A DNA stretch of 60,095 bases, taken from NCBI GenBank assembly GCA_049976365.1, contig JBMFIJ010000001.1, forward strand, positions 1-60,095, written 5' to 3'. The notes beneath the pieces are model-generated. The model had not been told where the DNA came from. It did not search any database and saw only the letters and a list, made by a program, of their open reading frames with translations. Below are positions 1-60,095 of this stretch, in pieces; position 1 is the stretch's first letter; each line of letters opens with the position of its first letter. The translations under genes were made by a program, and so were the position numbers. This DNA comes from Candidatus Aenigmatarchaeota archaeon (GTDB taxonomy: Archaea > Aenigmatarchaeota > Aenigmatarchaeia > CG10238-14 > SpSt-28).

Positions 1-952
1 GAGCTATGGCATCTATCTCATCAAAGAAAATTATAGAAGGAGCATTTTTTTCCGCCTCTTCAAAAATTTTTCTTAAGTTGGCTTCAGATTCTCCGTAAAA
101 TTTAGATAAAAATTCAGGACCATTAACTGAAATAAAGTATGCTCCACTTTCATTAGCAACCGCTTTAGCTAGTAAAGTTTTTCCTGTTCCAGGAGGACCA
201 TAAAGCAAAACCCCTTTTGGTGGTTCTATTCCAAGTCTTTCAAAAATTTCCGGGTGCCTTAAAGGCAATTCAATCATTTCTCTAACTTTTTCAACAACAG
301 GTTTTATACCACCAATATCTTCATAAGTAACAGCAGGAACAGATCTAGCTTCTAACTTCATACCTTCTGGCAATTTTTTCATAACTTCAACTTCAGTTAT
401 TTCTCCAACTCTTACAATTTTATTAGGAGGATCAGTATTTACAACAACAAATTTTGTTTCAGAAGGAAACGGTGTGAAGAAAAAGTCTTCGAAATCGCCA
501 CCGAAAAATTCTTCAAAAAAGGAAGAAGTCCCTCTCCTTTTATATGCAGGAGAAGGAACAATTATATCTCCCTTTACTAATGGTCTACCAAGAATATTTT
601 GTTTTACTAATTCAGGAGCAATATGAAGTATTACTCCAGGTTCAGCAGGAGCTAAAACTACTCTTTTTGCTTCAATTGGATCGGCTCTTCTCACAATAAC
701 GCTTTCTCCAACTCCAACTCCAGCATTCTTTCTTGTAATTCCATCCATTCTAATTATATTTAATCCGATATCAGCAGGATAAGCTCTTCTTACGATTGCT
801 GCAGTTTTTCTCGTTCCTTCTAACTCTACAATATCTCCTTCCTTCACTCCAATTTTTCTCATTACTTCGCTATCTATTCTTACAATTCCCCTACCAGCTT
901 CATCTTTAGCTGTCAATTCTCCTACTTTAAGTTTTATTTCATTGTTTGTCAT
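1..952 (-). CDS. cdc48: CDC48/VCP-like AAA+ ATPase, N-terminal part (gene runs off the window start)
   Basis: Absent from the ORF track because no stop lies in the window. The reverse strand from the ATG (complement of 950-952) reads [27 protein letters not shown] (CDC48 N domain). It continues to [35 protein letters not shown] (Walker A) and [11 protein letters not shown] (Walker B). Confidence 0.85.
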
Positions 953-1026
953 AATATCACTTTGCGTTTATTTTTAAACATTTTCTAATCCTAATTAATT
1001 ATAACTTTCGAAAATTAAAAATAGTT

Positions 1027-3519
1027 ATGAAAACATATATTACAAGGCTTACATTGCAAGGTTTTAAAAGTTTTAATAAAAAGATTTCCATACCTTTTAC
1101 TCCAGGCTTAACGGTTATAACTGGTCCTAATGGAAGTGGAAAAAGCAATATTATCGATGCTATTTCTTTTGTTCTGGGAAGAACATCAGCAAAGAGTATG
1201 AGAGCAGATAGATTAAGTGAATTAATTTTTAGGGGAACAGAAACTAAAAAGCCTGCAGAATATGCGAGTGTTACAATTTATTTTGATAATTCTAAGAAAA
1301 TTTTCCCTTTTGAAGAAAAAGAAATCTCTATAACAAGAAAAGTTAATAGAAAAGGATATGTAGTTTATAAGTTGAACGGTAAAACTGTAACAAGAGAAAA
1401 AATTCTGGAAGTCCTTTCTTTAGCTAACATAAGACCAGATGGCTATAATATAATTTTTCAGGGAGATGTTACTAGAGTTATTGAAATGAATCCTATAGAA
1501 AGGAGAGAAATAATAGATGAAATTTGTGGAATCGCGGAATATAATGAAAAGAAAGAAAAGGCAATGAAAGATTTAGAGATTGTTGATCAAAAGCTTAGAG
1601 AAGTGGAAATAATAGTAACTCAAAAATATGAAATATTCAAAAAGTTAGAAGAAGAAAGGAATGCTGCCTTAAGATATCAAGAGTTACAAAAGCAGTTATT
1701 AATATTGCAAGCATCATATTGGAAAAAGAAAGTAGAGGCGCTAGAAGAGAAATTAAATAAAATAGTTCAAGATATAAATCATATAAAGGAAAAAATCGAA
1801 AAAATCGATTCAGAGATTGTTGAAAAAGAAAAAAAACTTGAAGAGACCGAAAGAAACAACAGACAAATAATAGACAAAATAGTTGAACTTTCTAAAAGGA
1901 TAAGAATTGAAGAGGAAGCGAGTAGAATAAGATCAAGACTTATGTTAATAAAGGAGAAAATTGATATAGATAGAAGAGAAGCAGAGAGAATTCAAAATTT
2001 GATAGAAAAGTTAGAGGCGTTAGAAGTTAAAAAAGCAGAATTTAGTAGAGAGATGTCAAGGGCCACAAGAGAAATACTAAATTTAAAATTAAAGGGTGTT
2101 TATGGTACAGTTGCAGATCTAATTTCAGTTCCAGAAGAATATAAAATTGCTATAGAAGTAGCCGCAGCTCAACATTTGTATGATATTGTTGTAGAAAATG
2201 AAGATGTTGCTATAAATTGTATAAACTTTCTCAAAAGAGAAAAAATTGGAAGAGCTACTTTTCTGCCATTAAATAAAATAAAGCCTCAAGAGTTTAAAGA
2301 AAAAGATCTTTTGGATAAAGATGGAGTGATTGGTCTTGCTAGCAAATTAATAAGCTATGATAGAAAGTTTGAGCCTGCTATAGAATTTGTTTTTGGCAAT
2401 ACTTTAATAGTAGACAGTTTACAAACGGCTAAAGAAATAGGTATAGGAAAAGTAAGAATGGTAACTTTGGATGGAGATTTAGTTGAAAGAAGCGGTGCAA
2501 TAACAGGAGGTTTTCTTATAGTAGAGAGAAAAATGAAAGAAGAAAAAGAAGATATTGAGAAGTATAGAGAATTAAAGCTTCAACTTCTTAGGGAAATTGA
2601 AGAGCTAAAGAAAGAAGAGGAAGAATTGGAAAATAAGCTTAAAGAAATTGCTATTTCAGAAGAAAGTAAAGAAATGATAAATTTAGAAAAGCTAAAAATT
2701 TCTTCAGAGAGAGAAATTGAAAAGTTGAGAGAAGAAAGGAGAAAACTGCAAGATAGAAGAATAAACTTAGAAATTGAGATTAATAAACTAGCAATAGAAA
2801 AAGCAAAAATAGAAACAGAGTTAGAAAGTTCTAAAAAAGAGGCTGAAAAGTTTATAAATGTTGAAACATTAGATGAAAAACTTTCTGTTATAGAAGAGAA
2901 GTTAAGGAAAGTTGAAAGTGAGATTAAAAATATTGGAACAGTAAATTTGAAAGCAATAGAAGAGTATGAGATATTAAAAAAAGAGTTTGACGCACTTAAA
3001 GAAAAATATGAAAAAATTTTGGAAGAAAAGAAAGCTGTTATTAAAACAATTGAAGAAATAGAAAGTAAGAGAAGAGAGGTTTTCTTTTCAACTCTAGAGA
3101 AGATAAACAGTGAATTCAACAAAGTTTGTAGTGAAATGATGAATGGTAAAGGCCTATTGACTTTGGAAGATGTTAATAATTTAGATTCTGGCTTATTAAT
3201 ACAAATTACTCTTCCGGGAAAAAATGTCGATATAGATTCATTATCGGGAGGGGAAAAAACTTTAACAGCTTTAGCATTTCTATTCGCAATTCAGAGATAT
3301 AAGCCTTCAGACTTTTATTTGCTTGATGAAATAGATGCAGCATTGGACAAAGAAAATAGTTTAAAGGTCGCTCGATGGTTAAAGGAAATGTCAAAAGATT
3401 GTCAATTCATAACTATTTCTCACAATGATATAACAATAAGAGCTGCTGACAAACTTTATGGTTGCACGCTAGAAGACGGAGAAACAAAGATTTTATCTTT
3501 GGAGTTGCCAAAAGAATGA
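1027..3519 (+). CDS. smc: SMC chromosome-maintenance ATPase with unusually short coiled-coil arms (830 aa)
   Basis: Walker A GPNGSGKSN; central SMC hinge (GVYGTVADLISVPEEYKIAIEVAAAQHLYDIVVE...GRATFLPLNKI); signature LSGGEKTLTALAFLFAIQ; Walker B FYLLDEIDAALD. Confidence 0.85.
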   Translation: MKTYITRLTLQGFKSFNKKISIPFTPGLTVITGPNGSGKSNIIDAISFVLGRTSAKSMRADRLSELIFRGTETKKPAEYASVTIYFDNSKKIFPFEEKEISITRKVNRKGYVVYKLNGKTVTREKILEVLSLANIRPDGYNIIFQGDVTRVIEMNPIERREIIDEICGIAEYNEKKEKAMKDLEIVDQKLREVEIIVTQKYEIFKKLEEERNAALRYQELQKQLLILQASYWKKKVEALEEKLNKIVQDINHIKEKIEKIDSEIVEKEKKLEETERNNRQIIDKIVELSKRIRIEEEASRIRSRLMLIKEKIDIDRREAERIQNLIEKLEALEVKKAEFSREMSRATREILNLKLKGVYGTVADLISVPEEYKIAIEVAAAQHLYDIVVENEDVAINCINFLKREKIGRATFLPLNKIKPQEFKEKDLLDKDGVIGLASKLISYDRKFEPAIEFVFGNTLIVDSLQTAKEIGIGKVRMVTLDGDLVERSGAITGGFLIVERKMKEEKEDIEKYRELKLQLLREIEELKKEEEELENKLKEIAISEESKEMINLEKLKISSEREIEKLREERRKLQDRRINLEIEINKLAIEKAKIETELESSKKEAEKFINVETLDEKLSVIEEKLRKVESEIKNIGTVNLKAIEEYEILKKEFDALKEKYEKILEEKKAVIKTIEEIESKRREVFFSTLEKINSEFNKVCSEMMNGKGLLTLEDVNNLDSGLLIQITLPGKNVDIDSLSGGEKTLTALAFLFAIQRYKPSDFYLLDEIDAALDKENSLKVARWLKEMSKDCQFITISHNDITIRAADKLYGCTLEDGETKILSLELPKE

Positions 3520-3523
3520 AATT

Positions 3524-4156
3524 TTATTTTTTCAAATTCTTTTTTGAATATTTTAATATCAGTTTTTTGAATATTAGATAAGTTGCAATTGCTAAAAATA
3601 CTAAAATGCCAAAGAAAGATGACAAATCCCCTATTCCAAAATGTTTCCAATTTTCTCCGAAATAATATCCTACAGAAATCAAAAACGTCGACCATATTAT
3701 GGAGCCAGAAAATGTATAAATTATGTATTTTTCTAGTTTCATTTTTGTGAAACCGGCTGGAATAGAAATTAACTCTCTTATGCCAGGAACCATTCTTCCA
3801 AAGAAAACTGCTATGTTACCATAATTTTTAAACCAATTATCAGCAGCTCTAATTTTTTTCCTATCAATGAAAAAATATTTTCCATAATTTTCAATTAATC
3901 TTCTTCCAATTTTTAAGGCAAGATAATAGTAAACTAAAGAAGCAAGGGTTGAACCAAAAGCAGCTATTATTATACCTATAGCCAATCCAATAAAATTAAG
4001 ATTGTAGAATGAAATTAGATAACCTGATAAGGGTAAAATAATTTCACTAGGTATAGGAGGAAATATAGCCTCCAGAAATACTCCTATGAAAATTCCTAGA
4101 AACAAATTTTTCTGAATTGCCGTAATGATAAAATTTAGTAAGCTTTCTAGCATCAA
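3524..4156 (-). CDS. DedA/SNARE-associated family membrane protein
   Basis: 210 aa multi-TM protein with a DedA-like core (RMVPGIRELISIPAGFTKM, GYYFG). Confidence 0.65.
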   Translation of the reverse strand: MMLESLLNFIITAIQKNLFLGIFIGVFLEAIFPPIPSEIILPLSGYLISFYNLNFIGLAIGIIIAAFGSTLASLVYYYLALKIGRRLIENYGKYFFIDRKKIRAADNWFKNYGNIAVFFGRMVPGIRELISIPAGFTKMKLEKYIIYTFSGSIIWSTFLISVGYYFGENWKHFGIGDLSSFFGILVFLAIATYLIFKKLILKYSKKNLKK

Positions 4157-4192
4157 TTAATTGGTTAGATTAAAATAAAAGTTTCTAGATAA

Positions 4193-4214
4193 AGACTACC
4201 ATAGGATCTTTGGG
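4193..4214. repeat. 3' half of the 22-bp rRNA processing stem (pairs with 7868-7889)
   Basis: agactaccataggatctttggg is the exact reverse complement of cccaaagatcctatggtagtct at 7868-7889. Confidence 0.85.
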
Positions 4215-4547
4215 TTTGTTAGATTTCCGGCCACCCTTGGGCTGTTGGGAGTGGCAGGCTCGCAGCTCGCCCGAAGGCTCGCTGCATACACCTCCACCCC
4301 ATCAACGCCATCGTCTATGGCAGCCCTCGTCTCTCTACCGGGTTTCCCCAGTAGAGAGATTGGCCGTCTATTTTTCCGGGTGGTTTCCCCCTTAGATGCT
4401 TTCAGGGGTTATCCACTGGGGCGTGGCTGCCCGGCATGCCAAATGGACAACCGGTAAACCAGAGGCCCCGGAAGCGCGTTCCTTTCGTACTTGCGCTTCC
4501 TTCCGGTCAGACGGCTAGCACTCCCGGTAGATAGCGACCGAACTGTC

Positions 4548-4671
4548 TCTATCGCCGCATACAAGAGAATACTATCTATTAGATGTTTTCGACCCAGCAA
4601 CGATAGCTATTTCATCCTTTTGGCAAGATATAAATGCCAAAATGTCTATAGCAAGTGACCCTTGTATGCGG
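4548..4671 (-). other. About 124-nt insertion in 23S at the I-CreI/L2593 site (intron-like, no ORF)
   Basis: The canonical GUCGUGA|GACAGUUCGG is split. The insert ends pair perfectly: CCGCAUACAAG with CUUGUAUGCGG (11 bp). Confidence 0.8.
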
Positions 4672-4800
4672 TCACGACGTTCTGAACCCAGCTAGCGTCC
4701 CCCTTTAACCAGTGGACACCTGTACCCTTGGCCACTGCTGCATGGCCAGGAGGGGGGGAGCCGACAGCTACGCACCAACGCGCCGGGTCAATTTGCCTGT

Positions 4801-4900
4801 CACTATCTGCAGGAAACGAGACCCACGCAGATAGCTTTACTGTGGGCTTTCACCGGCCACGGGCCCATTCTGGAGGATAGGCAAAAATCAAAAGCCTATC
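4801..4900 (-). other. 57-100-nt insertion in 23S at the GGGGAUA|ACAG peptidyl-transferase site (I-SceI/L2449 position); boundary ambiguous
   Basis: GGGGAUA (4901-4907) is separated from ACAGGC (4795-4800) by 100 nt. A second ACAG at 4840-4843 gives an alternative 57-nt insert (4844-4900). The insert contains the hairpin GAUAGGC-UUUUGAUUUUU-GCCUAUC. Confidence 0.6.
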
Positions 4901-5044
4901 TATCCCCGAGGTAGCTTTTCTGATACCACCGGCCCCCATTAAGGGGTACCGATGTATCGCTAACCCACGCTTTCGCGGCTGGAACCCTCGCTTTGTGGGT
5001 TCCAGTCAGCCCACCTTTTGCGTTTGCACTCTACCCCGGATTTC

Positions 5045-5132
5045 TTTCGGGTGAAGATTCTCTTACTATCAAAAGCTACCCCGCTAATCATTTGGTCATT
5101 CGGGAGCGACCTTATCATCTAGAGAATCTTCA
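5045..5132 (-). other. About 88-nt insertion inside the conserved GGGUCA-GAAAUCC hairpin loop of 23S domain V
   Basis: A perfect 12-bp closing stem, UGAAGAUUCUCU/AGAGAAUCUUCA (5121-5132 with 5052-5063), interrupts CCCGGGUCA...GAAAUCCGGGG. Confidence 0.7.
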
Positions 5133-5360
5133 TGACCCGGGTGAGGTGAGCTTTGGGCCCCCTCGATATCTTTTCGAGGGGGTGCCGCCCCAGCCGAACT
5201 GCCCATCTAGCGCTGTCCCCTCTTCGGGTAAGCTGTAAAGTCCCAGAAGGCTGGTGTTACACTTGCCCCTCGGCTTCGGCCGAAGCCTACGCCTGATAGC
5301 GGGTCCCAGCTACTCTATGCAACCAGGACTTTACAGCAACGCCAGACTGCAGTAAAGCTC

Positions 5361-5398
5361 TCCGCTAGAAGGAATTAATGATTAATTCCTTCTATCTA
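5361..5398 (-). other. About 35-nt hairpin insertion in 23S after GACCCCGU (near E. coli 2068)
   Basis: The near-perfect palindrome AGAAGGAAUUAAUCAUUAAUUCCUUCU (5367-5393) sits between GACCCCGU and GAGCUUUACUGCAG, which are contiguous in canonical LSU rRNA. Confidence 0.65.
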
Positions 5399-5540
5399 CG
5401 GGGTCTACGTTTCCCACCGGGAGTCTCCGGCCTATTCACCGGAAAGCCGAGTTCGCTGGGTCCCTCCCCGGGACAGCGCCCAGGTCGTTAAGCTGTTCAA
5501 CCGGCCGCCATTTAAGCGGCAAGGGATTACGCTACTTCTG

Positions 5541-5618
5541 TCGCCCAAGGCGGCGTCTAGGCTTTCATAGCTATTTCTGTAAGTCAGAAGCTCTAGCTCA
5601 AATGACCGCCTGAGATAC
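5541..5618 (-). other. About 78-nt insertion in 23S at the I-CeuI/L1923 site (intron-like, no ORF)
   Basis: The canonical GUAACUCUGACCGUC|CUAAGGUAGCG reads GUAACUCUGACCGUC-[insert]-CAGAAGUAGCGUAAUCCCUUG. The insert ends (CAGGCGGUC ... GACGCCGCCUUG) can pair. Confidence 0.7.
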
Positions 5619-5746
5619 GACGGTCAGAGTTACCGCCGCCGCTCTGCGGGGCTTAGCCCGGTTGTAACCGGGTTTCACACACCGCAGCTGGGCAAACCTC
5701 AGGGACTGTACTCATCCTTTCGGACTAGCAGTCCCCTGCGTTTTTT

Positions 5747-5847
5747 AACCTGGGAAGAAAGGATATGATAGACTTTTTGGTAAGTTTGTAAATTGAACAT
5801 TTTTCCCAAACTATACCATTTAATACTTAAAATTTCCTCTCTTCCCG
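5747..5847 (-). other. About 100-nt AT-rich insertion in 23S after GACUGUUUAACAAAC (near E. coli 1785)
   Basis: Closing stem GGGAAGAGAGGA/UCCUUUCUUCCC (5835-5846 with 5752-5763). The canonical sequence continues AAAAACGCAGG immediately after the insert. Confidence 0.7.
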
Positions 5848-7243
5848 TTTGTTAAACAGTCGCCTGGGCCTTGTCACTGCGACCTGCAGTCCCTTCTATC
5901 CCTTGCCTTCTAAAGAAGGCTTAGGATAGTCAGGACTACAGGCACCCCTTCTAGCGAACATACGGGGCCAACTTGCCGATTTCCCTGGGGAGGGTTCTCC
6001 CAACACGCCGTTCCCTTCTCAGGAAGCCCACCTGTGCCGGTTCTCGGTACGGTCTAGGGGAATCCTTGTGGATTGCCTTTTCACGGGCTCCAAGAATCGG
6101 CCGAACTCCCTTACGGGAGCCCATCCTGCCTTCAGCTCCTTCTCCTCATTACGAGACTCCGGAGCCTTCGGCAGTTAGCTTGCGTCGGCCTATCTCGAAG
6201 CGTCGGCAATCCACCTTGCCTCGCGGCACGTATCCCCTAGGTTCCGGAATATTAACCGGATTCCCTTTCTCGGGTTCGCCGATTAAGGGAACCCTTAGGA
6301 CCGACTAACTGCCGGCTGACGAACATTGCCGGCAAACCCTTGGGCTTCAGGCGGCTGGGATTCTCACCCAGCTCGGCTGCTACTTTCGGCGGGATCTGCA
6401 TTACTGTGTGGTCCATGGGAGTTCACACCCCCACTTCTACCCACACAGTACGCCCCCCTACCATCTCTTATCGAGATCTGGGGTATCGGCAGTCGGCTTA
6501 GTCCCTTCCATCTTCAGGGCACAAACCCTCGGCGGGTAAGTTGTTGTACACTTCTTAGCTGATGGCTACTTTTAGGCCCACAGCCCCGCTGTCTAAGGGT
6601 TTGTACCCCTTCTTCGTTTAGCCGACATTTAGGGGCCTTAACCCCAGTCTGGGTTGTTCCCCTCACGAGTGCCGAGCTTACCCCAGCACTCATTTTCCCA
6701 CCTTCTACGAGGCTGGCGGATTCGGAGTTTGACAGAGTGGCTGAGCCTTTCGGCCCTTGACCACTCGATCAGTAACTCTACCCCACCAGCACTCTCAGGT
6801 GAGACTGCTCTGCGGAGCATATCGGGGGGAACCGGCTATGAGGCCGCTCGATTGGCTTTTCACCCCTAATCCTGGCTCACGAGAGGGATTGGCATCTCAC
6901 CACCTCTATCGGGCCTCCACCTCCCTTTCGGGAGGCTTCACCCTGGCCAGGATTAGATCGCGGCCCTTCCGGTTGTAGGCGAGTGACTTCAGGCGCTTTC
7001 ACACCCCGCGCCTCACTTGGTTTTAACCAAGTTGCGCGCGAGTCGCTTTCGCTACGGCTTCGGGGTTTAACCCCTTAACCTCGCCACTCACCTACACTCC
7101 CCGCCCCGTTTTTCCAAACGGACGTCAGGACGGTGTTAGTCGTCTCTCGCTTTTTAGCTTCAAGACGACATCTTTCCCGCCCTGACAGACTATAACCGCT
7201 TGGTTTCAGGCTCTTTTCACCCCGCTTTCGCGGTGCTTTTCAG

Positions 7244-7344
7244 CTTTCCAGGCGGTTAGCCGAGTAAAAGGATTAAGTTTAAATAAAAAATTCCAGCTTT
7301 TCCTGATTGAATCATTTTATTACATATATGCCTTCGACTAACCG
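7244..7344 (-). other. About 101-nt AT-rich insertion in 23S domain I (between GGAAAG and CUGAAAAGCACC)
   Basis: The canonical GUACCGUGAGGGAAAGCUGAAAAGCACC is split. The insert is bounded by the direct repeat GGAAAG and closed by GCGGUUAGUCGA/UCGGCUAACCGC. Confidence 0.7.
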
Positions 7345-7867
7345 CTTTCCGTCACCGTACTAGTACGCTATCGGACTCTGGGTGTGTTTAGGGTTGGATG
7401 TTAATGCCACCCAGCTTCCCACTCCCAAATCAGGGAATGGTACTCAGGAGACCTGGAATTTCCCTTCTCCCCTTCCCCTACGGGACTATCACCCTCTATG
7501 GTAGGGCATTCCAGCCCACTTCGGGTCGAGGAGTTAGGGAATACCCAGGTCCTACAACTCCACATTCCAGTTAGCTTTTCGCCAACCGGTTCGGTTTGCC
7601 CTTTGCCGGTTTCGGTCGCCCCTACTCCCGGCATCTCATTTGATTTCTCTTCCTGCGGGTACTGAGATGCTTCACTTCCCCGCGTCCCCCTTCCAGGTCT
7701 TTAAGACCTGGAATGCCTCTAAACGAGGCAGGATTCCCATTCGGAAATCCCGGGGTCTAAGGCCGCGTGCGCCTAACCCGGGCCTATCGTGGCTTGCCAC
7801 GTCCTTCTTCGGCCCCAGAGCCGAGCCATCCACCAAGCGGCGTAGCAGTGGCCGGAAACCCCTTAAC

Positions 7868-7889
7868 CCCAAAGATCCTATGGTAGTCT
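7868..7889. repeat. 5' half of the 22-bp rRNA processing stem (pairs with 4193-4214)
   Basis: Exact inverted repeat. An inner 11-bp helix, UUUCCGGCCAC/GUGGCCGGAAA, follows after a bulged region. Confidence 0.85.
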
Positions 7890-8115
7890 CATTTTTTATG
7901 CCTCTTAAAGACAGTTCGTTCTTCATTACTTCAGTAAACTTTTTAAATCATTGGCGTCGACCTTCACCTTTTAGCTTTTTGCTAAAAGGTTGCATTAATG
8001 CTAGCAAGGTGTCCTCTCTCATCATTAAATTTTCAGAAAGATTGGCAGCTAGCTCATCGCAACTTTAAAGGCTTAAGCTGCCATAATTGTCACTAAAATT
8101 TTTATGTATTTACAT

Positions 8116-8127
8116 GTTTATAAGCTT
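8116..8127 (-). promoter_or_regulatory. Candidate BRE/TATA promoter for the 23S rRNA
   Basis: The reverse strand reads AAGCTTATAAAC, matching the AAGCTTTATAA-type motif seen upstream of other genes here. It lies about 230 nt upstream of the processing stem. A second candidate, AAGCCTTTAAAGT, is at 8062-8074. Confidence 0.4.
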
Positions 8128-8178
8128 TTTGCTCTGATTATTTAAAATTCTTAGAAATAATTTAAATCGAACTATTTT

Positions 8179-8697
8179 TTATTCTTGAATCTCTATGCTA
8201 CACTTAGCTGGAATTTTATATCTGAATTTTTTTAGTGCTTGCTTTGCAATTTCTAAGAATTCCTTCTTAGTTTTAATTAGAACAATTTTTTCTCCAGGCT
8301 TTATTTGTAATGCAACGCCTGCAGGTCTCCCGAAAGCTAATCTCATTCCTTGTGAATATCTATCTGCTCCAGCACCAGTAGCAATTGGTTTCTCTCTAAT
8401 AACATGAAACGGATATTTTAAAATCATCATAAAATAGTTTTGGGGACCAATCTTTTTTTCAAGAAATTGATGTGCTACTACTCTTGCAGCTTCTAGTGCA
8501 TTATGTCTTATTTGTACACCATCTTTCGAAACTAAATATAGGGAAACATTTGCATCTAAATTTGGGTTACCCATTCTAAATTGATGAATTTTTGGAATTG
8601 GTACTCCAACGACATAACTTTTTCGAGGATTCTTTTGGCTAACTCTTGTATAAGGTCTTTCTAATCTTCTAACAGTTCTTCCAGGTCTTAGCGGCAT
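8179..8697 (-). CDS. rpl10e: 50S ribosomal protein L10e (uL16)
   Basis: MPLRPGRTVRRLERPYTRVS...GVPIPKIHQFRMGN is the typical L10e N-terminus; 172 aa. Confidence 0.9.
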   Translation of the reverse strand: MPLRPGRTVRRLERPYTRVSQKNPRKSYVVGVPIPKIHQFRMGNPNLDANVSLYLVSKDGVQIRHNALEAARVVAHQFLEKKIGPQNYFMMILKYPFHVIREKPIATGAGADRYSQGMRLAFGRPAGVALQIKPGEKIVLIKTKKEFLEIAKQALKKFRYKIPAKCSIEIQE

Positions 8698-8729
8698 TTT
8701 AAAAAATTGAAATATGGTTTTAAAAAAAT

Positions 8730-9656
8730 TTACTTATTCAGTCTTTCTAGAAGAGAAGAATATATAAAAGGTAATACAAGTGTAGCTTCAGCAAACAAAT
8801 TTACATTCTTTGCATTTTCTTTAATTTTCTTCCAACTTATTGCCTCTCTTGTTTGTGCTCCGCTTAAACTCCCATCTAATTCTGTTGCTGTTGTTATATA
8901 AACACAACAATCTAAACCATTTTTAAATTGATTCCACCAAATTGTATGATGTTTACTTATTCCACCGCCAATTATTAGAGCTCCTGTTTTTTCGGAATTC
9001 CAAATTAAATCACTTAAATACTGTTCGTCTTTCCATATATTAACATTAAAATCTTTATGGTCTTGCCAGAATTGCCATATTTGATAGCCAACAGCGCCAT
9101 CACTTATACCAGGTATAATTATTGGAATTTTATTTTTCCAAGACCAATAAAGTATAGAATCTTCTTTAAGTCTTCTGCCCAATTCCCAACAAAATTCGTA
9201 TGTAGCCAATTCTTTTTTTTCTGAATAAATTTCTTTAAGCCAACTCCTCATTTTTTCTTCAATTATTATTCCATAAGAATCAGTAGGTATTAATACATTC
9301 CCAAGCCTATTTATTTCTCTTTTTCTCAACTCTTTATCATTCATTAAAAAAGAACCTTGATAGTATTTTTTAAAGGATCTTGCTATATCATGATCTAAAG
9401 TTCCACAAGTTGTTATTATAACATCAAACCATTTGTTCTTTATCATATCTTTTATAATTCCTCTTGCTCCAGTAGAAATTATGTCAGCTGTAAATGAAAG
9501 AAACTTAACGCATTTTTTGTTCTTTATCATTTCTTCTAAAATATCTATAGCTTGTGAAAGATGGGGAGCCTGAAATCCTCCAGATTCTTTCATTTTTCTT
9601 ACAATAGAATCAACACTTTCATTTTTTTTAAAAGTTATATCTTTAACTTCTTTCAT
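8730..9656 (-). CDS. dys: Deoxyhypusine synthase
   Basis: 308 aa; DHS-like layout with GGGISKHH near the C-terminus and TTCGTLDHD. Confidence 0.8.
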   Translation of the reverse strand: MKEVKDITFKKNESVDSIVRKMKESGGFQAPHLSQAIDILEEMIKNKKCVKFLSFTADIISTGARGIIKDMIKNKWFDVIITTCGTLDHDIARSFKKYYQGSFLMNDKELRKREINRLGNVLIPTDSYGIIIEEKMRSWLKEIYSEKKELATYEFCWELGRRLKEDSILYWSWKNKIPIIIPGISDGAVGYQIWQFWQDHKDFNVNIWKDEQYLSDLIWNSEKTGALIIGGGISKHHTIWWNQFKNGLDCCVYITTATELDGSLSGAQTREAISWKKIKENAKNVNLFAEATLVLPFIYSSLLERLNK

Positions 9657-9705
9657 ATTGAATTTAGAAATTAAGTTTTTAAAATTGAAGAATAACTAAA
9701 ATTCT

Positions 9706-10098
9706 ATGGCAGTTTGGCAAAGAGGATTAAGAGGAAGAACTGAAACAGGAGCTAGAATGAAACCGGCTAGAAAAAAGAAGAAAAGAGAATTAGGTTCAGA
9801 ACCTACTAGAACAAAAATTGGAGAAGAAAAGAGAAAAATAGTAGATGCTTATGGTGGCAATAAAAAGATTAAATTGACAGCAGCAAGTTTTGCAAATGTT
9901 TTAGATCCAAAAGAAAAAAAGAGCTATAAGGTAAAAATATTAGATGTAGTTGAAAACCCATCTAATATAGATTATGCTAGAAGAAAAATTATAACAAAAG
10001 GCGCCATAATAAAGACTGAAATAGGTTTAGCAAAAGTCACCTCAAGACCAGGACAAGATGGTATAGTAAATGCTTTATTAATTGAAAGGAAATCTTAA
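9706..10098 (+). CDS. rps8e: 30S ribosomal protein S8e
   Basis: [30 protein letters not shown] is an S8e signature N-terminus; 130 aa. Confidence 0.85.
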
Positions 10099-10134
10099 TA
10101 AAATATTTTTTAAACTTTACAAAATATTTTTATT

Positions 10135-10857
10135 ATGAAGAGAGTTAAAACGGGAATTCCTGGATTAGATGAGATTATTAATGGAGGAATACCAGAAAGA
10201 AATGTTGTTTTATTAAGCGGCGGTCCAGGAACAGGTAAGACAATTCTCTCTCAACAGTTTATTTGGAATGGTTTACAACAAAATGAATCAGGAATATATG
10301 TAGCATTAGAAGAGCATCCAGTTCAAATAAGACAAAATATGTTACAGTTTGGTTGGAATGTAAAACCGTTTGAAGAAAAAGGAAAATTTGCTTTAGTTGA
10401 TGCATTCACAGCAGGCATAGGAAAATCAAAAGAATACGAAAAATATGTGGTTAGCGATTTGGGAGATGTTAGAGATTTAATAGATGTTCTAAGTTTGGCT
10501 GTTAAAGAAATAAATGCACAAAGAGTTGTAATTGATTCAGTAACGAGTTTATACATGAATAAGCCTGCAATGGCAAGAGGAATAATTTTACAATTGAAAA
10601 GAGTTTTAGCAGGCTTAGGCTGCACAACTATTTTTGTTAGTCAAATAAGCGTTGGAGAGATTGGATTTGGAGGACCAGGAGTAGAACATGGTGTAGATGG
10701 AATAATAAGATTGGATTTGGATGAAATCGATGGAGAACTAAAAAGAAGTTTGATTGTTTGGAAAATGAGAGGAACAAGTCATAGCATGAAAAGGCACCCA
10801 TTCGAAATAACTGATAAAGGAATTGTTGTTCATTCTAAGGAGGTTTTGAAATTATGA
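10135..10857 (+). CDS. KaiC/RadA-like single-domain RecA-superfamily ATPase
   Basis: [34 protein letters not shown] (Walker A), VVIDSVTSL (Walker B); 240 aa. Confidence 0.75.
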
Positions 10858-11315
10858 ATGAAATACCTTTAAATCCTCTCGGTAAAAAAGACATCCATCA
10901 GCTAGAAAGTTTACTTTTAACATTAACACTTTTTAGACCAGAAGTTATAGATACTATAAGAACTTCTAGCGAAAGATTAACTTGGGTCGATAGTTTAGCA
11001 GTTGCTGCAGGATCTTTAGCTAGAGAGAAAGCTAAAATGAGTGTTAGAGAAATAGCTGAAGAGTTAGGTAGAACAGAAGAAACTGTAAGAAAACATCTTA
11101 AAGGGGAAACAAAAGCAGGTAAATTAATTAATGAAACTTATGAAATGTTGAAAAAATATGTTAAAGAAGGTAAAACAGAAGAAATTCTATTTGCTTTATT
11201 TTCAGAAAGAGCAAAGGAAACAGAAGAAAGAATTAAGCAGCTAGAAAAGGAAAATGAAGAACTAAAAGCTAAATTAAGGAAAATTAAGCAAGAGCTAGAA
11301 GGATTAAACCTATAG
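10854..11315 (+). CDS. HTH plus coiled-coil protein, translationally coupled to the KaiC-like ATPase
   Basis: ATGA start/stop overlap with the upstream gene. HTH-like [23 protein letters not shown]; C-terminal heptad-rich [26 protein letters not shown]. Confidence 0.5.
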
Positions 11316-11347
11316 CTTTTTATTTTTCTTTTTTAAATTTTTTTCTC

Positions 11348-12652
11348 ATGAGAAATGAAAAAAGAATAAAATATTCAACATTCTTTTCGTCTTTAGCGGG
11401 AAGTCTATTTTCTCCATTTTTGACTTTATATGCTTTGTATTTAGGTGCATCAAATTTTCAAATAGGTTTGATATCTTCATTAACATCAATATTTGCAATA
11501 ATAGCTCAGTTATTAGGAACGCCTATAATAGAATCAACTAGGAAAAAAATTTTGCTGTATATTATTTTTAATTCAATTGGATATCTCTTTTTTATACCGA
11601 TATCTTTAATAAACAATTCTATCCACTTGCTATTTTTAATTTCCCTCCAAACCTTTTTCTTTTCTTTTCCTTTGCAAGTTTGGAATGAAACTTTAGTTAA
11701 AATTTTTCCAAAGTGGAGAAGAGGGAGAGATATAGGTCTTATTAATAAAATAGGTAGTTTGGGAAGTTTAATAGCTTACATTGCAGCTGGATATATTATA
11801 AGAAAATTTGGCTTTATTCCTTATTTGTTTTATGCAGCAACGTTCTTTGGCTTATTGAGCGACATAGTTCTAATTGGTATGAAAGAGGGAATTTCCAGGA
11901 ATAAGGAAATATTTTCATCTTTGAAAGAAACTTTTTCATTTAATATTTTAAGAGAAAAGAATTTCAAAAATCTAATACTGATAATCTTTATCTTTAATTT
12001 TTCTGTATCTATAGGTGCTCCTATGTTTTCTGTATATTTGATAAAAAATCTAAAGGCTGACAGTCTTCAACTTTCTTTGGTTTCAATAATAAGCTTAATA
12101 GTTACTCTGGTTTTTTCTGAGGCATGGGGTTTTGTTATAGATTTTGTTGGTAGAAAAAAGGCTATATTGGCAAGCCTTCCGCTAATTTCCTTTTATCCTT
12201 TATTTTATGTTTTTTCTGCTAAAATGTCAGAAATATACTTTTTTACAATTATTGGTCAAATGGGATGGGTAGCTTTCAATCTTGCTATATTTTCTTACCT
12301 AAGTGATATAAGCGAGGATTCAGTTAGTAGAAAATTTATGTTTTTTAACGTCTTTTCTTCCATTGCTTCATCTCTTGGGTCTTTTATCTCAGGTCTTTTA
12401 GCAGAAAAAATAGGAGTTATATCAGTATTAAAAATATCTTTTTTGATGAGATTGTTTTCTTCCTTCTTCTTTTTTAAATTGGGAGAAGAAAAAGGATATA
12501 TACCAAGAGGATTCTTCTCTTTTCTATCTCCATACACAATATCTTCTTATATAGAGTCATTCGTCTCTGTTTATTCTCTAGTTTTAAAGGAAACAAGAAA
12601 GACTGTTATAGATAGAATAGCTAAAAAACTTGAAGAAATGCTTATGAAATAA
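11348..12652 (+). CDS. MFS-type transporter
   Basis: 434 aa with about 12 predicted TM segments in two halves and a WRRGRD-like loop motif after TM2/3. Confidence 0.6.
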   Translation: MRNEKRIKYSTFFSSLAGSLFSPFLTLYALYLGASNFQIGLISSLTSIFAIIAQLLGTPIIESTRKKILLYIIFNSIGYLFFIPISLINNSIHLLFLISLQTFFFSFPLQVWNETLVKIFPKWRRGRDIGLINKIGSLGSLIAYIAAGYIIRKFGFIPYLFYAATFFGLLSDIVLIGMKEGISRNKEIFSSLKETFSFNILREKNFKNLILIIFIFNFSVSIGAPMFSVYLIKNLKADSLQLSLVSIISLIVTLVFSEAWGFVIDFVGRKKAILASLPLISFYPLFYVFSAKMSEIYFFTIIGQMGWVAFNLAIFSYLSDISEDSVSRKFMFFNVFSSIASSLGSFISGLLAEKIGVISVLKISFLMRLFSSFFFFKLGEEKGYIPRGFFSFLSPYTISSYIESFVSVYSLVLKETRKTVIDRIAKKLEEMLMK

Positions 12653-12682
12653 ACTTTATTAACTCTATTATCAAGTTATCGT

Positions 12683-13306
12683 ATGAATGAAACATTATTT
12701 TTGAACGAAATCTATACTTCATTTGTTAACTATATTCCAAACTTAATTGCTTTTTTTATTTTAATTTTTCTAGGTTGGGGAATAGGAAAAATTGTAGGAA
12801 AAATATTTGAAGAAATAATAAAACGATCTAAAATTGAAAAAATCATTTTTAGGGAAAAGAAGCCAATTATTTCCCTTACTTCCTTCTTCTCTTTATTGGC
12901 TTCTTGGAGCATTTATCTTATTTTCATTCAGGCTGCTGTAGAAGTTTTAGGAATTAAAGTAATATCTGATATAATTTCATCAATCGTTAATTACATACCA
13001 AGGATATTTCTTTTTTCTGTAGTAATGATAGTTGGTTATGTTTTTTCTGAGTACTTAAGAGTCGAAATAGAAAAAAACAAAATAAAATTTAAGGAATTGA
13101 TATCTAGAATAGTATTTTGGATAGGAATTTATGTGTCTCTTCTAATAGCTTTACCAATTCTAGGAATAAGAACTTTTATTCTAGAAATATTGCTTGTTAT
13201 TCTTGTGTTAAGTGTTAGCTTACCATTTTCGGTTGCCTTTACTCTAGTTTTAAAGGATGAATTAAAAAAGGATATAAAAAAGTGGATGAAAAAAGTTAGA
13301 ATTTAA
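12683..13306 (+). CDS. Membrane protein (conserved TM-helix repeat, MscS-related-like)
   Basis: 207 aa; repeated NYIPxxIxF TM-helix units (VNYIPNLIAFFIL, VNYIPRIFLFSVV). Confidence 0.45.
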   Translation: MNETLFLNEIYTSFVNYIPNLIAFFILIFLGWGIGKIVGKIFEEIIKRSKIEKIIFREKKPIISLTSFFSLLASWSIYLIFIQAAVEVLGIKVISDIISSIVNYIPRIFLFSVVMIVGYVFSEYLRVEIEKNKIKFKELISRIVFWIGIYVSLLIALPILGIRTFILEILLVILVLSVSLPFSVAFTLVLKDELKKDIKKWMKKVRI

Positions 13307-13328
13307 ACTTTGGTTAAAATTATAGTTA

Positions 13329-14057
13329 ATGAAAAGAGAACCAGCAATTAAGGTTAGAATAAAAGACATAGTTAGCGGAAAATTTTTTCAAGGAAATAAA
13401 GATGAAATGAAGCCGAGTTTTTTAATAACTCCGCTTGGGCAAAAAATCTCAAGAGTAAATGTTTTGGCAACAGTAACAGATAAGTTTTTAAGTGAAGATG
13501 AAAGTTATATTTCTTTTGTATTAGATGACGGAACATCATCTATAAGAGCTAAAGGTTTTAGAGAGAAAGTTGATTATATGAAAAAAATAGAAATTGGAGA
13601 TAGAGTTATAGTGATTGGAAAATTGAGGGAATGGAATGGTGAGATCTACATAAATGTTGAGATTATAAGAAAAGTTGATGATCCAAATTATGAAACTTAT
13701 AGAAAGTTGGAAATCCTTAAGGAAATAATTCCTTATAAAAAAATGATAACAGAATTAAAAAACATGAGAGAAAGAATGAGTGAGGAAGAATTTATTAATG
13801 AAGCAAAAAAAAGATTTGGGCTAGATGAAGAGATTATTTCTTTTGTTTTGGAAAAGAAGGTTGAAGAGAAAAAAGATTATAAAAGCGAGATAATAAAGCT
13901 GTTGAAAGAGCTAGATACTGGAGAAGGAGTAGAAATTTTTAAAATTTTCGAAATCGTAACAATTCCTTCTCAGGAAGTAGATTCAGTTTTAACAGAGCTT
14001 TTAAATGAAGGAAAGATTATTGAAATATCCCCAGGAAGAATAAAGGTGATAGCATGA
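13329..14057 (+). CDS. RPA32/Stn1-like OB-fold ssDNA-binding protein with C-terminal winged helix
   Basis: OB-fold core RVNVLATVTDKF...SFVLDDGTSSIRAKGF...GDRVIVIGKLREWNGEIYINVEII; C-terminal wHTH-like VDSVLTELLNEGKIIEISPGRIKV. Confidence 0.55.
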   Translation: MKREPAIKVRIKDIVSGKFFQGNKDEMKPSFLITPLGQKISRVNVLATVTDKFLSEDESYISFVLDDGTSSIRAKGFREKVDYMKKIEIGDRVIVIGKLREWNGEIYINVEIIRKVDDPNYETYRKLEILKEIIPYKKMITELKNMRERMSEEEFINEAKKRFGLDEEIISFVLEKKVEEKKDYKSEIIKLLKELDTGEGVEIFKIFEIVTIPSQEVDSVLTELLNEGKIIEISPGRIKVIA

Positions 14058-14452
14058 ATTACGAGGATATGCTCGAAGAAGCTTTTAAAAAGATTGTAAA
14101 GAAAGATTTTCAATCAAGATTTCAGATTCCTCAAATAGAGGCTGAAGTTCAACCTAATAGAATAATAATCAAAAATTTCAAAAAAATTGCTGAATATCTT
14201 AGAAGAGATGAAAAACATATAGCTAGATATCTGTTAAAAAATACGGCTTCTTCGGGTGAAATAAGCGGGGAATATCTTGTTATAAATAAAAAAATTAAAG
14301 TAGAGGTTGTGCAGAAAAAATTGGAAGATTATATAAAATTGTTTGTCATATGTAAAGTTTGTGGTCAACCAGATACACGATTAATAAAAGAAGGAAGAAC
14401 ATATATGATAAACTGTGATGCATGCGGTGCTAGGTATGCCATTAAAGAATGA
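14054..14452 (+). CDS. eif2b: Translation initiation factor aIF2 beta subunit
   Basis: 132 aa; C-terminal zinc ribbon CKVCGQPDT...CDACG and the N-terminal MNYEDMLEEAFKKI pattern. Confidence 0.85.
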   Translation: MNYEDMLEEAFKKIVKKDFQSRFQIPQIEAEVQPNRIIIKNFKKIAEYLRRDEKHIARYLLKNTASSGEISGEYLVINKKIKVEVVQKKLEDYIKLFVICKVCGQPDTRLIKEGRTYMINCDACGARYAIKE

Positions 14453-14747
14453 GTTTTGGTGTAAGGTAATTAAAACAAAGTTTGATTTTTTAGTGGCAAT
14501 TTGCGATAAGGATTTGCTCGGTAAATCTCTAGAAGTTGAAAAGGGCCTAAAGATTAAAATAAGCGAGAGGTTTTATAAGGAAAAGATTATTGATGAAAGA
14601 GAGGCAATAACTTTAATGAAGAAAGCAACCATTGGAAACCTTTTTGGAGAAAATATAGTAAAATTAGCGGTAGAGAATAACTTTATTTCTGAGGAAAATA
14701 TAATTTACATAGATGGGGTACCACATGCGCAATTTGTTAAAATATAA
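14415..14747 (+). CDS. DUF424-like protein; the start is probably internal, e.g. 14436
   Basis: VAICDKDLLGKSLE...ITLMKKATIGNLFGENIV resembles the DUF424 family, which commonly follows aIF2-beta in archaea. Confidence 0.5.
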   Translation: MMHAVLGMPLKNEFWCKVIKTKFDFLVAICDKDLLGKSLEVEKGLKIKISERFYKEKIIDEREAITLMKKATIGNLFGENIVKLAVENNFISEENIIYIDGVPHAQFVKI

Positions 14748-15126
14748 GAAGGGTCAGTTTTTCATAATTTCTATAGTTTCACTATCTATAGTTTTATACG
14801 CGATAAGCAAAATAATTTTTCCTCCAGTTATAATTGATACATCTTCTGTAGCTTTAAGGGACGATTTCTTCGTTTTTAACAATATAGTCGAAAAAAGCTT
14901 ACAAACCATAAACCTAAGTAAAAGCTGTGATGATCTGACTTACAATTTGCAAGAGTTAAAGGAAATAATTAAAAAAAGTTATGCACCAAGATTCAGAGTA
15001 GAATATGAGTATAATATAATAAGTTGTAATGATGTTAGTAGAACTGCAAATATAGGCTTTAATATTTCTCTCTATTCTCCAGACTCCTTTATACAAACTA
15101 ATTTTACAAAAATTGTAAATTGGTAG
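14713..15126 (+). CDS. Class III signal peptide (archaeal type IV pilin-like) protein; likely start 14725
   Basis: N-terminus MRNLLKYKKG/QFFIISIVSLSIVLYAI: a short basic leader, KG-Q junction and hydrophobic helix. Confidence 0.5.
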   Translation: MGYHMRNLLKYKKGQFFIISIVSLSIVLYAISKIIFPPVIIDTSSVALRDDFFVFNNIVEKSLQTINLSKSCDDLTYNLQELKEIIKKSYAPRFRVEYEYNIISCNDVSRTANIGFNISLYSPDSFIQTNFTKIVNW

Positions 15127-15378
15127 GGTGTGCCTGCCATAACCCACCTTCTGTTCAGGGCAGCATTCGTCTAAGCGCCTTAAAGGCTTGCATCTCATCG
15201 ATTGTGTAGGTCCGTTTCACCCTTTTGTAAGCAACTCATATTTTAATCATCGTTATCGCTTACAAAAGGTCTCGTTTCTGATACCTACACAGGGCTTCTC
15301 AGCCCTTTTAATCTCGATGGGTGGAATTTCCTCACCCTTGCTTTTGGGCAAGGGCGAAGCTGCCCAGCAGGCTCACCC
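15126..15378 (-). ncRNA. rnpB: RNase P RNA (compact, about 253 nt, type A-like)
   Basis: The reverse strand reads:
- P1: GGGUGAGCCUGC, pairing with GCAGGCACACCC at the 3' end.
- P2: GGGCAGC/GCUGCCC.
- CR-I: GAGGAAAUUCCACC.
- CR-II/III: AGGGUGAAACGGAC.
- CR-V: ACAGAAGGUGGGUUAUGG.
The region is a GC-rich island. Confidence 0.85.
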
Positions 15379-15397
15379 AAAAAAAGTAATTTTTTTA

Positions 15398-15412
15398 AAT
15401 ATTTAAGCTTTA
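15398..15412 (-). promoter_or_regulatory. BRE/TATA promoter of the RNase P RNA
   Basis: The reverse strand reads AAAGCTTAAATATTT, with the TATA centre about 25 nt upstream of the predicted 5' G at 15378. Confidence 0.5.
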
Positions 15413-15427
15413 ATTTCAATCTCTTTA

Positions 15428-16447
15428 ATGGCTGGAAAGGAAATAACCATAAAAATACCAAGTTTTAGCCTGAAAAACAACTTTTGGAAAATATTGTCTC
15501 TGTTATTATTAGTTGTTTTAATTGGAACGAATTATCAAATAATTTCAGGTAGATTTTTGAGTTCGTACTCATCTCCACAAGAAATAGGTAAAAAAGTTAT
15601 AGATTTTATAAACAACAATTTAGTACAACCTGGAACTTCAGCCGAATTAATTAATGTAAGTGATAAAGGAAGCTATTATGAAATTTGGACGAAGTATAGG
15701 GGCACAGAAATTCCAGTGTATGCAACAAAAGACGGTAAAACATTATTTTTACAGGCTATTGAGATTAAAGAAACTATAACTCAAGCAACAGAAACTCAAA
15801 CAAATAAAGCTCAATCGTCTCCAAACATTCCTAAAAGAGATATACCAGATGTAAAAGTATTTATAATGAGTTATTGTCCATTTGGTATTCAAGCTGTTAA
15901 AGCGTTATTACCAGTTATGAAACTTTTAGATGGAAAGGCAAATATTTCTATTCATTACGTTTATTATGTAATGCATGGAGAAAAAGAGGTATATGAGAAT
16001 TTGAGGCAGTATTGTATACAAAAGGATCAAAGAGAAAAGTTTTATGATTATATGTTATGCTTTGTTCAAAGCGGAGATTATCAAAAATGTATTAATGAAG
16101 CAAAAATAGATGTTAATAAGTTGAATCTTTGCATGAATGAAACCGATGCTAAGTTTAATGTAACAAAGAATTATAAAGACAAAAGTAGTTGGTTAAATGG
16201 ATACTATCCTTTATTCTTAGTTGAAAAGGATTTGAATGATAAATATAATGTTGGAGGATCACCAACGATAATAATTAATGATCAGGAAGTTAGTATAAAC
16301 AGATCACCAGAAGCATTTAAGGAAGCTATATGCAGCGCTTTCACTAATCCTCCAGCAGAGTGCAACGAAAAACTTTCTAGTGAAGTAGCATCTCCAGGAA
16401 TAGGTCCATTAACTGGCGGTTCTAGTTCGAGTGGCTCTTGTGGTTAA
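15428..16447 (+). CDS. Membrane-anchored extracytoplasmic DsbA/thioredoxin-fold protein (monothiol CPFG site)
   Basis: N-terminal TM anchor; thioredoxin-fold start VKVFIMSYCPFGIQAV; several further Cys; GGSPTIIIN (cis-Pro loop-like); Ser/Gly tail. Confidence 0.55.
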   Translation: MAGKEITIKIPSFSLKNNFWKILSLLLLVVLIGTNYQIISGRFLSSYSSPQEIGKKVIDFINNNLVQPGTSAELINVSDKGSYYEIWTKYRGTEIPVYATKDGKTLFLQAIEIKETITQATETQTNKAQSSPNIPKRDIPDVKVFIMSYCPFGIQAVKALLPVMKLLDGKANISIHYVYYVMHGEKEVYENLRQYCIQKDQREKFYDYMLCFVQSGDYQKCINEAKIDVNKLNLCMNETDAKFNVTKNYKDKSSWLNGYYPLFLVEKDLNDKYNVGGSPTIIINDQEVSINRSPEAFKEAICSAFTNPPAECNEKLSSEVASPGIGPLTGGSSSSGSCG

Positions 16448-16449
16448 AA

Positions 16450-16962
16450 TTAGCTAACTAATATCTTTCTAAATTCTTCTTTTAATTTTATAATGTTCGT
16501 CTTTCCGTATTTTTCCTTAGTAATTATCCCTCTTTTAATAAGTTTTTCTATTACTCTATATGAATTTACCTTTCCAATATTTCTAGAAATTTTTGATTGC
16601 GTTATTTTACCATCGTTTTCTATCAACATTTTTATTACCAGGCTTTCACTTGGTTCGAATATTTTTAGCAATAGACTAAAATCTTTATTTTCTCCTTTTG
16701 TAAAATGCTGTGAAAATATGTAAAAGGAAATCAAACCAATAAGTATACCAAAAGAAGAAAACATCGGTATTAAAAGAGGAATTGGTAGTGTGCAAGAACA
16801 AGCTTTACCTTCAATTATTTGAGTCTGCGCATATAATGTTGCAAAAGAAACTGCAAATATAAATCCAGAAAGAATAGCCCCAAAAACTAGAATTATTTTT
16901 CTACCCAGCTTCATATTTAGTATTTGGCCTTTATTTATATAGGTTTCACTTTTTGAAACCAA
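16450..16962 (-). CDS. Membrane-tethered winged-helix transcriptional regulator; likely start 16914
   Basis: Two TM helices bracket a loop with KACSC, followed by a MarR/TrmB-like wHTH: LVIKMLIENDGKITQSKISRNIGKVNSYRVIEKLIKRGIITKE. Confidence 0.55.
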   Translation of the reverse strand: MVSKSETYINKGQILNMKLGRKIILVFGAILSGFIFAVSFATLYAQTQIIEGKACSCTLPIPLLIPMFSSFGILIGLISFYIFSQHFTKGENKDFSLLLKIFEPSESLVIKMLIENDGKITQSKISRNIGKVNSYRVIEKLIKRGIITKEKYGKTNIIKLKEEFRKILVS

Positions 16963-16993
16963 ATTATATATATGGTTTCAGCTAATATTTTCA

Positions 16994-18268
16994 ATGAAAA
17001 AAATTGAAGAAATCTTAAAAGAAGATAGAATTAAGGAAGCTAAAAGATCTTTTCAGAAAGCATATTTTACGTATATAATAAATAGAGAAAAAGCAATGAA
17101 AGACGTAAAAGTTGAAGAGTTAAAAAAAGAGCTGAGAAAAATTAAGGAATATTCAATTGATAATATAGAAAATCTTAAGAGAGAAGCTATTAAAAATTTA
17201 GAAAGAAACGGAATAAAAGTTTATGAAGCTAAGAAAGCAAAAGACGCCGTTAGAATTTTTAAAAAAATTGTTAAAAAAAGAGAAAGAATTGTTAAATCTA
17301 AATCTAATGTGATTCATGAAATTGGTTTAATAGAAAAAATTGAAAATAGGAATGAAGTTATAGAGACTGATTGTGGAGATTTTCTAGTTCAAATTTGTAA
17401 TGAAAAACCTTCGCATCCTGTTACACCGGCTCTTCATATCCCTATTGAAAAAATGGTCAGTATAATAGAAAAAAGATTTAAAGTTAAATTAAAGCCGAAT
17501 GCAAAGGAGATAGCTAAGTGGGTTAGAGAATATTTAAGAGAAAAAATAAGAGAAGCTGATGTTGGTCTGACAGGAGCTAACGTTATTTCTTCTGATGGCT
17601 CTATTTTCATTTTAGAAAATGAAGGAAACATTTCTTTAGTTAGCAGAATACCAAGGAAACATGTTATAATAACCTCAATTGATAAAATTGTTCCCACTAT
17701 TAAAGATGCCATTTTGATTTGTAAAGCCTCTTCTATTTGGGGTACAGGTTCATCTATGCCAGCTTATGTAAATGTTATTTCCTCTCCTTCAAAAACTGCT
17801 GACATTCAAAAAGAAATTGTTTATGGAATGCATGGTGCTGAAGAAGTTTATTTAATTTTATTGGATAATAATAGGTCAGAAATTGCAAAGAGCGAGCTAA
17901 AAGAAATTTTATACTGTATAAATTGTGGTGCATGCTTGTATGTATGTCCAGTTTATAGGCAAATATTTGATTATTATGGGTTTAATTATTTTGGCGGAAG
18001 GGGGGTTGCTTTATCTTCTCTAATTTATGGATTAAAAAAAGGTTATGAAAATGGTTTGTATTATTGCACAACTTGTATGGCATGTAAAGAAATTTGTCCT
18101 TTAAGCATAGATGTACCAAAGCTAATTAGAAAAGTTAGAACTCTTGCTTTGAAGAATGATATAACTACTGAAAGCGTAAGGCAAATGCTAGAAAATATAG
18201 AAGTTTCAGGAAACCCATTCGGCGAGGAAAAAGAAGGTATAATTCCGGATAAACTTTATTGTTGTTAG
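16994..18268 (+). CDS. LutB/HdrC-like protein: LUD domain plus two 4Fe-4S motifs
   Basis: CINCGACLYVCPVY and CTTCMACKEICPLS (two CxxCxxCxxxCP motifs) follow an N-terminal LUD/DUF162-like domain; 424 aa. Confidence 0.65.
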   Translation: MKKIEEILKEDRIKEAKRSFQKAYFTYIINREKAMKDVKVEELKKELRKIKEYSIDNIENLKREAIKNLERNGIKVYEAKKAKDAVRIFKKIVKKRERIVKSKSNVIHEIGLIEKIENRNEVIETDCGDFLVQICNEKPSHPVTPALHIPIEKMVSIIEKRFKVKLKPNAKEIAKWVREYLREKIREADVGLTGANVISSDGSIFILENEGNISLVSRIPRKHVIITSIDKIVPTIKDAILICKASSIWGTGSSMPAYVNVISSPSKTADIQKEIVYGMHGAEEVYLILLDNNRSEIAKSELKEILYCINCGACLYVCPVYRQIFDYYGFNYFGGRGVALSSLIYGLKKGYENGLYYCTTCMACKEICPLSIDVPKLIRKVRTLALKNDITTESVRQMLENIEVSGNPFGEEKEGIIPDKLYCC

Positions 18269-18276
18269 GTGGTTTT

Positions 18277-19566
18277 ATGAGTTTCAAAAAAATATTAATT
18301 CTTCTTTTTGTTTTGAGTTTGTTTATTAATGTTGCTTTAGGAGAAAAAGTATGTGTTTACATTTTTTATGGAGAAGGTTGTCCACATTGTAAAGAAGCTA
18401 GAGAATTTTTAAGTGAGTTAAAAAATAAGTATGAGTTAGAAATTCATGAATTTGAAGTTTATTATAATAAGAGTAATCAAAAATTGTGGGAAGAGGTTTC
18501 AAAAGCTTACAATGTAAAACCAATAGCAGTTCCAGAAATGTTTATCGGAAACAAAGCTTTTGTTGGATTTGCTTATGGTTCTCAAGAAGTTTTTGATAAT
18601 AGTTATAATGCGTGGGTTGGATATAGTGACATAATAGAAAAAACGATTAAGGAGTACTCAGATAAAGGCGTTGCTTGTCCTTCAATTTCAGGCAATTTCT
18701 CTTTGGTTAATTCAAACAATTTTGGCAATCTTTTCATTTACTCATTATTAGCTATCTTACTAATGTTTATTTTCTATCTAGTTTTCAAAAAAGTTAAAAT
18801 AAGAGTTAAAGCACTGATTTTGTTAGTAGCGTTACTATTCTCTTTTTCTCAAGCTTTTGCTTTTGATGCTAATAGTTTACCAACAAATTTACCCTTACCT
18901 TTACTAGGTGTTATTTTAGGATTGCTAGATGGCATTTTCAATCCTTGCGCACTTTCTGTTCTTCTTTTTATGATAGCATATCTTTTGTCTATCAACCTTA
19001 GAAAGAGAATGTTAATAGTTGGCTTTGTCTTTTCAGTCATGATTTTTACAGTTTACTTTTCATTTATGGTTGGAGTTTTCACAGTACTTCAAATACTTCC
19101 ATATATGGAGTTAATTAGAAACGTCGTTGTTCTATTACTAATAATATTTGGAGCAATTGAGATAAAAGATTTCTTCTATTATGGTAAAGGTTTCTCTCTT
19201 TCCATACCTTCTTTTGCTCACAAAAAAATAGAAAAGCTGATTAAAGCAGGAACAATACCTGCTGCTCTTCTTTTAGGATTATTAGTTAGTTTAGTAGAAA
19301 TACCTTGTGCTGGTGCTTTTCCATTTGCTTATACTTTCATACTAGCATCTAAAGGTATTTCAAAAGAGTTATCAATACTGTATATAATTTGGTATAATAT
19401 CTTTTTTGTATTCCCCCTAATTGCACTGACTATTTTCTTCTATTTTAGTTTTAAGAAGATAGAAAAAGCTGAAAAAACTAGAAAAAAACTGAGAAGATAC
19501 ATGAGGCTTGTTGCAGGTTTGATTATGATATTGCTAGCAATATTAATGTACTTAAGGTGGTTATAA
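18277..19566 (+). CDS. Fusion of a secreted glutaredoxin/thioredoxin-like domain (CPHC) with a CcdA/DsbD-type transmembrane thiol-disulfide transporter
   Basis: SD AGGTGG (18267-18272) then ATG 18277; the ORF track starts at TTG 18259. Signal peptide, YGEGCPHCKEA, then a 6-TM core with the paired motifs FNPCALSVLLF and VEIPCAGAFP. Confidence 0.7.
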   Translation: MSFKKILILLFVLSLFINVALGEKVCVYIFYGEGCPHCKEAREFLSELKNKYELEIHEFEVYYNKSNQKLWEEVSKAYNVKPIAVPEMFIGNKAFVGFAYGSQEVFDNSYNAWVGYSDIIEKTIKEYSDKGVACPSISGNFSLVNSNNFGNLFIYSLLAILLMFIFYLVFKKVKIRVKALILLVALLFSFSQAFAFDANSLPTNLPLPLLGVILGLLDGIFNPCALSVLLFMIAYLLSINLRKRMLIVGFVFSVMIFTVYFSFMVGVFTVLQILPYMELIRNVVVLLLIIFGAIEIKDFFYYGKGFSLSIPSFAHKKIEKLIKAGTIPAALLLGLLVSLVEIPCAGAFPFAYTFILASKGISKELSILYIIWYNIFFVFPLIALTIFFYFSFKKIEKAEKTRKKLRRYMRLVAGLIMILLAILMYLRWL

Positions 19567-20310
19567 ATGTCATGGCTTGATAAATTATTAGGAGGAAACA
19601 TTCTTTATTATCCAGGATGCTTAACAAAATTTGTAGCTAAAGATTTGAAGAAAAACTATGAAAAAATTTTGGAATTGTGTGGAATAGAATTTATTGAATT
19701 GTCTGATAAAGAGGTTTGTTGTGGTTCTCCAGCTTTAAATGCAGGAGCTGAAGACACTTTTAAGATGCTTGCAAAAAAGAATTTTAAAGTTTTTAAAGAG
19801 CATGCTATAAAGAAAATTATATTTTCTTGCCCTGCTTGCTTTAAAACATTTTCACAAGATTATAGGGAATTGTTTGGAGAGGAATGGAAAATAGAATGCG
19901 AATATATTTTGATAACAATTATGAGGGCATTAAAAGAGGGTAAGATAAAAATTAAAAGAAAATTTAAGGAAAGAGTGACTTTTCACGATCCATGCTATTT
20001 AGCTAGATATTCAGAAATAATTAATGAACCTAGAGAAATTCTAAAAATGCTAGGCTTTAAAATAGTGGAAATGGAATTTTATGGCAAGAACACTTTTTGT
20101 TGTGGTGGTGGAGGAGGACTACAATCTAATTATCAAGCTCTGGCTAATGAAATAGCTGAAGAAAGAATAAGTCAAGCTAAAAAAATAAAAGTTAAAACAA
20201 TTATAACATCTTGCCCTTTATGTTATTTACACTTGAAAAGAAATTCTAAAGGAATAAAAGTCATGGAGATTTCTGATATAATTATTAGTGCTATTGAAGA
20301 AAAGAAATAA
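19567..20310 (+). CDS. LutA/HdrB-like (Fe-S) protein with two CCG domains
   Basis: EVCCGSPA...SCPAC and TFCCGGGGG...SCPLC, the two CX(n)CCGX(m)CXXC cysteine-rich domains; 247 aa. It starts one nt after the upstream stop. Confidence 0.7.
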   Translation: MSWLDKLLGGNILYYPGCLTKFVAKDLKKNYEKILELCGIEFIELSDKEVCCGSPALNAGAEDTFKMLAKKNFKVFKEHAIKKIIFSCPACFKTFSQDYRELFGEEWKIECEYILITIMRALKEGKIKIKRKFKERVTFHDPCYLARYSEIINEPREILKMLGFKIVEMEFYGKNTFCCGGGGGLQSNYQALANEIAEERISQAKKIKVKTIITSCPLCYLHLKRNSKGIKVMEISDIIISAIEEKK

Positions 20311-20318
20311 GTAGATAG

Positions 20319-20582
20319 TTAAATTTTAATTTTCTTTATAATTTTTAGCAATGATTCTCCTCTTCTTGTCAAGCTGTATATTTTTCTTTTATGAAAAGCT
20401 CTCTTTTTTATAACATTCTCTTTCAAAAGAATCTTTATAGAATAAGTTAAAGAAGGAGAACAAACTTTACATTCCTTCTTAATTTTATTAAATGATTTCT
20501 CTCCTTTTGATAGGCATAACATTACTTCTAAGTTTGTTTTATTTCCTAGTATTTTTGAAATTTTTTTGGTATCGAGCTTCAT
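20319..20582 (-). CDS. ArsR/HxlR-like small winged-helix regulator with CxxC
   Basis: 87 aa; NLEVMLCLSKGEKSFNKIKKECKVCSPSLTYSIKILLKENVIKK. Confidence 0.55.
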   Translation of the reverse strand: MKLDTKKISKILGNKTNLEVMLCLSKGEKSFNKIKKECKVCSPSLTYSIKILLKENVIKKRAFHKRKIYSLTRRGESLLKIIKKIKI

Positions 20583-20628
20583 AATAAATATTTATATTAA
20601 TAATTATGAAAAGTATAAAAATTATACT

Positions 20629-21057
20629 ATGAGCGAGGATAAGGAATTAGAAAAAATTAGAAGGAAAAAGTTGAATGAACTAATGAAAAGATATGGTTTA
20701 GAGAGCTCTTCAAAAAAAATACCAAGTATAATAGAGGTAAATGATAGTAATTTTAGAGAAAATGTAATAGAGTTGTCAAAAAAAATACCAGTATTAGTTG
20801 ATTTCTATGCAGATTGGTGTTACCCTTGTAAAATTTTATCACCAGTTTTAGAGAAAATTGTTAAAGAAAATAGCGGAAAAATTGTTTTAGCTAAAATTAA
20901 TGTTGATAAATCTCCAATTACAGCAGGTGAATTTGGTATAATGAGTGTACCTACAGTAATTCTTTTTAAAGATGGTGAAGCAATAGATAGATTTGTCGGA
21001 GCATTACCGGAACCATACATAAAAGAGTGGCTAAAAGAGGAGGTTATGATTGTATGA
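20629..21057 (+). CDS. trxA: Thioredoxin (WCYPC active site)
   Basis: VLVDFYADWCYPCKILSPVLEKI...VPTVILFKDGE. ATG 20629 is preferred over the upstream alternative start at 20566. Confidence 0.85.
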   Translation: MSEDKELEKIRRKKLNELMKRYGLESSSKKIPSIIEVNDSNFRENVIELSKKIPVLVDFYADWCYPCKILSPVLEKIVKENSGKIVLAKINVDKSPITAGEFGIMSVPTVILFKDGEAIDRFVGALPEPYIKEWLKEEVMIV

Positions 21058-22010
21058 ACGAAATGTATGATGTAATAATAGTTGGAGGAGGGGCAGCAGG
21101 ATTAACTGCTGCAATTTATGCAGCGAGAAGACTGTTGAAAACACTTATAATAACTTTAGATATAGGAGGGCAAGCATTGCTAACGGATCAAATAGAAAAT
21201 TATCCTGGTTATTTAGGAAAAAGTGGAATAAAGCTTATGAAAATATTTGAGGAACAAGCAAGGAGTTTTGGTGCAGAAATTTTAATAGGTTATGTTACAA
21301 AAATAGAAAAAGTAGATGATCATTTTAAAGTTATAAGTAATGTTGGAGAATATGAAACAAAAGCAGTTATAATTGCGGCAGGAAAAGTTCCAAGGAAACT
21401 GAATGTTCCAGGAGAAGATAAGTTTTTAGGAAGAGGAGTTAGTACATGTGTAACTTGTGATGCACCATTTGCAAAAAATAAAATAGTTGCTGTAGTAGGC
21501 GGGGGAAACTCCGCTTTAGAAGGAGCAGAAGTTTTGTCTAAATTTGCAACTAAAGTCTATTTAATTCATAGGAGAGATGAGTTTAGGGCAGATGAAATAA
21601 CTGTAGAAAAAGTTAAAAAGTTATCAAATGTTGAATTTGTTTTAAACACAATTGTTACAGAAATAAAAGGCGATAAAAAATTAGAGAGCATCATTATAAA
21701 GAATGTAAAGAGCGGAGAAGAAAGAGAACTTAAGGTTGATATGGTATTTCTAGAAATTGGTCATGAGACTAAAATAGATTTTGTAAAACATTTAGTAAAA
21801 GTAGATGAATATAATCAAATTATAACCAATAAATTAGCTGAAACAAGTTGCGAAGGAATTTTTGCTGCGGGTGATGTTACGGATTCTCCTTACAAGCAAC
21901 TAGTAATAGCTGCAGCAGAAGGAGCAATAGCGGCCTTATCAGCTTATAATTATATAGCAAAAAAAGAGGGAAAGACTGGAATTAAAGTTGACTGGAAAGG
22001 AGGTGGTTAA
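21054..22010 (+). CDS. trxB: Thioredoxin reductase
   Basis: YDVIIVGGGAAGLTAAIYAAR (FAD), CVTCDA redox centre, VVGGGNSALEGA and HRRDEFRA (NADPH), GDVTD. ATGA overlap with the trx stop. Confidence 0.9.
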   Translation: MNEMYDVIIVGGGAAGLTAAIYAARRLLKTLIITLDIGGQALLTDQIENYPGYLGKSGIKLMKIFEEQARSFGAEILIGYVTKIEKVDDHFKVISNVGEYETKAVIIAAGKVPRKLNVPGEDKFLGRGVSTCVTCDAPFAKNKIVAVVGGGNSALEGAEVLSKFATKVYLIHRRDEFRADEITVEKVKKLSNVEFVLNTIVTEIKGDKKLESIIIKNVKSGEERELKVDMVFLEIGHETKIDFVKHLVKVDEYNQIITNKLAETSCEGIFAAGDVTDSPYKQLVIAAAEGAIAALSAYNYIAKKEGKTGIKVDWKGGG

Positions 22011-23112
22011 AATTATAGAAAAATTTATGGATGAATTTGGTCCTGAAAAAATAATAGAGGTTTACGATCCAAGAGTTAAACTTCATGGCTTTGTTGTTAT
22101 TGATAATACTGTAAGAGGGCCAGGAAAAGGAGGAATAAGAATGACCCCAACAGTTACAATTGAAGAAGTTTTTAGATTAGCAAGAACAATGACTTGGAAG
22201 ACTGCTTTAGCGGACTTACCATTTGGAGGAGCAAAATCGGGAATTGTAGCAAAGGAAGAAGAAATTAAGAACAAGGAAAGAAAAAGAGAGCTTATGATTG
22301 CATTTGGAAGAGCTTTGAAAAATATTGCTCCAAAGATTTACATAGCAGCACCGGATATAAATACTGGGGAAGAAGAAATGAGATGGTTTGTTGAAGGTAA
22401 TGGTAATCCAAAATCTACTACAGGAAAACCTAAAGATTTAGGTGGTTTACCACACGAGCTAGGAAGTACAGGTTTTGGAGTTTATCATGCTACTTTAGTA
22501 GCAGCTAAATTTATGAAAATGGATATAAAGAATTCAACAATAGCAATAGAAGGCTTCGGAAACGTTGGTAATTTTGCAGCAAAGTTTTTGTATAAAGAGG
22601 GAGCAAAGATAGTTGCCATTAGTGATAGTAAAGGAGTTATTTATAACAAAGATGGAATAGATATAGAAAAATTATTAGAAGTTAAAAAACAAACGGGAAG
22701 TGTAATTAATTATAAACCAGGAGAAGTTTTACAAAATGAAAAGATTTTTGAGTTAGATGTAGATATTTTAATACCTGCAGCGATGCCAGATGTTATAAAT
22801 GAAAAAAATGTTGACAAAATTAAAGCAAAAATTATAGTAGAAGCTTCTAATATTCCAGCAAAACCAGAAATAGAGGATAAATTACATAATAGAGGAATTT
22901 TAGTTGTTCCTGATTTTGTTGCAAATGCAGGTGGAGTAATATCAAGTTATGCAGAATATAGAGGATATGATGAACAAAGAGCATTTTCTCTAATAGAGAA
23001 GAAAATTGTTAAAAACACAAAGCTAGTACTAAAAAGAGCGAAAAAAATGAATGTAAAGCCAAGAGATGCAGCAATGGAAATAGCCAAGGAAAGAGTTTTG
23101 AAAAAGATTTAA
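21988..23112 (+). CDS. Glu/Leu/Phe/Val dehydrogenase family protein (short, GDH-like active site); start uncertain (TTG 21988 or ATG 22027)
   Basis: GPGKGGIRM catalytic Lys motif, GFGNVG NAD(P) fold, PDFVANAGGV; 374 aa. Confidence 0.8.
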   Translation: MTGKEVVKIIEKFMDEFGPEKIIEVYDPRVKLHGFVVIDNTVRGPGKGGIRMTPTVTIEEVFRLARTMTWKTALADLPFGGAKSGIVAKEEEIKNKERKRELMIAFGRALKNIAPKIYIAAPDINTGEEEMRWFVEGNGNPKSTTGKPKDLGGLPHELGSTGFGVYHATLVAAKFMKMDIKNSTIAIEGFGNVGNFAAKFLYKEGAKIVAISDSKGVIYNKDGIDIEKLLEVKKQTGSVINYKPGEVLQNEKIFELDVDILIPAAMPDVINEKNVDKIKAKIIVEASNIPAKPEIEDKLHNRGILVVPDFVANAGGVISSYAEYRGYDEQRAFSLIEKKIVKNTKLVLKRAKKMNVKPRDAAMEIAKERVLKKI

Positions 23113-23133
23113 ATTATCTTTTTTTATTTTTTT

Positions 23134-23823
23134 ATGAGAGTTTATGTATTTTCGTTTCTTCCGACAAAAAAAATAAAAAAGATGCTTCTCAAAAATGGGT
23201 TTACAGTTTCAAGCTTCAAGCCAGATATTATCGTTAGTTATGGTGGAGATGGAACGTTTTTAACTGCAGAAAGAAGCTATCCATCAATACCAAAGCTTAT
23301 AGTAAAAAAAGAAAAAAAAGTAAAAGATTTTGAAATCCTAGAGGCAGAATTGGCAAAATACTTACCAAAACTGAAGAATGGTTTATTCAAGATTGTTGAA
23401 TTTGATAAAGTAGAAGCGATATTCAAAAACAAAAGATTAGTAGGTATTAATGAAGTTCAGATAAGGAACAAATTACCTATAGAAGCCTTAAGATTTAATG
23501 TTTCAATTAATGAAAAAAAGTTTGAAAATGTAATTGCAGATGGAATGATAGTTGCTACGCTATTTGGCTCTACCGGATATTATTCTTCAGCTGGTGGAAA
23601 GAAATTTAAAAGAGGATTAGGTTTGTGCTTTAACAACCCTCATAATATAAAAATAAAAAGTATCATTCTTAATGGAAATGAAGAAATTAAAGTTAAAATA
23701 TTGAGAGGCATGGCATACTTAGCTAGCGATAATAATCCTATGCTGTTAAATTTAAAGGAAGGAGATGAAGTTTTGATTAGAAAGAGTGAAGAAAAAGCTA
23801 AAATAATAAAATTTAGATCATAA
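23134..23823 (+). CDS. nadK: NAD kinase
   Basis: IIVSYGGDGTFLTA (GGDG motif), GMIVATLFGSTGYYSSAGG; 229 aa. Confidence 0.75.
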   Translation: MRVYVFSFLPTKKIKKMLLKNGFTVSSFKPDIIVSYGGDGTFLTAERSYPSIPKLIVKKEKKVKDFEILEAELAKYLPKLKNGLFKIVEFDKVEAIFKNKRLVGINEVQIRNKLPIEALRFNVSINEKKFENVIADGMIVATLFGSTGYYSSAGGKKFKRGLGLCFNNPHNIKIKSIILNGNEEIKVKILRGMAYLASDNNPMLLNLKEGDEVLIRKSEEKAKIIKFRS

Positions 23824-23969
23824 ATGACTTTAGTCTTATGACATTTCCTTTTCTCCTTTCAAAACCTTTTTTAAGCTTTCTGTATTTTTTCTTCTTCATT
23901 TCAGGCTCATAAGAGTAGATATCCATTATCTTTCTTAAATTTTTGATATTTATATATAGAAAGCAATAT

Positions 23970-24647
23970 ATGCAGATGCTAATAGATGAAGAATCAAGAA
24001 GAGTTTTAGAAGAAAAATTTGAGAAGGAAATGAAAAGAAATGTGGAGATTTATTATTTTGTAGAAAAGCATGAACATTCTCATGATGAACATTCTCATCA
24101 TGAACATATACACTTAGATGAGATAGTTGATCAGTTTTTGCAAGAGTTATCCGAACTTTCAAAAGGAAAGATAGAAATTAAAAAATTTGGATTAAATTCT
24201 AAAGAAGCCAAGGAATTTAGCGTAGATAGAAATTTAACAATACTTATCGATCCCAGAAACGGATACAGGATATTTTATATTGGCTCTCCTTTAGGCGAGG
24301 AAGCTTGGGCTTTTATAGATACAATAGTTCAAGTTTCGAAAGATGAAAGTAATATTTCAAAAAGATCTAAAGAAAAACTTAAAGATTTGAATAAAAACGT
24401 AGAAATTCAAGTTTTTGTAACTCCTCAATGTCCTTATTGTCCATATCAAGTACTTCTAGTTAACAACATAGCTATAGAAAAGAAAGGATTAGTTCATGCT
24501 AAATGTATAGAGTCGTTGGAAAATCCTGATCTTGCTGATAAATTTAATGTTCAAGCAGTACCCCACACTGTTATAAATGAAAAGCAAGAACTAATAGGTG
24601 TTCAACCAGAAGACAGAATGGTAGAAGCTATACTTAAAGAGGGATGA
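23970..24647 (+). CDS. Protein disulfide oxidoreductase (PfPDO-like, two thioredoxin-fold units) with a His-rich segment replacing the first CXXC
   Basis: The C-unit VFVTPQCPYCPYQV...VQAVPHTVIN is intact. In the N-unit, the position aligned to PfPDO DHCQYCDQLKQLVQELSEL reads KHEHSHDEHSHHEHIHLDEIVDQFLQELSEL. Confidence 0.7.
   Translation: MQMLIDEESRRVLEEKFEKEMKRNVEIYYFVEKHEHSHDEHSHHEHIHLDEIVDQFLQELSELSKGKIEIKKFGLNSKEAKEFSVDRNLTILIDPRNGYRIFYIGSPLGEEAWAFIDTIVQVSKDESNISKRSKEKLKDLNKNVEIQVFVTPQCPYCPYQVLLVNNIAIEKKGLVHAKCIESLENPDLADKFNVQAVPHTVINEKQELIGVQPEDRMVEAILKEG
24069..24113 (+). repeat. Imperfect 15-nt tandem repeat encoding HEHSH-DEHSH-HEH
   Basis: catgaacattctcat gatgaacattctcat catgaacat, read directly. 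Confidence 0.8.
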
Positions 24648-24925
24648 AAATTAACTTACTTATGCTTTTTCTTTCTACTATTGATATAACAGCAAGCATA
24701 TCCGTATTTCTTAATATAAACTTTTTCTTGCTTTTCCTACTGCTGCTTACTAAAGGAATTTGGAGTTTGATATTAGGCTCTTTAACTAAAGACCTTTTTA
24801 CAATTACCTTGTCTCTGATTGATATTTCTACATCTCTAGTAGGAATATTTTCCATCTATCAGTTTAAAATAATTGCAACCTTATGTTTTATAAAGGGTAT
24901 TTATTCTTTACTATTTTCCTTCTAG
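24644..24925 (+). CDS. Small membrane protein (3 TM)
   Basis: 93 aa and hydrophobic; ATGA overlap with the PDO stop suggests coupling. Confidence 0.4.
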   Translation: MKINLLMLFLSTIDITASISVFLNINFFLLFLLLLTKGIWSLILGSLTKDLFTITLSLIDISTSLVGIFSIYQFKIIATLCFIKGIYSLLFSF

Positions 24926-24961
24926 AGTTTGAGAAATTCAAAATAGTTTATAATAAAAAAA

Positions 24962-25354
24962 CTACTTTAAAGGCTTTAACGTTTTTATATTTAGTATTTC
25001 ATAGTATTCGACTTCGCTCCCTTCTTTTATTTCCTCTTTTCTTTCTTCAGGAATTTCTAACTGCAATTCTTCAAAAGTTTGAGAATCCATTAAATGAGCA
25101 ACATTTCCTTCTATTGCCAAAACTTGAGCTTTCTTTTTTTGAAGAATCGGTACTTCGACTTCTTCATCAGATGGTTTAACTATACTTCTCCTAGTTCCAT
25201 CTAATAAACCAATAGCGTCCACCCTTGTTTTAGCAGCTCCATGTTTTCCGCTAGTTGATGTCGTCACTTTTTCAACTTTACATGGGGCGCCATCAATTAT
25301 TATGTAATTACCTGGTTTAAGGTTTTTAATTACTTGTGTAGTTTTTTCTACCAT
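24962..25354 (-). CDS. eif5a: Translation initiation factor 5A (aIF5A)
   Basis: Hypusine loop TSTSGKHGAAKTRV; 130 aa. Confidence 0.9.
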   Translation of the reverse strand: MVEKTTQVIKNLKPGNYIIIDGAPCKVEKVTTSTSGKHGAAKTRVDAIGLLDGTRRSIVKPSDEEVEVPILQKKKAQVLAIEGNVAHLMDSQTFEELQLEIPEERKEEIKEGSEVEYYEILNIKTLKPLK

Positions 25355-25359
25355 TTAAT

Positions 25360-25566
25360 TCACCTCGAAGCTAATTCAATATCTTCTTTTTTTACAGTTA
25401 ACCTTTTTGCATGATTTGCTAATTCTATAGCTCTTTTACTAATTTTTTCGCTTAAATCTATCATTGCTTTCTCTATTTCTATCAATGCTTCTTTTGAAAC
25501 TCTTTTTACATTATTAGCCTTAGCAAGCTTTAACAATGTGTTTTTTCTAAATTTTATGTCGTTCAT
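25360..25566 (-). CDS. Archaeal histone (HMf family)
   Basis: 68 aa histone fold: RVSKEALIEIEKAMIDLSEKISKRAIELANHAKRLTVKKEDIELA. Confidence 0.8.
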   Translation of the reverse strand: MNDIKFRKNTLLKLAKANNVKRVSKEALIEIEKAMIDLSEKISKRAIELANHAKRLTVKKEDIELASR

Positions 25567-25597
25567 TTATATTAATGTTGCTCAGAAATATAAATTT

Positions 25598-27517
25598 ATG
25601 GAAATAGAATCTACTTGCATTTATTGTGCTGTTGGATGCAAACTGAAATATGAGGTTGAAAGCAATAGAATTATCAGAGTTTTGCCATTAAAAGATGATC
25701 CAGTTTCGAAGGGAAGACCATGTATAAAAGGACTTTTAATAAATGAAGTAGTTGATTATGGAAGGATTTTAAAACCGATGATAAGAGAAGGTAAAAGGTT
25801 CAGAGAGATATCTTGGGATAAAGCGTTTTTAACGTTGTATAAAATTTTAAATAAATATTCTGGTGAGGAAATTTTCTTCTCCGCTTCAGGAAAAATAACT
25901 AATGAAGATAACTTTGTTATTCAAAAATTTGTTAGAATTGTAATGGATTCAAACAATATAGATAATTGTTGTTCAAGACTTTGTCATATGCCAACCCTCT
26001 TAGCGTTTAAAGACGCTTTCGGTATTGGCGCATCTCCAGGCTATCTAGATGAAATAGAAAATTTAGATTGTTTGCTTATAGTTGGATCCAATCCGGCTTC
26101 TAACCATCCTGTTATCTTTAATAGAATTTTAGAAATGAAAGAAAAAGGAGGTAAAATAATTTTAATTTCTCCTATAATTTCAGAAACAGCAGATTATTCT
26201 GATTTACATCTAAAAGTAAATCCTGGAACAGAACTATTATTTTTTAACTGTTTAATTAACCTTCTGATAGAAAGAAGAGAAATAAAAAAACAATGTAAAG
26301 GATTTGAGGAACTGAAAGAAATTGTAAAAGATTATACTCCAGAAATGTTAGAGGAATTTTGTGGAATAAAAAAAGAAGAATTTTATGAGGCAGTTAACAT
26401 CATAGCTAATTCAAAAAATTTTGGTATAATACATGGTATGGGTCTCACGCAACATACTAATGCTGTAGAAACTTTGCATGGGCTAACTAATTTAGCTATT
26501 ATAACTAATGCTAAAATTTTAACTAATAGGGGAGAGATAAATGTACAAGGAAGCGGTGATATGTTAACTTTTCCTTATCCACTACAATTTAGTGAAGATG
26601 TAAATCAAAAATACTTAAGAAAAATTTGGAAAAAAGAACTTTCATCAAAAAAAGGAACGAATCTTATAGAAGCAATTGGTTTTGGGAATTCTAAAGTATC
26701 TTTTATAACTTCTTTTAACCCTGCTCAGTCGATGCCAGACCTTAATAGAATTCATAAAAATTTAAGAAAGATGTATATAGTTCAATTGGAATCTTATTTC
26801 AACTTAACCTCTTATTTTTCTAAGCTGATCTTACCAACACCTCTCTTAATTGAAAGAAAAGGAACTATAACTACCGGAGAAAGAAGAGTAAGATTAGTAA
26901 GAAAGGTTAGAGATCCTCCAGGAGAATGTATGAATGAGTGGAAAATATTCTCAAGATTGGCAAGGATGTTCGATATCAAAGGATTTGAATATAAGGATGA
27001 AATAGAAATTTTTGAAGAAGCAACAAAAATTGTAAAGGCATACAATAAAGTAGATGCAAAAAAGGTTTATTCTGGAAAAGACGCTTTTGCAGACAAGAAA
27101 ATAAAGTTTTTGAAAATAATACCAGAAAAGTTTCTGGGTTTAGAAGAAATTAGAAGCAGAAAATATCCATTCATTCTATTTACATTTAGGTCCAAGTTTC
27201 ACTTTTTAACTAATGAAGCTACTGGAAAATCAAAAATTTTAAATAAGTCTCAAGAAGGGCCTTATTTTTACTTAAATGAGGAAGATGCAAAAATGTTGAA
27301 AATAAAGAATTTTGATGAAATTGTTGTTAAAAGTAAAGTTGGTAGCTTAAGAGGATATGCCTTTATAAGCAAAAGAATTTTAAAGGGATATGTTGGGGCG
27401 CACTTTCATTTCGAAAACCTTCTTGTTAACAAACTCTATCCTTTAGATTTTGATAAAAGAAGCTTCACACCAAACTTTAAGAATGTTGCTGTTAAAATAG
27501 TAAAAGTAAGGAAGTAG
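25598..27517 (+). CDS. Molybdopterin oxidoreductase, formate dehydrogenase alpha-like (Cys type)
   Basis: N-terminal 4Fe-4S motif CIYCAVGCKL...CIKG; active-site region NCCSRLCHMPT (Cys-His, no in-frame TGA); MGD-binding domain layout. ATG 25598 is preferred over 25538. Confidence 0.7.
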   Translation: MEIESTCIYCAVGCKLKYEVESNRIIRVLPLKDDPVSKGRPCIKGLLINEVVDYGRILKPMIREGKRFREISWDKAFLTLYKILNKYSGEEIFFSASGKITNEDNFVIQKFVRIVMDSNNIDNCCSRLCHMPTLLAFKDAFGIGASPGYLDEIENLDCLLIVGSNPASNHPVIFNRILEMKEKGGKIILISPIISETADYSDLHLKVNPGTELLFFNCLINLLIERREIKKQCKGFEELKEIVKDYTPEMLEEFCGIKKEEFYEAVNIIANSKNFGIIHGMGLTQHTNAVETLHGLTNLAIITNAKILTNRGEINVQGSGDMLTFPYPLQFSEDVNQKYLRKIWKKELSSKKGTNLIEAIGFGNSKVSFITSFNPAQSMPDLNRIHKNLRKMYIVQLESYFNLTSYFSKLILPTPLLIERKGTITTGERRVRLVRKVRDPPGECMNEWKIFSRLARMFDIKGFEYKDEIEIFEEATKIVKAYNKVDAKKVYSGKDAFADKKIKFLKIIPEKFLGLEEIRSRKYPFILFTFRSKFHFLTNEATGKSKILNKSQEGPYFYLNEEDAKMLKIKNFDEIVVKSKVGSLRGYAFISKRILKGYVGAHFHFENLLVNKLYPLDFDKRSFTPNFKNVAVKIVKVRK

Positions 27518-27527
27518 AAAATTAGAT

Positions 27528-27710
27528 ATGATTAGAGGAACACTAAGAGACATACTCATCATATATCTATGCTTTTCTATTTTCTCAAACATTCTTTCTG
27601 GAAATTTCAAGGCAGACAGCACGTTTATAGTTTCAACTTTAATCGTATTTTTTCTAACTATATGGTTTATTTTGGAAAAAATTGGTATTCTACCTAAATT
27701 TACAGGATAA
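27528..27710 (+). CDS. Possible small membrane protein
   Basis: 60 aa with two hydrophobic helices. It overlaps the convergent OFOR-beta 3' end by 11 nt. Confidence 0.25.
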   Translation: MIRGTLRDILIIYLCFSIFSNILSGNFKADSTFIVSTLIVFFLTIWFILEKIGILPKFTG

Positions 27711-28560
27711 TTCCCTTTATCAAATTTGCAAAGTTAACATCTTTTTTTCTTTTGTAAAATATCTCATTTATTTCTTCCTTTTCCTCAAAAGTTTCTTTTG
27801 TTTCTTTCCAAAATATCCCTATTGGTATTTTTGATTTTTCTTCAAGATTATAATTCCATTCCAAGGAAAGTTTCATCGCCTCTTCAAAACTTTTTGGTAT
27901 TTCAATTTTGTAGATTCTTTCTTTTAGAAAATTGGTTGTATTGTGAAATACTATGCAAGGTTGTAAAATATCAACAAAAGAAAAACCTTTGTGTAATATA
28001 GCTTCTCTCATAACATTTTCTAAATGCTCTTTCTCTAGTACAAAGCTTCTAGCAACGAACGATGCTTTACTAGCTAACATAAGAAATACAGGATTTATTG
28101 GTTCTTGTTTTTCTCCTTCAGGTCTAACTTTAGATTTATAGTTCCTTTCGCTAGTTGGAGTAGATTGACCAACAGTTAATGCAAAGTTTTGATTGTTATG
28201 TACAAAAACTTTAATATCTACATTATATCTAGCAGCGTGAATTAAATGGTCTAGACCTTCAGCGTAAATATCGCCATCTCCAACAAAAGAAATTACCTTT
28301 AAATCTTTATTAGCAACTTTAATACCTAAAGCTGTTGGTATTGCTCTTCCATGCAAAGCATTAAAGCTAGAGAGATTTAAATAATCGGAAATTTTTCCAT
28401 GGCAACCTATTCCAGCAACAACAACTACTTTTTTCAAGTCTATTTTACCCTCTTTTTCCAGTTCACTCAAAACTTTTGCAAAAGAGTGTAAAATTATGTT
28501 GTTTAAACAACCGGGACACCAGCTTATTTTATAATTGCTTATTATTTTATTGTTTTCCAC
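27700..28560 (-). CDS. 2-oxoacid:ferredoxin oxidoreductase beta subunit (TPP-binding)
   Basis: SWCPGCLN, AGIGCHGK, FVGDGDIYAEG (TPP motif); 286 aa. Confidence 0.85.
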   Translation of the reverse strand: MENNKIISNYKISWCPGCLNNIILHSFAKVLSELEKEGKIDLKKVVVVAGIGCHGKISDYLNLSSFNALHGRAIPTALGIKVANKDLKVISFVGDGDIYAEGLDHLIHAARYNVDIKVFVHNNQNFALTVGQSTPTSERNYKSKVRPEGEKQEPINPVFLMLASKASFVARSFVLEKEHLENVMREAILHKGFSFVDILQPCIVFHNTTNFLKERIYKIEIPKSFEEAMKLSLEWNYNLEEKSKIPIGIFWKETKETFEEKEEINEIFYKRKKDVNFANLIKGIIL

Positions 28561-30196
28561 TTAACCACCTTTTTACATTCAATATAATTTCTTCGCTTGT
28601 AAATGGTCTACCATCATATTTTAATATCTCATCTAACTCAAAACCGGTATTTTCTCTTATAACGCTTCCTAACTGACCGCCAACATTATTTTCTATAATA
28701 ACTTTCCTTTTTGATTTTTCAATTTCTCCCTTTACAATTTCTTTTGGAAATGGAGAAATGTAAATTATATGAAGGAATCTAAAATCTTTTAAAGTAGATA
28801 AAGCATCTAATATTGCTCCTTTTGTAGAACCGAAGCTTATTATGAGATTTTTCCCATTTCCATAAACTTTTGCCATTTCAAATTTTCCCTCAACTTCTTT
28901 CTTTAATGTCTCAAATTTTCTCATTCTTTTTTCTTGCATGGCTTTTGCTGTTTTTGCATCTTCTGTTGTAAATCCATATTCATCATGCTCATAGCTATTT
29001 ACTTTTACAATTGCTTCACCAGGAACGCTTCTTGGAGATATGCCATCCTTTGTTAGAGAATAAGTTTTAAATTTCTTTTGATCTTTCAGTATTATGTTTT
29101 CAACTTTTATCTTAGGTTCTTCTATGCTGTCAAAAGTGTAAAAACTTTCTGCCAGATGTTTGTCAGAAAGAATTATTGAAAGAACATTGTATTTGTAAGC
29201 CAAATAAAATGCTTCGATTGTTTTGTAAAAAGCTTCTTTTGCATCTCCGGGCGCAATAACGACTCTAGGAAAATCACCATGGCCACAATTTAATGCTAAT
29301 TTTAAATCGCCTTGCATGGTATAAGTTGGCATACCAGTCGAAGGTGATGCTCTTTGAGCTAAATATACTACTAAAGGAATTTCTGTCATTCCTTGTAAAC
29401 TCATAGCTTCACACATCAAATCAAATCCGCCACCAGAAGTTCCTACCATAGAAATAGCGCCAGCATAGCTTGCCCCTAATGCAGCATTTGCTACAGCAAT
29501 TTCATTTTCAAGCTGAAGGGTTTTCATTTTATATTCTTCTCTTTTGCTAGAAAGAAAATGCAATAATGGGGTTGCTGGTGTCATTGGATAAGCAAAGTAT
29601 ATATCTAATCCAGAATAAATTGCTCCTAAGCCTACAGCTGTTGTACCGTCTATAAATACTTTTTTGTTTCTTCTCTCAGGTATCTCAATTTTTTTTAGCT
29701 TTCTTGAATATTCATAACCTAATTTCGCTGCCTCTAAATTTTTTTCATCTTTTAATCTTTCCTTTATAGATTCTAAAAGCGTTTCTAAAGGAAGATCTAA
29801 CGCTTTAAACAAGGCACCTAGAAATATAGAATTTCTTACTAAAGGTTTTGCATTTATTTTCTCTATTATTTCTTGAGTATTTACTTTAACATGTTTCTTG
29901 TAAGAGACGCTTAAGTCAGAAATTAGTATACAATCTGGCTTGAATTCATTTCTATGTATTTTAAAGCTATTTTCATCTAAAGCTATAGCTAAATCGAATG
30001 CTAGTTCATGAGAATGTATCGGTTTTTCTGATATACTAATTACATTAAAATTATGACCGCCTGTAATGAATGAGCCATAGTCTCTATAAACAAAAGAATA
30101 AAATCCCAATTTTATAAATGATTTTGCTAGAATTTCAGAAGAGGCTTCTATTCCTTGCCCAGCTTGCCCACCAATGAGAATGTTTATTTTCATCAT
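28547..30196 (-). CDS. 2-oxoacid:ferredoxin oxidoreductase alpha subunit (gamma-alpha fusion)
   Basis: N-terminal gamma-like IGGQAGQGI followed by an alpha domain (YPMTPATPLL, GTSGGGFDLM); 549 aa. It overlaps the beta subunit start. Confidence 0.85.
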   Translation of the reverse strand: MMKINILIGGQAGQGIEASSEILAKSFIKLGFYSFVYRDYGSFITGGHNFNVISISEKPIHSHELAFDLAIALDENSFKIHRNEFKPDCILISDLSVSYKKHVKVNTQEIIEKINAKPLVRNSIFLGALFKALDLPLETLLESIKERLKDEKNLEAAKLGYEYSRKLKKIEIPERRNKKVFIDGTTAVGLGAIYSGLDIYFAYPMTPATPLLHFLSSKREEYKMKTLQLENEIAVANAALGASYAGAISMVGTSGGGFDLMCEAMSLQGMTEIPLVVYLAQRASPSTGMPTYTMQGDLKLALNCGHGDFPRVVIAPGDAKEAFYKTIEAFYLAYKYNVLSIILSDKHLAESFYTFDSIEEPKIKVENIILKDQKKFKTYSLTKDGISPRSVPGEAIVKVNSYEHDEYGFTTEDAKTAKAMQEKRMRKFETLKKEVEGKFEMAKVYGNGKNLIISFGSTKGAILDALSTLKDFRFLHIIYISPFPKEIVKGEIEKSKRKVIIENNVGGQLGSVIRENTGFELDEILKYDGRPFTSEEIILNVKRWLSGKQ

Positions 30197-30223
30197 ATTT
30201 TTTTATGTGTCAGAATAAAAATT

Positions 30224-30703
30224 TTAAATTTTCTTTATGCTTGTCATTATTCTTCTTCCTTTAGGTACATAATTTTCTATAAAATCTTCTCTCAGTATTC
30301 CCGAACCAAAAAAATCATTATTATTTTTTATTAAAACAAAATTGTTTTTTTCACAATTAATTAATTCTTTCCATTTGGCAGGTAAACCTTCCATGAATTT
30401 GAATATATTTTCATCATCGAGAATAGCAATATTTTTATTCGCCTGCTTACCAACAATTTGGCTTCCTTCTACTGAAAGCTGAATCTTTTGATTTCTCTTT
30501 AATTTACCAATATATAATCCAAAATAGCTCGACTTTTCTATTAAATTTTCTACAGTAGAAATAGATTTAGAGGCTAGGAATATTTCCCCTCTTTTGTTAA
30601 TATAAACCTCATAATTTGATAAATCTAGCTTTGCACCATAATTTTTTTCAATAATTTTTTCTATATCTTCTATCTCTTTTAAACTTGCTTTTTTAGCTTG
30701 CAT
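30224..30703 (-). CDS. Nip7/UPF0113-like PUA-domain RNA-binding protein
   Basis: 159 aa; N-terminal alpha/beta part plus a C-terminal PUA-like part (NFVLIKNNNDFFGSGIL). It overlaps the upstream m5C methyltransferase by 25 nt. Confidence 0.45.
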   Translation of the reverse strand: MQAKKASLKEIEDIEKIIEKNYGAKLDLSNYEVYINKRGEIFLASKSISTVENLIEKSSYFGLYIGKLKRNQKIQLSVEGSQIVGKQANKNIAILDDENIFKFMEGLPAKWKELINCEKNNFVLIKNNNDFFGSGILREDFIENYVPKGRRIMTSIKKI

Positions 30704-31602
30704 ATAAAAAATCCCTCCGTTAAGTTGTCAAATGGATAAAATCTGATTGCATATTTTGCGTGTTCAAACTTCTTATTTCTATACTGCTCTATCCCCTGTC
30801 TATACTTTAGTCCCTTTAATTCTATCTTTTCTGGAATTAGATTCAATTTTTTAACAGCATATTCTAAATTTTCTTCATTTTCTTCAGGATCTAGAGAACA
30901 AGTTGAATAAACTATAGTGCCATTATCATCTAGAACTTTTACAGCTTCTTTTAATATCTGTTTTTGAAGATTACTCAATCTTTCTACAATATGTTGACTC
31001 CAAAATTCCAAAACTCTATAATTGCTAATAAAAGTTCCACTAGAACTACAAGGTACGTCCAAAAGTATTTTATTAAATTTTACTCCCATCTTAGAAATTT
31101 TTCTAGCATCAATCATAGTAACAATGACATTTGTAGCTCCTATTTTTTGTAAGTTAAAAGAAAGGGCTTTTATTCTCTTAGGATTTACATCATTTGCAAT
31201 TATTATACCTTCATTTTTCATAAGTTCAGCAATAAAAGTAGTTTTGGAGCCAGGAGAAGCACAAGCATCTAATACTATATCTCCCGGTTTTGGATCCAAA
31301 ACTAAGACAGGAACTAAGCTAGAAGCATCCTGAATATAATAGTATCCTAAAAAATATTCCTTTGTTTTAGCCAAGCTATCCGCATTTTCTACAAAAAAAG
31401 CATTTTCATACCAAGCAACTTCTTCTAATTTCCAACCTTTTTCTATCAATCGTTTCTTTAGTTCTTCTTTTGATATCTTAAGAGTGTTTACTCTTATACA
31501 ATCTCTTGCTCTATATTGCAATGCTGCTTCTAAATTTTTAAATTCTTCCTTTAGGATTTCCCTAAATTTTTTCTCAAAACCAATCGGGAATTTTATGCTC
31601 AT
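30679..31602 (-). CDS. NOL1/NOP2/Sun-family RNA cytosine-C5 methyltransferase
   Basis: SAM motif VLDACASPGSKT, catalytic LLDVPCSSSGT and VYSTCSL. Confidence 0.85.
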   Translation of the reverse strand: MSIKFPIGFEKKFREILKEEFKNLEAALQYRARDCIRVNTLKISKEELKKRLIEKGWKLEEVAWYENAFFVENADSLAKTKEYFLGYYYIQDASSLVPVLVLDPKPGDIVLDACASPGSKTTFIAELMKNEGIIIANDVNPKRIKALSFNLQKIGATNVIVTMIDARKISKMGVKFNKILLDVPCSSSGTFISNYRVLEFWSQHIVERLSNLQKQILKEAVKVLDDNGTIVYSTCSLDPEENEENLEYAVKKLNLIPEKIELKGLKYRQGIEQYRNKKFEHAKYAIRFYPFDNLTEGFFICKLKKQV

Positions 31603-32549
31603 TTTAAATCCTCTTTTCTAACTATTACTCTATCAATCCTTACTGCAACTCCTTTTTTTGATTCAAACATTTTCTTGCTGTTCATTTTAGCAATACCAAT
31701 TGCAATCAACTCGTTTTTCAAGCTCATAACTGCAACATTTTCGCCCTCTACTATTCCTTCCTGAATTCTAACTATTCCTATTGGGTAAAGAGGTGCCCCA
31801 TTAGAAATAGCTTCTATTGCTGTATCTTTTATGAAAACCTTTTTTACATGATCTATTGCCAATTCTATTGGAATTAAAATCTTTCTCAAGTATTTTTCAT
31901 CTCCTTCCTTCCAAAATTCAAAAGCGTCTCTTATTTCTACAAGTGAATGAGCTTGATCTTCTGTAAAATTGCCAGCTCTAATTCTTCTTAATTCTACCAT
32001 ATGTGCTCCTATTCCAGCTTCTACTCCAATATCCCAAACCAACTTTCTAATATATGTACCAGCTTCAACTCTTGTTCTAAATAGTATATCTTTGCCATTT
32101 GCTTCTAAAATTTCAAAAGATTTTATTTCTCTTATTCTTGGTTTTCTTGATACTGCAGATTTTTTTGGCGGAACTTGGACTATTTTTCCTATGAATTTTT
32201 CTGCAATCAATTTTTTCAATTTTTCTATATCATAATCTTTATGCAAATGCATTATTCCAACATATTCTTTTTCTAATCTTGAAAATAGAGGGGCTGTTTT
32301 AACAGCATCATTTAACAAAACTGGCAAAACTCCTGTGACCTTTGGATCTAAAGTTCCTATATGCCCAACCTTTTTAGCATTGAAAATTTCCTTTATCCAT
32401 AAGCTTACTTGATGACTAGTTGGGCCCTCATTTTTATCAACTATAATGATGCATTTATTAACTAATTCTTCAATGCTTCTTTCTTCTGGGCCTTTTCCTA
32501 AATTTCCATACAATTCTTCATAATCTTTTATTAGCCACATAATAATCAT
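31599..32549 (-). CDS. cbf5: Cbf5 / tRNA pseudouridine synthase B (H/ACA RNP catalytic subunit) with PUA domain
   Basis: GPTSHQVSLWIK, HIGTLDPKVTGVLPV (TruB catalytic Asp), C-terminal PUA. Confidence 0.9.
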   Translation of the reverse strand: MIIMWLIKDYEELYGNLGKGPEERSIEELVNKCIIIVDKNEGPTSHQVSLWIKEIFNAKKVGHIGTLDPKVTGVLPVLLNDAVKTAPLFSRLEKEYVGIMHLHKDYDIEKLKKLIAEKFIGKIVQVPPKKSAVSRKPRIREIKSFEILEANGKDILFRTRVEAGTYIRKLVWDIGVEAGIGAHMVELRRIRAGNFTEDQAHSLVEIRDAFEFWKEGDEKYLRKILIPIELAIDHVKKVFIKDTAIEAISNGAPLYPIGIVRIQEGIVEGENVAVMSLKNELIAIGIAKMNSKKMFESKKGVAVRIDRVIVRKEDLK

Positions 32550-32565
32550 TCTTTGTTAAAATGTT

Positions 32566-32580
32566 AAAGCTTTATAAATA
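32566..32580 (+). promoter_or_regulatory. BRE/TATA promoter of the SepF-like gene (leaderless geometry)
   Basis: aaagctttataaata ends 19 nt before ATG 32599. Confidence 0.5.
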
Positions 32581-32598
32581 TTTAAATTAATTTAAATC

Positions 32599-32931
32599 AT
32601 GGCAATCTCCGATTTTTTCCCAACGAGCAAAAAAGAAGAATTAAAAGAAGTTGAAGTTGAGGAAACAGAAGAAACACCAAAAGAAGAAAAAATAAAAATA
32701 AAAGTTGAAAAAATTTCTAAATCAGAAGATGTAGATAAGGTTGTTAGATTAGCAAGGCAAATGATTGTTATAGTTAAAACTCAAGAATTAATGAAAAGAG
32801 ATTATGGCTATATGCAAACCCTTCTTGCTAAATTGAAAAAAGCTTGTAAACAAAATAATATAGATTTGGTTGGCACTTCAGACGGCTATTTAATTCTTGC
32901 TCCCTCTTTTGTAGAAATTGTTAGAGAATAA
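32599..32931 (+). CDS. sepF: SepF-like (DUF552) cell-division protein
   Basis: 110 aa; acidic linker then the core IKVEKISKSEDVDKVVRLARQ..IVIV...LLAKLKKACKQNNIDLVGTSDGYLILAPSFVEI. Confidence 0.55.
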   Translation: MAISDFFPTSKKEELKEVEVEETEETPKEEKIKIKVEKISKSEDVDKVVRLARQMIVIVKTQELMKRDYGYMQTLLAKLKKACKQNNIDLVGTSDGYLILAPSFVEIVRE

Positions 32932-32984
32932 GGTGAATAGGATTTAGCAATCAGTATCTACAACTCAAAAGGCTAATTAAAGAA

Positions 32985-34553
32985 TTGGAAAAAATAAAAG
33001 GGAGACATACAGAGTTGGTTTCAGTCTATATTCCTGCTGGCTACAATTTGTATGAAATGATAAATCAGCTTATTCAGGAAAAGTCTACAGCAGAAAACAT
33101 AAAAAGCAAATCTACAAGAAAAAATGTAATTTCTGCTCTAGAAAAAATTATTCAATACTTAAGGTTATTCAAGCAAACTCCTCCAAACGGTTTAGCAGTT
33201 TTTGCTGGGAATGTTTCTGAATTCGAAGGAAAAGAAGATATAAGACTTTGGGCTATAGAGCCGCCAGAGAAACTCGAAACTAAAATTTATTGGTGCGATC
33301 AAGTTTTTGTTTTAGATCCGCTAAAAGAAATGGTAAAGGAAAAAGATGTTTATGGATTAATAGTTTTAGATGCTAGAGAGGCTACTATTGGACTTTTAAA
33401 AGGTAAGAAAATAATTGTTAAAAAAAGATTGGATTCTACAGTTCCAAGCAAAACAGTTAAAGGAGGAATGTGTTTACATAGATCAACCCTAATAACTTTA
33501 TCTAATGGCCAAAAAATACCAATAAATAAAATAAAGAAAGGAGATGAAGTTTTGTGTTTTGATTTTACTGAAAATAAAATAAAGACAGGAATAGTGAAGG
33601 AAATTTATAAGAGAAAGGTTGAAAAAGCTAAAAAAATATTTTATGAGAGAAACAGTTTGATAGTCAGTGAAGATCATTTACTGTTTGTTAAAGAAAATGA
33701 GATTAAAGAAAAGCCAGTTAGAGAAATCAAAAGACAAGAAGTGGTTTTTGTTTTGGATAATGAAGTAAAAGAAGTGCAAATTAAAAATTTGAGTGAGGTT
33801 TCTGTAGAAGCTTCTATATTCTTCTATGATTTAGAAGTCTATCCTTTTGGAAACTATTTCGCAAATGATTTGCTTGTGCATAATTCGCAAGGTAGATATG
33901 ATAGGCTTAGAGAAGATGCAATAAATGAATTTTTAACCAAAGTTGGAGAAGTAGCATCTAATATATTTCTAGAAGAAAACGTCCTAGGTGTTTTAATAGG
34001 AGGTCCAGGCCCAGTTAAAGAAAGACTAGCTAAGGAAGATTATCTTAACTATCAGATTAAAAAGAAAATACTCGGAATAAAAGATATAGGTTATGCAGAT
34101 GAATATGGGCTTGAAGAACTAGTAAAAAGGTCAGAGGATTTGTTACAACAAGCAGAGATATTTAGAGAGAAAAATTTGCTTAACAAATTTTTTGTAACTC
34201 TACGAGATAAAGGAAATGCAGTTGTAGGGTTAGATAATGTAATTAAGGCTTTAGAAATGGGGGCAGTAGAAGAAATTATTATTGTTGAAAACTTTGATTA
34301 TGTTAGAAAGTACTTGATTTGTGAAAATGGTCATACGAAAACTGTTATATCTAAAAGAGATGAAAAAATATTTTGTGATGTTTGCGGGAAAGAAATGAAA
34401 GTTGAAAAGGAAGAGGAAATTTACGATGAAATAATTGATAAAGCAGAAAGTATAGGAATAAAAGTGAATATAGTTTCTGATGAGACAGAAGAAGGTAAGG
34501 GACTTAAAAGTATGGGCGGGATAGGAGCATTTTTGCGTTTCAAGATAGATTAG
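32985..34553 (+). CDS. prf1: Peptide chain release factor aRF1, interrupted by a mini-intein; the true start is probably upstream of 32985
   Basis: NIKS motif (TAENIKSKSTRKNV), YxCxxxF (YWCDQVF), the GG..SQGRYDRLRED middle domain and a C-terminal zinc-ribbon mini-domain. 522 aa versus about 385 after intein removal. Confidence 0.9.
   Translation: MEKIKGRHTELVSVYIPAGYNLYEMINQLIQEKSTAENIKSKSTRKNVISALEKIIQYLRLFKQTPPNGLAVFAGNVSEFEGKEDIRLWAIEPPEKLETKIYWCDQVFVLDPLKEMVKEKDVYGLIVLDAREATIGLLKGKKIIVKKRLDSTVPSKTVKGGMCLHRSTLITLSNGQKIPINKIKKGDEVLCFDFTENKIKTGIVKEIYKRKVEKAKKIFYERNSLIVSEDHLLFVKENEIKEKPVREIKRQEVVFVLDNEVKEVQIKNLSEVSVEASIFFYDLEVYPFGNYFANDLLVHNSQGRYDRLREDAINEFLTKVGEVASNIFLEENVLGVLIGGPGPVKERLAKEDYLNYQIKKKILGIKDIGYADEYGLEELVKRSEDLLQQAEIFREKNLLNKFFVTLRDKGNAVVGLDNVIKALEMGAVEEIIIVENFDYVRKYLICENGHTKTVISKRDEKIFCDVCGKEMKVEKEEEIYDEIIDKAESIGIKVNIVSDETEEGKGLKSMGGIGAFLRFKID
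33471..33884 (+). mobile_element. Mini-intein (138 aa, no endonuclease domain) inserted at the GGQ loop of aRF1
   Basis: Block A CLHRSTLITLSNG, block B SEDHLLF, block F FFYDLEVYPFGNYFAN, block G DLLVHN followed by +1 Ser. The flanking exteins align contiguously to aRF1. Confidence 0.85.
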
Positions 34554-34750
34554 TCTTATAACTTTTTAGAAAAGAAATTTAATTATGGAGGAATATTTAA
34601 GGAATTATACGGTCGATTTTTTTGATGATCTCCTTTATTTTTTCTGTAGGCCTTCTTACAAAAATTTAGTTAAAGTCTTAAAGTATTTTAAATTCTCTCA
34701 TTTAAAAAGATATAAAGTTGAAAGCATGTACTGGAAAGATAAGGATATTA

Positions 34751-36199
34751 CTAAAACTCATGCTGACGATTTTTAAACTTTAATATTTTTATTACTTCTT
34801 GAATATTTGCTCTTCCTCTCACTTTTGATAATACAATGCTGTAAAGTTTTTCACTATCCTTAACTTCTTTTTTTGTTTCTTCTATAATTTTCAGGATTTC
34901 ACCCTCAGATAATGGTTTTAGGTTTAGTTTTTCTACTATTTGATCTATGGTTAAATTCCTATTAAAATACATTTCTTTTAGAATTTCATAAGCAGCCTCT
35001 TTAAAAATTTTCTGCTCTTCTAAAGCTTTAAAGAATTCAAAAATCTTTTCTTCTTCTAAATCGAAATCTATGTTTTCTTTCCTTTCCAAGTCTTTTATAA
35101 CAGATGAAAGAATATTTGCTACGACGCTTCCATCTATCTTAAATCTTTTCATAATTTCATCGAATAAAAAGAAATATTTTGATTTAAGTAAACTCTTAAC
35201 CAGTTGATCGTTTAATTTATATTCTTTTTTGTATCTTTCGATTATCTTTGTTAAAGGTTCAGGCATTTCCAGATTTTTTAGGTAAATCTCGGTTTTAATT
35301 GGTTTAATATCGGTTTCTGGATACATCCTTTCGCTTCCAGGTAAAGGTCTCATATAGATTGAGGTACCATCTTCTTTAGCAGCCCTAGTTTCTTTTTCAA
35401 CTTTTTTACCTTCTTTTATTAACAAAAGCTGTCTTTCTATTTCTTTTTCTATAACTTTGGAAATTAAACTTAATTTTTGTACTCCCTTTATTTCTACTCT
35501 TGCTCCACCTTCTATGGAAACATTAACATCTTGTCTTATTGCTCCTATGTTTTTTCTTATCTTTCTTGTGGATGAGGCTAATAGAAATATTTGATATGCT
35601 ATTTCTTCTATTTCCTTTGGCATAAATCCTTCTAAAATTCCAGTATCAATTTCAACCAAGGGAATACCAAGTCTGTTTAATTTATAGTACACTTTTCCAT
35701 TTTCTTCCTTATCTATAGCCGCGGAATCCTCTTCTAAGGAAATTTGAGTTATTGGTATTTTCTTTCCTTCAAAATCGAAATATCCGTCAAACCCAACAAT
35801 CATTGTTCTTTGAAAGCCGCTTGTATTACTACCATCAATAACAATTTTTCTCATTACATAAATTTCATCAGGTATTTTACAATTGAATAATTTTGCAATT
35901 TGAAGAGCAATTTTTAAAGCTTCTTCGTTTGGCTCATGAGGTGGTTCTTCATCCAACTCTACTAAACAGCATTCATTTTTAAAAACCTCATAATAAAATG
36001 TTCTATTTCTCAGATATTCAAATTGAGCAGCTCTATCTATTTCTCCTAATTCAGATTGAACGGGATGTAATTTTCTAACAACAATTTTAATTGGGTTTTT
36101 TCCTTTCATTGTTGTGAGACAGTTGCAAAATAGTTTTCTCTCTGTATCTAATTGAAAGTGTAATTCTAAACCAACTTTTAATCCAAAATAGCTAGACAT
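34751..36199 (-). CDS. gatE: Glu-tRNA(Gln) amidotransferase subunit E (short form, 482 aa)
   Basis: GLKVGLELHFQLDTERKLFCNC, RQDVNVSIEGGARVEIKGVQ, RMYPETDI. It lies directly downstream of gatD. Confidence 0.8.
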   Translation of the reverse strand: MSSYFGLKVGLELHFQLDTERKLFCNCLTTMKGKNPIKIVVRKLHPVQSELGEIDRAAQFEYLRNRTFYYEVFKNECCLVELDEEPPHEPNEEALKIALQIAKLFNCKIPDEIYVMRKIVIDGSNTSGFQRTMIVGFDGYFDFEGKKIPITQISLEEDSAAIDKEENGKVYYKLNRLGIPLVEIDTGILEGFMPKEIEEIAYQIFLLASSTRKIRKNIGAIRQDVNVSIEGGARVEIKGVQKLSLISKVIEKEIERQLLLIKEGKKVEKETRAAKEDGTSIYMRPLPGSERMYPETDIKPIKTEIYLKNLEMPEPLTKIIERYKKEYKLNDQLVKSLLKSKYFFLFDEIMKRFKIDGSVVANILSSVIKDLERKENIDFDLEEEKIFEFFKALEEQKIFKEAAYEILKEMYFNRNLTIDQIVEKLNLKPLSEGEILKIIEETKKEVKDSEKLYSIVLSKVRGRANIQEVIKILKFKNRQHEF

Positions 36200-36201
36200 T
36201 T

Positions 36202-37512
36202 TTATTCCTCTATGCTATAACTGATCTCATTTGCTATATTTGTTAGCATCATATTTTTAACTTCCTCCAGATTTTTTGTATGTCCCAAAACAAACATTAA
36301 TTTAACTAAAGCAGTTTCAATTGTCCAATCGCATCCATTTCCTATAACTCCTACTTTTTCTAAAATTCTACCAGTGGAATATACATTCAAATTCAATCTT
36401 CCAAAAATTGTTTGACTGGCAAAAACTATAGGCTTACCGCTTTTTATTATTTTTTCAACGACTGGAAGAAAGCTTTTGCCAAGCTCATCATTCTTGATAT
36501 TAACTGCTATATGTCCTAGACCAGTTGAAGCTATAATCAAACCATCATAGTATTTTGACATTTCTTCTAACACTTCTGGTTTTGCTCCAGGATGAAAATA
36601 GAAAATTCCAACATTAGGATCAATTTGCAAATCCAATGAGAGTTTTCTTTTTTTATCTCTTTTGATGTAATCTTCTCTCAAATACTCAATACTTTTTTCA
36701 AAATAATTAACTCTTGCTAAAGGAGAAATATTTATTGACTTAAATGCGTCTCTTCTGCTTGTATGCATTTTTCTAACTTTTGTTCCTCTATGAATTGAAC
36801 AATAATTATCGTTTAAATTTTCATGCATACAAACAACAACTTCTGCAACATCTCCTTTAGCGGCAAACAAAATAGCTGAAACCAAATTTATTTGATTGTC
36901 GCTGCTAGGTCTATCACTGCTTCTTTGAGCTCCAACTAGAACAACAGGCACAGGAAGATTTTGAAGCATAAAACTTAGAGCAGCGCTTGTGTAATGCATC
37001 GTATCAGTACCATGCATTAAAACTACTCCATCTACACCACTTTCAATTTCTTTAGCAACCTCTCTAGCTATAATTTTCCAATGTTCTGGTTGCATATCTT
37101 CGCTGAATAAATCGAAAAGTTTTCTAGCTTTTATATTTGCTATTTCTTTTATTTCAGGAAAAGCCTCTATTATTTCTTCTGGAGAAAAAGAGGGATAGAC
37201 AGCTCCAGTTTCATACTCTACTTTGCTTGCTATTGTTCCTCCACATGCCAAAATTGAAACAGTTGGTTTATTTGGGTCAAGAATTTCTTTTTCTAATTTA
37301 TTTTTAATTTTGGTACTTTTCTTTTTGAGCAACTCTACATTCATTTTTTCATTAAATTTTAAACCAATGTTATAACCATTTTCTAATTTTATTACAATAA
37401 CATCTTTTTCACTAAATTCAAATTTTGGCATAAGAATTCCGGTTAATGAATCAATTTTTATTTTATCCCCAATCTCTATTCCTTTTCTTTCTAAAAATTC
37501 GTAAGCATCCAT
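36202..37512 (-). CDS. gatD: Glu-tRNA(Gln) amidotransferase subunit D (asparaginase-like)
   Basis: ILACGGTIASKVEYETGAV, LMHGTDTMHYT. ATG 37512 (MDAYEFLERKGIEIGDKI) is preferred over the hydrophobic extension to 37572. Confidence 0.85.
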   Translation of the reverse strand: MDAYEFLERKGIEIGDKIKIDSLTGILMPKFEFSEKDVIVIKLENGYNIGLKFNEKMNVELLKKKSTKIKNKLEKEILDPNKPTVSILACGGTIASKVEYETGAVYPSFSPEEIIEAFPEIKEIANIKARKLFDLFSEDMQPEHWKIIAREVAKEIESGVDGVVLMHGTDTMHYTSAALSFMLQNLPVPVVLVGAQRSSDRPSSDNQINLVSAILFAAKGDVAEVVVCMHENLNDNYCSIHRGTKVRKMHTSRRDAFKSINISPLARVNYFEKSIEYLREDYIKRDKKRKLSLDLQIDPNVGIFYFHPGAKPEVLEEMSKYYDGLIIASTGLGHIAVNIKNDELGKSFLPVVEKIIKSGKPIVFASQTIFGRLNLNVYSTGRILEKVGVIGNGCDWTIETALVKLMFVLGHTKNLEEVKNMMLTNIANEISYSIEE

Positions 37513-37544
37513 AAAGTAAATTAAAAGAAAAAAATAAAAAAAGA

Positions 37545-38669
37545 TTAACCAAAAACGAGAAAGCTCCACCAAGGTTTAGCTACTGAAATTGTTGTACCAT
37601 TAGTTGCTGCTATTTCATAGTTTACACTGATATTTAATGGGATTATTCCTAGCAGTCTTCCAGATTTAACTGCAGCTACAGAATATACAGGAATTCCTGC
37701 CTTTCTCTCAAGTTTCATTTCCCTTATTCTTTCCCTTATTCTTTCCCTAACTTCTTCAGGAGTTTCTCTTATCGTTTCATTAGTTTCTGCATCTTCTAAT
37801 GTATTATTCTTGATTTTTAATGGAATTAGTGATTTAACAACTACTCCTTCAACGCTTATTGTTACATTATCCCCTGGATGAATTTCTATAGTTTTTCCAT
37901 TAACAGTTACAGTTATTTTTGTTACATTTGCTAGCTTTTCTCCTTCCCATTCTGCATGTTTACCAACAACAACTTCTTTGATTTCTTCCATTCTTTCCAT
38001 GTTAATTTCATGTATTTTTTCTACAAACTCTTTTACTAATTCTTTTCTTTTCTTGTTGTATTCGTGAATTACTTCTGCAAGTTGTCTACCAGTCAAATTT
38101 TGTGTTGTTATTTCATTTAACATTTCTTCATTAAGCTCTTCCATTTTTTGCCTAAATTCCTCTAAGTTTTCCATTTTTTCTATCGCATATTTCTTTGCTA
38201 TTATTGGGATTGGTGTTGGGACTGGCTGAGGAAAACAGTCTTTAAATTCTTCTCTCAATTTCAGAAATTCATCTATTTTTTCTTCTCTTTCAGTCTCGTT
38301 TTTAATTTCTCTTACGTCTTCTATTATTTCTTTCAATTTTTTCCTTATTTCAAGACAAGCACTTATTTTTGTTTCATTCAAAGTAATCGCTTTTATTCCT
38401 GGCCCACAAATGCATTTCCCTTCTTTACACATTGGTGTGTCCATTCCTATAACCATTGGACAAACTATTTGTGAACAATCTTCATCCTTAGAGCAGGGAA
38501 TTTTCCCAAACCATTCCATTCCTTTTTCTACTGTCTTTTCTGTACTTCCTGTAATTTCTGGAATAGCTGGAGGTAAGGTCTTTTCTTCCATTTTTTCAGC
38601 CATTACTGCAACTACTGAAAAGACTAATATGCTTATTATTAAGAAGGCAATGCTCTTCATACATATCAC
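37545..38669 (-). CDS. Secreted protein of unknown function: signal peptide, 6-Cys module, coiled coil, beta-rich C-terminal domain
   Basis: MKSIAFLIISILVFSVVAVMA signal; CSKDEDCSQIVCPMVIGMDTPMCKEGKCIC; long E/K-rich helices; C-terminus ...SVAKPWWSFLVFG. Confidence 0.5.
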   Translation of the reverse strand: MICMKSIAFLIISILVFSVVAVMAEKMEEKTLPPAIPEITGSTEKTVEKGMEWFGKIPCSKDEDCSQIVCPMVIGMDTPMCKEGKCICGPGIKAITLNETKISACLEIRKKLKEIIEDVREIKNETEREEKIDEFLKLREEFKDCFPQPVPTPIPIIAKKYAIEKMENLEEFRQKMEELNEEMLNEITTQNLTGRQLAEVIHEYNKKRKELVKEFVEKIHEINMERMEEIKEVVVGKHAEWEGEKLANVTKITVTVNGKTIEIHPGDNVTISVEGVVVKSLIPLKIKNNTLEDAETNETIRETPEEVRERIRERIREMKLERKAGIPVYSVAAVKSGRLLGIIPLNISVNYEIAATNGTTISVAKPWWSFLVFG

Positions 38670-38701
38670 TAAAATTAAATTTCTTTACTGTATTAATAAG
38701 T

Positions 38702-40711
38702 CTATATTCTGCTTATAAAACCAGGTCTAGGCGAATATATAATTCCTTCCTGTTGCATTTTTCTTAAAATCTCTTCTATATCCTCAATTCCACTAGCTTT
38801 ACCTCTTTTTACTATATCATCAAACGAGATTTCCTTTCCTTGCACTTTTTCCAAATCTTCAATAATTGTTAAAACAGTTCTTATTTTACTTCTTTGGACT
38901 GCAGTTGCTTTTGCACCTTCAGCTCTATCTATATCTAAGGTTCCAGTTTCTGGCTCAAAACCAAATTGTCTCAATGAATAGCTCATTAACTTTATTGCCC
39001 TTAAAGCATCTTCTTTATTAACTTCATTCCTTAATTGAATTTTTGCTGAAGCTTCCGCTAACCTTATTAAAGCTTCATATTGTCTTAGCGTTATTGCTAT
39101 TGGTGCGCCCTCCACAGATTTGCTTCTTAAATCCAAAAAGAACTTTTTAAGTTCTTCTCCAGCTTCGGGAGTTAATTTTGGATGACAATTTTTTCTAGCA
39201 TAAGCCACATATTTTCTAAAAAGCTCCGGGGGTATTACAGGTCCAACAACATCTTCACCATAATGTCTGGCTTTTAGAATATGAGAAACAATTTTTTCAT
39301 CTTTTTCAGGATTTGGTACATCTCTAATTGCAAATTTTAAATCAAACCTTGTTAAAATTGTCTCTGGAACGTCTATTTGCTCTTTTATAGGAATATAAGG
39401 ATCAAACCTTCCGAGTTTTGGATTTCCTCCAGCTAAAATAGATGTTTTAGCAGGTAAAGTGGCAACTATATTAGCTTTTGCAATAGATATTTGGCCCATT
39501 TCCATGGCTTCATGTAAAGCTATCATATCCTGCTTATCAATTTTTTCAAACTCATCTATACAAAGCAAGCTTTTATTACAAAGAACTAAAGCTCCAGCTT
39601 CCAGTACCCAACCACCAAAAAACTCTTCATCTCTAACAACTGTAGCTGTTATACCAACGCCTGTTATACCTTTCCCACTAACATACCTAGCTCTCGGAAT
39701 TAAAGTTGATGCAACTTTCATTATTGCACTTTTTCCTGAGCTTGGATCTCCAAGTAATAGAATGTGAATTTCCCCTCTAACTCTAGATTTATCCTTTTGT
39801 ATATGTTCTTCACCACCAAAAAGTTGTAGAGCAATAGCTAGTTTGATTTCTTCATAACCATAAATTGCTGGTGCAATAGATGCAACTATTTTATCGTATA
39901 TTTGGGGGTCTTTAGCCAATTCAAGAATTTTCTTCTCGTCTTCCTCTGTTATTTCTATTTCCTCCCATTCTGTTTCTACGCTTTCAACATGTATCGCATC
40001 TAAATATATTTCCATTTGTTTTGAAACACTGCCTTTAACTTTTCTTGGTAGTTGCTTTAAAATTCCTGTAACTTTAATTCTATTTCCAGGATCAGTTCTG
40101 TACTGCATTTTTGGTGTAACTAAATCTTCTTTAAGATAGATCATTAGATCTGAAGGCCTTTCTCCGCTAGTTATCTCAAAAGGTTCTTCTACTACAATCC
40201 ACCTAGAATCATAAAACTTTTCTGATACTTTATTAAATCCTCTTTTATTTCCACAGTTTGGGCATACTTCAGGAGCTTTAATTGATCTTTCTTCCTGTTT
40301 TACAGTTATTAGTTCTCCGCAAGCTTGGCATTGAAATGTTATCTCATAAACCTCAGGTCTTACTTCACTTGCTCTTTTAACAATTCCATCTATAACCAAA
40401 AGTTTCCCTATGTGTTCTGCTCTTAAATTCCTTATCCTTATGTTTCTATCTTCTGGTAAATTGAAAAATCTTAGATGAAATCTTCTTTCTACTAAAGAAG
40501 GATCTATTTCACTCAAAGATTTTTCAACTTCATTTATAGTTTCTTCTGGATTTTCAAGAAGATATTCTGCAGCTTCTATATCATATCTTTCTAATTCAGA
40601 AAAATCAATATCTATGGAAGATTTACCTTCCGCAACGCTAACTATAATCTTGTCTTTGTAAAAATCTTCTAGAAAAGATAAAATTTTCTCTATAACTTTT
40701 TCCCTTTCCAT
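38702..40711 (-). CDS. mcm: MCM replicative helicase
   Basis: Zn finger CQACGE...CPNCG, Walker A LLLGDPSSGKS, Walker B LCIDEFEK, arginine finger TRFDL; 669 aa. Confidence 0.95.
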   Translation of the reverse strand: MEREKVIEKILSFLEDFYKDKIIVSVAEGKSSIDIDFSELERYDIEAAEYLLENPEETINEVEKSLSEIDPSLVERRFHLRFFNLPEDRNIRIRNLRAEHIGKLLVIDGIVKRASEVRPEVYEITFQCQACGELITVKQEERSIKAPEVCPNCGNKRGFNKVSEKFYDSRWIVVEEPFEITSGERPSDLMIYLKEDLVTPKMQYRTDPGNRIKVTGILKQLPRKVKGSVSKQMEIYLDAIHVESVETEWEEIEITEEDEKKILELAKDPQIYDKIVASIAPAIYGYEEIKLAIALQLFGGEEHIQKDKSRVRGEIHILLLGDPSSGKSAIMKVASTLIPRARYVSGKGITGVGITATVVRDEEFFGGWVLEAGALVLCNKSLLCIDEFEKIDKQDMIALHEAMEMGQISIAKANIVATLPAKTSILAGGNPKLGRFDPYIPIKEQIDVPETILTRFDLKFAIRDVPNPEKDEKIVSHILKARHYGEDVVGPVIPPELFRKYVAYARKNCHPKLTPEAGEELKKFFLDLRSKSVEGAPIAITLRQYEALIRLAEASAKIQLRNEVNKEDALRAIKLMSYSLRQFGFEPETGTLDIDRAEGAKATAVQRSKIRTVLTIIEDLEKVQGKEISFDDIVKRGKASGIEDIEEILRKMQQEGIIYSPRPGFISRI

Positions 40712-40778
40712 GTTTTGAATTTGAAAGGGTATTTAAAGATTTTCTTTAAAATTGCGAAAATTTAGAAAAAAAGAAAAA

Positions 40779-41318
40779 TTACTCAAAAGCTTTTATTTTC
40801 TTGAGCTGTTTATATATCTCTTCTATTGCTTTTTTTACTTCTTCGACTTTTCTTGCTCCAGTACAAACTACCTTGCCTGAGCTAAAGAATAAAAATGCTG
40901 TTTTTGGTTCTTCCATTCTATAAACTACTCCAGGAAACTGTTCTGGCTCATATTCTGTGTTTTCTAGCTCGAAAGCTATCTTATCCAAGTTAAGCCTTTC
41001 CTTAAACCTAGCAGATGCTACTATGTTTTGTACTTCTAGCTTATAATTTGATGGAATTTTTACTCCAGCTTTTCTAATCTTCTTTAGGATTTTTTCTACA
41101 CTTTGCTTCAATTCGCTCATGTTTCTTGCTCCAGTACAAACTACCTTACCTGAGCCAAAAATTAGAGCTGCTGTTTTTGGTTCTTCCATTCTATAAACTA
41201 CTCCAGGAAACTGTTCTGGCTCATATTCTGTATCTTCATCTAAAAGCTTGTTTAGAGGAATTCTAACTCCAAGAGAAATAGACGCTACTATGTTCTCAAC
41301 TTTGATTTCAAACTCCAT
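40779..41318 (-). CDS. tbp: TATA-box binding protein
   Basis: Two TBP repeats, each with EYEPEQFPGVVYRMEEPKTA..F.SGKVVCTGAR; 179 aa. Confidence 0.95.
   Translation of the reverse strand: MEFEIKVENIVASISLGVRIPLNKLLDEDTEYEPEQFPGVVYRMEEPKTAALIFGSGKVVCTGARNMSELKQSVEKILKKIRKAGVKIPSNYKLEVQNIVASARFKERLNLDKIAFELENTEYEPEQFPGVVYRMEEPKTAFLFFSSGKVVCTGARKVEEVKKAIEEIYKQLKKIKAFE
40850..40958. repeat. Intragenic direct repeat (TBP C-terminal repeat copy), offset 273 nt from 41123-41231
   Basis: 62 consecutive identical nt (40897-40958 equals 41170-41231), plus a further near-identical block from 40850/41123. Confidence 0.9.
41123..41231. repeat. Intragenic direct repeat (TBP N-terminal repeat copy)
   Basis: See 40850-40958. 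The offset is exactly 91 codons. Confidence 0.9.
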
Positions 41319-41360
41319 AATTTCACCAAAAATAATATTGTTTTCAACTTTAAATTTTTG

Positions 41361-41789
41361 TTAATATTGAAGTAAGAAATTATTCAGCTTAAAGGACGGA
41401 ATTATTAGTGTTCCTTCAAATTCATTTATTCCCTCATCATAAAGAGTTAGTATTAATGGTATGACATCTTTTTCCGTTTTAAAGAAATTTTTCAATTCTA
41501 ATGCTCTTTCTTTCTGCTTTACAGCAAATTTTTTCAGTTCACTTATTTTATATCTTCCTCTGCTCCACTTTTTACAATCCACAGCAAATATTACATAATC
41601 TTTTTCTGCAACTAAATCTATCTCGTATCTTTTTTTCGTTTTAAACCTAAAGTTTCTGATTGTTTTGAAGCCATGGATCTTAAAAATTTCCTCTACTTTT
41701 TCTTCAAACTCTTTCCAGTCAATAAGCTTTAATATTTCTTCTAAAGTCTTTCCGCTTTTTATCAGTTGCTCAATTTCCTCCAACTTCAT
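41361..41789 (-). CDS. Stand-alone Mrr-cat / PD-(D/E)xK nuclease-fold protein
   Basis: IDWKEFEEKVEEIFKIHGF...YEIDLVAEKDYVIFAVDCKKW matches the Mrr catalytic-domain pattern (FE..v, D...D/E.K). Confidence 0.5.
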   Translation of the reverse strand: MKLEEIEQLIKSGKTLEEILKLIDWKEFEEKVEEIFKIHGFKTIRNFRFKTKKRYEIDLVAEKDYVIFAVDCKKWSRGRYKISELKKFAVKQKERALELKNFFKTEKDVIPLILTLYDEGINEFEGTLIIPSFKLNNFLLQY

Positions 41790-41879
41790 TTAATTATTAT
41801 TAGCAAAAATATTTTATGAATGTTCATTTCAAGAAAGAATTCAATTGTTTCTTTTAAATCTATTTTTTAACAAAACACA

Positions 41880-42635
41880 ATGATAAAAATGATAATTGCA
41901 GGAATAGATGAAGCAGGAAGGGGTGCTGTTATAGGTCCAATGGTGTTAGCAGGAGTTAGTATAGATACTAAAGATACTAAAAGATTAAAAGCGATTGGAG
42001 TTAAAGATTCAAAGGATCTATCTTCCAAAAGAAGAGAAGAATTAGCAAAAGAAATAGAAAGTATTGCAAAAAATATAGTAGTTATAAAAGTTCCTGCTTG
42101 TAAGATTTCTTCATTTAAGATGAAAGGGATAAATCTGGATAGAATAGAGGCAATGAAAATTGCTGATATTATAAGCATGATTGATGCAAAAAAGGTTTAT
42201 GTAGATTCTATAGAGCAAAACTCAGAAAAGTTTGAAGAAATGATTAAAGAATATCTTCCTAATAGCGACAAATATAAACTGATTGTTAAGAACTATCTCG
42301 ATGAAAGTATTCCAGTTGTTTCCGCAGCTTCAATAATTGCTAAGGTGGAAAGGGATAAAGAGATAGAAGAGATTAAGAAAAAGGTAAATGAGGATTTTGG
42401 TGTTGGATATTCTCATGATGAAAAAACTAGGAAGTTTATAGAAAAGATATTAATGAATGAAGAAAAGCCTCCAGATTATTTAAGAATTCATTGGGAAACA
42501 GTAGAAGATATAGCTAGAAAACTGTTAGAAGAAAATAAAAAAGTTAAAAAATGGGTTTTTGAACTTGTTTTGAAAGAAGGTTCATGGCAGAAAAAATTAA
42601 AAGATTTTTTCATAAAAAGGATTATGGGTGAGTAG
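41880..42635 (+). CDS. rnhB: Ribonuclease HII
   Basis: IAGIDEAGRGAVIGPMV, DSK, AASIIAKVERD; 251 aa. Confidence 0.9.
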   Translation: MIKMIIAGIDEAGRGAVIGPMVLAGVSIDTKDTKRLKAIGVKDSKDLSSKRREELAKEIESIAKNIVVIKVPACKISSFKMKGINLDRIEAMKIADIISMIDAKKVYVDSIEQNSEKFEEMIKEYLPNSDKYKLIVKNYLDESIPVVSAASIIAKVERDKEIEEIKKKVNEDFGVGYSHDEKTRKFIEKILMNEEKPPDYLRIHWETVEDIARKLLEENKKVKKWVFELVLKEGSWQKKLKDFFIKRIMGE

Positions 42636-42873
42636 TATGAATACAAAAAAAGTTTTAGTTTTAATTACATTCTTCTTAGGTATTATAGCTGGATTAATTT
42701 CTTATCTATCAAAAAGCTATTTGTTAGCAATTGCTTTAACGATTAGTATTTATTTTTCTTCCTATCTTGCTTTCAGAAAATTTTTTGATATAAAAGAATT
42801 TATAAAAGAAACGTTGATAGGATATTTTGGTTTATGGATTATAGTTTGGATAATTCTGTTTAACTTACTTTAG
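42628..42873 (+). CDS. Small membrane protein (3 TM)
   Basis: 81 aa and hydrophobic; overlaps the rnhB stop by 8 nt. Confidence 0.4.
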   Translation: MSSMNTKKVLVLITFFLGIIAGLISYLSKSYLLAIALTISIYFSSYLAFRKFFDIKEFIKETLIGYFGLWIIVWIILFNLL

Positions 42874-42902
42874 ATTTATTTTTCAGCTTGCATAAAATTT
42901 TT

Positions 42903-43619
42903 ATGAAGATTTTAGCCACTTCAGACATACATTCTCCAATCTTTTATTCAGAATTTCTTAACTCTTTGGAAAAAATTGATGAAAAAATAGACTTAATACT
43001 TTTAGCAGGAGATATTGTAGAGAGAGATTCTTTAGAAAAAGAAATAGAGGAATATAAAAAAGTGGCGAACAGTTTTTTTGGAAAGTTTTTTGTTCCTATA
43101 ATTGCTGTTTTTGGGAATACTGAATTTGATGAATACAGAGAAAAAATAAAGGAAGAGATAAAAGGAGTAAGATTTTTAGATGACGAATACATTGAGCTAC
43201 AAATAGGAGAAAATAAAATTTTGATTTTTGGAAGCACAGGTAGTTTAGATGAACCAACAAGATGGCAGTCAGCAAATATACCTAATATAAGACAAATTTA
43301 CAGCTATAGAATAGAAAAGGCTAGGACTGTTTTAAAAAATTACACTGGCTATAAAATTTTATTAACTCATTATGCAACAACTTTTAAGACTTTAGAAGGA
43401 GAAAATCCGCTCTTTTATTCAAATTTAGGAAGTAAGGATTTTGAAAAAGTTATAGAAGAAGTTAAACCTAATCTAGTAATTCATGGTCATTCTCATAAAG
43501 GAAGTAAGTTTGCTTGGGTAGATACTGTTCCAATTTTTAATGTCGCATTTCCATTAAACAAAGAAGTTGTTATTATAGATACGGAAAAAATAAAGCCAGG
43601 ATTACAGAAGTTTCTATAA
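42903..43619 (+). CDS. Calcineurin-like metallophosphoesterase
   Basis: MKILATSDIHSP, LLAGDIV, GNTEFD, THY, HGHSH. ATG 42903 is preferred over TTG 42888. Confidence 0.75.
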   Translation: MKILATSDIHSPIFYSEFLNSLEKIDEKIDLILLAGDIVERDSLEKEIEEYKKVANSFFGKFFVPIIAVFGNTEFDEYREKIKEEIKGVRFLDDEYIELQIGENKILIFGSTGSLDEPTRWQSANIPNIRQIYSYRIEKARTVLKNYTGYKILLTHYATTFKTLEGENPLFYSNLGSKDFEKVIEEVKPNLVIHGHSHKGSKFAWVDTVPIFNVAFPLNKEVVIIDTEKIKPGLQKFL

Positions 43620-43621
43620 GT

Positions 43622-44311
43622 TTAAACTCTTTTCTTTGACTTAGGTGAAATGTTTCCAACTTTTGCTCCAGGAGGCGCATGCCTACTAACGGTTTTACTT
43701 GGTCTTGGCCTATGTCTCTTTCCACCCCAAGGATGATCAACTGGATTCATAACAACTGCCGCTGTTCTTGGAAATAGCTTTCCTCTTGTATGCAATGCAA
43801 TATACTTTTTACCAGCCTTTACCCACGGCTTTTCAACTCTACCTGAATTAGAGGGTATTCCTATTGTAGCTCTGCATCTAGCATCTAAAACCTTTTGTTT
43901 ACCAGAGGAAAATTGAACGACTACTTTATCTTCAGTTTTTCCAACTACAATCGCAAAACTACCACTGGATCTACAATATTTTGGTCCAGAACCAGGGTAA
44001 CTTTCTATTCCAAAAATCTTTGTTCCTTCAGGAATTTTCCCAATTTCTACTACATTACCATTAGCAATCTCCCCATCATACTTTATTACTTGTCCAACAT
44101 AGGCTCCTTCTGGAGCTATCTGTAGTATTTCTTTTCCACCAATCTTTACAAGCATAACTAAAGCGGATCTTCCAGGATCATGTAATATATCTTTAACTAT
44201 ACCTTCTCCTTTACCGTCAAAATATTCTACTTTACCTAAATATCTATGGCTGGGCGCTCTATATCTTGGGCCACCTTTTCCTCTAGCTCTAGCAATTATA
44301 CGCTTTCCCAT
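43622..44311 (-). CDS. rpl2: 50S ribosomal protein L2 (uL2)
   Basis: GKRIIARARGKGGPRYRAPSHRY...MNPVDHPWGGKRHRPRPSKTVSRHAPPG. Confidence 0.95.
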   Translation of the reverse strand: MGKRIIARARGKGGPRYRAPSHRYLGKVEYFDGKGEGIVKDILHDPGRSALVMLVKIGGKEILQIAPEGAYVGQVIKYDGEIANGNVVEIGKIPEGTKIFGIESYPGSGPKYCRSSGSFAIVVGKTEDKVVVQFSSGKQKVLDARCRATIGIPSNSGRVEKPWVKAGKKYIALHTRGKLFPRTAAVVMNPVDHPWGGKRHRPRPSKTVSRHAPPGAKVGNISPKSKKRV

Positions 44312-44319
44312 TTAACCAC

Positions 44320-44580
44320 CTATAATATTCCAAGCTTAACAGCAACATCACTTGCTTTAAATTCTTTTTTTAACTTAATAAAAGCTTTCTTTTTTCCATC
44401 TTTTGTTATCATTGTATTAACTTTCTCAACTTTAACTCCAAAAAGTTTTTCAAAGGCATCTTTTATCTGCTTCTTATTTGCCTTTCTGTCAACAATAAAA
44501 ACTATCTTATTTTCTCTTTCAATCATGTTTACTGCCTTTTCCGTAACTAAAGGATATAGTAAAATCTTAAATGGTTCCAT
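44320..44580 (-). CDS. rpl23: 50S ribosomal protein L23 (uL23)
   Basis: ILLYPLVTEKAVNMIERENKIVFIVDRKANKKQIKDAFEKLFGVKV. Confidence 0.9.
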   Translation of the reverse strand: MEPFKILLYPLVTEKAVNMIERENKIVFIVDRKANKKQIKDAFEKLFGVKVEKVNTMITKDGKKKAFIKLKKEFKASDVAVKLGIL

Positions 44581-44581
44581 A

Positions 44582-45379
44582 TTATTTCACCTTTTCTAAA
44601 AATTCAATTGCTTTTTTACTAAAAATTGTTAGCCTTCCTGGCTTTCCACCAGGGGCTAGATGTTTAACTGATAAATCTTTAACTTTTACTACTTCACAAC
44701 CTGGCAAATTTTTAACAGCTTTTAATAATTTTTTATCGTCCATAACCACAAAAAGAATTCCAATTTTTTTCTTATACCTTCTTCCTCTCATTTTTCCTTT
44801 ACCAGCCCTAACTTTTTTCCCCTTTACTCTTTCTAACTCTTCTTCTAATCCTATCTTTTTTAGAAAATCAACTATTTCCTTGGTTTTTGAAATTTCCTCT
44901 ATCTTATCCTCAACGATAATAGGCAATTCTTTTATATTTTCAACTTTATGTCCTCTTTTGATAACTAAATCTTTTATAGAAGTTGCAGCTATTGCAGATT
45001 TGATTGCTTTCTTCCTCTCTTTCTCATTTATTTTCTGATACCAATCTTTTTCTGGTAATGGTGGGTGAGCTGGCCTACCCCCTTTAGTTTGAGGAGCTAT
45101 CCTAGCTTGCCAATGTAAAAAGGGAACAGTTTTTCCATGCAACCTTTGATGTCTAGCCATCTCCACGTTCATCATGGTATATCTAGTATGTCTTTCGCCA
45201 TGATAATGAGCTGATGTTCTTAATCCGGAAAGTTTATTAGGTCCATAAGGCTGTCTCTCATGACTCTTTATTGCTAAAAATGTTCTCAATATTAAATCTT
45301 CTCTTATTGGCTCTCTAAAAACGTTTGGTAATTCAATTTTTTCTATTTCTTTTCCATTTAAATCAATAACTGATACCAT
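44582..45379 (-). CDS. rpl4: 50S ribosomal protein L4 (uL4)
   Basis: 265 aa; SAHYHGERH...GGRPAHPP...RAGKGKMRGRRYKKK. Confidence 0.9.
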   Translation of the reverse strand: MVSVIDLNGKEIEKIELPNVFREPIREDLILRTFLAIKSHERQPYGPNKLSGLRTSAHYHGERHTRYTMMNVEMARHQRLHGKTVPFLHWQARIAPQTKGGRPAHPPLPEKDWYQKINEKERKKAIKSAIAATSIKDLVIKRGHKVENIKELPIIVEDKIEEISKTKEIVDFLKKIGLEEELERVKGKKVRAGKGKMRGRRYKKKIGILFVVMDDKKLLKAVKNLPGCEVVKVKDLSVKHLAPGGKPGRLTIFSKKAIEFLEKVK

Positions 45380-46357
45380 CTAGCTCACCACTATATTTTT
45401 TATTTCATAAGGAAGGAAAGGCGGTTCATTAGACCTTATAGCTTTTCTAATTAAAATTAGTCTCTTTTTACTTCCAGGAACAGAACCTTCAATAAGCAAA
45501 TAGTTAGATCTTAAAATTCCATATCTTTTAAATCCACCCTTCGGATTAATTTCTTTTCCATCTCCAATTTTCAAAATCCTTTTGTTTAATTCAGTTCTAA
45601 CTTGAAATCCCATTTGGCCAGCCATAGGAACAGTCCATCTTACTTTTCCAGGTCTTTCTTGACCCAAGCTACCAACATGTCTTCTTTTTTCTTTTGCTTT
45701 TCTTCCTTGTATTTTTATTCCAAATCTTTTAACTGGACCTTGAGTTCCTTTACCTTTTGTTACAGCTATAACATCAACTATTTCTCCTTCTTTAAAAATT
45801 TCACTTGCAGATAAATCTTTGCCTAAAATAGAGATTGCATAATTTATTTTTTCTTTGTTATCTTTTCCACCTATTTCAATTTCAAAAATTTCTGGCTTCT
45901 TCTTTCCAATTCCGCTTCTTTTAGGTTGAGTAGCAACAATTATTCTAACATTGCTAATTCTTTGCTCATTATTTTTTATCTCTTCTATTTTCTCTTGAGA
46001 GAAGTTTGATTTTATTTTAACTTTCCTTTCAATTTCTTTAGGTAGCTCTTTAGCATAGATTTCAGTTAATACTTTAAGTCCTTTTACAGTCTTTTGATAA
46101 AATCTCACACCAATTACTTTTAAAGGCGGTATTTCAAGAATTGTTGCTGGAATTGAAATTGTTTGGCCAAATGTTGGAGAATTTTTCCTATTATCTAAAG
46201 CCATTATATGAGCCATTCCAACTTTGTAGCCAGCAAAAGCTAATGGGATTAATTTTTCTACAGAAGGATAAGTAGTTATTCTTGGATAAATTCTTTTAGC
46301 CCTCTTTCTAGGATAAAATGCTAAGCTTCCTCTTCTCGATTTTTTTACTTCTGGCAT
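45380..46357 (-). CDS. rpl3: 50S ribosomal protein L3 (uL3)
   Basis: SRRGSLAFYPRKRA, GYKVGMAHI, VTKGKGTQGPVKRFG. Confidence 0.95.
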   Translation of the reverse strand: MPEVKKSRRGSLAFYPRKRAKRIYPRITTYPSVEKLIPLAFAGYKVGMAHIMALDNRKNSPTFGQTISIPATILEIPPLKVIGVRFYQKTVKGLKVLTEIYAKELPKEIERKVKIKSNFSQEKIEEIKNNEQRISNVRIIVATQPKRSGIGKKKPEIFEIEIGGKDNKEKINYAISILGKDLSASEIFKEGEIVDVIAVTKGKGTQGPVKRFGIKIQGRKAKEKRRHVGSLGQERPGKVRWTVPMAGQMGFQVRTELNKRILKIGDGKEINPKGGFKRYGILRSNYLLIEGSVPGSKKRLILIRKAIRSNEPPFLPYEIKNIVVS

Positions 46358-46403
46358 ATTTTCACCTTATTAAATCATTATAATTTAAGTTTTAAAATGA
46401 TTT

Positions 46404-46898
46404 ATGGATTGTGTTTTTTGTAAGATTGCTAGAAAAGAATTACCTAGTGAAATAGTCTATGAGGATGAAAAATTCGTAGCTTTCCTGGATATACATCCAA
46501 GAAGCAAAGGCATGACAATAATAGCTCCAAAAGAACATTTAACAAAAATAGATGAAATTCCAAAAGAAATTTTTGAGATCGCTATTAAGATTTCTGTTGC
46601 AATTCAAAAGGCTCTTTCTCCAAAAGCTATAAGCATAGCTTTAATGCCTTCCCAAATTGACCATATACATTTAAGAATTTATCCATATTTTGAGAACGAA
46701 ATACCTCTTATAGAAAACAAACCAATAGAGGTTACTAATGAAGAGTTAAAAGATATTGGCGAAAAAATTAGAGAAAACCTTCAAATTAAAAAGGAAGAAA
46801 TTACTGAAATTAAAAAGGAAGAGATAAAGGAAGATAAAAAAAGAGAAAGAAGCGAGGAAGAAACTTTTTGGATTAAGAGGGATTGGATGATAGCATAA
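46404..46898 (+). CDS. HIT-family (histidine triad) protein with a K/E-rich C-terminal tail
   Basis: CVFCKIARKELPSEIVYEDEKFVAFLDIHP...DHIHLRIYP. Confidence 0.8.
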   Translation: MDCVFCKIARKELPSEIVYEDEKFVAFLDIHPRSKGMTIIAPKEHLTKIDEIPKEIFEIAIKISVAIQKALSPKAISIALMPSQIDHIHLRIYPYFENEIPLIENKPIEVTNEELKDIGEKIRENLQIKKEEITEIKKEEIKEDKKRERSEEETFWIKRDWMIA

Positions 46899-46972
46899 AA
46901 ATTTTTTAAGAGGCAAATAAATATTAAATTAGTGAGTAAAAATTCTTTAATTACGAAATACTTGGGGGCAAT

Positions 46973-47086
46973 ATGGCTAAGGAGAAATTACCAGAACCAG
47001 AAGGAGTTTGTCCCTATTGCAACAAGCCTGTTTATGTTCATCTTTCTGAACATATTTTAATTTGCAAGATGGAAAGGTCTAAATAA
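46973..47086 (+). CDS. Candidate 37-aa zinc-finger miniprotein (below the ORF-track cutoff)
   Basis: MAKEKLPEPEGVCPYCNKPVYVHLSEHILICKMERSK: CxxC...H...H...C. A G-rich stretch precedes the ATG, and the ORF fills an otherwise empty 188-nt gap. Confidence 0.3.
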   Translation: MAKEKLPEPEGVCPYCNKPVYVHLSEHILICKMERSK

Positions 47087-47845
47087 TCATTCACTAACTC
47101 TGGGAGCTACTATCATAGAAATTCTAACTTTCCCCTCATACTTAAAATCTAATCTCATAGGATAATCTTGTGCAAACCTTATAACTACTTCATCTGAAAT
47201 TTTTGCAGATTTTAGCATTTTCTCAAGATAATCGAGCGGATATTTCGCCTTACTAGCTTCTTTAATTTGTAAATCTATTAAACCTTCATCTCCAGGTCTT
47301 AACTCTAATTCAGTTTGACTGACATCACCTTCTGCAGTTATTTTAAAAACATCTTTATCAGCAAAAAATGTTACAGCATCTGTTATTATGCTCGCATCTT
47401 TTATCGCATCTTCTAAGACATCAGGTTTCAAAACAACCTGAGCCTTAAATTCCAACTGTTCTATTGGCGGAATTTCCTCTCTTGATAATTCTAACAAAGG
47501 AACAGAAAATCTTCTTTTTGTTCCATCATGAATTGTAATTAAAATTTTATTATCTGCTAATTCTAATGAAAGCTTGTCAGAACCTCTTGCTCTCTTTAAC
47601 AAAGAGAGAAAGTTTGTTGTATTCAAACCAATTTCTTTTTCTTCCTTTACCTCATATTCTTCAAAAGCGTCTTTTGAAATTAAGAAATCTATAACAGCTA
47701 CCATTGCTCTATCCGCTGCAGTTAAACTTATTCCTTCTTTTCCAAACTTAAATATACCCTCATCAATAATTTCCGCTGTTGTTTCAATTGTTGTTATTAA
47801 AATTTCAGGTTCAGTTGTAGTAACTCTTATTGACATAAATATCAC
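47087..47845 (-). CDS. pcn: PCNA sliding clamp; start possibly 47836
   Basis: About 250 aa with a two-domain clamp pattern: FKFGKEGISLTAADRAMVAVIDF...LELADNKILI...DYPMRLDF. Confidence 0.8.
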   Translation of the reverse strand: MIFMSIRVTTTEPEILITTIETTAEIIDEGIFKFGKEGISLTAADRAMVAVIDFLISKDAFEEYEVKEEKEIGLNTTNFLSLLKRARGSDKLSLELADNKILITIHDGTKRRFSVPLLELSREEIPPIEQLEFKAQVVLKPDVLEDAIKDASIITDAVTFFADKDVFKITAEGDVSQTELELRPGDEGLIDLQIKEASKAKYPLDYLEKMLKSAKISDEVVIRFAQDYPMRLDFKYEGKVRISMIVAPRVSE

Positions 47846-47855
47846 TAATTAATAT

Positions 47856-48140
47856 TTAAGACAATCTTAAATATAAACTTTCTGTCTTTTTCCAAAGTTC
47901 TAAGTCTAAACCTTCCATATCTTGTATAAAATCTACAGTTAGTTCATCATCTATTTTACTACAAAAAACTTTTATTAAAGAGCCTTTTTCTATCTTAAAG
48001 TTGTTATTTATTTTTATTTTTCCTGTTTCGTCTGATAAAACTAAAAAGCCATTTCCTATATCCTCAACTTTCCCGATTAAGCATATTTTCTCATCATTTT
48101 CTTCTATGGATGCAACTTTTCTTGGTTGATAAAAATTCAT
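47856..48140 (-). CDS. Small OB-fold protein (possible RPA-associated subunit)
   Basis: 94 aa; KICLIGKVEDIGNGFLVLSDETGKIKI...GSLIKVFCSKIDD beta-barrel pattern. Adjacent to and co-oriented with pcna. Confidence 0.4.
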   Translation of the reverse strand: MNFYQPRKVASIEENDEKICLIGKVEDIGNGFLVLSDETGKIKINNNFKIEKGSLIKVFCSKIDDELTVDFIQDMEGLDLELWKKTESLYLRLS

Positions 48141-48155
48141 AAATTATTTTATGGT

Positions 48156-48167
48156 AAGCTTTATAAG
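48156..48167 (+). promoter_or_regulatory. BRE/TATA promoter of the thermosome gene; SD GGTGA at 48223-48227
   Basis: aagctttataag lies about 65 nt upstream of ATG 48232. GGTGA sits 4 nt before the ATG. Confidence 0.5.
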
Positions 48168-48231
48168 TTTTTAGTCTTAATATTTAATAGTTGTAATAAA
48201 AATAACTAATCAAACTTTTATAGGTGATAAT

Positions 48232-49881
48232 ATGCCACAACAAGCTTATGTAGCCCAAATAGGAGGTCAGCCAGTATTGATATTGCCAGAAGGTACTTTA
48301 AGATCTACAGGAAGAGATGCTCAAAAGAATAATATAGCTGCAGCCAAGGCAGTTGCTGATATAGTAAGAAGTACATTAGGACCAAAAGGAATGGATAAAA
48401 TGCTAGTAGATTCTATTGGAGACATAACAATAACTAATGATGGAGTAACAATCCTTGAAGAAATGGAAGTAGAGCATCCAGCTGCAAAAATGATGGTAGA
48501 AGTTGCTAAGACACAAAACGAAGAGGTTGGAGATGGAACAACAACAGCAGTAATATTGGCAGGAGAACTTTTGAAAAGAGCAGAAATTTTGTTAGATCAA
48601 GAAATACATCCAACAATAATAACAAAAGGTTACAAGCTTGCTAAGGAAGAGGCATTGAGAATTTTAGAAGAAATTGCAATTCCAATAGATATAAAAGATA
48701 CAGAAACTTTGAAAAAGATTGTTATAACAGCTATGTCGGGAAAAAGCGGAAAAGAAGCAGCACCAAAGTTAGCAGAAGTGATAATAGAAGCAGTAAGAAG
48801 TGTGGTAGAAGAAAAAAATGGAAAATTAAAGATAGATAAGGATAACATAAAAAGAGTTAAAAAACATGGCGCAGCTGTGGAAGAAACTCAATTGATTAAA
48901 GGAGTAATAGTAGATAAAGAAATAGTTCATCCTCAAATGCCAAAGAGCATAAAGAATGCAAAAATTGCTTTGCTTGACTGTCCATTAGAAATAGAAAAGA
49001 CAGAAACTGATGCACAAATAAGAATAACTTCCCCTGAGCAATTGCAAGCTTTTCTTGAACAAGAGCAAAAAATGCTAAAAGAAATGGTTAATAAGATTGC
49101 AAGCGTAGGAGCTAATGTTGTTTTTTGTGAGAAAGGAATTGATGATTTAGCTCAGCATTACTTAGCTAAGAAAGGAATAGCTGCTTGTAGAAGAATTAAG
49201 CGTTCAGATTTAGAAGCTTTAGCAAAAGCTACTGGAGCAAGAATTGTTAGCAATTTAGATGACCTTACAGAAAAAGATTTAGGGTATGCAGAATTAGTAG
49301 AAGAAAGAAAAATTGCAGGAGAAGCAATGACTTTTGTAACTGGTTGTAAGAATCCAAAATCAGTTACTATACTAGTAAGAGGTAGTACAGAACATGTAGT
49401 TGATGAAATAGATAGGAATATAGAAGACGGAATAGGTGCTTTAATTTCAGCCTTAGAAGTAGGAAAAGTTGTACCAGGTGCAGGGGCAATAGAAGCAGAA
49501 TTAGCAAAAAGAATAAGGGAGTTTGCAGAAAAGTTTTCAGGTAGAGAACAATTAGCAATTCAAGAATTTGCTAATTCGTTAGAAATAATTCCGAGGACAT
49601 TGGCAGAAAATGCTGGTCTAGATCCAATTGACATCTTAGTAGAATTAAGGGCAGCTCATGAGCATGGTAAAACCAATTATGGAGTAGATGTTTTCTCAGG
49701 AAAGATAGTAGACTCTCTAGAATTAGGAGTAGTAGAGCCATTGAAAGTAAAAACACAAGCTATAAAGACTGCTGCAGAAGCCGCAGAGATGATTTTAAGA
49801 ATAGATGACGTAATAGCAGCAAGTAAAATCGGTAAAGAAGAAAAAAGTAAAAAGTCAGAAAGTCCAAGCGAAGAATACTAA
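48232..49881 (+). CDS. ths: Thermosome (group II chaperonin) subunit
   Basis: [34 protein letters not shown]; 549 aa. Confidence 0.95.
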
Positions 49882-49884
49882 TCG

Positions 49885-49906
49885 TTTTTCTTCTTTTTTA
49901 TTTTTT
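49885..49906 (+). terminator. Oligo-T terminator after the thermosome gene
   Basis: Three T-runs (ttttt, tttttt, tttttt) within 25 nt of the stop. Confidence 0.35.
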
Positions 49907-49966
49907 GAAGAATACTTTTTCCATATTTTTAAACTCACATTTAAATAAGAAAAGCAATATAAAGTT

Positions 49967-50434
49967 ATGGAGGAAGAAAAGAAACAAGAAGAATATGAAT
50001 TAGTTCCCGTAACACCTTTGAGAAAATTAGAAAAAAGGATTGAGCAGCTAGAATCAAAGGTTGGAATTAATGAAAAGGAATTATACAAAGAAATAATTCA
50101 GATTGTTAGGATGAATCAAGAAATTGTAGATGCTTTAATTAAGGCAAATGATTCTCTAAGAATAGAACTTTCAAAATTGCCTTTAAAGATTGAAGAATTG
50201 ACTAATAAAATAAATGAACTTATAGAGCTTATAAAGGCTGCCGGAGAAGAGGAAGTAAAGCCAATTGCGGATAATAAACCTTTAATAGAGAAAATAGAGA
50301 AGTTAACTGAAATAAACAATAAGATTTTACAGAACAATGAAGCATTAATATCTTTGCTTGAAGATATATCGAGAAAATTAGCTAAGCCAACTTTGCCTGC
50401 ATTACCACCAAAGGTGCCTTTTCAAAAAGTATAG
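49967..50434 (+). CDS. Coiled-coil protein, first gene of the pilus locus
   Basis: 155 aa; heptad-rich with no TM. It ends 11 nt before the first pilin gene. Confidence 0.45.
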   Translation: MEEEKKQEEYELVPVTPLRKLEKRIEQLESKVGINEKELYKEIIQIVRMNQEIVDALIKANDSLRIELSKLPLKIEELTNKINELIELIKAAGEEEVKPIADNKPLIEKIEKLTEINNKILQNNEALISLLEDISRKLAKPTLPALPPKVPFQKV

Positions 50435-50445
50435 CGAAGAATTAG

Positions 50446-51078
50446 GTGGTTAAAATAAAGGCAGTTTCAGAAATAATTTCTGTAGTTATGATTGTAGTTA
50501 TTTCTATAGGTTTAATATCAGCAGCATATATGTATGGCTATCCTCTAATTCAGAAATCTCAGGATAAACCAGCATTAGAAAAAGCAATATCTTTTTTCGA
50601 TATTTACAATCCCTCTTCTTTACCAAAAAGAATAGAATTTATTGCTAATAATGGTGGAGAAGATTCTTTAACTCTAGATACCCAAGGAATTTGGGAAGTT
50701 CATCCTTATGATGAAAACAGCAATTTAAATAACTCAATAATTTTTTACTTTTTCACAAAAGTGACAAATATAAAGAGTAATCAGTTCATTTCTCTAACTC
50801 CTGGAGGAGAATGTCCACCAAAAGAAGGAATTGTTGGTTCAGACACATCTTATGTTGTTTGTATAAAGGGAGAACCAATTTTTGATGGAATAAACATAAC
50901 TTATGCCGTTTTCTTTAGAGGATTAAAAGCTCCAAGCGGAGAAACATATAAAATAGCTTTAACAACGCAAGATGGCGTTTTAAAGAGAAGTACAGGGAAA
51001 ACTTTAAGAATCATAAGAGATTCTATAGATAAGCTGGATAATCAAATAATTACAAAAATAAAAATTATTTTATCATGA
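50446..51078 (+). CDS. Archaeal type IV pilin-like protein (Pilin_N / DUF1628-type N-terminus)
   Basis: GTG start; MVKIKA/VSEIISVVMIVVISIGLISAAY class III signal. Confidence 0.65.
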   Translation: MVKIKAVSEIISVVMIVVISIGLISAAYMYGYPLIQKSQDKPALEKAISFFDIYNPSSLPKRIEFIANNGGEDSLTLDTQGIWEVHPYDENSNLNNSIIFYFFTKVTNIKSNQFISLTPGGECPPKEGIVGSDTSYVVCIKGEPIFDGINITYAVFFRGLKAPSGETYKIALTTQDGVLKRSTGKTLRIIRDSIDKLDNQIITKIKIILS

Positions 51079-51536
51079 AAGCCCAAACTCAAGTTATTCA
51101 ATTTGTCCTTTTTTTCATTTTGAGCTTTTCAATATTTTCTTTAATTTTAAATTTCTTCTATTCAAGTTCATTTTCATTTCAAGATAGAGTTTTAACTTTT
51201 CAAAGGGAAACACTAGCTTCTTACGTTTCAAGCTATGTTACTTATATTTGGGAGAATTGTCGATATTGTAACTCCTCTTTTTTTAAAATTGCCATACCTT
51301 CAAAACTTTCTGAAAATTATCATGATGTCTATTTTTCTAACAATATACTTTACATAAAAAGTCAACCTTTAGGTAAAGATTTTTCATCTTCATTGCACAA
51401 CATTAATCAAAGTGCAAGTTTTTCAGGCTATTTTTCTTCAGCTAATGTTTTTTCTTACGAAGGTTTAAACAAAACTTTTGCATTGACAAACCTTTCTTTT
51501 AATAAAATTCAAAATAAATTTAATATTGGTGGATAG
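51075..51536 (+). CDS. Pilin-like protein (class III signal peptide)
   Basis: MKA/QTQVIQFVLFFILSFSIFSLIL; overlaps the neighbouring genes by 4 and 11 nt. Confidence 0.5.
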   Translation: MKAQTQVIQFVLFFILSFSIFSLILNFFYSSSFSFQDRVLTFQRETLASYVSSYVTYIWENCRYCNSSFFKIAIPSKLSENYHDVYFSNNILYIKSQPLGKDFSSSLHNINQSASFSGYFSSANVFSYEGLNKTFALTNLSFNKIQNKFNIGG

Positions 51537-53310
51537 CTTGGTTTTAGGTAGAAAAATTTTCAATAAAATGGTAAAGGGGTATAAAAAAGTTAGTCAAAAA
51601 GAGGTTAAAGAAGTTGAAGGAATTGAAAAAGAGGCTAAAGAGTTGGAAGTTCCTATTAAAATAAAAACAGAGCCAATAATTCCAAAAGTAATTCCAATTC
51701 AAATTCCAGTAAGCATAGAAAGTAAAGAAGAAAAGACTAAAGAAGAGATAAAAATAGAGGGTTTGCCTTTGCCCAAATCTTTAAGAGTAGTTCCAGCAAA
51801 GGTAGAAATCGTAGAGAAAGAATTTACATTGACTTATCCATTAATTCCAAGAGAGCCTAAGAAAGAAGAGAAAATTTTTGCTTATGCAAAAATTTATTGG
51901 AGCAAAGAAAGACAAAGCTACTTTTATGAAGTTGTAGAGCCGAAGATTGACGAAAAGTTAAAAACAGTAATAAAAAATATAAAAGAGCTTTTAGAACAAA
52001 GGCTTGATGTAGATCTTTCTAAGCTTAACATTCTAAAAGCCAAAGAGTATCTATCTTACCATATAAATGACATAATAAAATATTTTAAATTTAGGCTCTC
52101 TGAAGAAGAAGTAGAAATTTTGAAGTATTACATAGAAAGAGATTTTCTTGGATTGGGAAAAATAGAACCATTGATGAAAGATCCAAACATAGAAGATATA
52201 AGTTGCGATGGAGTTAATATACCAATTTATGTTTTTCATAGAGATCCTAGGCTTGGTTCAATTCCAACAAACATAATTTTTGAAGATCCAGAAGAGCTAG
52301 ATTCTTTTATAATAAAGCTTGCCCAAATTGCTGGAAAATCCATTTCTGTAGCGGAGCCGCTCGTTAACGGCACTCTACCTGATGGCTCAAGATTACAAGC
52401 AACTTTAGGGACTGATATAGCAAGAAGAGGAAGCAATTTTACTTTAAGAAAATTCATGGAAGAACCCTTAACTCCAATACATTTACTAAAATATGGGACT
52501 GTTGATGAAAGAGTTTTAGCATATCTTTGGATGGCCGTTGATTTTGGTAGAAGTATGTTAATTTCTGGTGGAACCGCGAGTGGTAAAACAACAATGCTAA
52601 ACGTTCTTTCTTTGTTCATAAGGCCAGATAAAAAAATAATTTCAATAGAAGATACAGCGGAAATAATGTTGCCGCATCCTCATTGGGTTTCCACAGTAGC
52701 TAGAACACCAATTTCTACGGGAAAGCAAGGAGAGATAGATTTATTTCAATTATTGAAGGAAAGCTTAAGGCAAAGACCAGATTATATTATTGTGGGAGAA
52801 GTAAGAGGACCAGAGGCCTATGTCTTATTCCAACAAATAGCTACTGGACATCCTTCATTAGCGACAATTCATTCTGAAAATCTAAGCAAGCTTATAGATA
52901 GGCTAACTACTCCACCAATTTCTTTACCAGAAGGTTTGATAGGAAATTTGGATTTAGTAGTTTTCATGCAAAGAATGAAATACAGAGAAAAATTTGTAAG
53001 AAGAGTAACAGAAGTTATAGAGATAGTTGGTTTTCCTAAAGGAGAAAAAATGCCAATAATTAATCAAATTTTTAAATGGGATCCATTTAGAGACGTTTTT
53101 GAAATAGGAGAGAAAAGTGTAGTCCTTAAAAGAATTTCTCAAACAACGGGTTTGAGCGAAAAAGAAGTTATAGAAGAGTTTCAAAGAAGAGTTGCAATTC
53201 TAAGGTGGATGAAAGAAAAAAATATAATTAACTATAAAGATGTTTTTACCATTTTTTCCGCCTACTACACAATGCCAAATAGAGTTTTAGCTTTAATAGA
53301 AAGTGGATGA
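51526..53310 (+). CDS. Type IV pilus/archaellum assembly ATPase (FlaI/ArlI-PilB, VirB11 superfamily)
   Basis: Walker A ISGGTASGKTT, Walker B PDYIIVGEVRG, His box SLATIHS, N-terminal FlaI-like YFYEVVEP. Confidence 0.9.
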   Translation: MVDSLVLGRKIFNKMVKGYKKVSQKEVKEVEGIEKEAKELEVPIKIKTEPIIPKVIPIQIPVSIESKEEKTKEEIKIEGLPLPKSLRVVPAKVEIVEKEFTLTYPLIPREPKKEEKIFAYAKIYWSKERQSYFYEVVEPKIDEKLKTVIKNIKELLEQRLDVDLSKLNILKAKEYLSYHINDIIKYFKFRLSEEEVEILKYYIERDFLGLGKIEPLMKDPNIEDISCDGVNIPIYVFHRDPRLGSIPTNIIFEDPEELDSFIIKLAQIAGKSISVAEPLVNGTLPDGSRLQATLGTDIARRGSNFTLRKFMEEPLTPIHLLKYGTVDERVLAYLWMAVDFGRSMLISGGTASGKTTMLNVLSLFIRPDKKIISIEDTAEIMLPHPHWVSTVARTPISTGKQGEIDLFQLLKESLRQRPDYIIVGEVRGPEAYVLFQQIATGHPSLATIHSENLSKLIDRLTTPPISLPEGLIGNLDLVVFMQRMKYREKFVRRVTEVIEIVGFPKGEKMPIINQIFKWDPFRDVFEIGEKSVVLKRISQTTGLSEKEVIEEFQRRVAILRWMKEKNIINYKDVFTIFSAYYTMPNRVLALIESG

Positions 53311-54176
53311 AAATGATATCAAAATATGCTTTTAGACTTTTTGGTGATTTTGCGAAAAACCTTGAACCTTATTTTCCGGAGCTAAAAGAAGAATTAAAGA
53401 AGGCAGATTTAAAATTTTCCGCTCAAGAATACATAGCAAACACTCTCTTTGTTTCCTTTCTGTCTTTTTTGGTTTGTTTACCATTTCTAGCTTTATCCTT
53501 TTCTGTAGCTTCAGGAAATTTTCTTTTAGCTTATACTTCTTCAATAACTGTTGCAATTATTTTGCCTATTAGCGTTTTTTTTATTTATCTAAATTATCCA
53601 AAATCAATAATAAAAGACAGAGAAAAGAAAATAGATCAATATTTGCCCTTTTCAACTTTATATCTTTCTTCCATTTTAAGCTCTGGCATACCACTTTCTA
53701 AAGCTTTCAAAATATTTGTTGAATTCAGCACCCACGAAAGCATTGTTAATGAAATTAAAAAAATAATTAACGACATAGAATTTTTTGGCTTAGATATTGT
53801 TACAGCTTTAGAAAGGGCTATAGTTAGAACCCCTTCAAGAAAATTCAGAGAGTTTCTTTATGGTATGCTAGCAACAATAAGAGCCGGTGGAAACTTACAT
53901 GTTTTTGTTAAAGAGAGAAGCAGCGAATATATGCTTGATTATAAGAGAAAACTTTCAGAATTTTCTCACAGTATGACAATTTATACTGAAATTTACTTAA
54001 TTTCAATTGTCTTAGGAACAGTATTTTTCGTCATTCTAACTTCAGTAATTTCTGCCATAGGAGGAGCAACTCAAAGCATTATTCCAATGCAAATTTTTAT
54101 GATTTTTGTTTTCTTACCAGTTATCTCTTCTCTTTTTCTTTTTCTAGTAAAAAGAGCTACACCAGCCTGGGACTAA
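53307..54176 (+). CDS. T2SSF-domain platform protein, first half (TadB/FlaJ-like)
   Basis: 289 aa; a cytoplasmic helical domain flanked by TM helices (LPFSTLYLSSILSSGIPLSKAFKIF). ATGA overlap with the ATPase gene. Confidence 0.7.
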   Translation: MKMISKYAFRLFGDFAKNLEPYFPELKEELKKADLKFSAQEYIANTLFVSFLSFLVCLPFLALSFSVASGNFLLAYTSSITVAIILPISVFFIYLNYPKSIIKDREKKIDQYLPFSTLYLSSILSSGIPLSKAFKIFVEFSTHESIVNEIKKIINDIEFFGLDIVTALERAIVRTPSRKFREFLYGMLATIRAGGNLHVFVKERSSEYMLDYKRKLSEFSHSMTIYTEIYLISIVLGTVFFVILTSVISAIGGATQSIIPMQIFMIFVFLPVISSLFLFLVKRATPAWD

Positions 54177-54208
54177 TTCAATTTTAATTATTAAGCTAAA
54201 ATAATTTC

Positions 54209-55141
54209 ATGGATAACGAGAAGAAAATTAAAATAATAGCTTTAACAATTTCTATTGTTTTGGCATTTTTTGGCTATATTTCTAGAGATCCTGGAATTTT
54301 TGGTAACTTGCTTTTAATTTCATTCTTTGTATCCTTTTCCACATTTGCGGCATTTGAATACAAACATTATAGAGAGTTCAAAGAAATGGAGGAAAAATTT
54401 CCCGTTTTTCTAAGGGATTTAACTGAAGCAATAAACGCTGGTATGACATTACCAAAAGCGATAAAGGCAGTCAGTAAGTATGATTATGGAGTTTTAAGCA
54501 AAGAAATAAAAAAACTTTCGAATCAACTAAGCTGGAATGTACCAATACATAAAGCCTTAGATAGATTTGCAGAAAGGATGAAAAGAAGTAAAAGAATTTC
54601 TACAGGAATAAAAATAATAAAGGAAGCTTATTTGAGTGGAGGAAATACAGTAGCCATATTAACAAGTTTGTCCGAGGCCTTAGAAATTTTAGAACAAAGT
54701 GAAAAAGAAAGAAAATCAATTTTAAATCAGTATACTTTAATGATATACGCAATTTCTCTAATATTCTTAGCTATAGTTGTAGCAATAGTTAGATTAATAA
54801 TTCCAATATTTTCTAATCCTATGATGGGTGTTGCTGGTATATCAGATCCTTGTCTTTCTTGTTCAGGAGGAATATGCTCAGTTTGCGATTTCTTTTATTT
54901 AACTTCTAAGGCTCTTTTTGTTTCAGAAAGTTATGCTAAAACAGGAAAGCTATTCCCATTTTATTACGTTTCATTGTTTTTCTATCTTTCTCTAATTCAA
55001 GCTATTTTTGCTGGCTTAGTAGCTGGAGAAATTTCTGAAGGTTCAATTAGAGCCGGAGTAAAGCACAGTTTAATACTAGCTTGTATAATAACTTCTGCTT
55101 ACCTTTTACTTTTTAGATTTGGCTTAATAGGTGTGTTATGA
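54209..55141 (+). CDS. T2SSF-domain platform protein, second half (TadC/FlaJ-like) with a Cys-cluster loop
   Basis: FPVFLRDLTEAINAGMTLPKAIKAV T2SSF core; DPCLSCSGGICSVCDFF insert. Confidence 0.7.
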   Translation: MDNEKKIKIIALTISIVLAFFGYISRDPGIFGNLLLISFFVSFSTFAAFEYKHYREFKEMEEKFPVFLRDLTEAINAGMTLPKAIKAVSKYDYGVLSKEIKKLSNQLSWNVPIHKALDRFAERMKRSKRISTGIKIIKEAYLSGGNTVAILTSLSEALEILEQSEKERKSILNQYTLMIYAISLIFLAIVVAIVRLIIPIFSNPMMGVAGISDPCLSCSGGICSVCDFFYLTSKALFVSESYAKTGKLFPFYYVSLFFYLSLIQAIFAGLVAGEISEGSIRAGVKHSLILACIITSAYLLLFRFGLIGVL

Positions 55142-55626
55142 TGAAAGGTCAAGCTGGCTTTGAGTTTTATGCAGCAATTCTTCTTTTTGTAATAGCTATA
55201 ACTTATGTTTTTTTTCAAATTGTCACAGCTTTTCCAAAAGGATTGGAAGAAATAAGGAGACAAACTTTGCTTTCTGAAGCATTTCAAATATCGGAAATTT
55301 TAATTAAAGATGTAGGAGAACCAAACGATTGGTATTTAGACGTTTTGAATGCAAAAAGAATAGGTTTAGCAAATGAATCTTTTAGTCAGTTAGGTATTAT
55401 TTCTTTTAGAAAATCTAAGGTTGCAAACGACACATGCAATTTGAATTATAATCTTTTCAAAAAACTTTTAGGATTAAACTACGATGTAGGAATTCTTTTA
55501 AAGCATGAAAATGTTCCAATAATAAACTGTACTAGACCATATAGCGGCATTTACGTCGCTAAAATATCTAGAATAGTTTCTTTTGAAAATAGAAGTTATG
55601 GGGAGTTGACAGTATGGGTTTATTAG
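55138..55626 (+). CDS. Pilin-like protein (KG/Q class III signal, Epd/DUF361-like)
   Basis: MMKG/QAGFEFYAAILLFVIAITYVFF, with Gln at +1 and Glu at +5. Confidence 0.6.
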   Translation: MMKGQAGFEFYAAILLFVIAITYVFFQIVTAFPKGLEEIRRQTLLSEAFQISEILIKDVGEPNDWYLDVLNAKRIGLANESFSQLGIISFRKSKVANDTCNLNYNLFKKLLGLNYDVGILLKHENVPIINCTRPYSGIYVAKISRIVSFENRSYGELTVWVY

Positions 55627-56861
55627 CGCAAGCAACAATGCTAGAAGTAATAACTTCTCTAGTTTTAATTTTAGCAGCTTTTGCAATTTTTTTTAAATAT
55701 CCTTCATATAAAACAGAATGGCAATCGGCAACGCTTAGCATTTTAGTAAAAGACATACTATCAAGCTTGGATTTTACTGGAAAATTGTATAATACTTCTT
55801 TTTATGCAGATTATTTAACAAATTTCACAAGCAAAACATTTTTAGCCAATGAAAGTTATATTTTCAGCTTGATAACTGAAAATACATTCAAGCCAAATAT
55901 TATAATTGCGGCCAATTGTTCATCTTCACAAATAAATGAATTTATTAAATGGTACAACAAGCTTATTGTAAATAAAAGAAAAATCAATATTTTTTTCATT
56001 GAAGCTAATCTAACAAACATTCCTTTTTACTCAGATGTTCTTTTAATTTGTGATTACAAAAATTTAACAGATTATAGACAGCAGCTTTTGGATTATATTT
56101 CAAAAGGAAGGGGAATAGTAGAAATTTCTGATATTTCCTCATTAGATAGCGTAACAAAGGAAATTTTTGGAATAGATCTTTCTTCTAACGTTATTGGAAC
56201 ATCTACAATAGCTCAATTTACTGATGTTAGTATTTACAATTCTTCAAATTATTTACCATATAAATTCTTCTACAATTTTCCAATTGTTTTGAATGCAAGC
56301 AGCATAAATTCGACAACTGGAAATTACATAGGAAATTTCACTTTTAGGAATTTTTCTGTGCCTTTTGAGATAAATTTCACTTCTAAAATTGTTTACTTTT
56401 ACAATGGAACTAAATTTTCTGTTAGCGAAAGATCATCTTTCTACCTTTATGGCTACAATTTCTTTCTTTCATACATTTTGGACAATACAAGCATTGCTAT
56501 TTCTTTCAAGAAAAATTACAATTTTACTGATTTTTTGGGAAACAATAGAGTTTATCCAGTAGATAAAGATGTTTCAAAAATATTTCTTTATGAAGGCTAT
56601 TATTCTGGAACAAACTATCCTGTACCACTTTCTACTATAAATTCTTCTAAAGCTGCATGGATTGCTAATTTTAACAGATATAATAATGCAACAGATGATC
56701 AAAAATTGGCTCTTTTAGCTTTAATTCTTTCCGTTTCTAATAAAGAAAATATAGTATTTCCAATGCAAAAGAAATCAATGGTTTTGCCTTACATAAATGT
56801 TGAAAGCTATGACATTTATGAACCCTACTTAATTTACTTTGGAGTTTCTTATCCATATTAA
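55614..56861 (+). CDS. Large pilin-like / pilus-associated surface protein rich in N-glycosylation sequons
   Basis: MGLLA/QATMLEVITSLVLILAAFAIFF N-terminus. I count 17 N-x-S/T sequons in 415 aa. Confidence 0.55.
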   Translation: MGLLAQATMLEVITSLVLILAAFAIFFKYPSYKTEWQSATLSILVKDILSSLDFTGKLYNTSFYADYLTNFTSKTFLANESYIFSLITENTFKPNIIIAANCSSSQINEFIKWYNKLIVNKRKINIFFIEANLTNIPFYSDVLLICDYKNLTDYRQQLLDYISKGRGIVEISDISSLDSVTKEIFGIDLSSNVIGTSTIAQFTDVSIYNSSNYLPYKFFYNFPIVLNASSINSTTGNYIGNFTFRNFSVPFEINFTSKIVYFYNGTKFSVSERSSFYLYGYNFFLSYILDNTSIAISFKKNYNFTDFLGNNRVYPVDKDVSKIFLYEGYYSGTNYPVPLSTINSSKAAWIANFNRYNNATDDQKLALLALILSVSNKENIVFPMQKKSMVLPYINVESYDIYEPYLIYFGVSYPY

Positions 56862-56893
56862 CCTTTTATATTAGAAATTTCAAAAAAATAGTT

Positions 56894-57166
56894 ATGGAGA
56901 TTGTAAAAATTAAAGAAGATGAAAAAAGTTTGCTTTTGGAAGTTAAAGGAGAAAGCTATACTTTAACAAGTTCTCTAGAAGAAGCTTTATGGAAAAATAA
57001 TAATGTTTCTGAGGCAGCTACTTTTAGAGAACATCCATATTTATCTGAACCTAAAATTTGGGTTATGGTTAAGAAAGGAAAACCAAAAGATGCATTAAAA
57101 GAAGCAGCAGAGGAATTAATTAAGGAGGTTAAGGAGTTCAAGGAAAAATTTAAGAAATCCCTATAG
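56894..57166 (+). CDS. rpoL: DNA-directed RNA polymerase subunit L (Rpo11)
   Basis: 90 aa; LLLEVKGESYTLTSSLEEALWKNNNVSEAATFREHPYLSEPKIWV fits the RpoL pattern (E.HTL.N.L...L....V..A.Y...HP). Confidence 0.65.
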   Translation: MEIVKIKEDEKSLLLEVKGESYTLTSSLEEALWKNNNVSEAATFREHPYLSEPKIWVMVKKGKPKDALKEAAEELIKEVKEFKEKFKKSL

Positions 57167-57168
57167 GC

Positions 57169-57606
57169 TTATTTTATTTCAACTATATCTGCAATTCTCA
57201 GACTTTCTTTCTTTTCTTCTTTTTTTGAAATTTTATATTCTACTTTTTCTCTCAATTTTATTTTTAAGAACTTTTCCAACTTTTCAATTATTCTATCGCT
57301 TGGAATTATTTCTTCATTTTCTATTTTTCTCAACAGATTTTCTTTTTCTCCAATTCTTTTTGCCAGTTCTTGTATGCTAATCTTAATTTTTTCTCTTGCA
57401 TTCCTTATAACTTCTCCATAATTTTCTATTAATTCTAATTCATCTTCTATATCTTTCTCTCTTTTCCTCTTTTCAAAAATTTTCTTATTCTTTATGCTTA
57501 TTATTCTTCCATTTTTTGCACAATTTTCACAAACTTCTAAAATAGCGCCTTCTATTTCTACAACAAAAATTTTATTTGTTTCTTTTCCGCAAAGTTCGCA
57601 TTCCAT
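57169..57606 (-). CDS. mbf1: Archaeal MBF1 (zinc ribbon plus XRE-type HTH)
   Basis: MECELCGKE...CENCAK then ISIQELAKRIGEKENLLRKIENEEIIPSDRIIEKLEKFL. Confidence 0.8.
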   Translation of the reverse strand: MECELCGKETNKIFVVEIEGAILEVCENCAKNGRIISIKNKKIFEKRKREKDIEDELELIENYGEVIRNAREKIKISIQELAKRIGEKENLLRKIENEEIIPSDRIIEKLEKFLKIKLREKVEYKISKKEEKKESLRIADIVEIK

Positions 57607-57615
57607 TGAAAATAT

Positions 57616-58236
57616 TTATTTCCAATCTTTATAGAATTTTTTAAGCCATTTCATTCCTTTTTCAGAAGAAGTTGCAATGCTTATTTCTTCTCCATAAATT
57701 GAAAAGGAATATACAATTTTAGCAGCATTTCTTAATTTTTCTCTAACTAACTCATTCCACTCTATTTCTTCTGTGCTTCCGTGCCAAACAACAAAAAGAT
57801 GAGAATTTTCAACAAATTCTTTAAACTTGTTGAAAATCTTAGGGAGAATTTTTAAAGGAGCATCTAAAACTATTAAGTCGTAGAATTTTTCAATTTTAAG
57901 CTTTGTAACATCTTTCCTTATAAAATTCACCTTTTTTGTTTTAACGTTAGCTTTTGCTATTTTTATGTTTAAATCCAAGCAATCTATAAGTTTAACTTTA
58001 TTTTTAAGCGCAATTTTTGTTAAAGCTCCAGTTCCACAGCATAAATCTAGCATGCTTTTTATTGGTAAAGATTTTGTTAGCTTATCTATTAATATTGACA
58101 AACCAACAGCAGGCCCAGTAATTTGGTTTTTTTCCTTTATTAAAAATTTAAGTTTTAGCTTTTCTGCTATAAGAATTAAAGGAGAATAACTAGATAGAAT
58201 CTTTTTTGCTTCTTTTAGTCTTATTGAGGATTTCAT
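57616..58236 (-). CDS. Class I SAM-dependent methyltransferase
   Basis: Motif I MLDLCCGTGALT, motif IV-like VLDAPL; 206 aa. Confidence 0.6.
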   Translation of the reverse strand: MKSSIRLKEAKKILSSYSPLILIAEKLKLKFLIKEKNQITGPAVGLSILIDKLTKSLPIKSMLDLCCGTGALTKIALKNKVKLIDCLDLNIKIAKANVKTKKVNFIRKDVTKLKIEKFYDLIVLDAPLKILPKIFNKFKEFVENSHLFVVWHGSTEEIEWNELVREKLRNAAKIVYSFSIYGEEISIATSSEKGMKWLKKFYKDWK

Positions 58237-58402
58237 TTATTTTCTTTTAAAATTGAGTTAAAAAATTAGAACTTTTTTAAAGACAATTTTTTAGCTTACG
58301 ATTTGTAGTTATATTGAATTGTTATTTATCAAGCTCATGATTGGAAAGTCCATAAAATTGTAACTTTAAAAGTTTTTATCGAAAATATTTAATTAGTTAT
58401 AT

Positions 58403-58852
58403 ATGATTCGAAAAGATTGTATCTTTTGTAAAATTGTTAGAGGAGAATTACCTTCTTATAAAATTTATGAAGATGAGAATCATCTAGCTATTTTAGATAT
58501 TTATCCGCAAACAAAAGGTCAAACATTAATCATAACAAAAAAACATTATCCAAGTGATCCATTTAAATTGCCAGATAAAGTTTTATCTAATTTAATTTTA
58601 ACATCTAAAAAAGTTGCAAAGATGATAGAAAAAAGCTTAAAACCAAAAAGAATTTTTTTAGTTATAGAAGGAATGGAAATTGATCATATTCATGTCAAAT
58701 TATACCCAAAATACAAAATCGAAAGAAGTATCGAAAACAAAAATTTTGTTTATGATGAAGCCTATCATGGCTATTTAACAACTTTGCATGGACCTAAAGC
58801 TAAAGATGAAGAGCTGAAAAAAATTGTGGAAAAGATTAAAAAACGTAAATAA
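58403..58852 (+). CDS. HIT-family protein (second paralog)
   Basis: CIFCKIVRGELPSYKIYEDENHLAILDIYP...IDHIHVKLYP. Confidence 0.8.
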   Translation: MIRKDCIFCKIVRGELPSYKIYEDENHLAILDIYPQTKGQTLIITKKHYPSDPFKLPDKVLSNLILTSKKVAKMIEKSLKPKRIFLVIEGMEIDHIHVKLYPKYKIERSIENKNFVYDEAYHGYLTTLHGPKAKDEELKKIVEKIKKRK

Positions 58853-59067
58853 TATCCTCTTTAGCTTTAACTTTTCAAATATATGTCTTTTTTTATCGAA
58901 AACCAAAGGCTGAGAAAAGAAGAGCTCTCAGAAAAACTTAAAAATCTTCTATGTAAGCTCTATATTCTTACTCAGTTTTGGAAGCCACAATGTTTGAAAA
59001 TGTAATAAATAAAATTTTACTGCAATTCTCCATTTTTTATTTTTCTATTTAAAGGCTCTATTAAAAA

Positions 59068-59152
59068 CGCTGGGGGCGGGATTTGAACCCGCAAGGGGAT
59101 AAACCCCACAGGCTTAGCAGACCTGCGCCCTACCAGGTTAGGCGACCCCAGC
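59068..59152 (-). tRNA. tRNA-Ser (anticodon GCU), class II with a long variable arm; no encoded CCA
   Basis: The reverse strand folds as follows:
- Acceptor: GCTGGGG/CCCCAGC.
- D arm: GCCT-AACCTGGTA-GGGC.
- Anticodon arm: CAGGT-CTGCTAA-GCCTG.
- Variable arm: TGGGGTTTATCCCCTT.
- T arm: GCGGG-TTCAAAT-CCCGC. Confidence 0.9.
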
Positions 59153-59216
59153 ATCCAATTAAAATTTACTTTTAGAATTCTTTAAATATTAGAAAAATAA
59201 AGTTAAAAATGGAGGA

Positions 59217-59519
59217 TTGGTGATTATGGTTAGTGTTAAAGAAGTTACAGAAATGATAGAAAAGGATGTTTTCACAAACAAAGGATATTATCTAGGAAGA
59301 CTAAAGGATTTAGACATAGATATTTCAAGTTTTAGAATAAGATCAATAGTTGTAGAAACTTCAAGCAACTCAGAAATGGGAAAGCTTTTGGGAGCTAAGA
59401 GAGTTATAATTCCATATTCAGTAGTTCAAGCTGTTGGTGATGTAGTAATAACAAAACATATAGTTGCATCAGCTCCTCAAGAGGGAGAAGTTTCTAGGGA
59501 AGAAGTCCAGAAGATCTAG
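59217..59519 (+). CDS. PRC-barrel domain protein
   Basis: DVFTNKGYYLGRLKDLDIDISSFRIRSIVVE...VIIPYSVVQAVGDVVITK. SD GGAGG lies upstream. Confidence 0.65.
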   Translation: MVIMVSVKEVTEMIEKDVFTNKGYYLGRLKDLDIDISSFRIRSIVVETSSNSEMGKLLGAKRVIIPYSVVQAVGDVVITKHIVASAPQEGEVSREEVQKI

Positions 59520-59536
59520 CTTTTTATTTTTTATTT

Positions 59537-59626
59537 TTATATCAATTCTTCTCCTACTTCCTTTAGTTCTCTAATTACTGTTCCATCTTCTTCTACTATT
59601 TCTCCTTTCGAATAATCATACTTCAT
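59537..59626 (-). CDS. Candidate 29-aa acidic miniprotein with consensus promoter and leaderless geometry
   Basis: MKYDYSKGEIVEEDGTVIRELKEVGEELI. The reverse strand reads AAAGCTTTTAAATAC at 59645-59658, about 25 nt upstream of the ATG. Confidence 0.3.
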   Translation of the reverse strand: MKYDYSKGEIVEEDGTVIRELKEVGEELI

Positions 59627-59680
59627 AAAAGAAGCAAAAAAGTGTATTTAAAAGCTTTCCTATACTTCAAAAAATTCAAT

Positions 59681-60095
59681 TTAAAAAATTCTTCTCGTTT
59701 TATATATCATAAAATATCTTTTTCTTTCTTTTCTTTTTAGAAAATATCCTATTATATAACCAGTTAGCAATCCAGAAAGATGAGCAGCATGAGCTATACT
59801 GCTTGGAATAAAAATTCCGAGAAAAGAAATTAAGGCCCAAAGGAATGCGGCTACGATTAATGGAAGAGGTGTAAAGTATATGTAAACTATTGCATAAGGT
59901 CTCAAAGCTGCTAAAGCTCCTATTATTCCATAAATTGCTCCAGAAGCTCCTACAGCTGGGATATTAGGATTAAAAGTTGTTAGCATGAAGAAAATGTTTC
60001 CAAAAATTCCAGAAATTAAAAAAATCAAAAAATAAGTTTTTCTGTCAACTATTCTTTCTAAATATAACCCAAAGAAAAACAAAGCAAGCATGTTG
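59681..60095 (-). CDS. Rhomboid-family intramembrane serine protease; the N-terminus probably lies beyond the window
   Basis: GASGAIYGIIGA (catalytic GxSG) and AHAAHLSGLLTG (catalytic His) in TM helices. Confidence 0.8.
   Translation of the reverse strand, partial: NMLALFFFGLYLERIVDRKTYFLIFLISGIFGNIFFMLTTFNPNIPAVGASGAIYGIIGALAALRPYAIVYIYFTPLPLIVAAFLWALISFLGIFIPSSIAHAAHLSGLLTGYIIGYFLKRKERKRYFMIYKTRRIF

Follow-up and report, generated by a model that had tools for sequence, protein, structure and literature searches.

Introns of the bulge-helix-bulge (BHB) type are known from the 23S rRNA gene of Desulfurococcus mobilis (I-DmoI), from 23S and 16S rRNA genes of Staphylothermus, Pyrobaculum and Aeropyrum, and from 16S rRNA genes of Thermoproteales; they occupy conserved sites of the rRNA core, form a BHB motif between exon and intron, often carry LAGLIDADG genes in their long versions, and are sporadically present or absent among close relatives. 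Intervening sequences of bacterial 23S rRNA genes (Salmonella, Leptospira, Campylobacter) and rRNA insertions of CPR bacteria are likewise short, AT-rich, stem-closed and removed after transcription; at helices 25 and 45, they are excised by RNase III and not religated. [quoted passage not shown] Here we describe eight ORF-less inserts, found in the same gene, phyla and hotspot region (LSU 1917-1951 and others) as the elements of that catalogue, in a 23S rRNA gene within a 60,095-nt stretch of an Aenigmatarchaeota contig (the window). The evidence strongly supports reading them as archaeal BHB introns of the relaxed HBh' form, to which we assign a probability of roughly 85%; the case is firm for seven of them and weaker for one. 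In the literature searched we found no description of DPANN 23S mini-introns of this kind.

The Rfam archaeal LSU model RF02540 matched positions 4225..7857 of the minus strand, on which all features described here lie, over its complete length (model positions 1-2987; 2399.7 bits), giving a gene of 3633 nt, introns included, against a model of 2987 nt. The alignment placed insertions of 102 nt at model position 497/498, 106 nt at 1903/1904, 80 nt at 2029/2030, about 38 nt near 2160, 92 nt at 2400 and 125 nt at 2692, together with 113 versus 32 nt near 2555. With borders set by comparison with more than 40 related 23S genes, the inserts measure 32-124 nt each and lie directly after E. coli positions 471, 1784, 1927, 2070, 2306, 2449, 2477 and 2597; removing them in silico leaves 3020 nt. 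An earlier sequence-only reading had proposed seven AT-rich, stem-closed, ORF-less insertions adding about 0.5 kb. The covariance-model alignment bears out the net insertions, and six of the seven intervals (7244-7344, 5747-5847, 5541-5618, 5361-5398, 5045-5132 and 4548-4671) were right within 1-4 nt. The remaining interval, 4801-4900, had been taken for a single insert splitting GAUA/ACAGGC; it in fact holds two inserts (I6a and I6b) with 28 nt of genuine exon between them, the lineage reading GGGGAUAAUGGG rather than ...AACAGGC, and the true count is eight and the true sum 613 nt. Low GC content is a feature of most inserts (0.30-0.42) but not of I3 (0.51) or I6b (0.49), as compared with 0.58 in the exons and 0.317 in the window. 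Inverted repeats of 6-13 bp do close the inserts, and an endonuclease ORF fits in none of them, the longest being 124 nt.

A search of the junctions for BHB motifs, which that reading had proposed, revealed endonuclease geometry at all eight inserts, namely a 4-bp helix between exon and intron (H), 2 nt, the cut, 1 nt and the intron stem (h'). H pairs at all four positions in I2, I3, I4, I5, I6a and I7, and at three of four in I1 and I6b. The outer exon-exon helix (h) is nearly missing (0-3 bp), which makes the motif the relaxed HBh' form and demands a broad-specificity endonuclease. The processing stem of the pre-23S rRNA, read from the sequence, provides a positive control for this geometry inside the same gene. 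Its 5' strand (7848..7890), complementary to 4234..4192, comprises h (7890..7868), H (GUUA, 7867..7864), the bulge AG^G (7863..7861) and h' (7860..7848), and its 3' strand (4192..4234) comprises h' (4234..4222), H' (UAAC, 4221..4218), the bulge AA^A (4217..4215) and h (4214..4192). With four Watson-Crick pairs in H and a perfect 23-bp h, this stem forms a canonical hBHBh' motif (GUUA/AG^G ... UAAC/AA^A).

At alignment-defined borders, 75 of 152 inserts from 44 related 23S genes passed a strict BHB test, as did 13 of 1520 random placements and, for the mirror-image geometry, none of 152. Scanned blindly for BHB motifs, the gene gave an unspecific result (111 matches versus about 86 in shuffles); the support for BHB motifs lies in their coincidence with independently defined borders, not in the motif alone. 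As judged from aligned relatives, covariation is strong in both the exon-intron helix and the intron stem. At site 2306 the exon strands GUGG, GAGG, CUGG, CGGG and AGGG are matched by the intron strands CCGC, CCUC, CCAG, CCCG and CCCU, respectively. In the alignment of I5, 93.8% of cells are paired and 14 of 16 pairs have changed on both sides, with a covariation score of 0.870 versus 0.267 in shuffles (0/500); sliding the partners lowers pairing to 33-43%. The corresponding values for I7 are 96.6%, 12 of 16, and 0.869 versus 0.328.

Presence or absence in relatives, another check that had been suggested, separates out I1, I2, I4 and I6a, all of which are missing from four relatives (L046, L074, L109 and L110) that are 86-91% identical to the window gene and whose uninterrupted sequence equals the predicted junctions with 0-2 substitutions per 36 nt. 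I1 (101 nt; 7246..7346; ACGG/AA^A/GCGGUUAG... ...CUAACCGC/CUGG/AA^A, with slashes parting the elements of the motif) lies after position 471, has an h' of 12 bp and is present in the same-species assemblies L108, L111 and L112. I2 (105 nt; 5744..5848; UAAC/AA^A/C-GGGAAGAGAGGA... UCCUUUCUUCCC-A-G/GUUA/AA^A) lies after position 1784 in the helix-65 loop; its predicted junction shows 0 substitutions in 36 nt, and its ends resemble those of a 564-nt LAGLIDADG intron at the same site in L021. I4 (36 nt; 5360..5395; CCGU/AG^A/UAGAAGG... ...CCUUCUA/GCGG/AG^A), after position 2070, has an h' of 13 bp, its BHB motif is visible in the minimum-free-energy fold, and the four relatives have the exact predicted junction; introns of 335-838 nt occupy the site in L030, L032 and L065, and the ORF of the L065 intron matches LAGLIDADG_3 below threshold. 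I6a (32 nt; 4870..4901; GGGG/AU^A/GAUAGGC... GCCUAUC/CUCC/AG^A), after position 2449, adjoins A2451; its predicted junction is matched with 0 substitutions, and the BHB introns at its site in relatives span 54-592 nt and encode LAGLIDADG proteins in L069 and L102. A link to homing endonucleases, also raised from the sequence alone, is partly upheld by these LAGLIDADG-encoding introns at the I2, I4 and I6a positions.

The other four inserts, I3, I5, I6b and I7, are conserved over a wide clade. I3 (78 nt; 5538..5615; GUCG/UA^U ... CGAC/AG^A) lies just 3' of helix 69, after position 1927, and is shared by many relatives at 44-50 nt; its H covaries with the exon, GUCG occurring with CGAC, CGGC or CGGU, and GUCU with AGAU, GGAU or AGAC. 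I5 (88 nt; 5046..5133; CGGG/UC^A/UGAAGAUUCUCU... ...AGAGAAUCUUCA/CCCG/AA^A), at a hairpin tip after position 2306, was found in 23 distinct relatives. I7 (124 nt; 4549..4672; GUCG/UG^A/CCGCAUACAAG... CUUGUAUGCGG/CGAU/AG^A), in the helix-93 loop after position 2597, has an h' of 13 bp and 12 distinct homologues of 61-396 nt, in all of which H pairs 4/4. I6b (49 nt; 4793..4841; GCCC/AC^A/GU-(AAAG)-CUAUCUGC... GCAGAUAG-(UG)-AC/AGGC/AA^A), at the helix-89 tip after position 2477, is a probable BHB intron and the weaker case, a retained helix-89 expansion being the alternative. Its h' is interrupted and starts with just 2 bp, and none of 13 inserts at its site passes the strict test; its H covaries among relatives, GCCC occurring with GGGU or GGGC, and GUCC with GGAC or GGAU.

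In the splicing mechanism that we propose, each 5' exon would end in a 4-nt strand followed by 2 further nt, the strand would pair with 4 nt close to the intron's 3' end, and the two ends of the intron would form a 6-13 bp stem stacked directly on this exon-intron helix. Two 3-nt bulges (NN^A) would result, one per strand, each located 3' of the central helix. Cleavage of both bulges would presumably fall to EndA, the tRNA-splicing endonuclease, after which RtcB would ligate the exons and close the intron into a circle, giving a continuous rRNA of about 3020 nt; neither an EndA nor an RtcB gene is present in the 60-kb window.

Whereas the sequence-only reading had held the two possibilities equal, geometry, junctions and covariation favour BHB introns, and it is improbable that the inserts are expansion segments retained in mature 23S rRNA. 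I5 and I6b do sit at hairpin tips, the clade-wide conservation of I3, I5, I6b and I7 is what lineage-specific expansions show, and the gene does hold one true expansion, a helix-63 tip extension. However, most insert sites are universally conserved strands near the peptidyl-transferase centre (PTC) or helix 69, which makes retention in a working ribosome implausible, and several inserts split universal sequence that is single-stranded or tightly packed (after U2449 beside A2451, in the helix-93 loop, and between helix 69 and A1928). Nor would an expansion segment have reason to possess a 4-bp helix and two 3-nt bulges in endonuclease register, or compensatory changes that preserve this register to the exclusion of its mirror image, and four of the inserts are missing from closely similar relatives. 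The helix-63 extension itself (5893..5931, about 33 extra nt) is of normal GC content, is placed by the model within a hairpin loop, is common to relatives and shows a BHB motif in none of nine of them; it is no intron but an expansion segment of the ordinary kind. This extension (~5931-5893, 33 nt) was missing from the earlier list.

The BHB evidence applies equally to a scenario in which the bulges are cut and the exons not rejoined, cleavage being common to both, and archaeal 23S rRNAs have been reported to remain circular or permuted after BHB processing. Bacterial intervening sequences and the permuted 23S rRNA of Thermococcales are the likened cases of fragmented 23S rRNA. Such a fate has little probability here: with eight breaks the rRNA would fall into nine pieces, several of which would be cut within the peptidyl-transferase ring, all experimentally studied archaeal rRNA BHB introns are, to our knowledge, ligated (background in PMC3608112), and RtcB ligates ends of this kind when tRNAs are spliced.

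Degenerate group I introns are a very improbable source of the inserts. Three inserts had been said to lie exactly at intron or homing sites; this holds for E. coli 1927 and 2449, which are classic intron sites, whereas the third follows 2597, 4 nt from the I-CreI site (2593). These positions (2597 less so) are in or near known group I hotspots, and group I introns are known in DPANN LSU genes, including that of an Aenigmarchaeota contig at LSU/1923 (PMC6125680). However, inserts of 32-124 nt are far below the size of a catalytic core, an Rfam search of them returned neither Intron_gpI nor any other family even at E <= 10, and their ends fit the protein-dependent BHB motif instead. An assembly artefact or decaying rRNA pseudogene, as might be suggested by contigs of the same species that tend to break within 23S (L108, L111, L112 and L113) and by substitutions at several near-universal second-shell PTC nucleotides, has a negligible probability, since the same inserts occur in four independent same-species assemblies from different samples (L108, L111, L112 and the window), which also makes chance untenable, the catalytic core is intact (A2451, U2506, U2585, A2602, G2251-2253 and G2553), the unusual PTC substitutions are common to most of the clade, and the full-length model score is accompanied by an intact processing stem.

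If the inserts are BHB introns, then I3, I5, I6b and I7 would be old and vertically inherited, and I1, I2, I4 and I6a would be recent, species-specific acquisitions or survivors that look like internally deleted descendants of LAGLIDADG mobile introns at the same sites. Sites 500, 1782, 2449, 2542 and 2583 are occupied in relatives by 540-870 nt introns that share these BHB ends and encode LAGLIDADG_3 proteins at significant scores, and the ends of I2 and I4 resemble the termini of longer LAGLIDADG-type introns. Strain L111, 99.7% identical, carries one further intron, after E. coli ~2562, that is missing in the window. Within the species I1 changes at 3 of 101 nt as compared with about 0.3% overall, which indicates that introns evolve faster than exons. 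In one relative, L065, the 23S gene measures 6.9 kb and contains up to about 10 inserts.

The core of I5 (5069..5118) is the sole match in the 60-kb window to a relaxed box C/D pattern, and the predicted elements make up a full box C/D sRNA architecture: C (AUGAUAA, 5118..5112), a 12-nt spacer (5111..5100), D' (AUGA, 5099..5096), C' (AUGAUUA, 5091..5085), a second 12-nt spacer (5084..5073) and D (UUGA, 5072..5069). Relatives with a fully diverged closing stem show 86-92% conservation of this core. The D spacer is complementary to AAGCUACCUC (4908..4917; E. coli 2434-2443), a predicted target directly 5' of the I6a splice-site helix in which the N+5 nucleotide is U2438 (window 4913), and the same target is its best 23S complement in 11 of 11 parsed relatives. 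I5 looks like a guide RNA for methylation of the rRNA in which it resides. The literature searched held no earlier report of box C/D architecture in an rRNA intron, and a 2021 review gives tRNA introns, tRNA-adjacent positions and free-standing genes, but not rRNA introns, as C/D contexts (PMC7994747).

The closest parallel to I5 is the pre-tRNA-Trp intron of Euryarchaeota, a BHB intron that doubles as a box C/D guide RNA and whose interior shows complementarity to the transcript that carries it (Clouet d'Orval et al. 2001; reviewed in PMC7994747). I5 matches it in its C-12nt-D'-loop-C'-12nt-D order and in guides that match the host 23S; it differs in that the host is an rRNA, not a tRNA, and that the putative guide has variant boxes (AUGAUAA/UUGA), with A:U where the consensus has G:C. 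The inserts as a whole, in contrast to the group I introns of PMC6125680, are not ribozymes and are much shorter, and unlike them bacterial intervening sequences replace helix tips, are removed without religation and have no BHB register. As compared with described archaeal rRNA BHB introns, they occur in a DPANN host rather than a crenarchaeote, number eight in one gene, are all ORF-less and in two cases merely 32 and 36 nt long, have no outer exon-exon helix, and include four ancient ones with clade-wide conservation in place of sporadic occurrence. The inserts belong to a known type of element, here unusually numerous and small.

The 23S rRNA gene occupies positions 4225–7857 of the minus strand of the window (3633 nt; a match of 2399.7 bits to the Rfam archaeal LSU model RF02540, model positions 1–2987), with exons of 58 % G+C in a window of 31.7 %. 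Alignment to this covariance model places large insertions at the sites where the sequence-only reading had reported them. Their borders were set in a MAFFT alignment with 42 related 23S genes and that of E. coli, by comparison with insert-free relatives, which directly establishes eight inserts of 32–124 nt following E. coli positions 471 (I1, 7346–7246, 101 nt), 1784 (I2, 5848–5744, 105 nt), 1927 (I3, 5615–5538, 78 nt), 2070 (I4, 5395–5360, 36 nt), 2306 (I5, 5133–5046, 88 nt), 2449 (I6a, 4901–4870, 32 nt), 2477 (I6b, 4841–4793, 49 nt) and 2597 (I7, 4672–4549, 124 nt), all on the minus strand. Together they amount to 613 nt, and in-silico removal leaves 3020 nt. All eight lack an open reading frame (ORF), as had been claimed for endonuclease ORFs. 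Only seven insertions had been counted; six of the seven intervals were right to within 1–4 nt, and the remaining one, 4801–4900, is really I6a and I6b with 28 nt of exon between them. At the I6a site the lineage of the window reads GGGGAU-AAUGGGCCC, whereas most organisms read ...AACAGGC, and it was because of this difference that a downstream ‘ACAGGC’ had been mistaken for canonical sequence resuming. The border so drawn (...GAUA/.../ACAGGC) was rejected, since relatives show the lineage to have GAUAAUGGG and two separate inserts.

The processing stem of the 23S rRNA, a perfect helix of 23 bp, contains a canonical bulge-helix-bulge (BHB) motif, with GUUA/AG^G on the 5′ strand and UAAC/AA^A on the 3′ strand (slashes separate helix from bulge; the caret marks the cut), which shows the pre-rRNA of this organism to be a predicted endonuclease substrate. 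This stem also fixes the geometry to be tested at the inserts: each strand, read 5′ to 3′, should present 4 helix nt, 2 bulge nt, the cut, 1 bulge nt and the next helix. In each insert, the 4 nt before the last two exon nt can indeed pair with the 4 nt before the last two intron nt, forming a central exon–intron helix (H), and the intron from its second nt onward pairs with the nt just upstream of the 3′ tetranucleotide, forming an inner stem (h′). In particular, the 5′ and 3′ sides read CCGU/AG^A/UAGAAGG... and ...CCUUCUA/GCGG/AG^A in I4, GGGG/AU^A/GAUAGGC... and ...GCCUAUC/CUCC/AG^A in I6a, GUCG/UG^A/CCGCAUACAAG... and ...CUUGUAUGCGG/CGAU/AG^A in I7, CGGG/UC^A/UGAAGAUUCUCU... and ...AGAGAAUCUUCA/CCCG/AA^A in I5, GUCG/UA^U... 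and ...CGAC/AG^A in I3, and UAAC/AA^A/C-GGGAAG... and ...CUUCCC-A-G/GUUA/AA^A in I2, with 4/4 pairs in H; H has 3/4 pairs in I1 (ACGG/AA^A/GCGGUUAG... and ...CUAACCGC/CUGG/AA^A) and in I6b (GCCC/AC^A... and ...AGGC/AA^A). Stacked on H, h′ runs for 6–13 contiguous bp in seven introns and is interrupted in I6b, where an internal loop separates 2 bp from 8 bp, and minimum-free-energy folds of the inserts with 12-nt flanks recover the BHB for I4 and I1. The outer exon–exon helix (h) comprises 0–3 bp at every intron; the strict hBHBh′ form is thus confined within the 23S gene of the window to the processing stem, and the introns take the relaxed HBh′ form, which also occurs in non-canonical tRNA introns and is cut only by endonucleases of broadened specificity (PMC5829648). 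We consider it probable (roughly 0.85) that the eight inserts are ORF-less BHB introns of this relaxed form.

A blind BHB scan of the 23S gene was unspecific (111 hits vs ~86 in shuffles), and the motif was therefore tested at borders defined independently by comparison. An insert passed our strict test if, at the position set by the alignment, 4/4 central pairs formed, the inner stem ran for no fewer than 5 contiguous pairs and the insert length was exact; the test covered every insert of 25 nt or more (152) in a 44-sequence alignment, in which inserts occur at ~45 positions. Roughly half passed (75/152), as opposed to 13/1520 for placements of equal length drawn at random, and none of the 152 passed when the sequences were reversed, a mirror control that keeps hairpins and inverts the handedness of the bulges. 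The helix-63 extension, taken as a negative control, had a BHB in 0/9 relatives. H also covaries: exon GUGG, GAGG, CUGG, CGGG and AGGG go with intron CCGC, CCUC, CCAG, CCCG and CCCU at site 2306, and at site 1927 exon GUCG goes with CGAC, CGGC or CGGU and exon GUCU with AGAU, GGAU or AGAC. In an ungapped junction alignment of 22 sequences at site 2306, 93.8 % of cells are paired and 14/16 pairs are changed on both sides (covariation score 0.870 vs 0.267 in shuffles, reached by 0/500); sliding the partners by 1–3 columns leaves only 33–43 % of cells paired. The corresponding alignment of 11 sequences at site 2597 has 96.6 % of cells paired and 12/16 pairs changed on both sides (covariation score 0.869 vs 0.328 in shuffles), and in both alignments 12/12 pairs of h′ covary.

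Relatives were collected by an exact-pattern scan with the helix-69 variant of the lineage, taking one genome per species. The resulting 106 loci come overwhelmingly from metagenome-assembled genomes (MAGs) of “Candidatus Aenigmatarchaeota”, with some from Nanohaloarchaea. Closest to the 23S gene of the window are contigs of the same species from other samples (L108, L111, L112 and L113; 99.7 % identical), followed by two metagenome contigs (L109 and L110, ~91 %), an Aenigmatarchaeota MAG (L046, 87 %), a MAG deposited as Infirmifilum sp. of the Thermoproteota (L074, JBEULP010000040.1; 86 %), L055, L038 and L068 (~76 %), and L066 (73 %). L074 is probably misbinned, given that identity and its Aenigmatarchaeota introns I3, I5, I6b and I7. 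The presence/absence polymorphism for which comparison with related genomes had been proposed is found: I1, I2, I4 and I6a are lacking in L046, L074, L109 and L110, whose intron-less alleles equal the predicted 36-nt junctions with 0–2 substitutions (0 for I2 and I6a), and the predicted junctions of I3, I5, I6b and I7 equal those of more distant intron-less relatives.

Of the two readings offered from the sequence, these results on geometry, covariation and junctions favor BHB introns; the other, that the inserts are expansion segments retained in the mature rRNA, we regard as improbable. One difference from the LSU model does look like such a segment, namely a helix-63 hairpin lengthened by 33 nt, the ninth difference in the gene, which is of normal G+C, common to relatives, and alone in being both at a peripheral helix tip and clade-stable. 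By contrast, 6/8 inserts interrupt conserved non-tip sequence, and retention is contradicted further by positions beside A2451, within the loop of helix 93 and directly after helix 69, by the conserved endonuclease register and by the polymorphism of four inserts among close relatives. That the inserts are cut out and the 23S rRNA left fragmented would agree with the same motif and is very unlikely, as it would leave nine fragments with breaks in the peptidyl-transferase ring. Remnants of group I introns, some of the sites notwithstanding, are scarcely credible: the group I catalytic core (P3–P9) typically takes at least 200 nt and the inserts are 32–124 nt, window positions 4100–8000 hold no Intron_gpI match at E ≤ 10, and a permissive Rfam scan of the inserts found no group I, snoRNA or other relevant family. 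An assembly artefact has next to no likelihood, with four independent assemblies carrying the inserts. Direct repeats seen by eye at the borders of I1 (GGAAAGC) and I2 (UUAAC/UUAAA) might recall the target-site duplications of a transposon; the shared NN^A bulges and the palindromic central helix account for them.

If the inserts are BHB introns, where might they have come from? At the same and neighboring sites, relatives carry inserts of 540–870 nt with the same BHB ends, and the long ORFs at sites 500, 1782, 2449, 2542 and 2583 match Pfam LAGLIDADG_3 (E 1e-7 to 1e-18); the ORFs at sites 2054 and 2070 reach no more than sub-threshold matches (E ~0.006), and one of the two long inserts at site 2306 matches at 1e-6. 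At its ends, I2 (ACGGGAAGAGAGG...CCUUUCUUCCCAGGUUAAA) resembles a 564-nt LAGLIDADG intron of L021 (ACAGAAAGAGGAG...CUCCUCUUUCUGGUUAAA), and I4 likewise resembles at its ends the introns of 335 nt in L032 and 828 nt in L030. Because of this resemblance the short introns look like internally deleted derivatives that keep only the endonuclease substrate. Moreover, L111, a strain 99.7 % identical over 9 kb, has an extra intron (L111:8990–9266 of GCA_049972275.1, JBMFKN010000012.1) that is absent from the window, where its site lies between positions 4708 and 4707 (E. coli ~2562); its sequence begins with GUAGGGAAAUC, and the ORF at its opening (MEEEIVLKLSAMLVTDGC...) is cut by the contig end and matches LAGLIDADG_3 weakly (E = 0.036). 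Intron mobility thus appears to be ongoing. Within the species, introns accumulate substitutions ~10x faster than exons (3 changes in the 101 nt of I1 vs ~0.3 % overall). No intron was found to recur elsewhere in the window or at another rRNA site of the relatives, so the introns are not a dispersed repeat family.

The introns fall into two age classes, with I1, I2, I4 and I6a confined to the species of the window, and I3, I5, I6b and I7 common to relatives down to ~73 % rRNA identity. The old introns have conserved interiors; I5, which 23 distinct sequences from across the clade contain, is 86–92 % identical over nt 16–66 even in those relatives in which the closing stem has diverged completely. 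By eye, I3 of relatives (L046, L074, L068 and L066) forms a 45-nt hairpin with a CUGA-UUU-AAUGAU element resembling a box D′/C′ K-loop, at which the I3 of the window (5538–5615) has a 33-nt hairpin inserted, and in I7 (4549–4672) a covarying helix (GCUAU/AUAGC, CCAAC/GUUGG, CCCAA/UUGGG) lies between conserved strands that read AGAC and GGAUGAA. These elements are possibly further k-turns of the L7Ae type. Across the Aenigmatarchaeota, BHB introns occupy ~30 or more different 23S sites and account for a length range of ~3.0 to 6.9 kb. The 23S genes of L065 (JAVHRC010000112.1), L030, L009, L032, L008 and L046 measure 4.3–6.9 kb, with up to ~10 inserts each. Four other assemblies of the species (L108, L111, L112 and L113) break inside the 23S gene, at window positions 5151, ~4430, 5218 and 7502, which points to intron polymorphism or differences in coverage as what fragments assemblies there.

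In the archaeal pathway, cleavage by the endonuclease EndA leaves a 2′,3′-cyclic phosphate and a 5′-OH, and RtcB ligates. By the same route, EndA would cut both bulges of each intron, and RtcB would join the exons and circularize the introns. Genes for EndA and RtcB were not found within the 60-kb window, and a look-up of an exon-internal antisense ORF for transcript-derived contigs, as a source of spliced transcripts, found none on record. The genes neighboring the 23S gene are ordinary archaeal housekeeping genes, namely those for SMC, uL16, deoxyhypusine synthase, S8e, aIF2-beta, Cbf5, aRF1, GatD/E, MCM, TBP, uL2, uL3, uL4, PCNA and the thermosome. No 16S or 5S gene is linked to the 23S gene in the window, where the search for RNA genes otherwise found just a tRNA-Ser and an archaeal RNase P RNA (15128–15376, minus strand; 137.8 bits) that has 249 nt vs 288 model positions, several helices being reduced. 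In the product of the aRF1 gene (32985–34553, plus strand; 522 aa), domains 1 and 2 of eRF1 are separated at about residues 155–300 by a Hint/intein-splicing domain, a mini-intein that lacks an endonuclease domain and is a protein-level parallel to ORF-less rRNA introns. Several near-universal second-shell nucleotides of the peptidyl-transferase center are substituted (C2452U, A2453G, C2499G, C2501A, A2503C and A2059U; window 4764–4773, 4866–4869 and ~5406, minus strand, corresponding to E. coli 2497–2506, 2450–2453 and 2059). These substitutions are mostly common to the majority of 43 aligned DPANN 23S genes, in which A2503 is replaced by C in 26 and by U in 11, and the catalytic core (A2451, U2506, U2585, A2602, G2251–53 and G2553) is invariant.

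The interior of I5 (5133–5046) is laid out as box C (AUGAUAA), 12 nt, box D′ (AUGA), 4 nt, box C′ (AUGAUUA), 12 nt and box D (UUGA). The strict C-12-D′-loop-C′-12-D arrangement fits 13/23 introns at site 2306 vs 2/4600 shuffled introns, the others having a 13-nt spacer or an inserted hairpin between D′ and C′, and a relaxed C/D pattern, searched on both strands of the 60-kb window, matches I5 alone (0.17 matches per window in shuffles). At positions C6 and D1, the boxes of I5 differ from the RUGAUGA/CUGA consensus; these positions form a G:C pair in the consensus k-turn and covary here (U:A in 8, A:U in 4 and A:A in 1), as do C′6 and D′1 (U:A in 10, A:U in 2). Judged by eye, the bulge that separates the GA pairs from the terminal stem looks 4–5 nt long rather than 3. 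These observations raise the possibility that I5, an rRNA intron conserved across the Aenigmatarchaeota, functions as a box C/D guide RNA, a tentative reading to which we give somewhat less than even odds.

Box C/D RNAs direct modification to the target nucleotide that faces the fifth guide position before box D or D′. The best complement of the D spacer in the host 23S rRNA is AAGCUACCUCGG (E. coli 2434–2445) in 11/11 relatives parsed, with U2438 at N+5, and this duplex extends precisely to the start of the central helix of the intron at site 2449. The D′ spacer keeps one constant register on the P-loop, GCUGGGGCGG(U/C)A, in 11/11, with G2251 at N+5 and one guide–target covariation (U:A vs C:G). 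In the 23S rRNA of the window itself it has no convincing top match; the P-loop register reaches only 8/12 in the clade of the window, where a U.C mismatch falls at position 3 of the duplex, two positions from the target nucleotide. A minimum-free-energy fold predicts, as an alternative to guide function, that the two spacers of I5 pair with each other; a position-by-position comparison of different clades revealed no clean covariation for this pairing. We hold the guide assignment tentative because a single 12-mer match of such quality is expected by chance ~0.1 times per 3-kb rRNA and because no gene for L7Ae, Nop5 or fibrillarin was found within the 60-kb window. On this reading I5 would assemble with these three proteins, in pre-23S rRNA or after release as a circle, and would direct 2′-O-methylation of its host at G2251 in the P-loop, window position 5190 and ~55 nt upstream, and at U2438, window position 4913, ~130 nt downstream and adjoining the 2449 intron site. 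Some relatives have a BHB intron of 58–86 nt inside the P-loop (GGCUGGG/.../GCGG; at 2252 in L068, L055 and L038, at 2255 in L009 and L065), and there the D′ spacer could pair with its predicted target only once that intron had been spliced. If true, guide function would explain the long retention of I5 while other introns come and go.

The BHB introns of Aenigmatarchaeota 23S genes matter in practice as well: they break assemblies (contigs of the window's species end inside the 23S gene), defeat rRNA-based binning and primers (the 23S contig of one relative was filed under a crenarchaeal genus) and inflate apparent “expansion segments” in comparisons of DPANN ribosomes. Within a single clade, the locus displays intron decay as a compact natural series, from mobile introns carrying LAGLIDADG ORFs, one of them polymorphic between strains 99.7 % identical, to cores of 32–36 nt that keep only what the endonuclease needs and so define a minimal relaxed substrate for DPANN EndA.

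Since 1985 it has been known that archaeal rRNA genes can contain BHB introns. For 16S genes of Thermoproteales, short versions without an ORF are on record (PMC4496867), and BHB introns in DPANN LSU genes have been noted in passing (PMC6125680); the literature searched contains no report of multiple BHB mini-introns in Aenigmatarchaeota 23S genes. What is remarkable in the 23S gene of the window is the presence of eight introns in one gene, all ORF-less, with sizes down to 32 and 36 nt and a uniformly relaxed motif, and, beyond it, the clade-wide picture of introns at ~30 or more sites and of 23S genes of up to 6.9 kb. As contexts of C/D guides, a 2021 review of archaeal C/D RNAs lists tRNA introns, tRNA-adjacent genes and free-standing genes, rRNA introns not being listed (PMC7994747), and whether rRNA introns give rise to non-coding RNAs is expressly treated as an open question in a 2013 review (PMC3608112); our literature search likewise found no report of a C/D RNA in an rRNA intron. 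The box C/D-like I5, if confirmed, would be the part that goes beyond known kinds. The known precedent for a C/D guide in a BHB intron is the tRNA-Trp intron of Euryarchaeota, whereas the host of I5 is an rRNA. Should the box C/D reading hold, it would link intron retention to rRNA modification in an arrangement of the eukaryotic snoRNA type, making I5 a prokaryotic counterpart of eukaryotic intron-encoded snoRNAs that lies inside the very rRNA it modifies.

Follow-up and report, generated by a model that had tools for sequence, protein, structure and literature searches.

We found that the 124-nt insert in the 23S rRNA gene of an Aenigmatarchaeota archaeon is very probably an ORF-less archaeal bulge-helix-bulge (BHB) intron, a reading drawn from its sequence and from comparison with its relatives. 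The host organism is a DPANN archaeon, and its source genome, a fragmented MAG, comprises 571 kb on 86 contigs and is 88.6% complete. The analysed stretch of DNA (the window, 60,095 nt) carries the archaeal LSU (23S) rRNA gene at 7857..4225 on its minus strand. The gene is 3633 nt long, was identified with Rfam RF02540 (2399.7 bits, covering positions 1-2987 of the 2987-position model) and contains seven mini-introns according to a map of its inserts against relatives. All coordinates are window positions, and all features of the 23S gene lie on the minus strand. No 16S gene was found in the window (1-60095), and the 23S gene is unlinked to one there. The window also contains an archaeal RNase P RNA (15128-15376, minus strand) and one tRNA.

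Position and boundaries of the insert

The 124 extra nucleotides lie in the GUGA loop of helix 93 (H93), where the rRNA strand reads ...AACGUCGUGA CCGCAUACAAG ... CUUGUAUGCGG CGAUAGA GACAGUUCGG or, with longer flanks, ...GGGUUCAGAACGUCGUGA-CCGCAUACAAG...CUUGUAUGCGG-CGAUAGA-GACAGUUCGGUC.... Because about 25 relatives carry the uninterrupted sequence AGAACGUCGUGAGACAGUUCGGUC, the 124 nt are extra, and the insertion into 23S rRNA that an earlier note on this DNA had described is confirmed. A repeated GA makes the boundary ambiguous by 3 positions, and the BHB geometry sets it at 4672..4549. The earlier note's split after GUGA, with an insert at 4548-4671, gives way to this minus-strand interval. 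It had also ended the insert with the stem arm, whereas seven further bases, CGAUAGA, follow CUUGUAUGCGG. The terminal stem that it had called a perfect 11-bp helix is present, but can be extended to 13 bp. We agree with it that the insert contains no ORF of its own. The G+C content of the insert is 0.40, compared to 0.55-0.64 in the flanking rRNA, and a BLAST search of its own genome found no second copy.

In E. coli numbering, the interrupted GUGA is G2595-A2598, the tetraloop of H93, and the junction falls between G2597 and A2598 (G2597/A2598; a slash between bases marks a junction). The numbering was obtained by aligning the joined exons to E. coli 23S rRNA, with the bulged A2602 and U2585 as anchors; the E. 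coli rrl copy used has 2 nt more than the reference on the 5′ side of the H93 region. GUGA corresponds to the four base pairs at the centre of the 22-bp I-CreI target CAAAACGTCGTGAGACAGTTTG, where the scissile bonds lie (PMC6035192). The insert was previously said to sit exactly at the I-CreI/L2593 site. It does lie within the I-CreI target, in the central GTGA, but its junction lies 4 nt further 3′ than L2593, the insertion point of group I introns.

BHB architecture of the exon-intron junctions

The insert and its flanking exons contain two 3-nt bulges on opposite strands, with the 4-bp helix GUCG:CGAU between them. On the 5′ strand, the exon sequence GUCG (4675..4678, E. coli G2592-G2595) forms the exon strand of the central helix and is paired in 18/18 same-site introns. 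It is followed by the 5′ bulge UGA (4672..4674, invariant in alignment A2), which runs directly into the 5′ arm of P1, CCGCAUACAAGGG (4659..4671), the intron-side helix h′ of the BHB. On the 3′ strand, the 3′ arm of P1, CUCUUGUAUGCGG (4555..4567, placed by stem pairing and covariation), runs directly into the intron tail CGAU (4551..4554), whose pairing with the exon GUCG is kept across relatives, and then into the 3′ bulge AGA (4548..4550, A-N-A in 18/18 introns). Once the rRNA is mature, the 5′ strand at the top of H93 is made up of G2592-C2594, with G2595 as the first base of the GUGA loop.

In tRNA introns, the cut as a rule follows the second base of each bulge. By this geometry, the predicted 5′ cut lies between G4673 and A4672 and the predicted 3′ cut between G4549 and A4548, and A4548 becomes A2598 of the mature GUGA loop. 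The intron bounded by these cut sites, A-CCGC...GCGG-CGAUAG, is 124 nt long (4549..4672; geometric BHB scan and ungapped junction). Removing 4672..4549 in silico produces GUCGUG/AGACAG, which is ungapped when compared to the intron-less relatives G015, G047 and G053. The predicted spliced junction is ...AACGUCGUG/AGACAGUUCGG, and the predicted junction of a circular intron is ...GCGGCGAUAG/ACCGCAUAC (CGAUAG/ACCGC).

The motif is the relaxed h′BH form and not the strict hBHBh′ form, with an exon-side helix of 1 bp (C2591-G2599) beside the 3′ bulge and an intron-side helix of 13 bp. A BHB search of the insert and its flanks, as suggested in the earlier note, found a BHB in the right register, while minimum free energy (MFE) folding recovered neither the BHB nor the k-turn described below. 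In a 184-nt context, the BHB fold lies 4.7 kcal/mol above the predicted minimum (-53.0 versus -57.7 kcal/mol). That MFE folding misses them is expected for protein-stabilised and non-canonical motifs. Geometric scanning was itself unspecific: a first scan (stem of at least 5) returned about 1000 matches, equal to shuffled sequences, and a strict scan (stem of at least 8) returned 20 matches, compared to 8.4 in shuffles. Therefore, geometry alone was not used as evidence, and weight was placed on register and conservation. An exact search for the species-specific spliced junction in metagenome contigs gave no match; these contigs are mostly DNA, and the search was hence uninformative.

Conservation and covariation among introns at the same site

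We scanned 371 genomes of the class by pattern, together with genome and metagenome collections, and found introns at exactly G2597/A2598 in at least about 20 genomes, with sizes from 61 to 752 nt. The first pattern applied to the genome collection, GTTYAGAACGTCGTGAH, gave mostly chance matches in bacterial protein genes, together with at least 7 useful loci. Every same-site intron begins with a stem arm straight after UGA and ends with the complementary arm followed by CG[A/G][C/U]A[A/U/G]A. When 18 distinct same-site introns (61-752 nt) are compared, 100% of the cells of the central helix are paired. Relatives carry CGAU, CGAC or CGGC as the tail, and the changes only exchange Watson-Crick and wobble pairs (G-C/G-U, U-A/U-G). 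Double compensatory changes occur at 9/9 scored pairs of P1 (18 distinct junctions), and the covariation score is 0.704, compared to 0.290 in shuffles (reached in 0/500) and at most 0.166 when the register is slid. Occurrence of the introns is patchy across the family and, it appears, inside the genus too, as expected of an intron and not of a fixed rRNA feature.

Intron size at G2597/A2598 varies 12-fold, and the long versions (722-752 nt; loci L084/L172, L161/L184, L200 and L201) encode proteins of about 215 aa with two LAGLIDADG motifs (Pfam LAGLIDADG_3, E = 2e-11). Longer LAGLIDADG-containing versions in relatives, as the earlier note anticipated, are thus found at the exact site, one such ORF in each. 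A structural part of the peptidyl-transferase centre (PTC) could not have such a size range, with protein-coding versions included. These 722-752-nt introns gave no match to a group I core, and among solved structures their LAGLIDADG proteins have no relative detectable by sequence. A bacterial LSU rRNA (L145:556-850) carries a genuine group I intron at about U2596 (RF00028, 54.3 bits), 1 nt from the archaeal BHB site.

Two of the smaller same-site introns, in G111 (231 nt) and G142 (129 nt), are deletion derivatives of endonuclease-bearing introns (Smith-Waterman, z = 7-33), showing that endonuclease loss does occur at the 2597 site. The earlier note had viewed the 124-nt insert as the relic of a mobile intron that lost its endonuclease. 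An intron at a classic homing-endonuclease target fits part of that view, but neither the interior of the 124-nt intron nor its close relatives contain a remnant of the endonuclease gene (z < 1 against the endonuclease-bearing introns). For this element, loss of an endonuclease is plausible by analogy only.

Splicing machinery and proposed mechanism

The source genome encodes both a splicing endonuclease and an RNA ligase. There are two EndA paralogues (PF01974 twice, 93.6 and 77.2 bits), a 187-aa protein of the N+catalytic form (G000:C34:435-998) and a 410-aa multi-unit protein with an extra N-terminal unit (G000:C4; L034:1189-2421, minus strand). The ligase is RtcB (PF01139, 576 bits). Multi-unit EndA of this kind has been reported to accept relaxed motifs. 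The presence of two EndA paralogues stands out in a 0.57-Mb genome with seven introns in its 23S gene alone.

In the proposed mechanism, the 3′ tail CGAU of the intron would pair with the exon GUCG (G2592-G2595) in the pre-rRNA, displacing the native H93 pairing, and this pairing together with the 13-bp P1 would present the bulges UGA and AGA around a 4-bp helix. The tRNA-splicing endonuclease EndA would then cut after the second base of each bulge. RtcB would join the exons, restoring the universal GUCGUG/AGACAG and the GUGA tetraloop of H93, and would probably circularise the intron as well. What the sequences show is the BHB geometry with its conservation and covariation, exons that are restored exactly, and genes for the enzymes; from these we infer cleavage and ligation themselves.

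Alternative explanations

Hairpin loops are the usual birthplace of expansion segments, and the 124 nt could remain in the mature 23S rRNA, lengthening the H93 loop. We consider this very unlikely: H93 belongs to the core of the PTC, the site holds between 0 and 752 nt with protein-coding versions included, and the insert is AT-rich within GC-rich rRNA. The conserved 6-7-nt tail would moreover have no role in an expansion segment, yet it forms part of a register-perfect BHB in 18/18 introns. The same BHB evidence would serve equally well for a processing site without religation, where EndA excises the insert and the 23S halves stay unjoined, and fragmented rRNAs do occur in other organisms. 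This possibility has a lower probability still, as RtcB is present in the genome, seven such sites would divide the 23S rRNA into eight pieces, and the exact universal sequence restored by the cuts is relevant only if the ends are joined.

The Cr.LSU-type intron to which the insert had earlier been likened would make it a degenerate group I intron of the Cr.LSU/IA3 type, either self-splicing or a dead relic. IA3 introns do exist at LSU/2593 in other DPANN archaea (PMC6125680), and the L145 intron at about U2596 is a genuine group I intron in this rRNA stretch. However, that same intron acts as a positive control for Rfam, which finds no group I match in the 124-nt insert at E ≤ 10 and returns only a chance lncRNA match. 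The insert is also too small for a P3-P9 core and is 4 nt off L2593; of its three possible boundaries, the one with a U-ending exon (GUCGU/) leaves an intron ending in A, not G; and the long same-site introns likewise have no group I match. We give the group I reading only the slightest chance. The fragmentation of the MAG into 86 contigs could raise suspicion of a chimeric join within the rRNA gene, made in assembly or binning, but a homologous insert at this site is present in at least 6 independent genomes as well as 5 metagenome contigs, and the 60-kb contig that makes up the window has intact flanks. The insert is not an assembly artefact, and the probability of such an error is next to nil. 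A BHB intron is the explanation that we carry forward.

Six further inserts in the 23S gene

Relative to its kin, the 23S gene contains six other inserts, all without an ORF: I1 (7246-7346, 101 nt), I2 (5744-5848, 105 nt), I3 (5538-5615, 78 nt), I4 (5360-5395, 36 nt), I5 (5046-5133, 88 nt) and I6 (4870-4901, 32 nt), with the 124-nt intron under study as I7 (4549-4672). Each of I1-I6 has a BHB with a 4-bp helix between two 3-nt bulges, apart from one exception with 3 bp plus A.G. The predicted cuts restore the consensus rRNA, with junctions that are ungapped when compared to intron-less relatives. At I6, located at GGGGAUA, comparison with relatives (GGGGAUAAUGGGCCC) gives a GGGG:CUCC helix and the bulges AUA and AGA; the remaining extra sequence around it is a lineage-wide expansion of the H89 region that is common to relatives. 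None of I1-I6 carries a k-turn core. At most of the seven inserts, the G+C content falls to 0.31-0.46, compared to 0.55-0.64 in the exons, which fits sequence outside the mature rRNA. The corrected annotation has seven predicted BHB introns in the 23S gene and a mature rRNA about 564 nt shorter than the gene, and it bears on rRNA-based phylogeny, on probe and primer design and on the modelling of DPANN ribosomes.

A conserved core with a k-turn-like hairpin

The 124-nt intron is a member of an ORF-less lineage that has a conserved, structured core of its own. The core (4590..4657, defined by the covariance model R1) consists of CAC, P2, GA, the hairpin P3, GAUGA, P2′ and then AUCGUUGCUGGGUCG, and the consensus downstream of P2′ is AUCG..GGGUCG in the 124-nt intron and its close relatives. 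Within it, descriptor matches and covariation delimit a k-turn-like hairpin (4606..4652). Here, GCUAU (4652..4648) pairs with AUAGC (4610..4606) to form P2, the putative NC helix, GA (4646..4645) lies opposite GAU-GA (4616..4612), and P3 (4642..4618) is the putative C helix. On the 3′ side of this hairpin lie J2, a conserved single-stranded segment UAUCGUUGCUGGGUCGAAAAC (4585..4605) that is kept in introns at both insertion sites discussed below, and a variable 3′ hairpin region (4568..4584) that is missing from shorter relatives in alignment A1.

The hairpin has the sequence pattern of a k-turn, with a C helix, a 3-nt loop, tandem G.A/A.G pairs and an NC helix. A k-turn descriptor matches 7/14 small same-site introns, compared to 0.37 expected, and its background is about 2 chance matches per 3.6 kb. 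P2 and P3 both covary (0.687 versus 0.184, 0/500; nine distinct sequences) in an alignment that was chosen by its own descriptor, which inflates the percentage paired, and that comprises two sub-families of shared ancestry. In this alignment GA, U and GA do not vary, and the positions at which a k-turn should be non-canonical are indeed non-canonical. Some relatives have a non-Watson-Crick pair at k-turn position -1, or an A at position 2n. L7Ae (G000:C5:14178-14450) and fibrillarin are encoded in the source genome. That the internal hairpin is a k-turn bound by L7Ae, and aids the folding or processing of the intron, seems to us about equally likely to be right or wrong; its protein binding is suggested by the motif and by the presence of the gene.

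Two classes of small RNA were considered for the core and rejected. A box C/D sRNA combines a C box (RUGAUGA), a D box (CUGA) and antisense guides. The core has neither a D box (CUGA) nor guides, only GGAUGAA opposite xGA, with flanking strands that pair mutually as P2 instead of with a target. In box H/ACA sRNAs the ACA lies 14-16 nt 3′ of the pseudouridylation pocket; in the core, the distance from P2 to ACA is at least 25 nt, and the shortest member has just 3 nt (CAC) as its 5′ pocket strand.

We also compared J2 with the neighbouring rRNA. The intron segment UGCUGGGUC (4585-4605) is complementary over 9 pairs to the invariant 3′ strand of H89, GACCCGGCG (4770-4790). The duplex of J2 with the H89 3′ strand GACCCGGCGCG has an energy of -20.2, among the top three, and is no better than shuffled J2 (-19.6 ± 1.9). 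The likeness of J2 to the exon sequence GCUGGGU at the other insertion site is statistically indistinguishable from chance.

Core-bearing introns at a second site

Model R1 was built on five relatives, with the window left out. It recovers 4590..4657 at 45.3 bits (E = 4.7e-9) as the sole significant match in the source genome. Over 118 genomes of the order, R1 also matches introns in G028 (L359), G150 (L360), G111 (L363), G119 (L361), G020 (L362) and G141 (L358). Those six introns are located at GCUGGGU/UCAGAAC (U2584/U2585), 13 nt upstream of G2597/A2598, and their tail CCAGAA pairs with the exon CUGG to give a canonical BHB with correct cuts. G150 and G111 carry, in addition to the core intron at U2584/U2585, a second and unrelated intron at G2597/A2598. 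In G022 (L037) and G049 (L038), U2584/U2585 is occupied by endonuclease-bearing BHB introns of 646-647 nt that do not have the core, and the core family yielded no member with an endonuclease gene.

In G141, an insert of about 32 nt, located about 60 nt 3′ of its R1 match, splits GAGACA/GUUCGG (approximately A2602/G2603). Consequently, the order has at least 3 insertion sites within 20 nt of the PTC.

A broader interpretation, which we advance as doubtful, is that the core (CAC, P2, k-turn hairpin, AAKCGCG..GGGUC) marks a self-standing lineage of ORF-less BHB mini-introns. The lineage would have colonised both U2584/U2585 and G2597/A2598 by changing only its 6-nt tail (CCAGAA or CGAYAA). Its core would attract L7Ae, might also base-pair with rRNA nearby and would act as an aid to folding or processing in late PTC assembly, and the lineage would be kept by this function and not by a homing endonuclease. 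Further work is best directed at the k-turn-like core, which introns at two PTC sites have in common.

One site offers a natural series of endonuclease-bearing introns, deletion remnants and an ORF-less core lineage that is also present, with a re-tailored BHB, at a neighbouring site. The series makes testable how archaeal introns without an endonuclease persist and move, and whether intron RNA structure, possibly with L7Ae, assists splicing or ribosome assembly. In related small-genome organisms, group I introns (L2593 and about L2596) and BHB introns (L2597) occur within 5 nt, a co-occurrence relevant to the proposed descent of BHB introns from group I introns (PMC6125680).

Comparison with known systems

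Group I introns at LSU/2593 (Cr.LSU with I-CreI, and archaeal IA3; PMC6125680, PMC6035192) interrupt the same rRNA stretch as the 124-nt intron, whose junction lies inside the central GTGA, and in its relatives a LAGLIDADG endonuclease is likewise tied to the site. Unlike these introns, the 124-nt intron would be excised by a protein endonuclease and not by a ribozyme, has no group I core and is inserted 4 nt downstream. The related endonucleases differ from the I-CreI system in that they match Pfam LAGLIDADG_3 and have no sequence match to solved structures.

The rRNA insertions of CPR bacteria (PMC11270868) are similar in that ultra-small, host-dependent organisms carry many insertions in 23S rRNA. 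Their LAGLIDADG genes are clustered at sites such as 1917, 1931, 2593 and 2604 (PMC11270868). In contrast to the 124-nt intron, they are bacterial and largely of group I, group II-like or unknown type, with no BHB and no EndA pathway.

The euryarchaeal pre-tRNA-Trp intron contains a box C/D RNA bound by L7Ae. The 124-nt intron resembles it as a predicted BHB intron with an internal GA/GA k-turn-type motif of the kind that L7Ae recognises. Unlike the pre-tRNA-Trp intron, it has no D box (CUGA), no guides and no second C′/D′ pair, and it interrupts an rRNA and not a tRNA.

Archaeal BHB introns in rRNA include those of Desulfurococcus mobilis 23S rRNA (I-DmoI), Staphylothermus marinus and Pyrobaculum, and the ORF-less I-beta of Aeropyrum pernix. 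They have been reviewed (PMC3608112, PMC6125680), and we found no report of an archaeal intron at G2597/A2598 in the accessible literature. The 124-nt intron shares with them a conserved rRNA site and a BHB that arises from exon-intron pairing and must rearrange to the native rRNA, as well as a predicted dependence on EndA and a ligase and the coexistence of versions with and without a LAGLIDADG gene. It differs from them in its DPANN host, in being one of seven very small introns (32-124 nt) in a single gene, in its location in the GUGA loop of H93 and in an interior with a conserved k-turn-like core.

Follow-up and report, generated by a model that had tools for sequence, protein, structure and literature searches.

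The window analysed here is a stretch of 60,095 nucleotides. The host DNA has a GC content of about 30%, and the closest homologues are labelled Aenigmatarchaeota (DPANN). A sequence-only reading had described eleven genes of this window as one thiol-redox island, in which NAD kinase (NADK) makes NADP, a dehydrogenase can reduce it, and electrons pass via thioredoxin reductase (TrxR) and thioredoxin (Trx) to CcdA and finally to extracytoplasmic Trx and DsbA-like domains. We found all eleven ORFs where they had been placed, and the labels are mostly backed by family models, although "DsbA-like", "ArsR-like" and "CcdA" need to be corrected. The features are collected in Table 1.

Table 1. Features of the thiol-redox island and the evidence for their assignment
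Feature	Position	Strand	Evidence or remark
Cys-rich exoprotein, weak GILT/DsbA-like Trx fold	15428..16447	+	N-terminal TM anchor, family models
Winged-helix (wHTH) regulator, membrane-tethered	16450..16962	-	two TM helices and DUF7343, E = 1.8e-8
LUD domain + 2x[4Fe-4S] protein (LUD-FeS), LutB-like, HdrC-like Fe-S domain	16994..18268	+	LUD_dom E = 6.5e-43, Fer4_8
C-terminal tail GNPFGEEKEGIIPDKLYCC, vicinal Cys-Cys at its end	18209..18265	+	conserved in module A Fe-S proteins
Exo-Trx-CcdA-like protein: signal peptide, Grx/Trx-like domain (CPHC), two linker TM helices, six-TM DsbD-superfamily (CcdA-like) core	18259..19566	+	
Two HdrB-type CCG motifs (2xCCG protein)	19567..20310	+	CCG E = 9.3e-37, two copies
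HxlR-type regulator, divergent from the Trx operon	20319..20582	-	HxlR E = 3.9e-8, weaker ArsR matches
Cytoplasmic thioredoxin, WCYPC	~20629..21057	+	TIGR01068 110.5 bits, cut-off 96.8
Low-Mr thioredoxin reductase, CVTC, NADPH-type HRRDEFR	~21054..22010	+	TIGR01292 364.6 bits, cut-off 343.45
Short glutamate-dehydrogenase-like (GDH) ELFV dehydrogenase	~22027..23112	+	ELFV_dehydrog E = 1.8e-61
Compact NAD kinase, GGDGT	23134..23823	+	NAD_kinase_C E = 2.9e-15
Protein disulfide oxidoreductase (PDO)	23943..24647	+	TIGR02187 187 bits, just above cut-off 185
Small strongly hydrophobic ORF, 93 aa	24644..24925	+	beyond the island as first delimited

Conservation of the island was assessed in a comparison set of 160 related loci. 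The thiol-redox identity of the genes was borne out and the neighbourhood is indeed present in relatives, which the earlier reading had named as its own check. The island does not hold as one unit, since its genes fall into at least five transcription units, among them two regulators in divergent orientation. By comparison of the loci it consists of two separately conserved thiol-redox modules. Module A comprises the membrane-tethered wHTH regulator followed by the LUD-FeS, exo-Trx-CcdA-like and 2xCCG genes. Module B comprises the HxlR regulator followed by Trx-TrxR-GDH-NADK-PDO and the small membrane ORF. The modules are about 2.8 kb apart in the nearest species (L001, L082, L085 and L090), and in L001 the spacer is made up of the housekeeping genes found ahead of the island in the window. 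A local rearrangement apparently put both modules side by side and so created the unbroken island. In one relative, L008, LutB-Trx domain-CcdA-CCG-TrxR-Trx-GDH-NADK form one co-directional run.

The exoprotein matches GILT with 19.5 bits (cut-off 22.4) and Thioredoxin_4 likewise below the Pfam cut-off. Its active-site position reads CPFG with a single active-site Cys, and CP[FY]G is found in 9 of 10 aligned homologues; the protein is therefore not a CxxC DsbA, so the label needs correcting and the proposed end point of the chain lacks support. The alignment also shows a C-terminal SGSCG with a conserved Cys. Homologues lie within 10 kb of a CcdA-like gene in 10 of 80 loci, and in relatives the gene is mostly located just upstream of the HxlR gene. 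The wHTH regulator probably starts at M17 (16914). Its outward loop bears a CxC (ACSCT), which is kept across phyla in loci labelled Aenigmatarchaeota, Woesearchaeota, Pacearchaeota, Iainarchaeota and Parvarchaeota, and a homologue adjoins module A in 25/80 loci.

The regulator at the head of module B does carry the CxxC claimed for it, CKVC, with C[KN][AV]C kept in 12 of 12 sequences, but it is of the HxlR type and not ArsR-like. In relatives its gene is also found upstream of Trx. The start of TrxR overlaps the Trx stop (ATGA). The GDH-like protein reaches 294.8 bits with GdhA_Arch, below the cut-off of 750, and the NAD kinase matches NADK families, all below their cut-offs. Alignment of the PDO, whose start is probably 23970 or 23976, shows a C-terminal CPYC only and an N-terminal unit with a lineage-specific His-rich insert. 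The start of the 93-aa ORF overlaps the PDO stop; in at least 11 related loci it likewise follows PDO directly, and it gave no Pfam match. Module B resembles the archaeal TrxR-Trx-PDO systems of Pyrococcus and Sulfolobus in having a low-Mr NADPH-type TrxR, a thioredoxin and a PDO. It differs in forming one string that includes the GDH-like dehydrogenase and NAD kinase, in the loss of the N-terminal CxxC of the PDO and in the divergent CxxC regulator.

Among metagenome loci with a GDH at least 56% identical, TrxR is directly upstream in 17/19 and NADK directly downstream in 17/19, whereas below 56% identity the numbers drop to 1/31 and 0/41, respectively. Gene order thus indicates conservation of module B in close relatives only. 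More distant relatives retain TrxR-GDH-NADK as a core, and in some of them Trx follows TrxR. The collinear Trx-TrxR-GDH-NADK-PDO order in the nearest relatives backs the proposed logic of NADK, GDH, NADPH-type TrxR and Trx. Module B is best explained as a cytoplasmic system for disulfide reduction that is self-contained and generates its own NADPH: NAD kinase would make NADP, the GDH-like enzyme, our proposed NADPH source, would reduce it, and TrxR would then reduce Trx and probably also PDO, the whole set being controlled by the HxlR-type regulator.

We found no description of module A in the literature searched. Its membrane protein probably starts at the ATG at 18277. D224, N228, P229, C230 and C350 are among the positions invariant in 26 sequences, and the membrane cysteines of the core lie in NPC and PC motifs (invariant in 26/26). 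In the AF2 model, residues 31–136 adopt a Trx fold and the core has six TM helices, with the helices broken at C230 and C350. In relatives the Trx domain is N-terminal, C-terminal (L163) or a separate ORF. Lys/Arg-rich loops are placed inside, which together with possible Trx fusion at either end fits an N-out/C-out topology. The exo-domain motif is CPHC in 35 of 45 linked loci with a Trx domain. Like the neighbouring exoprotein, the exo-domain carries extra conserved cysteines, which may form structural disulfides in both.

The sole Pfam match of this protein is SfLAP, below cut-off, and its TM domain matched neither DsbD_TM nor DsbD_2. Within the family SfLAP is matched by 20/26 members, DsbD_2 by 2/26 and DsbD_TM by 1/26. 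With hhalign the TM region showed no similarity to that of E. coli DsbD, and Foldseek matched no solved CcdA. The label CcdA/DsbD survives at the level of the DsbD superfamily, of which the protein is only a distant member. With E. coli DsbD and with B. subtilis CcdA and its partners ResA/StoA it shares one essential Cys per Pro-Cys motif on two pseudo-symmetric TM helices, and the architecture of a polytopic membrane protein serving an extracytoplasmic Trx-fold partner. In contrast to these pathways the TM domain is too divergent for both Pfam models, the exo-domain is small, Grx-like and either fused or separately encoded, and thioredoxin is replaced as conserved genomic partner by an Fe-S/CCG pair bearing a dehydrogenase head.

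The LUD-FeS protein scores below the curated LutB and LdhH cut-offs (LutB equivalog 278, cut-off 444.8 bits). Its AF2 model (pLDDT 88) is nevertheless similar to B. subtilis LutB (TM 0.86 to 9a6l_B), and a LutA-LutB pair has already been modelled as a complex (9a6l). The family has 58 invariant columns in 26 sequences. In the CCG protein the motif cysteines are C18..C51C52..C88xxC91 and C143..C178C179..C216xxC219. All ten are invariant in 53 of 53 proteins, so neither motif lacks a cysteine (5 + 5 Cys), in contrast to E. coli LutA (YkgE), where the first Cys of each CxxC is missing. Among curated families the CCG protein matches TfrB best, and its PDB matches are EtfD and HdrB, with mycobacterial EtfD on top; overall, TfrB, HdrB and HdrC are the closest relatives that are curated or solved. 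Module A thus has the LUD + 2x[4Fe-4S] and 2xCCG proteins in common with LutABC/LldEFG and the fused LdhH of Desulfovibrio, but LutC, part of canonical LutABC, is absent and the operon encloses a gene for a membrane thiol relay.

The three genes of module A are separated by no more than 8 nt, with GGTGG shortly upstream of the internal starts, and the CCG start codon directly abuts the CcdA-like stop codon. Of 80 species-representative loci from DPANN archaea and CPR bacteria, 52 have a CCG gene no more than 3 kb away from the CcdA-like gene; their labels are Aenigmat-, Woese-, Pace-, Nano-, Iain-/Micr- and Nanohal-archaeota and Patescibacteria. Gene order varies by lineage (LutB-CcdA-CCG, CcdA-CCG-LutB or CCG-LutB-CcdA). 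The LutB-like and CCG proteins, previously left as bystanders, are therefore conserved partners of the CcdA-like protein, and we are confident that the module A genes are functionally coupled. Within 10 kb of the CcdA-like gene, Trx was found in only 8/80 loci and TrxR in 7/80, which makes the step from Trx to CcdA the least supported link of the earlier chain. In 28/80 loci the CcdA-like gene has no CCG or Fe-S neighbour, so the relay can also exist apart from this partner.

A further characteristic of module A is the C-terminus of its Fe-S protein. NPFG-x(8-14)-[LFMV][YF]CC was found in 51 of 52 complete Fe-S proteins adjoining CcdA-like genes, followed by mixed stop codons (TAG 19, TGA 18, TAA 14). 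The Cys-Cys tail was not found in E. coli LutB (YkgF) and is missing in 135 of the 150 best LutB-like cluster representatives, being present in 15. Conversely, all five CC-tailed LUD proteins looked up adjoin a CCG gene and a CcdA/DsbD_2/SfLAP-like gene. In the AF2 model the tail is without secondary structure (pLDDT 64–76). High-Mr thioredoxin reductases (SCCS, GCUG) and MerA also have a flexible C-terminal tail ending in two adjacent redox-active residues, which shuttles electrons or ligand between a buried centre and an external partner. The folds are unrelated to module A, for which we propose, from conservation and position alone, that the tail acts as a redox-active swinging arm.

Near the CcdA-like gene two types of dehydrogenase head occur: LUD fused to the Fe-S domain in 37 loci and a GlcD-type FAD oxidase in 14. 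A short Fe-S protein is present in exactly those 14 loci, and the two heads are apparently interchangeable. The 14 loci resemble GlcDEF glycolate oxidase and Dld-II-type D-lactate dehydrogenases in pairing a GlcD-like FAD oxidase with GlcF-like Fe-S and CCG parts. They differ from GlcDEF in that GlcF is split in two, the CC tail is on the Fe-S part and a CcdA-like gene is linked; GlcE was not found in these loci. The window itself does not carry the GlcD-type variant. What the LUD head catalyses is itself only putative (PMC3924224).

The combination of an HdrC-like dicluster domain and HdrB-type thiol/disulfide CCG motifs, coupled to a membrane protein, is also known from HdrBC/HdrDE, DsrMK-DsrC and TfrAB, and as in DsrC/DsrK a Cys-bearing C-terminal arm is the likely substrate. 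In module A, however, this arm belongs to the Fe-S subunit, the membrane partner has neither a haem nor a quinone site and is itself a dithiol/disulfide carrier, and a 2-hydroxyacid/2-oxoacid pair probably serves as the cytoplasmic couple.

Taken together, we consider it probable that module A is an autonomous transmembrane thiol-disulfide relay beside the cytoplasmic reducing system of module B. Gene linkage, domain content, topology and the invariant cysteines are the observed part of this picture. The proteins of module A may form a complex, in which the cytoplasmic 2-hydroxyacid-dehydrogenase head (LUD here, a GlcD-type flavoprotein in other lineages) would exchange electrons with the two [4Fe-4S] clusters, possibly with lactate/pyruvate as the couple. 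Electrons would pass on to the two HdrB-type (noncubane) CCG clusters, which would reduce a disulfide on the invariant Cys-Cys tail. The tail would then reach C230/C350 of the six-TM core, as thioredoxin does for DsbD/CcdA, and the core would pass the electrons to the fused CPHC domain and thereby to surface or secreted clients. Some CCG-domain enzymes reduce quinones and not disulfides, and EtfD is the best PDB match; this speaks against the proposed relay. So do the CcdA-like loci without a CCG or Fe-S neighbour, the missing matches to DsbD and to solved CcdA, the absence of LutC and the putative nature of the LUD chemistry. As to direction, we lean towards outward, reducing flow.

The same complex might run in reverse as a quinone-independent disulfide-forming system similar to DsbB/VKOR, which we regard as possible but doubtful. 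The exo-Trx domain would oxidise secreted proteins and electrons would flow back from the CcdA-like cysteines over the Cys-Cys tail into the CCG clusters (thiol:fumarate reductase mode) and on via the Fe-S clusters, until the LUD or FAD head uses them to reduce pyruvate or another 2-oxoacid. CPHC with Val-cisPro is the DsbA signature and argues for this oxidising direction, as do the predominance of CPHC in the family, the affinity of the CCG protein to TfrB, a thiol oxidiser, and the extra cysteines as possible structural disulfides. Since Trx/TrxR already cover reduction, a new electron sink would also explain the need for a dedicated Fe-S enzyme, and DPANN and CPR organisms are in general considered to lack quinone-based respiration. 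However, the archaeal Grx-like thioredoxin MJ0307 has CPHC as well, yet a very low potential, so the motif cannot decide the direction. As an oxidant, pyruvate/lactate (about -190 mV) is weak, LutABC- and GlcD-type enzymes are known for oxidising hydroxyacids, and the characterised DsbD/CcdA members are all known to move reducing power outward.

That the relay is fed by the linear chain NADK, GDH, TrxR and Trx as in canonical DsbD/CcdA, beside an unrelated lactate-oxidising LutB-like/CCG enzyme, appears unlikely to us. DsbD and CcdA are known to receive their electrons from thioredoxin, Trx/TrxR follow module A at a distance of 0.3 kb in the window and directly in L008, L012 and L014 (2.8 kb away in L001), and the CcdA-like loci without Fe-S/CCG neighbour also fit this chain; given their position, thioredoxin may still feed the relay. 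Against the chain stand the tight insertion of the CcdA-like gene between LutB and CCG, the CcdA-CCG linkage, which outlasts gene-order shuffling in two domains of life and is far more frequent than that to Trx or TrxR, and the CC tail, which is nearly universal in complete Fe-S proteins beside CcdA-like genes but infrequent among the best LutB-like representatives and absent from E. coli LutB. It is highly improbable that module A is a plain LutAB- or GlcDF-type lactate dehydrogenase whose membrane partner is a LysE/SfLAP-superfamily permease or passive anchor. The sub-threshold SfLAP match, the failure to detect similarity to the DsbD TM region and the public annotation of the partner proteins as lactate utilisation proteins would agree with it. 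The invariant NPC and PC cysteines, the CxxC Trx domain at either end of the TM domain or encoded alongside, the DsbD_2 or DsbD_TM matches of some family members and the full HdrB-type CCG motifs argue against it.

With the autonomous relay as the preferred reading, a membrane relay kept beside its own Fe-S, lactate-dehydrogenase-like partner suggests a thioredoxin-independent route for electrons across the membrane, one that tiny-celled archaea and bacteria alike appear to have retained.

The main result of our analysis is a conserved module consisting of a CcdA-like membrane protein, an Fe-S protein ending in two adjacent cysteines (the Cys-Cys tail) and a CCG protein, located within an island of eleven thiol-redox genes at 15428-24647 of the window. 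The window has a GC content of ~30% and carries an archaeal LSU rRNA gene, and the closest homologues of the island proteins are found in genomes named Candidatus Aenigmatarchaeota, a DPANN lineage. All eleven ORFs of the sequence-only reading were recovered and most of its labels were upheld by Pfam and NCBIfam. Its observation of a dense redox gene cluster was thus confirmed, while its interpretation as one chain leading from NADP(H) through thioredoxin to a membrane disulfide relay was borne out only in part. Thioredoxin (Trx), thioredoxin reductase (TrxR) and the PDO-type disulfide oxidoreductase score above curated cut-offs, whereas the LUD protein with two [4Fe-4S] clusters, the protein with two CCG motifs, the ELFV dehydrogenase and the NAD kinase have clear domain matches yet stay below equivalog level. 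Two further ORFs at 14956-15198 (-) and 15188-15406 (+) were discarded as spurious, both overlapping the RNase P RNA.

At least five transcription units can be distinguished across the island. A sigma-70/terminator scan of the window was uninformative (55 promoter-like sites versus 51 expected, using a sigma-70 model on an archaeal genome) so that operons were called from spacing, overlaps and GGTGG motifs.

Features and transcription units of the island and the surrounding window
Feature	Position	Strand	Remarks
LSU rRNA match	4225-7857	-	
KaiC-family ATPase gene	10135-10857	+	
Archaeal RNase P RNA	15128-15376	-	137.8 bits; directly upstream of island
Unit: exoprotein	15428-16447	+	alone
Unit: wHTH regulator	probable start 16914	-	79 nt to LutB-like gene
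Unit: LUD-FeS / exo-Trx-CcdA-like / CCG		+	8- and 0-nt gaps; GGTGG just 5' of internal start codons
Unit: HxlR regulator		-	Trx start 46 nt away
Unit: Trx-TrxR-GDH-NADK-PDO		+	ATGA overlap, then gaps of 16, 21 and about 120-150 nt
Strongly hydrophobic 93-aa ORF	24644-24925	+	overlaps PDO stop codon; no family match
Molybdopterin oxidoreductase (formate-dehydrogenase-like domains)	25538-27517	+	just downstream of island
Pyruvate:ferredoxin oxidoreductase (POR)	27700-30196	-	just downstream of island; 7 kb from module A
aRF1/eRF1 gene	32985-34553	+	

The first part of the island, module A, comprises the genes of a membrane-tethered wHTH regulator, the LutB-like LUD-FeS protein, the exo-Trx-CcdA-like protein and the CCG protein. 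Scanning one genome per GTDB species with the exo-Trx-CcdA-like alignment yielded 80 loci, whose neighbouring genes were mapped by tblastn with the window proteins. A CCG gene lies within 3 kb of the CcdA-like gene in 52 of the 80 species loci; 37 loci carry the full LUD-FeS protein and 14 a short Fe-S protein alone. No other recurrent redox neighbour was found at the 28 CcdA-like loci without a CCG gene, and within 10 kb of the CcdA-like gene Trx and TrxR occur at only 8/80 and 7/80 loci, respectively. The loci are labelled as Aenigmat-, Woese-, Pace-, Nano-, Iain-/Micr- and Nanohal-archaeota, together with a few Patescibacteria and other bacterial bins. Since gene order varies by lineage and the Trx domain is found as an N-terminal fusion, a C-terminal fusion (locus L163) or a separate ORF, the linkage of the module A genes has been maintained through repeated rearrangement.

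A GlcD-like FAD-linked oxidase (FAD_binding_4 and FAD-oxidase_C domains) is encoded in the cluster at exactly the 14 loci with the short Fe-S protein and at none of the LUD-type loci. LUD and GlcD are the two known heads of Fe-S/CCG-dependent L- and D-2-hydroxyacid dehydrogenases (LutABC/LldEFG and GlcDEF/Dld-II), which by analogy points to a hydroxyacid/oxoacid couple as the putative cytoplasmic partner of module A. At one relative, L079, a CC-tailed Fe-S ORF of 341 aa (12462-13487) overlaps the GlcD-like match and may represent a GlcD-FeS fusion or a gene-calling artefact. POR adjoins module A in three relatives (L166-L168); a general link was rejected, POR being present at 0/80 species loci.

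By every architectural criterion tested the membrane protein is CcdA-like; by profile it is a distant superfamily member only. Behind a signal peptide, residues 31-136 form a CPHC Trx fold, modelled with a pLDDT of about 95, and the complete AF2 model (pLDDT 80) continues with two linker helices and six core helices, which break at N228-P229-C230 and P349-C350. Both sites are invariant or nearly so among 26 sequences, and they place Pro-Cys cysteines in TM1 and TM4 of a 3+3 TM core with the Trx-fold acceptor on the extracytoplasmic side, as in DsbD/CcdA. Lys/Arg-rich loops, among them the highly conserved KDFFxYGKG, face the cytoplasm. This placement fits an N-out/C-out topology, and fusion of Trx at either end agrees with it: the protein of the distant relative L163 (6206-7447) has the reversed order, CcdA-like core first and CPHC Trx domain C-terminal, providing independent support. 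The label CcdA/DsbD of the sequence-only reading is therefore apt for the architecture but not for the profile match, as the window protein is matched neither by DsbD_TM (PF02683) nor by DsbD_2 (PF13386) and in Pfam reaches only SfLAP at 30.1 bits, below the cut-off of 35. Among the 26 family members two match DsbD_2 and one DsbD_TM. Aligning the family with E. coli DsbD by hhalign matched the CxxC region only and no TM segment, and Foldseek with the full model returned Trx and Grx folds only and no solved CcdA. With all three approaches negative, we make no claim of canonical DsbD/CcdA membership. Many of the CcdA-like proteins end in ...WL; in the window the corresponding codons (19555-19566, AGG TGG TTA TAA) hold a GGTGG Shine-Dalgarno-like motif just 5' of the CCG start codon, so that part of this C-terminal conservation may reflect translational coupling.

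The LutB-like protein matches LUD_dom (E = 6.5e-43) and Fer4_8 (E = 2e-13) in Pfam and stays below the curated cut-offs of TIGR00273 (LutB, 278.3 bits versus 444.8) and LdhH (299.6 versus 800). Its AF2 model (pLDDT 88, pTM 0.88) superimposes on B. subtilis LutB of the LutA-LutB integrative model (9a6l_B) with a TM score of 0.86. A separate LUD-only LutC is absent from the window and from all loci, the sole tblastn match of E. coli YkgG being the LUD domain within the LutB-like gene. According to PMC3924224, it is still unclear what exactly the LutABC proteins do.

The Cys-Cys tail distinguishes this protein from E. coli LutB (YkgF), which ends without it. The pattern GNPFG-x(8-14)-[LFMV][YF]CC terminates 51 of the 52 complete Fe-S proteins of module A loci, the sole exception belonging to a methanogen bin, where the gene is unrelated and lies 9 kb off. 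The stop codons that follow are a mix of TAG, TGA and TAA, which rules out selenocysteine read-through and identifies the tail as the genuine C-terminus. Among 1.84 billion cluster representatives, searched exhaustively, 5,140 LutB-like proteins were found at E <= 0.001. Among the best 150 of these, 15 proteins of 263-424 residues end in CC and 55 are LdhH-like fusions with CCG domains; none carries an internal [LFM][YF]CC and none matches the CcdA-like protein as a Rosetta-stone fusion would. Conversely, all five CC-tailed proteins that were looked up adjoin both a CCG gene and a CcdA/DsbD_2/SfLAP-like gene. A search with a 135-residue fragment of Fe-S domain and tail, in which only five candidates were compared, returned one protein. 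In the model the last ~20 residues show no secondary structure and lower confidence.

The CCG protein contains two complete motifs of the type CX31-39CCX35-36CXXC (C18-x32-CC-x35-CxxC and C143-x34-CC-x36-CxxC), and their ten cysteines are invariant in 53/53 proteins. E. coli LutA differs in that the first cysteine of each CxxC is missing. In HdrB, the full five-cysteine motif coordinates the noncubane [4Fe-4S] clusters at which heterodisulfides are reduced. The best curated match, below its cut-off, is TfrB (153.5 bits versus 385), the thiol-oxidising subunit of thiol:fumarate reductase; HdrB (TIGR03288) is likewise below cut-off at 55.1 versus 345. PDB sequence matches include HdrB and HdrC. 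The best PDB match is, however, mycobacterial EtfD, whose CCG domains serve quinone-linked electron transfer, which calls for caution in assigning a disulfide role.

We propose that these proteins would form a complex in which the head, either LUD or the FAD hydroxyacid dehydrogenase, exchanges electrons with the two [4Fe-4S] clusters and these in turn with the HdrB-type CCG clusters. The CCG clusters would form or open a disulfide in the Cys-Cys tail, which as a flexible arm could take the role that thioredoxin has for DsbD and reach the membrane cysteines, from where the exo-Trx domain and its clients would be served. Redox arms at the C-terminus are known from DsrC, which works with DsrK, from large thioredoxin reductases (SCCS and GCUG tails) and from MerA (CC tail). 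Of this scheme, the gene linkage, the domain make-up, the invariant cysteines and the topology are established here; the complex itself, the role of the tail, the substrate and the direction are inferred. Such an input into the DsbD superfamily, in which an Fe-S enzyme tied to lactate/pyruvate and carrying HdrB-type noncubane clusters exchanges electrons over a Cys-Cys arm directly with the membrane cysteines and bypasses thioredoxin, would be of a class not described before, serving extracytoplasmic thiol redox chemistry in DPANN archaea and CPR bacteria; as a complete scheme we put it forward tentatively, with the balance of probability against it.

The relay may run outward, reducing extracytoplasmic clients, or inward, forming disulfides. 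We consider outward flow somewhat the more probable, because all three precedents canonically run this way: DsbD/CcdA proteins send reducing power out, HdrB is a disulfide reductase and Lut/Glc enzymes act as hydroxyacid oxidisers. An inward, disulfide-forming relay is a less probable but serious possibility, to which several features of the module lend weight, namely the CPHC motif with Val-cisPro in the exo-Trx domain, the affinity of the CCG protein to TfrB and the lack of an obvious need for a second reductant beside Trx/TrxR. For MJ0307, a thioredoxin with CPHC, the literature yielded no usable redox potential.

At 25 loci module A is accompanied by the wHTH protein. A CxC in the loop between its two TM helices is kept across several phyla, which fits a putative envelope-redox sensor. 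The exoprotein gene had been labelled DsbA-like, a label we do not retain: its motif is the monothiol CPFG instead of CxxC (CP[FY]G in 9 of 10 aligned homologues), DSBA is not matched in Pfam, and GILT and Thioredoxin_4 are both below cut-off. In the window protein and in its counterpart in the related locus L001 (14786-15808) a conserved Ser/Gly-rich stretch is followed by a C-terminal cysteine (SGSCG), which could be an attachment or mixed-disulfide site. The outer domain holds several conserved cysteines.

The second part of the island, module B, consists of a regulator on the opposite strand and the Trx-TrxR-GDH-NADK-PDO string. The regulator had been called ArsR-like with a CxxC; the CxxC is real and conserved in 12/12 sequences, but the protein is better described as HxlR type. 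Thioredoxin (TIGR01068, 110.5 bits versus a cut-off of 96.8) has WCYPC readable in the translation, and thioredoxin reductase (TIGR01292, 364.6 versus 343.45) has CVTC and the NADPH-type HRRDEFR, which conforms to HRRxxxR. The GDH-like protein shows strong matches to both Pfam ELFV domains and contains GPGKGGIR and GGAK motifs, with GdhA_Arch at 294.8 bits versus a cut-off of 750. The probable NAD kinase (NADK) matches NAD_kinase_C (56.6 bits versus 23.7) and contains GGDGT, every NCBIfam NADK model being below cut-off. PDO, with two Trx-fold units, passes TIGR02187 (187 bits versus 185, covering model positions 2-208 of 209), which upholds its name; yet the N-terminal CxxC is absent in all 13 aligned sequences and the C-terminal CPYC is the only one. 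Its N-terminal unit contains a His-rich insert, HEHSHDEHSHHEHIH (~24075-24120 in the window), found in full only in the window and locus L081 and in a shorter version in L107, which may be a metal-binding site. The hydrophobic 93-aa ORF is found immediately 3' of PDO in at least 11 related loci. This position and the overlap with the PDO stop make it the probable final gene of the Trx operon, which would then run one gene beyond the previously assigned end.

A metagenome scan with the GDH-like protein yielded 80 loci for comparison. At GDH identities of 56% or more, 17/19 metagenome loci have TrxR as the gene directly upstream and 17/19 have NADK directly downstream; below 56% identity the counts are 1/31 and 0/41, respectively. 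Nearer relatives repeat a fuller string of exoprotein, HxlR (-) and Trx-TrxR-GDH-NADK-PDO. This keeping together of an NADPH-type TrxR with a dehydrogenase and a NAD kinase supports the earlier idea of a built-in NADPH supply, with the latter two enzymes as the predicted source for TrxR.

Conservation of the neighbourhood in relatives was thus found, but for two separate modules, the unbroken island being only local. About 2.8 kb separates the end of module A from the exoprotein gene and HxlR-Trx operon downstream of it in L001, L082, L085 and L090, the nearest species. In L001 this interval contains genes for an MscS-like protein, RPA, aIF2-beta and DUF424 plus a further one, all of which the window has ahead of its exoprotein gene; the unbroken island seen in the window and in L081, a 99%-identical contig, is therefore the product of a local transposition of module A. 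The two modules also adjoin in L008, L012 and L014, forming a single co-directional run in L008. Other relatives with full flanks have no Trx/TrxR nearby.

Elsewhere in the window, the LSU rRNA match extends over 3633 nt versus a model of 2987 positions, which suggests an insertion of about 650 nt, either an intron or an expansion; no SSU rRNA gene was found in the 60 kb. Domains 1 and 2 of aRF1/eRF1 are separated by a Hint/intein insertion in the gene. Downstream of the KaiC-family gene lies a small ORF with a weak HTH resembling sigma-70 region 4, and both appear unrelated to the island.

Public annotations list the module A proteins as LUD-domain, iron-sulfur or lactate-utilisation proteins and the membrane partner as CcdA or GAP-family. 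No curated family captures the module, we found no description of it in open-access papers and preprints on CcdA/DsbD, CCG, LutB/LUD, HdrD and DPANN/CPR, and a paper on Aenigmarchaeota metabolism does not mention its genes. The conserved Trx-TrxR-GDH-NADK-PDO string points to the means by which an archaeon with a reduced genome supplies its disulfide reductase system with NADPH. Module A bears on redox control of surface and secreted proteins in ultra-small, host-dependent archaea and bacteria without respiratory chains; to our knowledge, DPANN archaea and CPR bacteria lack quinone-based respiration. If the relay is hard-wired to a hydroxyacid-linked Fe-S/CCG enzyme, it would offer a testable electron route needing neither quinones nor thioredoxin. 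If true, this would extend HdrB-type CCG cluster chemistry to protein dithiol relays and re-assign the "lactate utilisation" and "LUD domain" proteins of DPANN/CPR lineages. Should electrons flow inward, these organisms would have in this system their missing equivalent of DsbB/VKOR, supporting oxidative protein folding without quinones.
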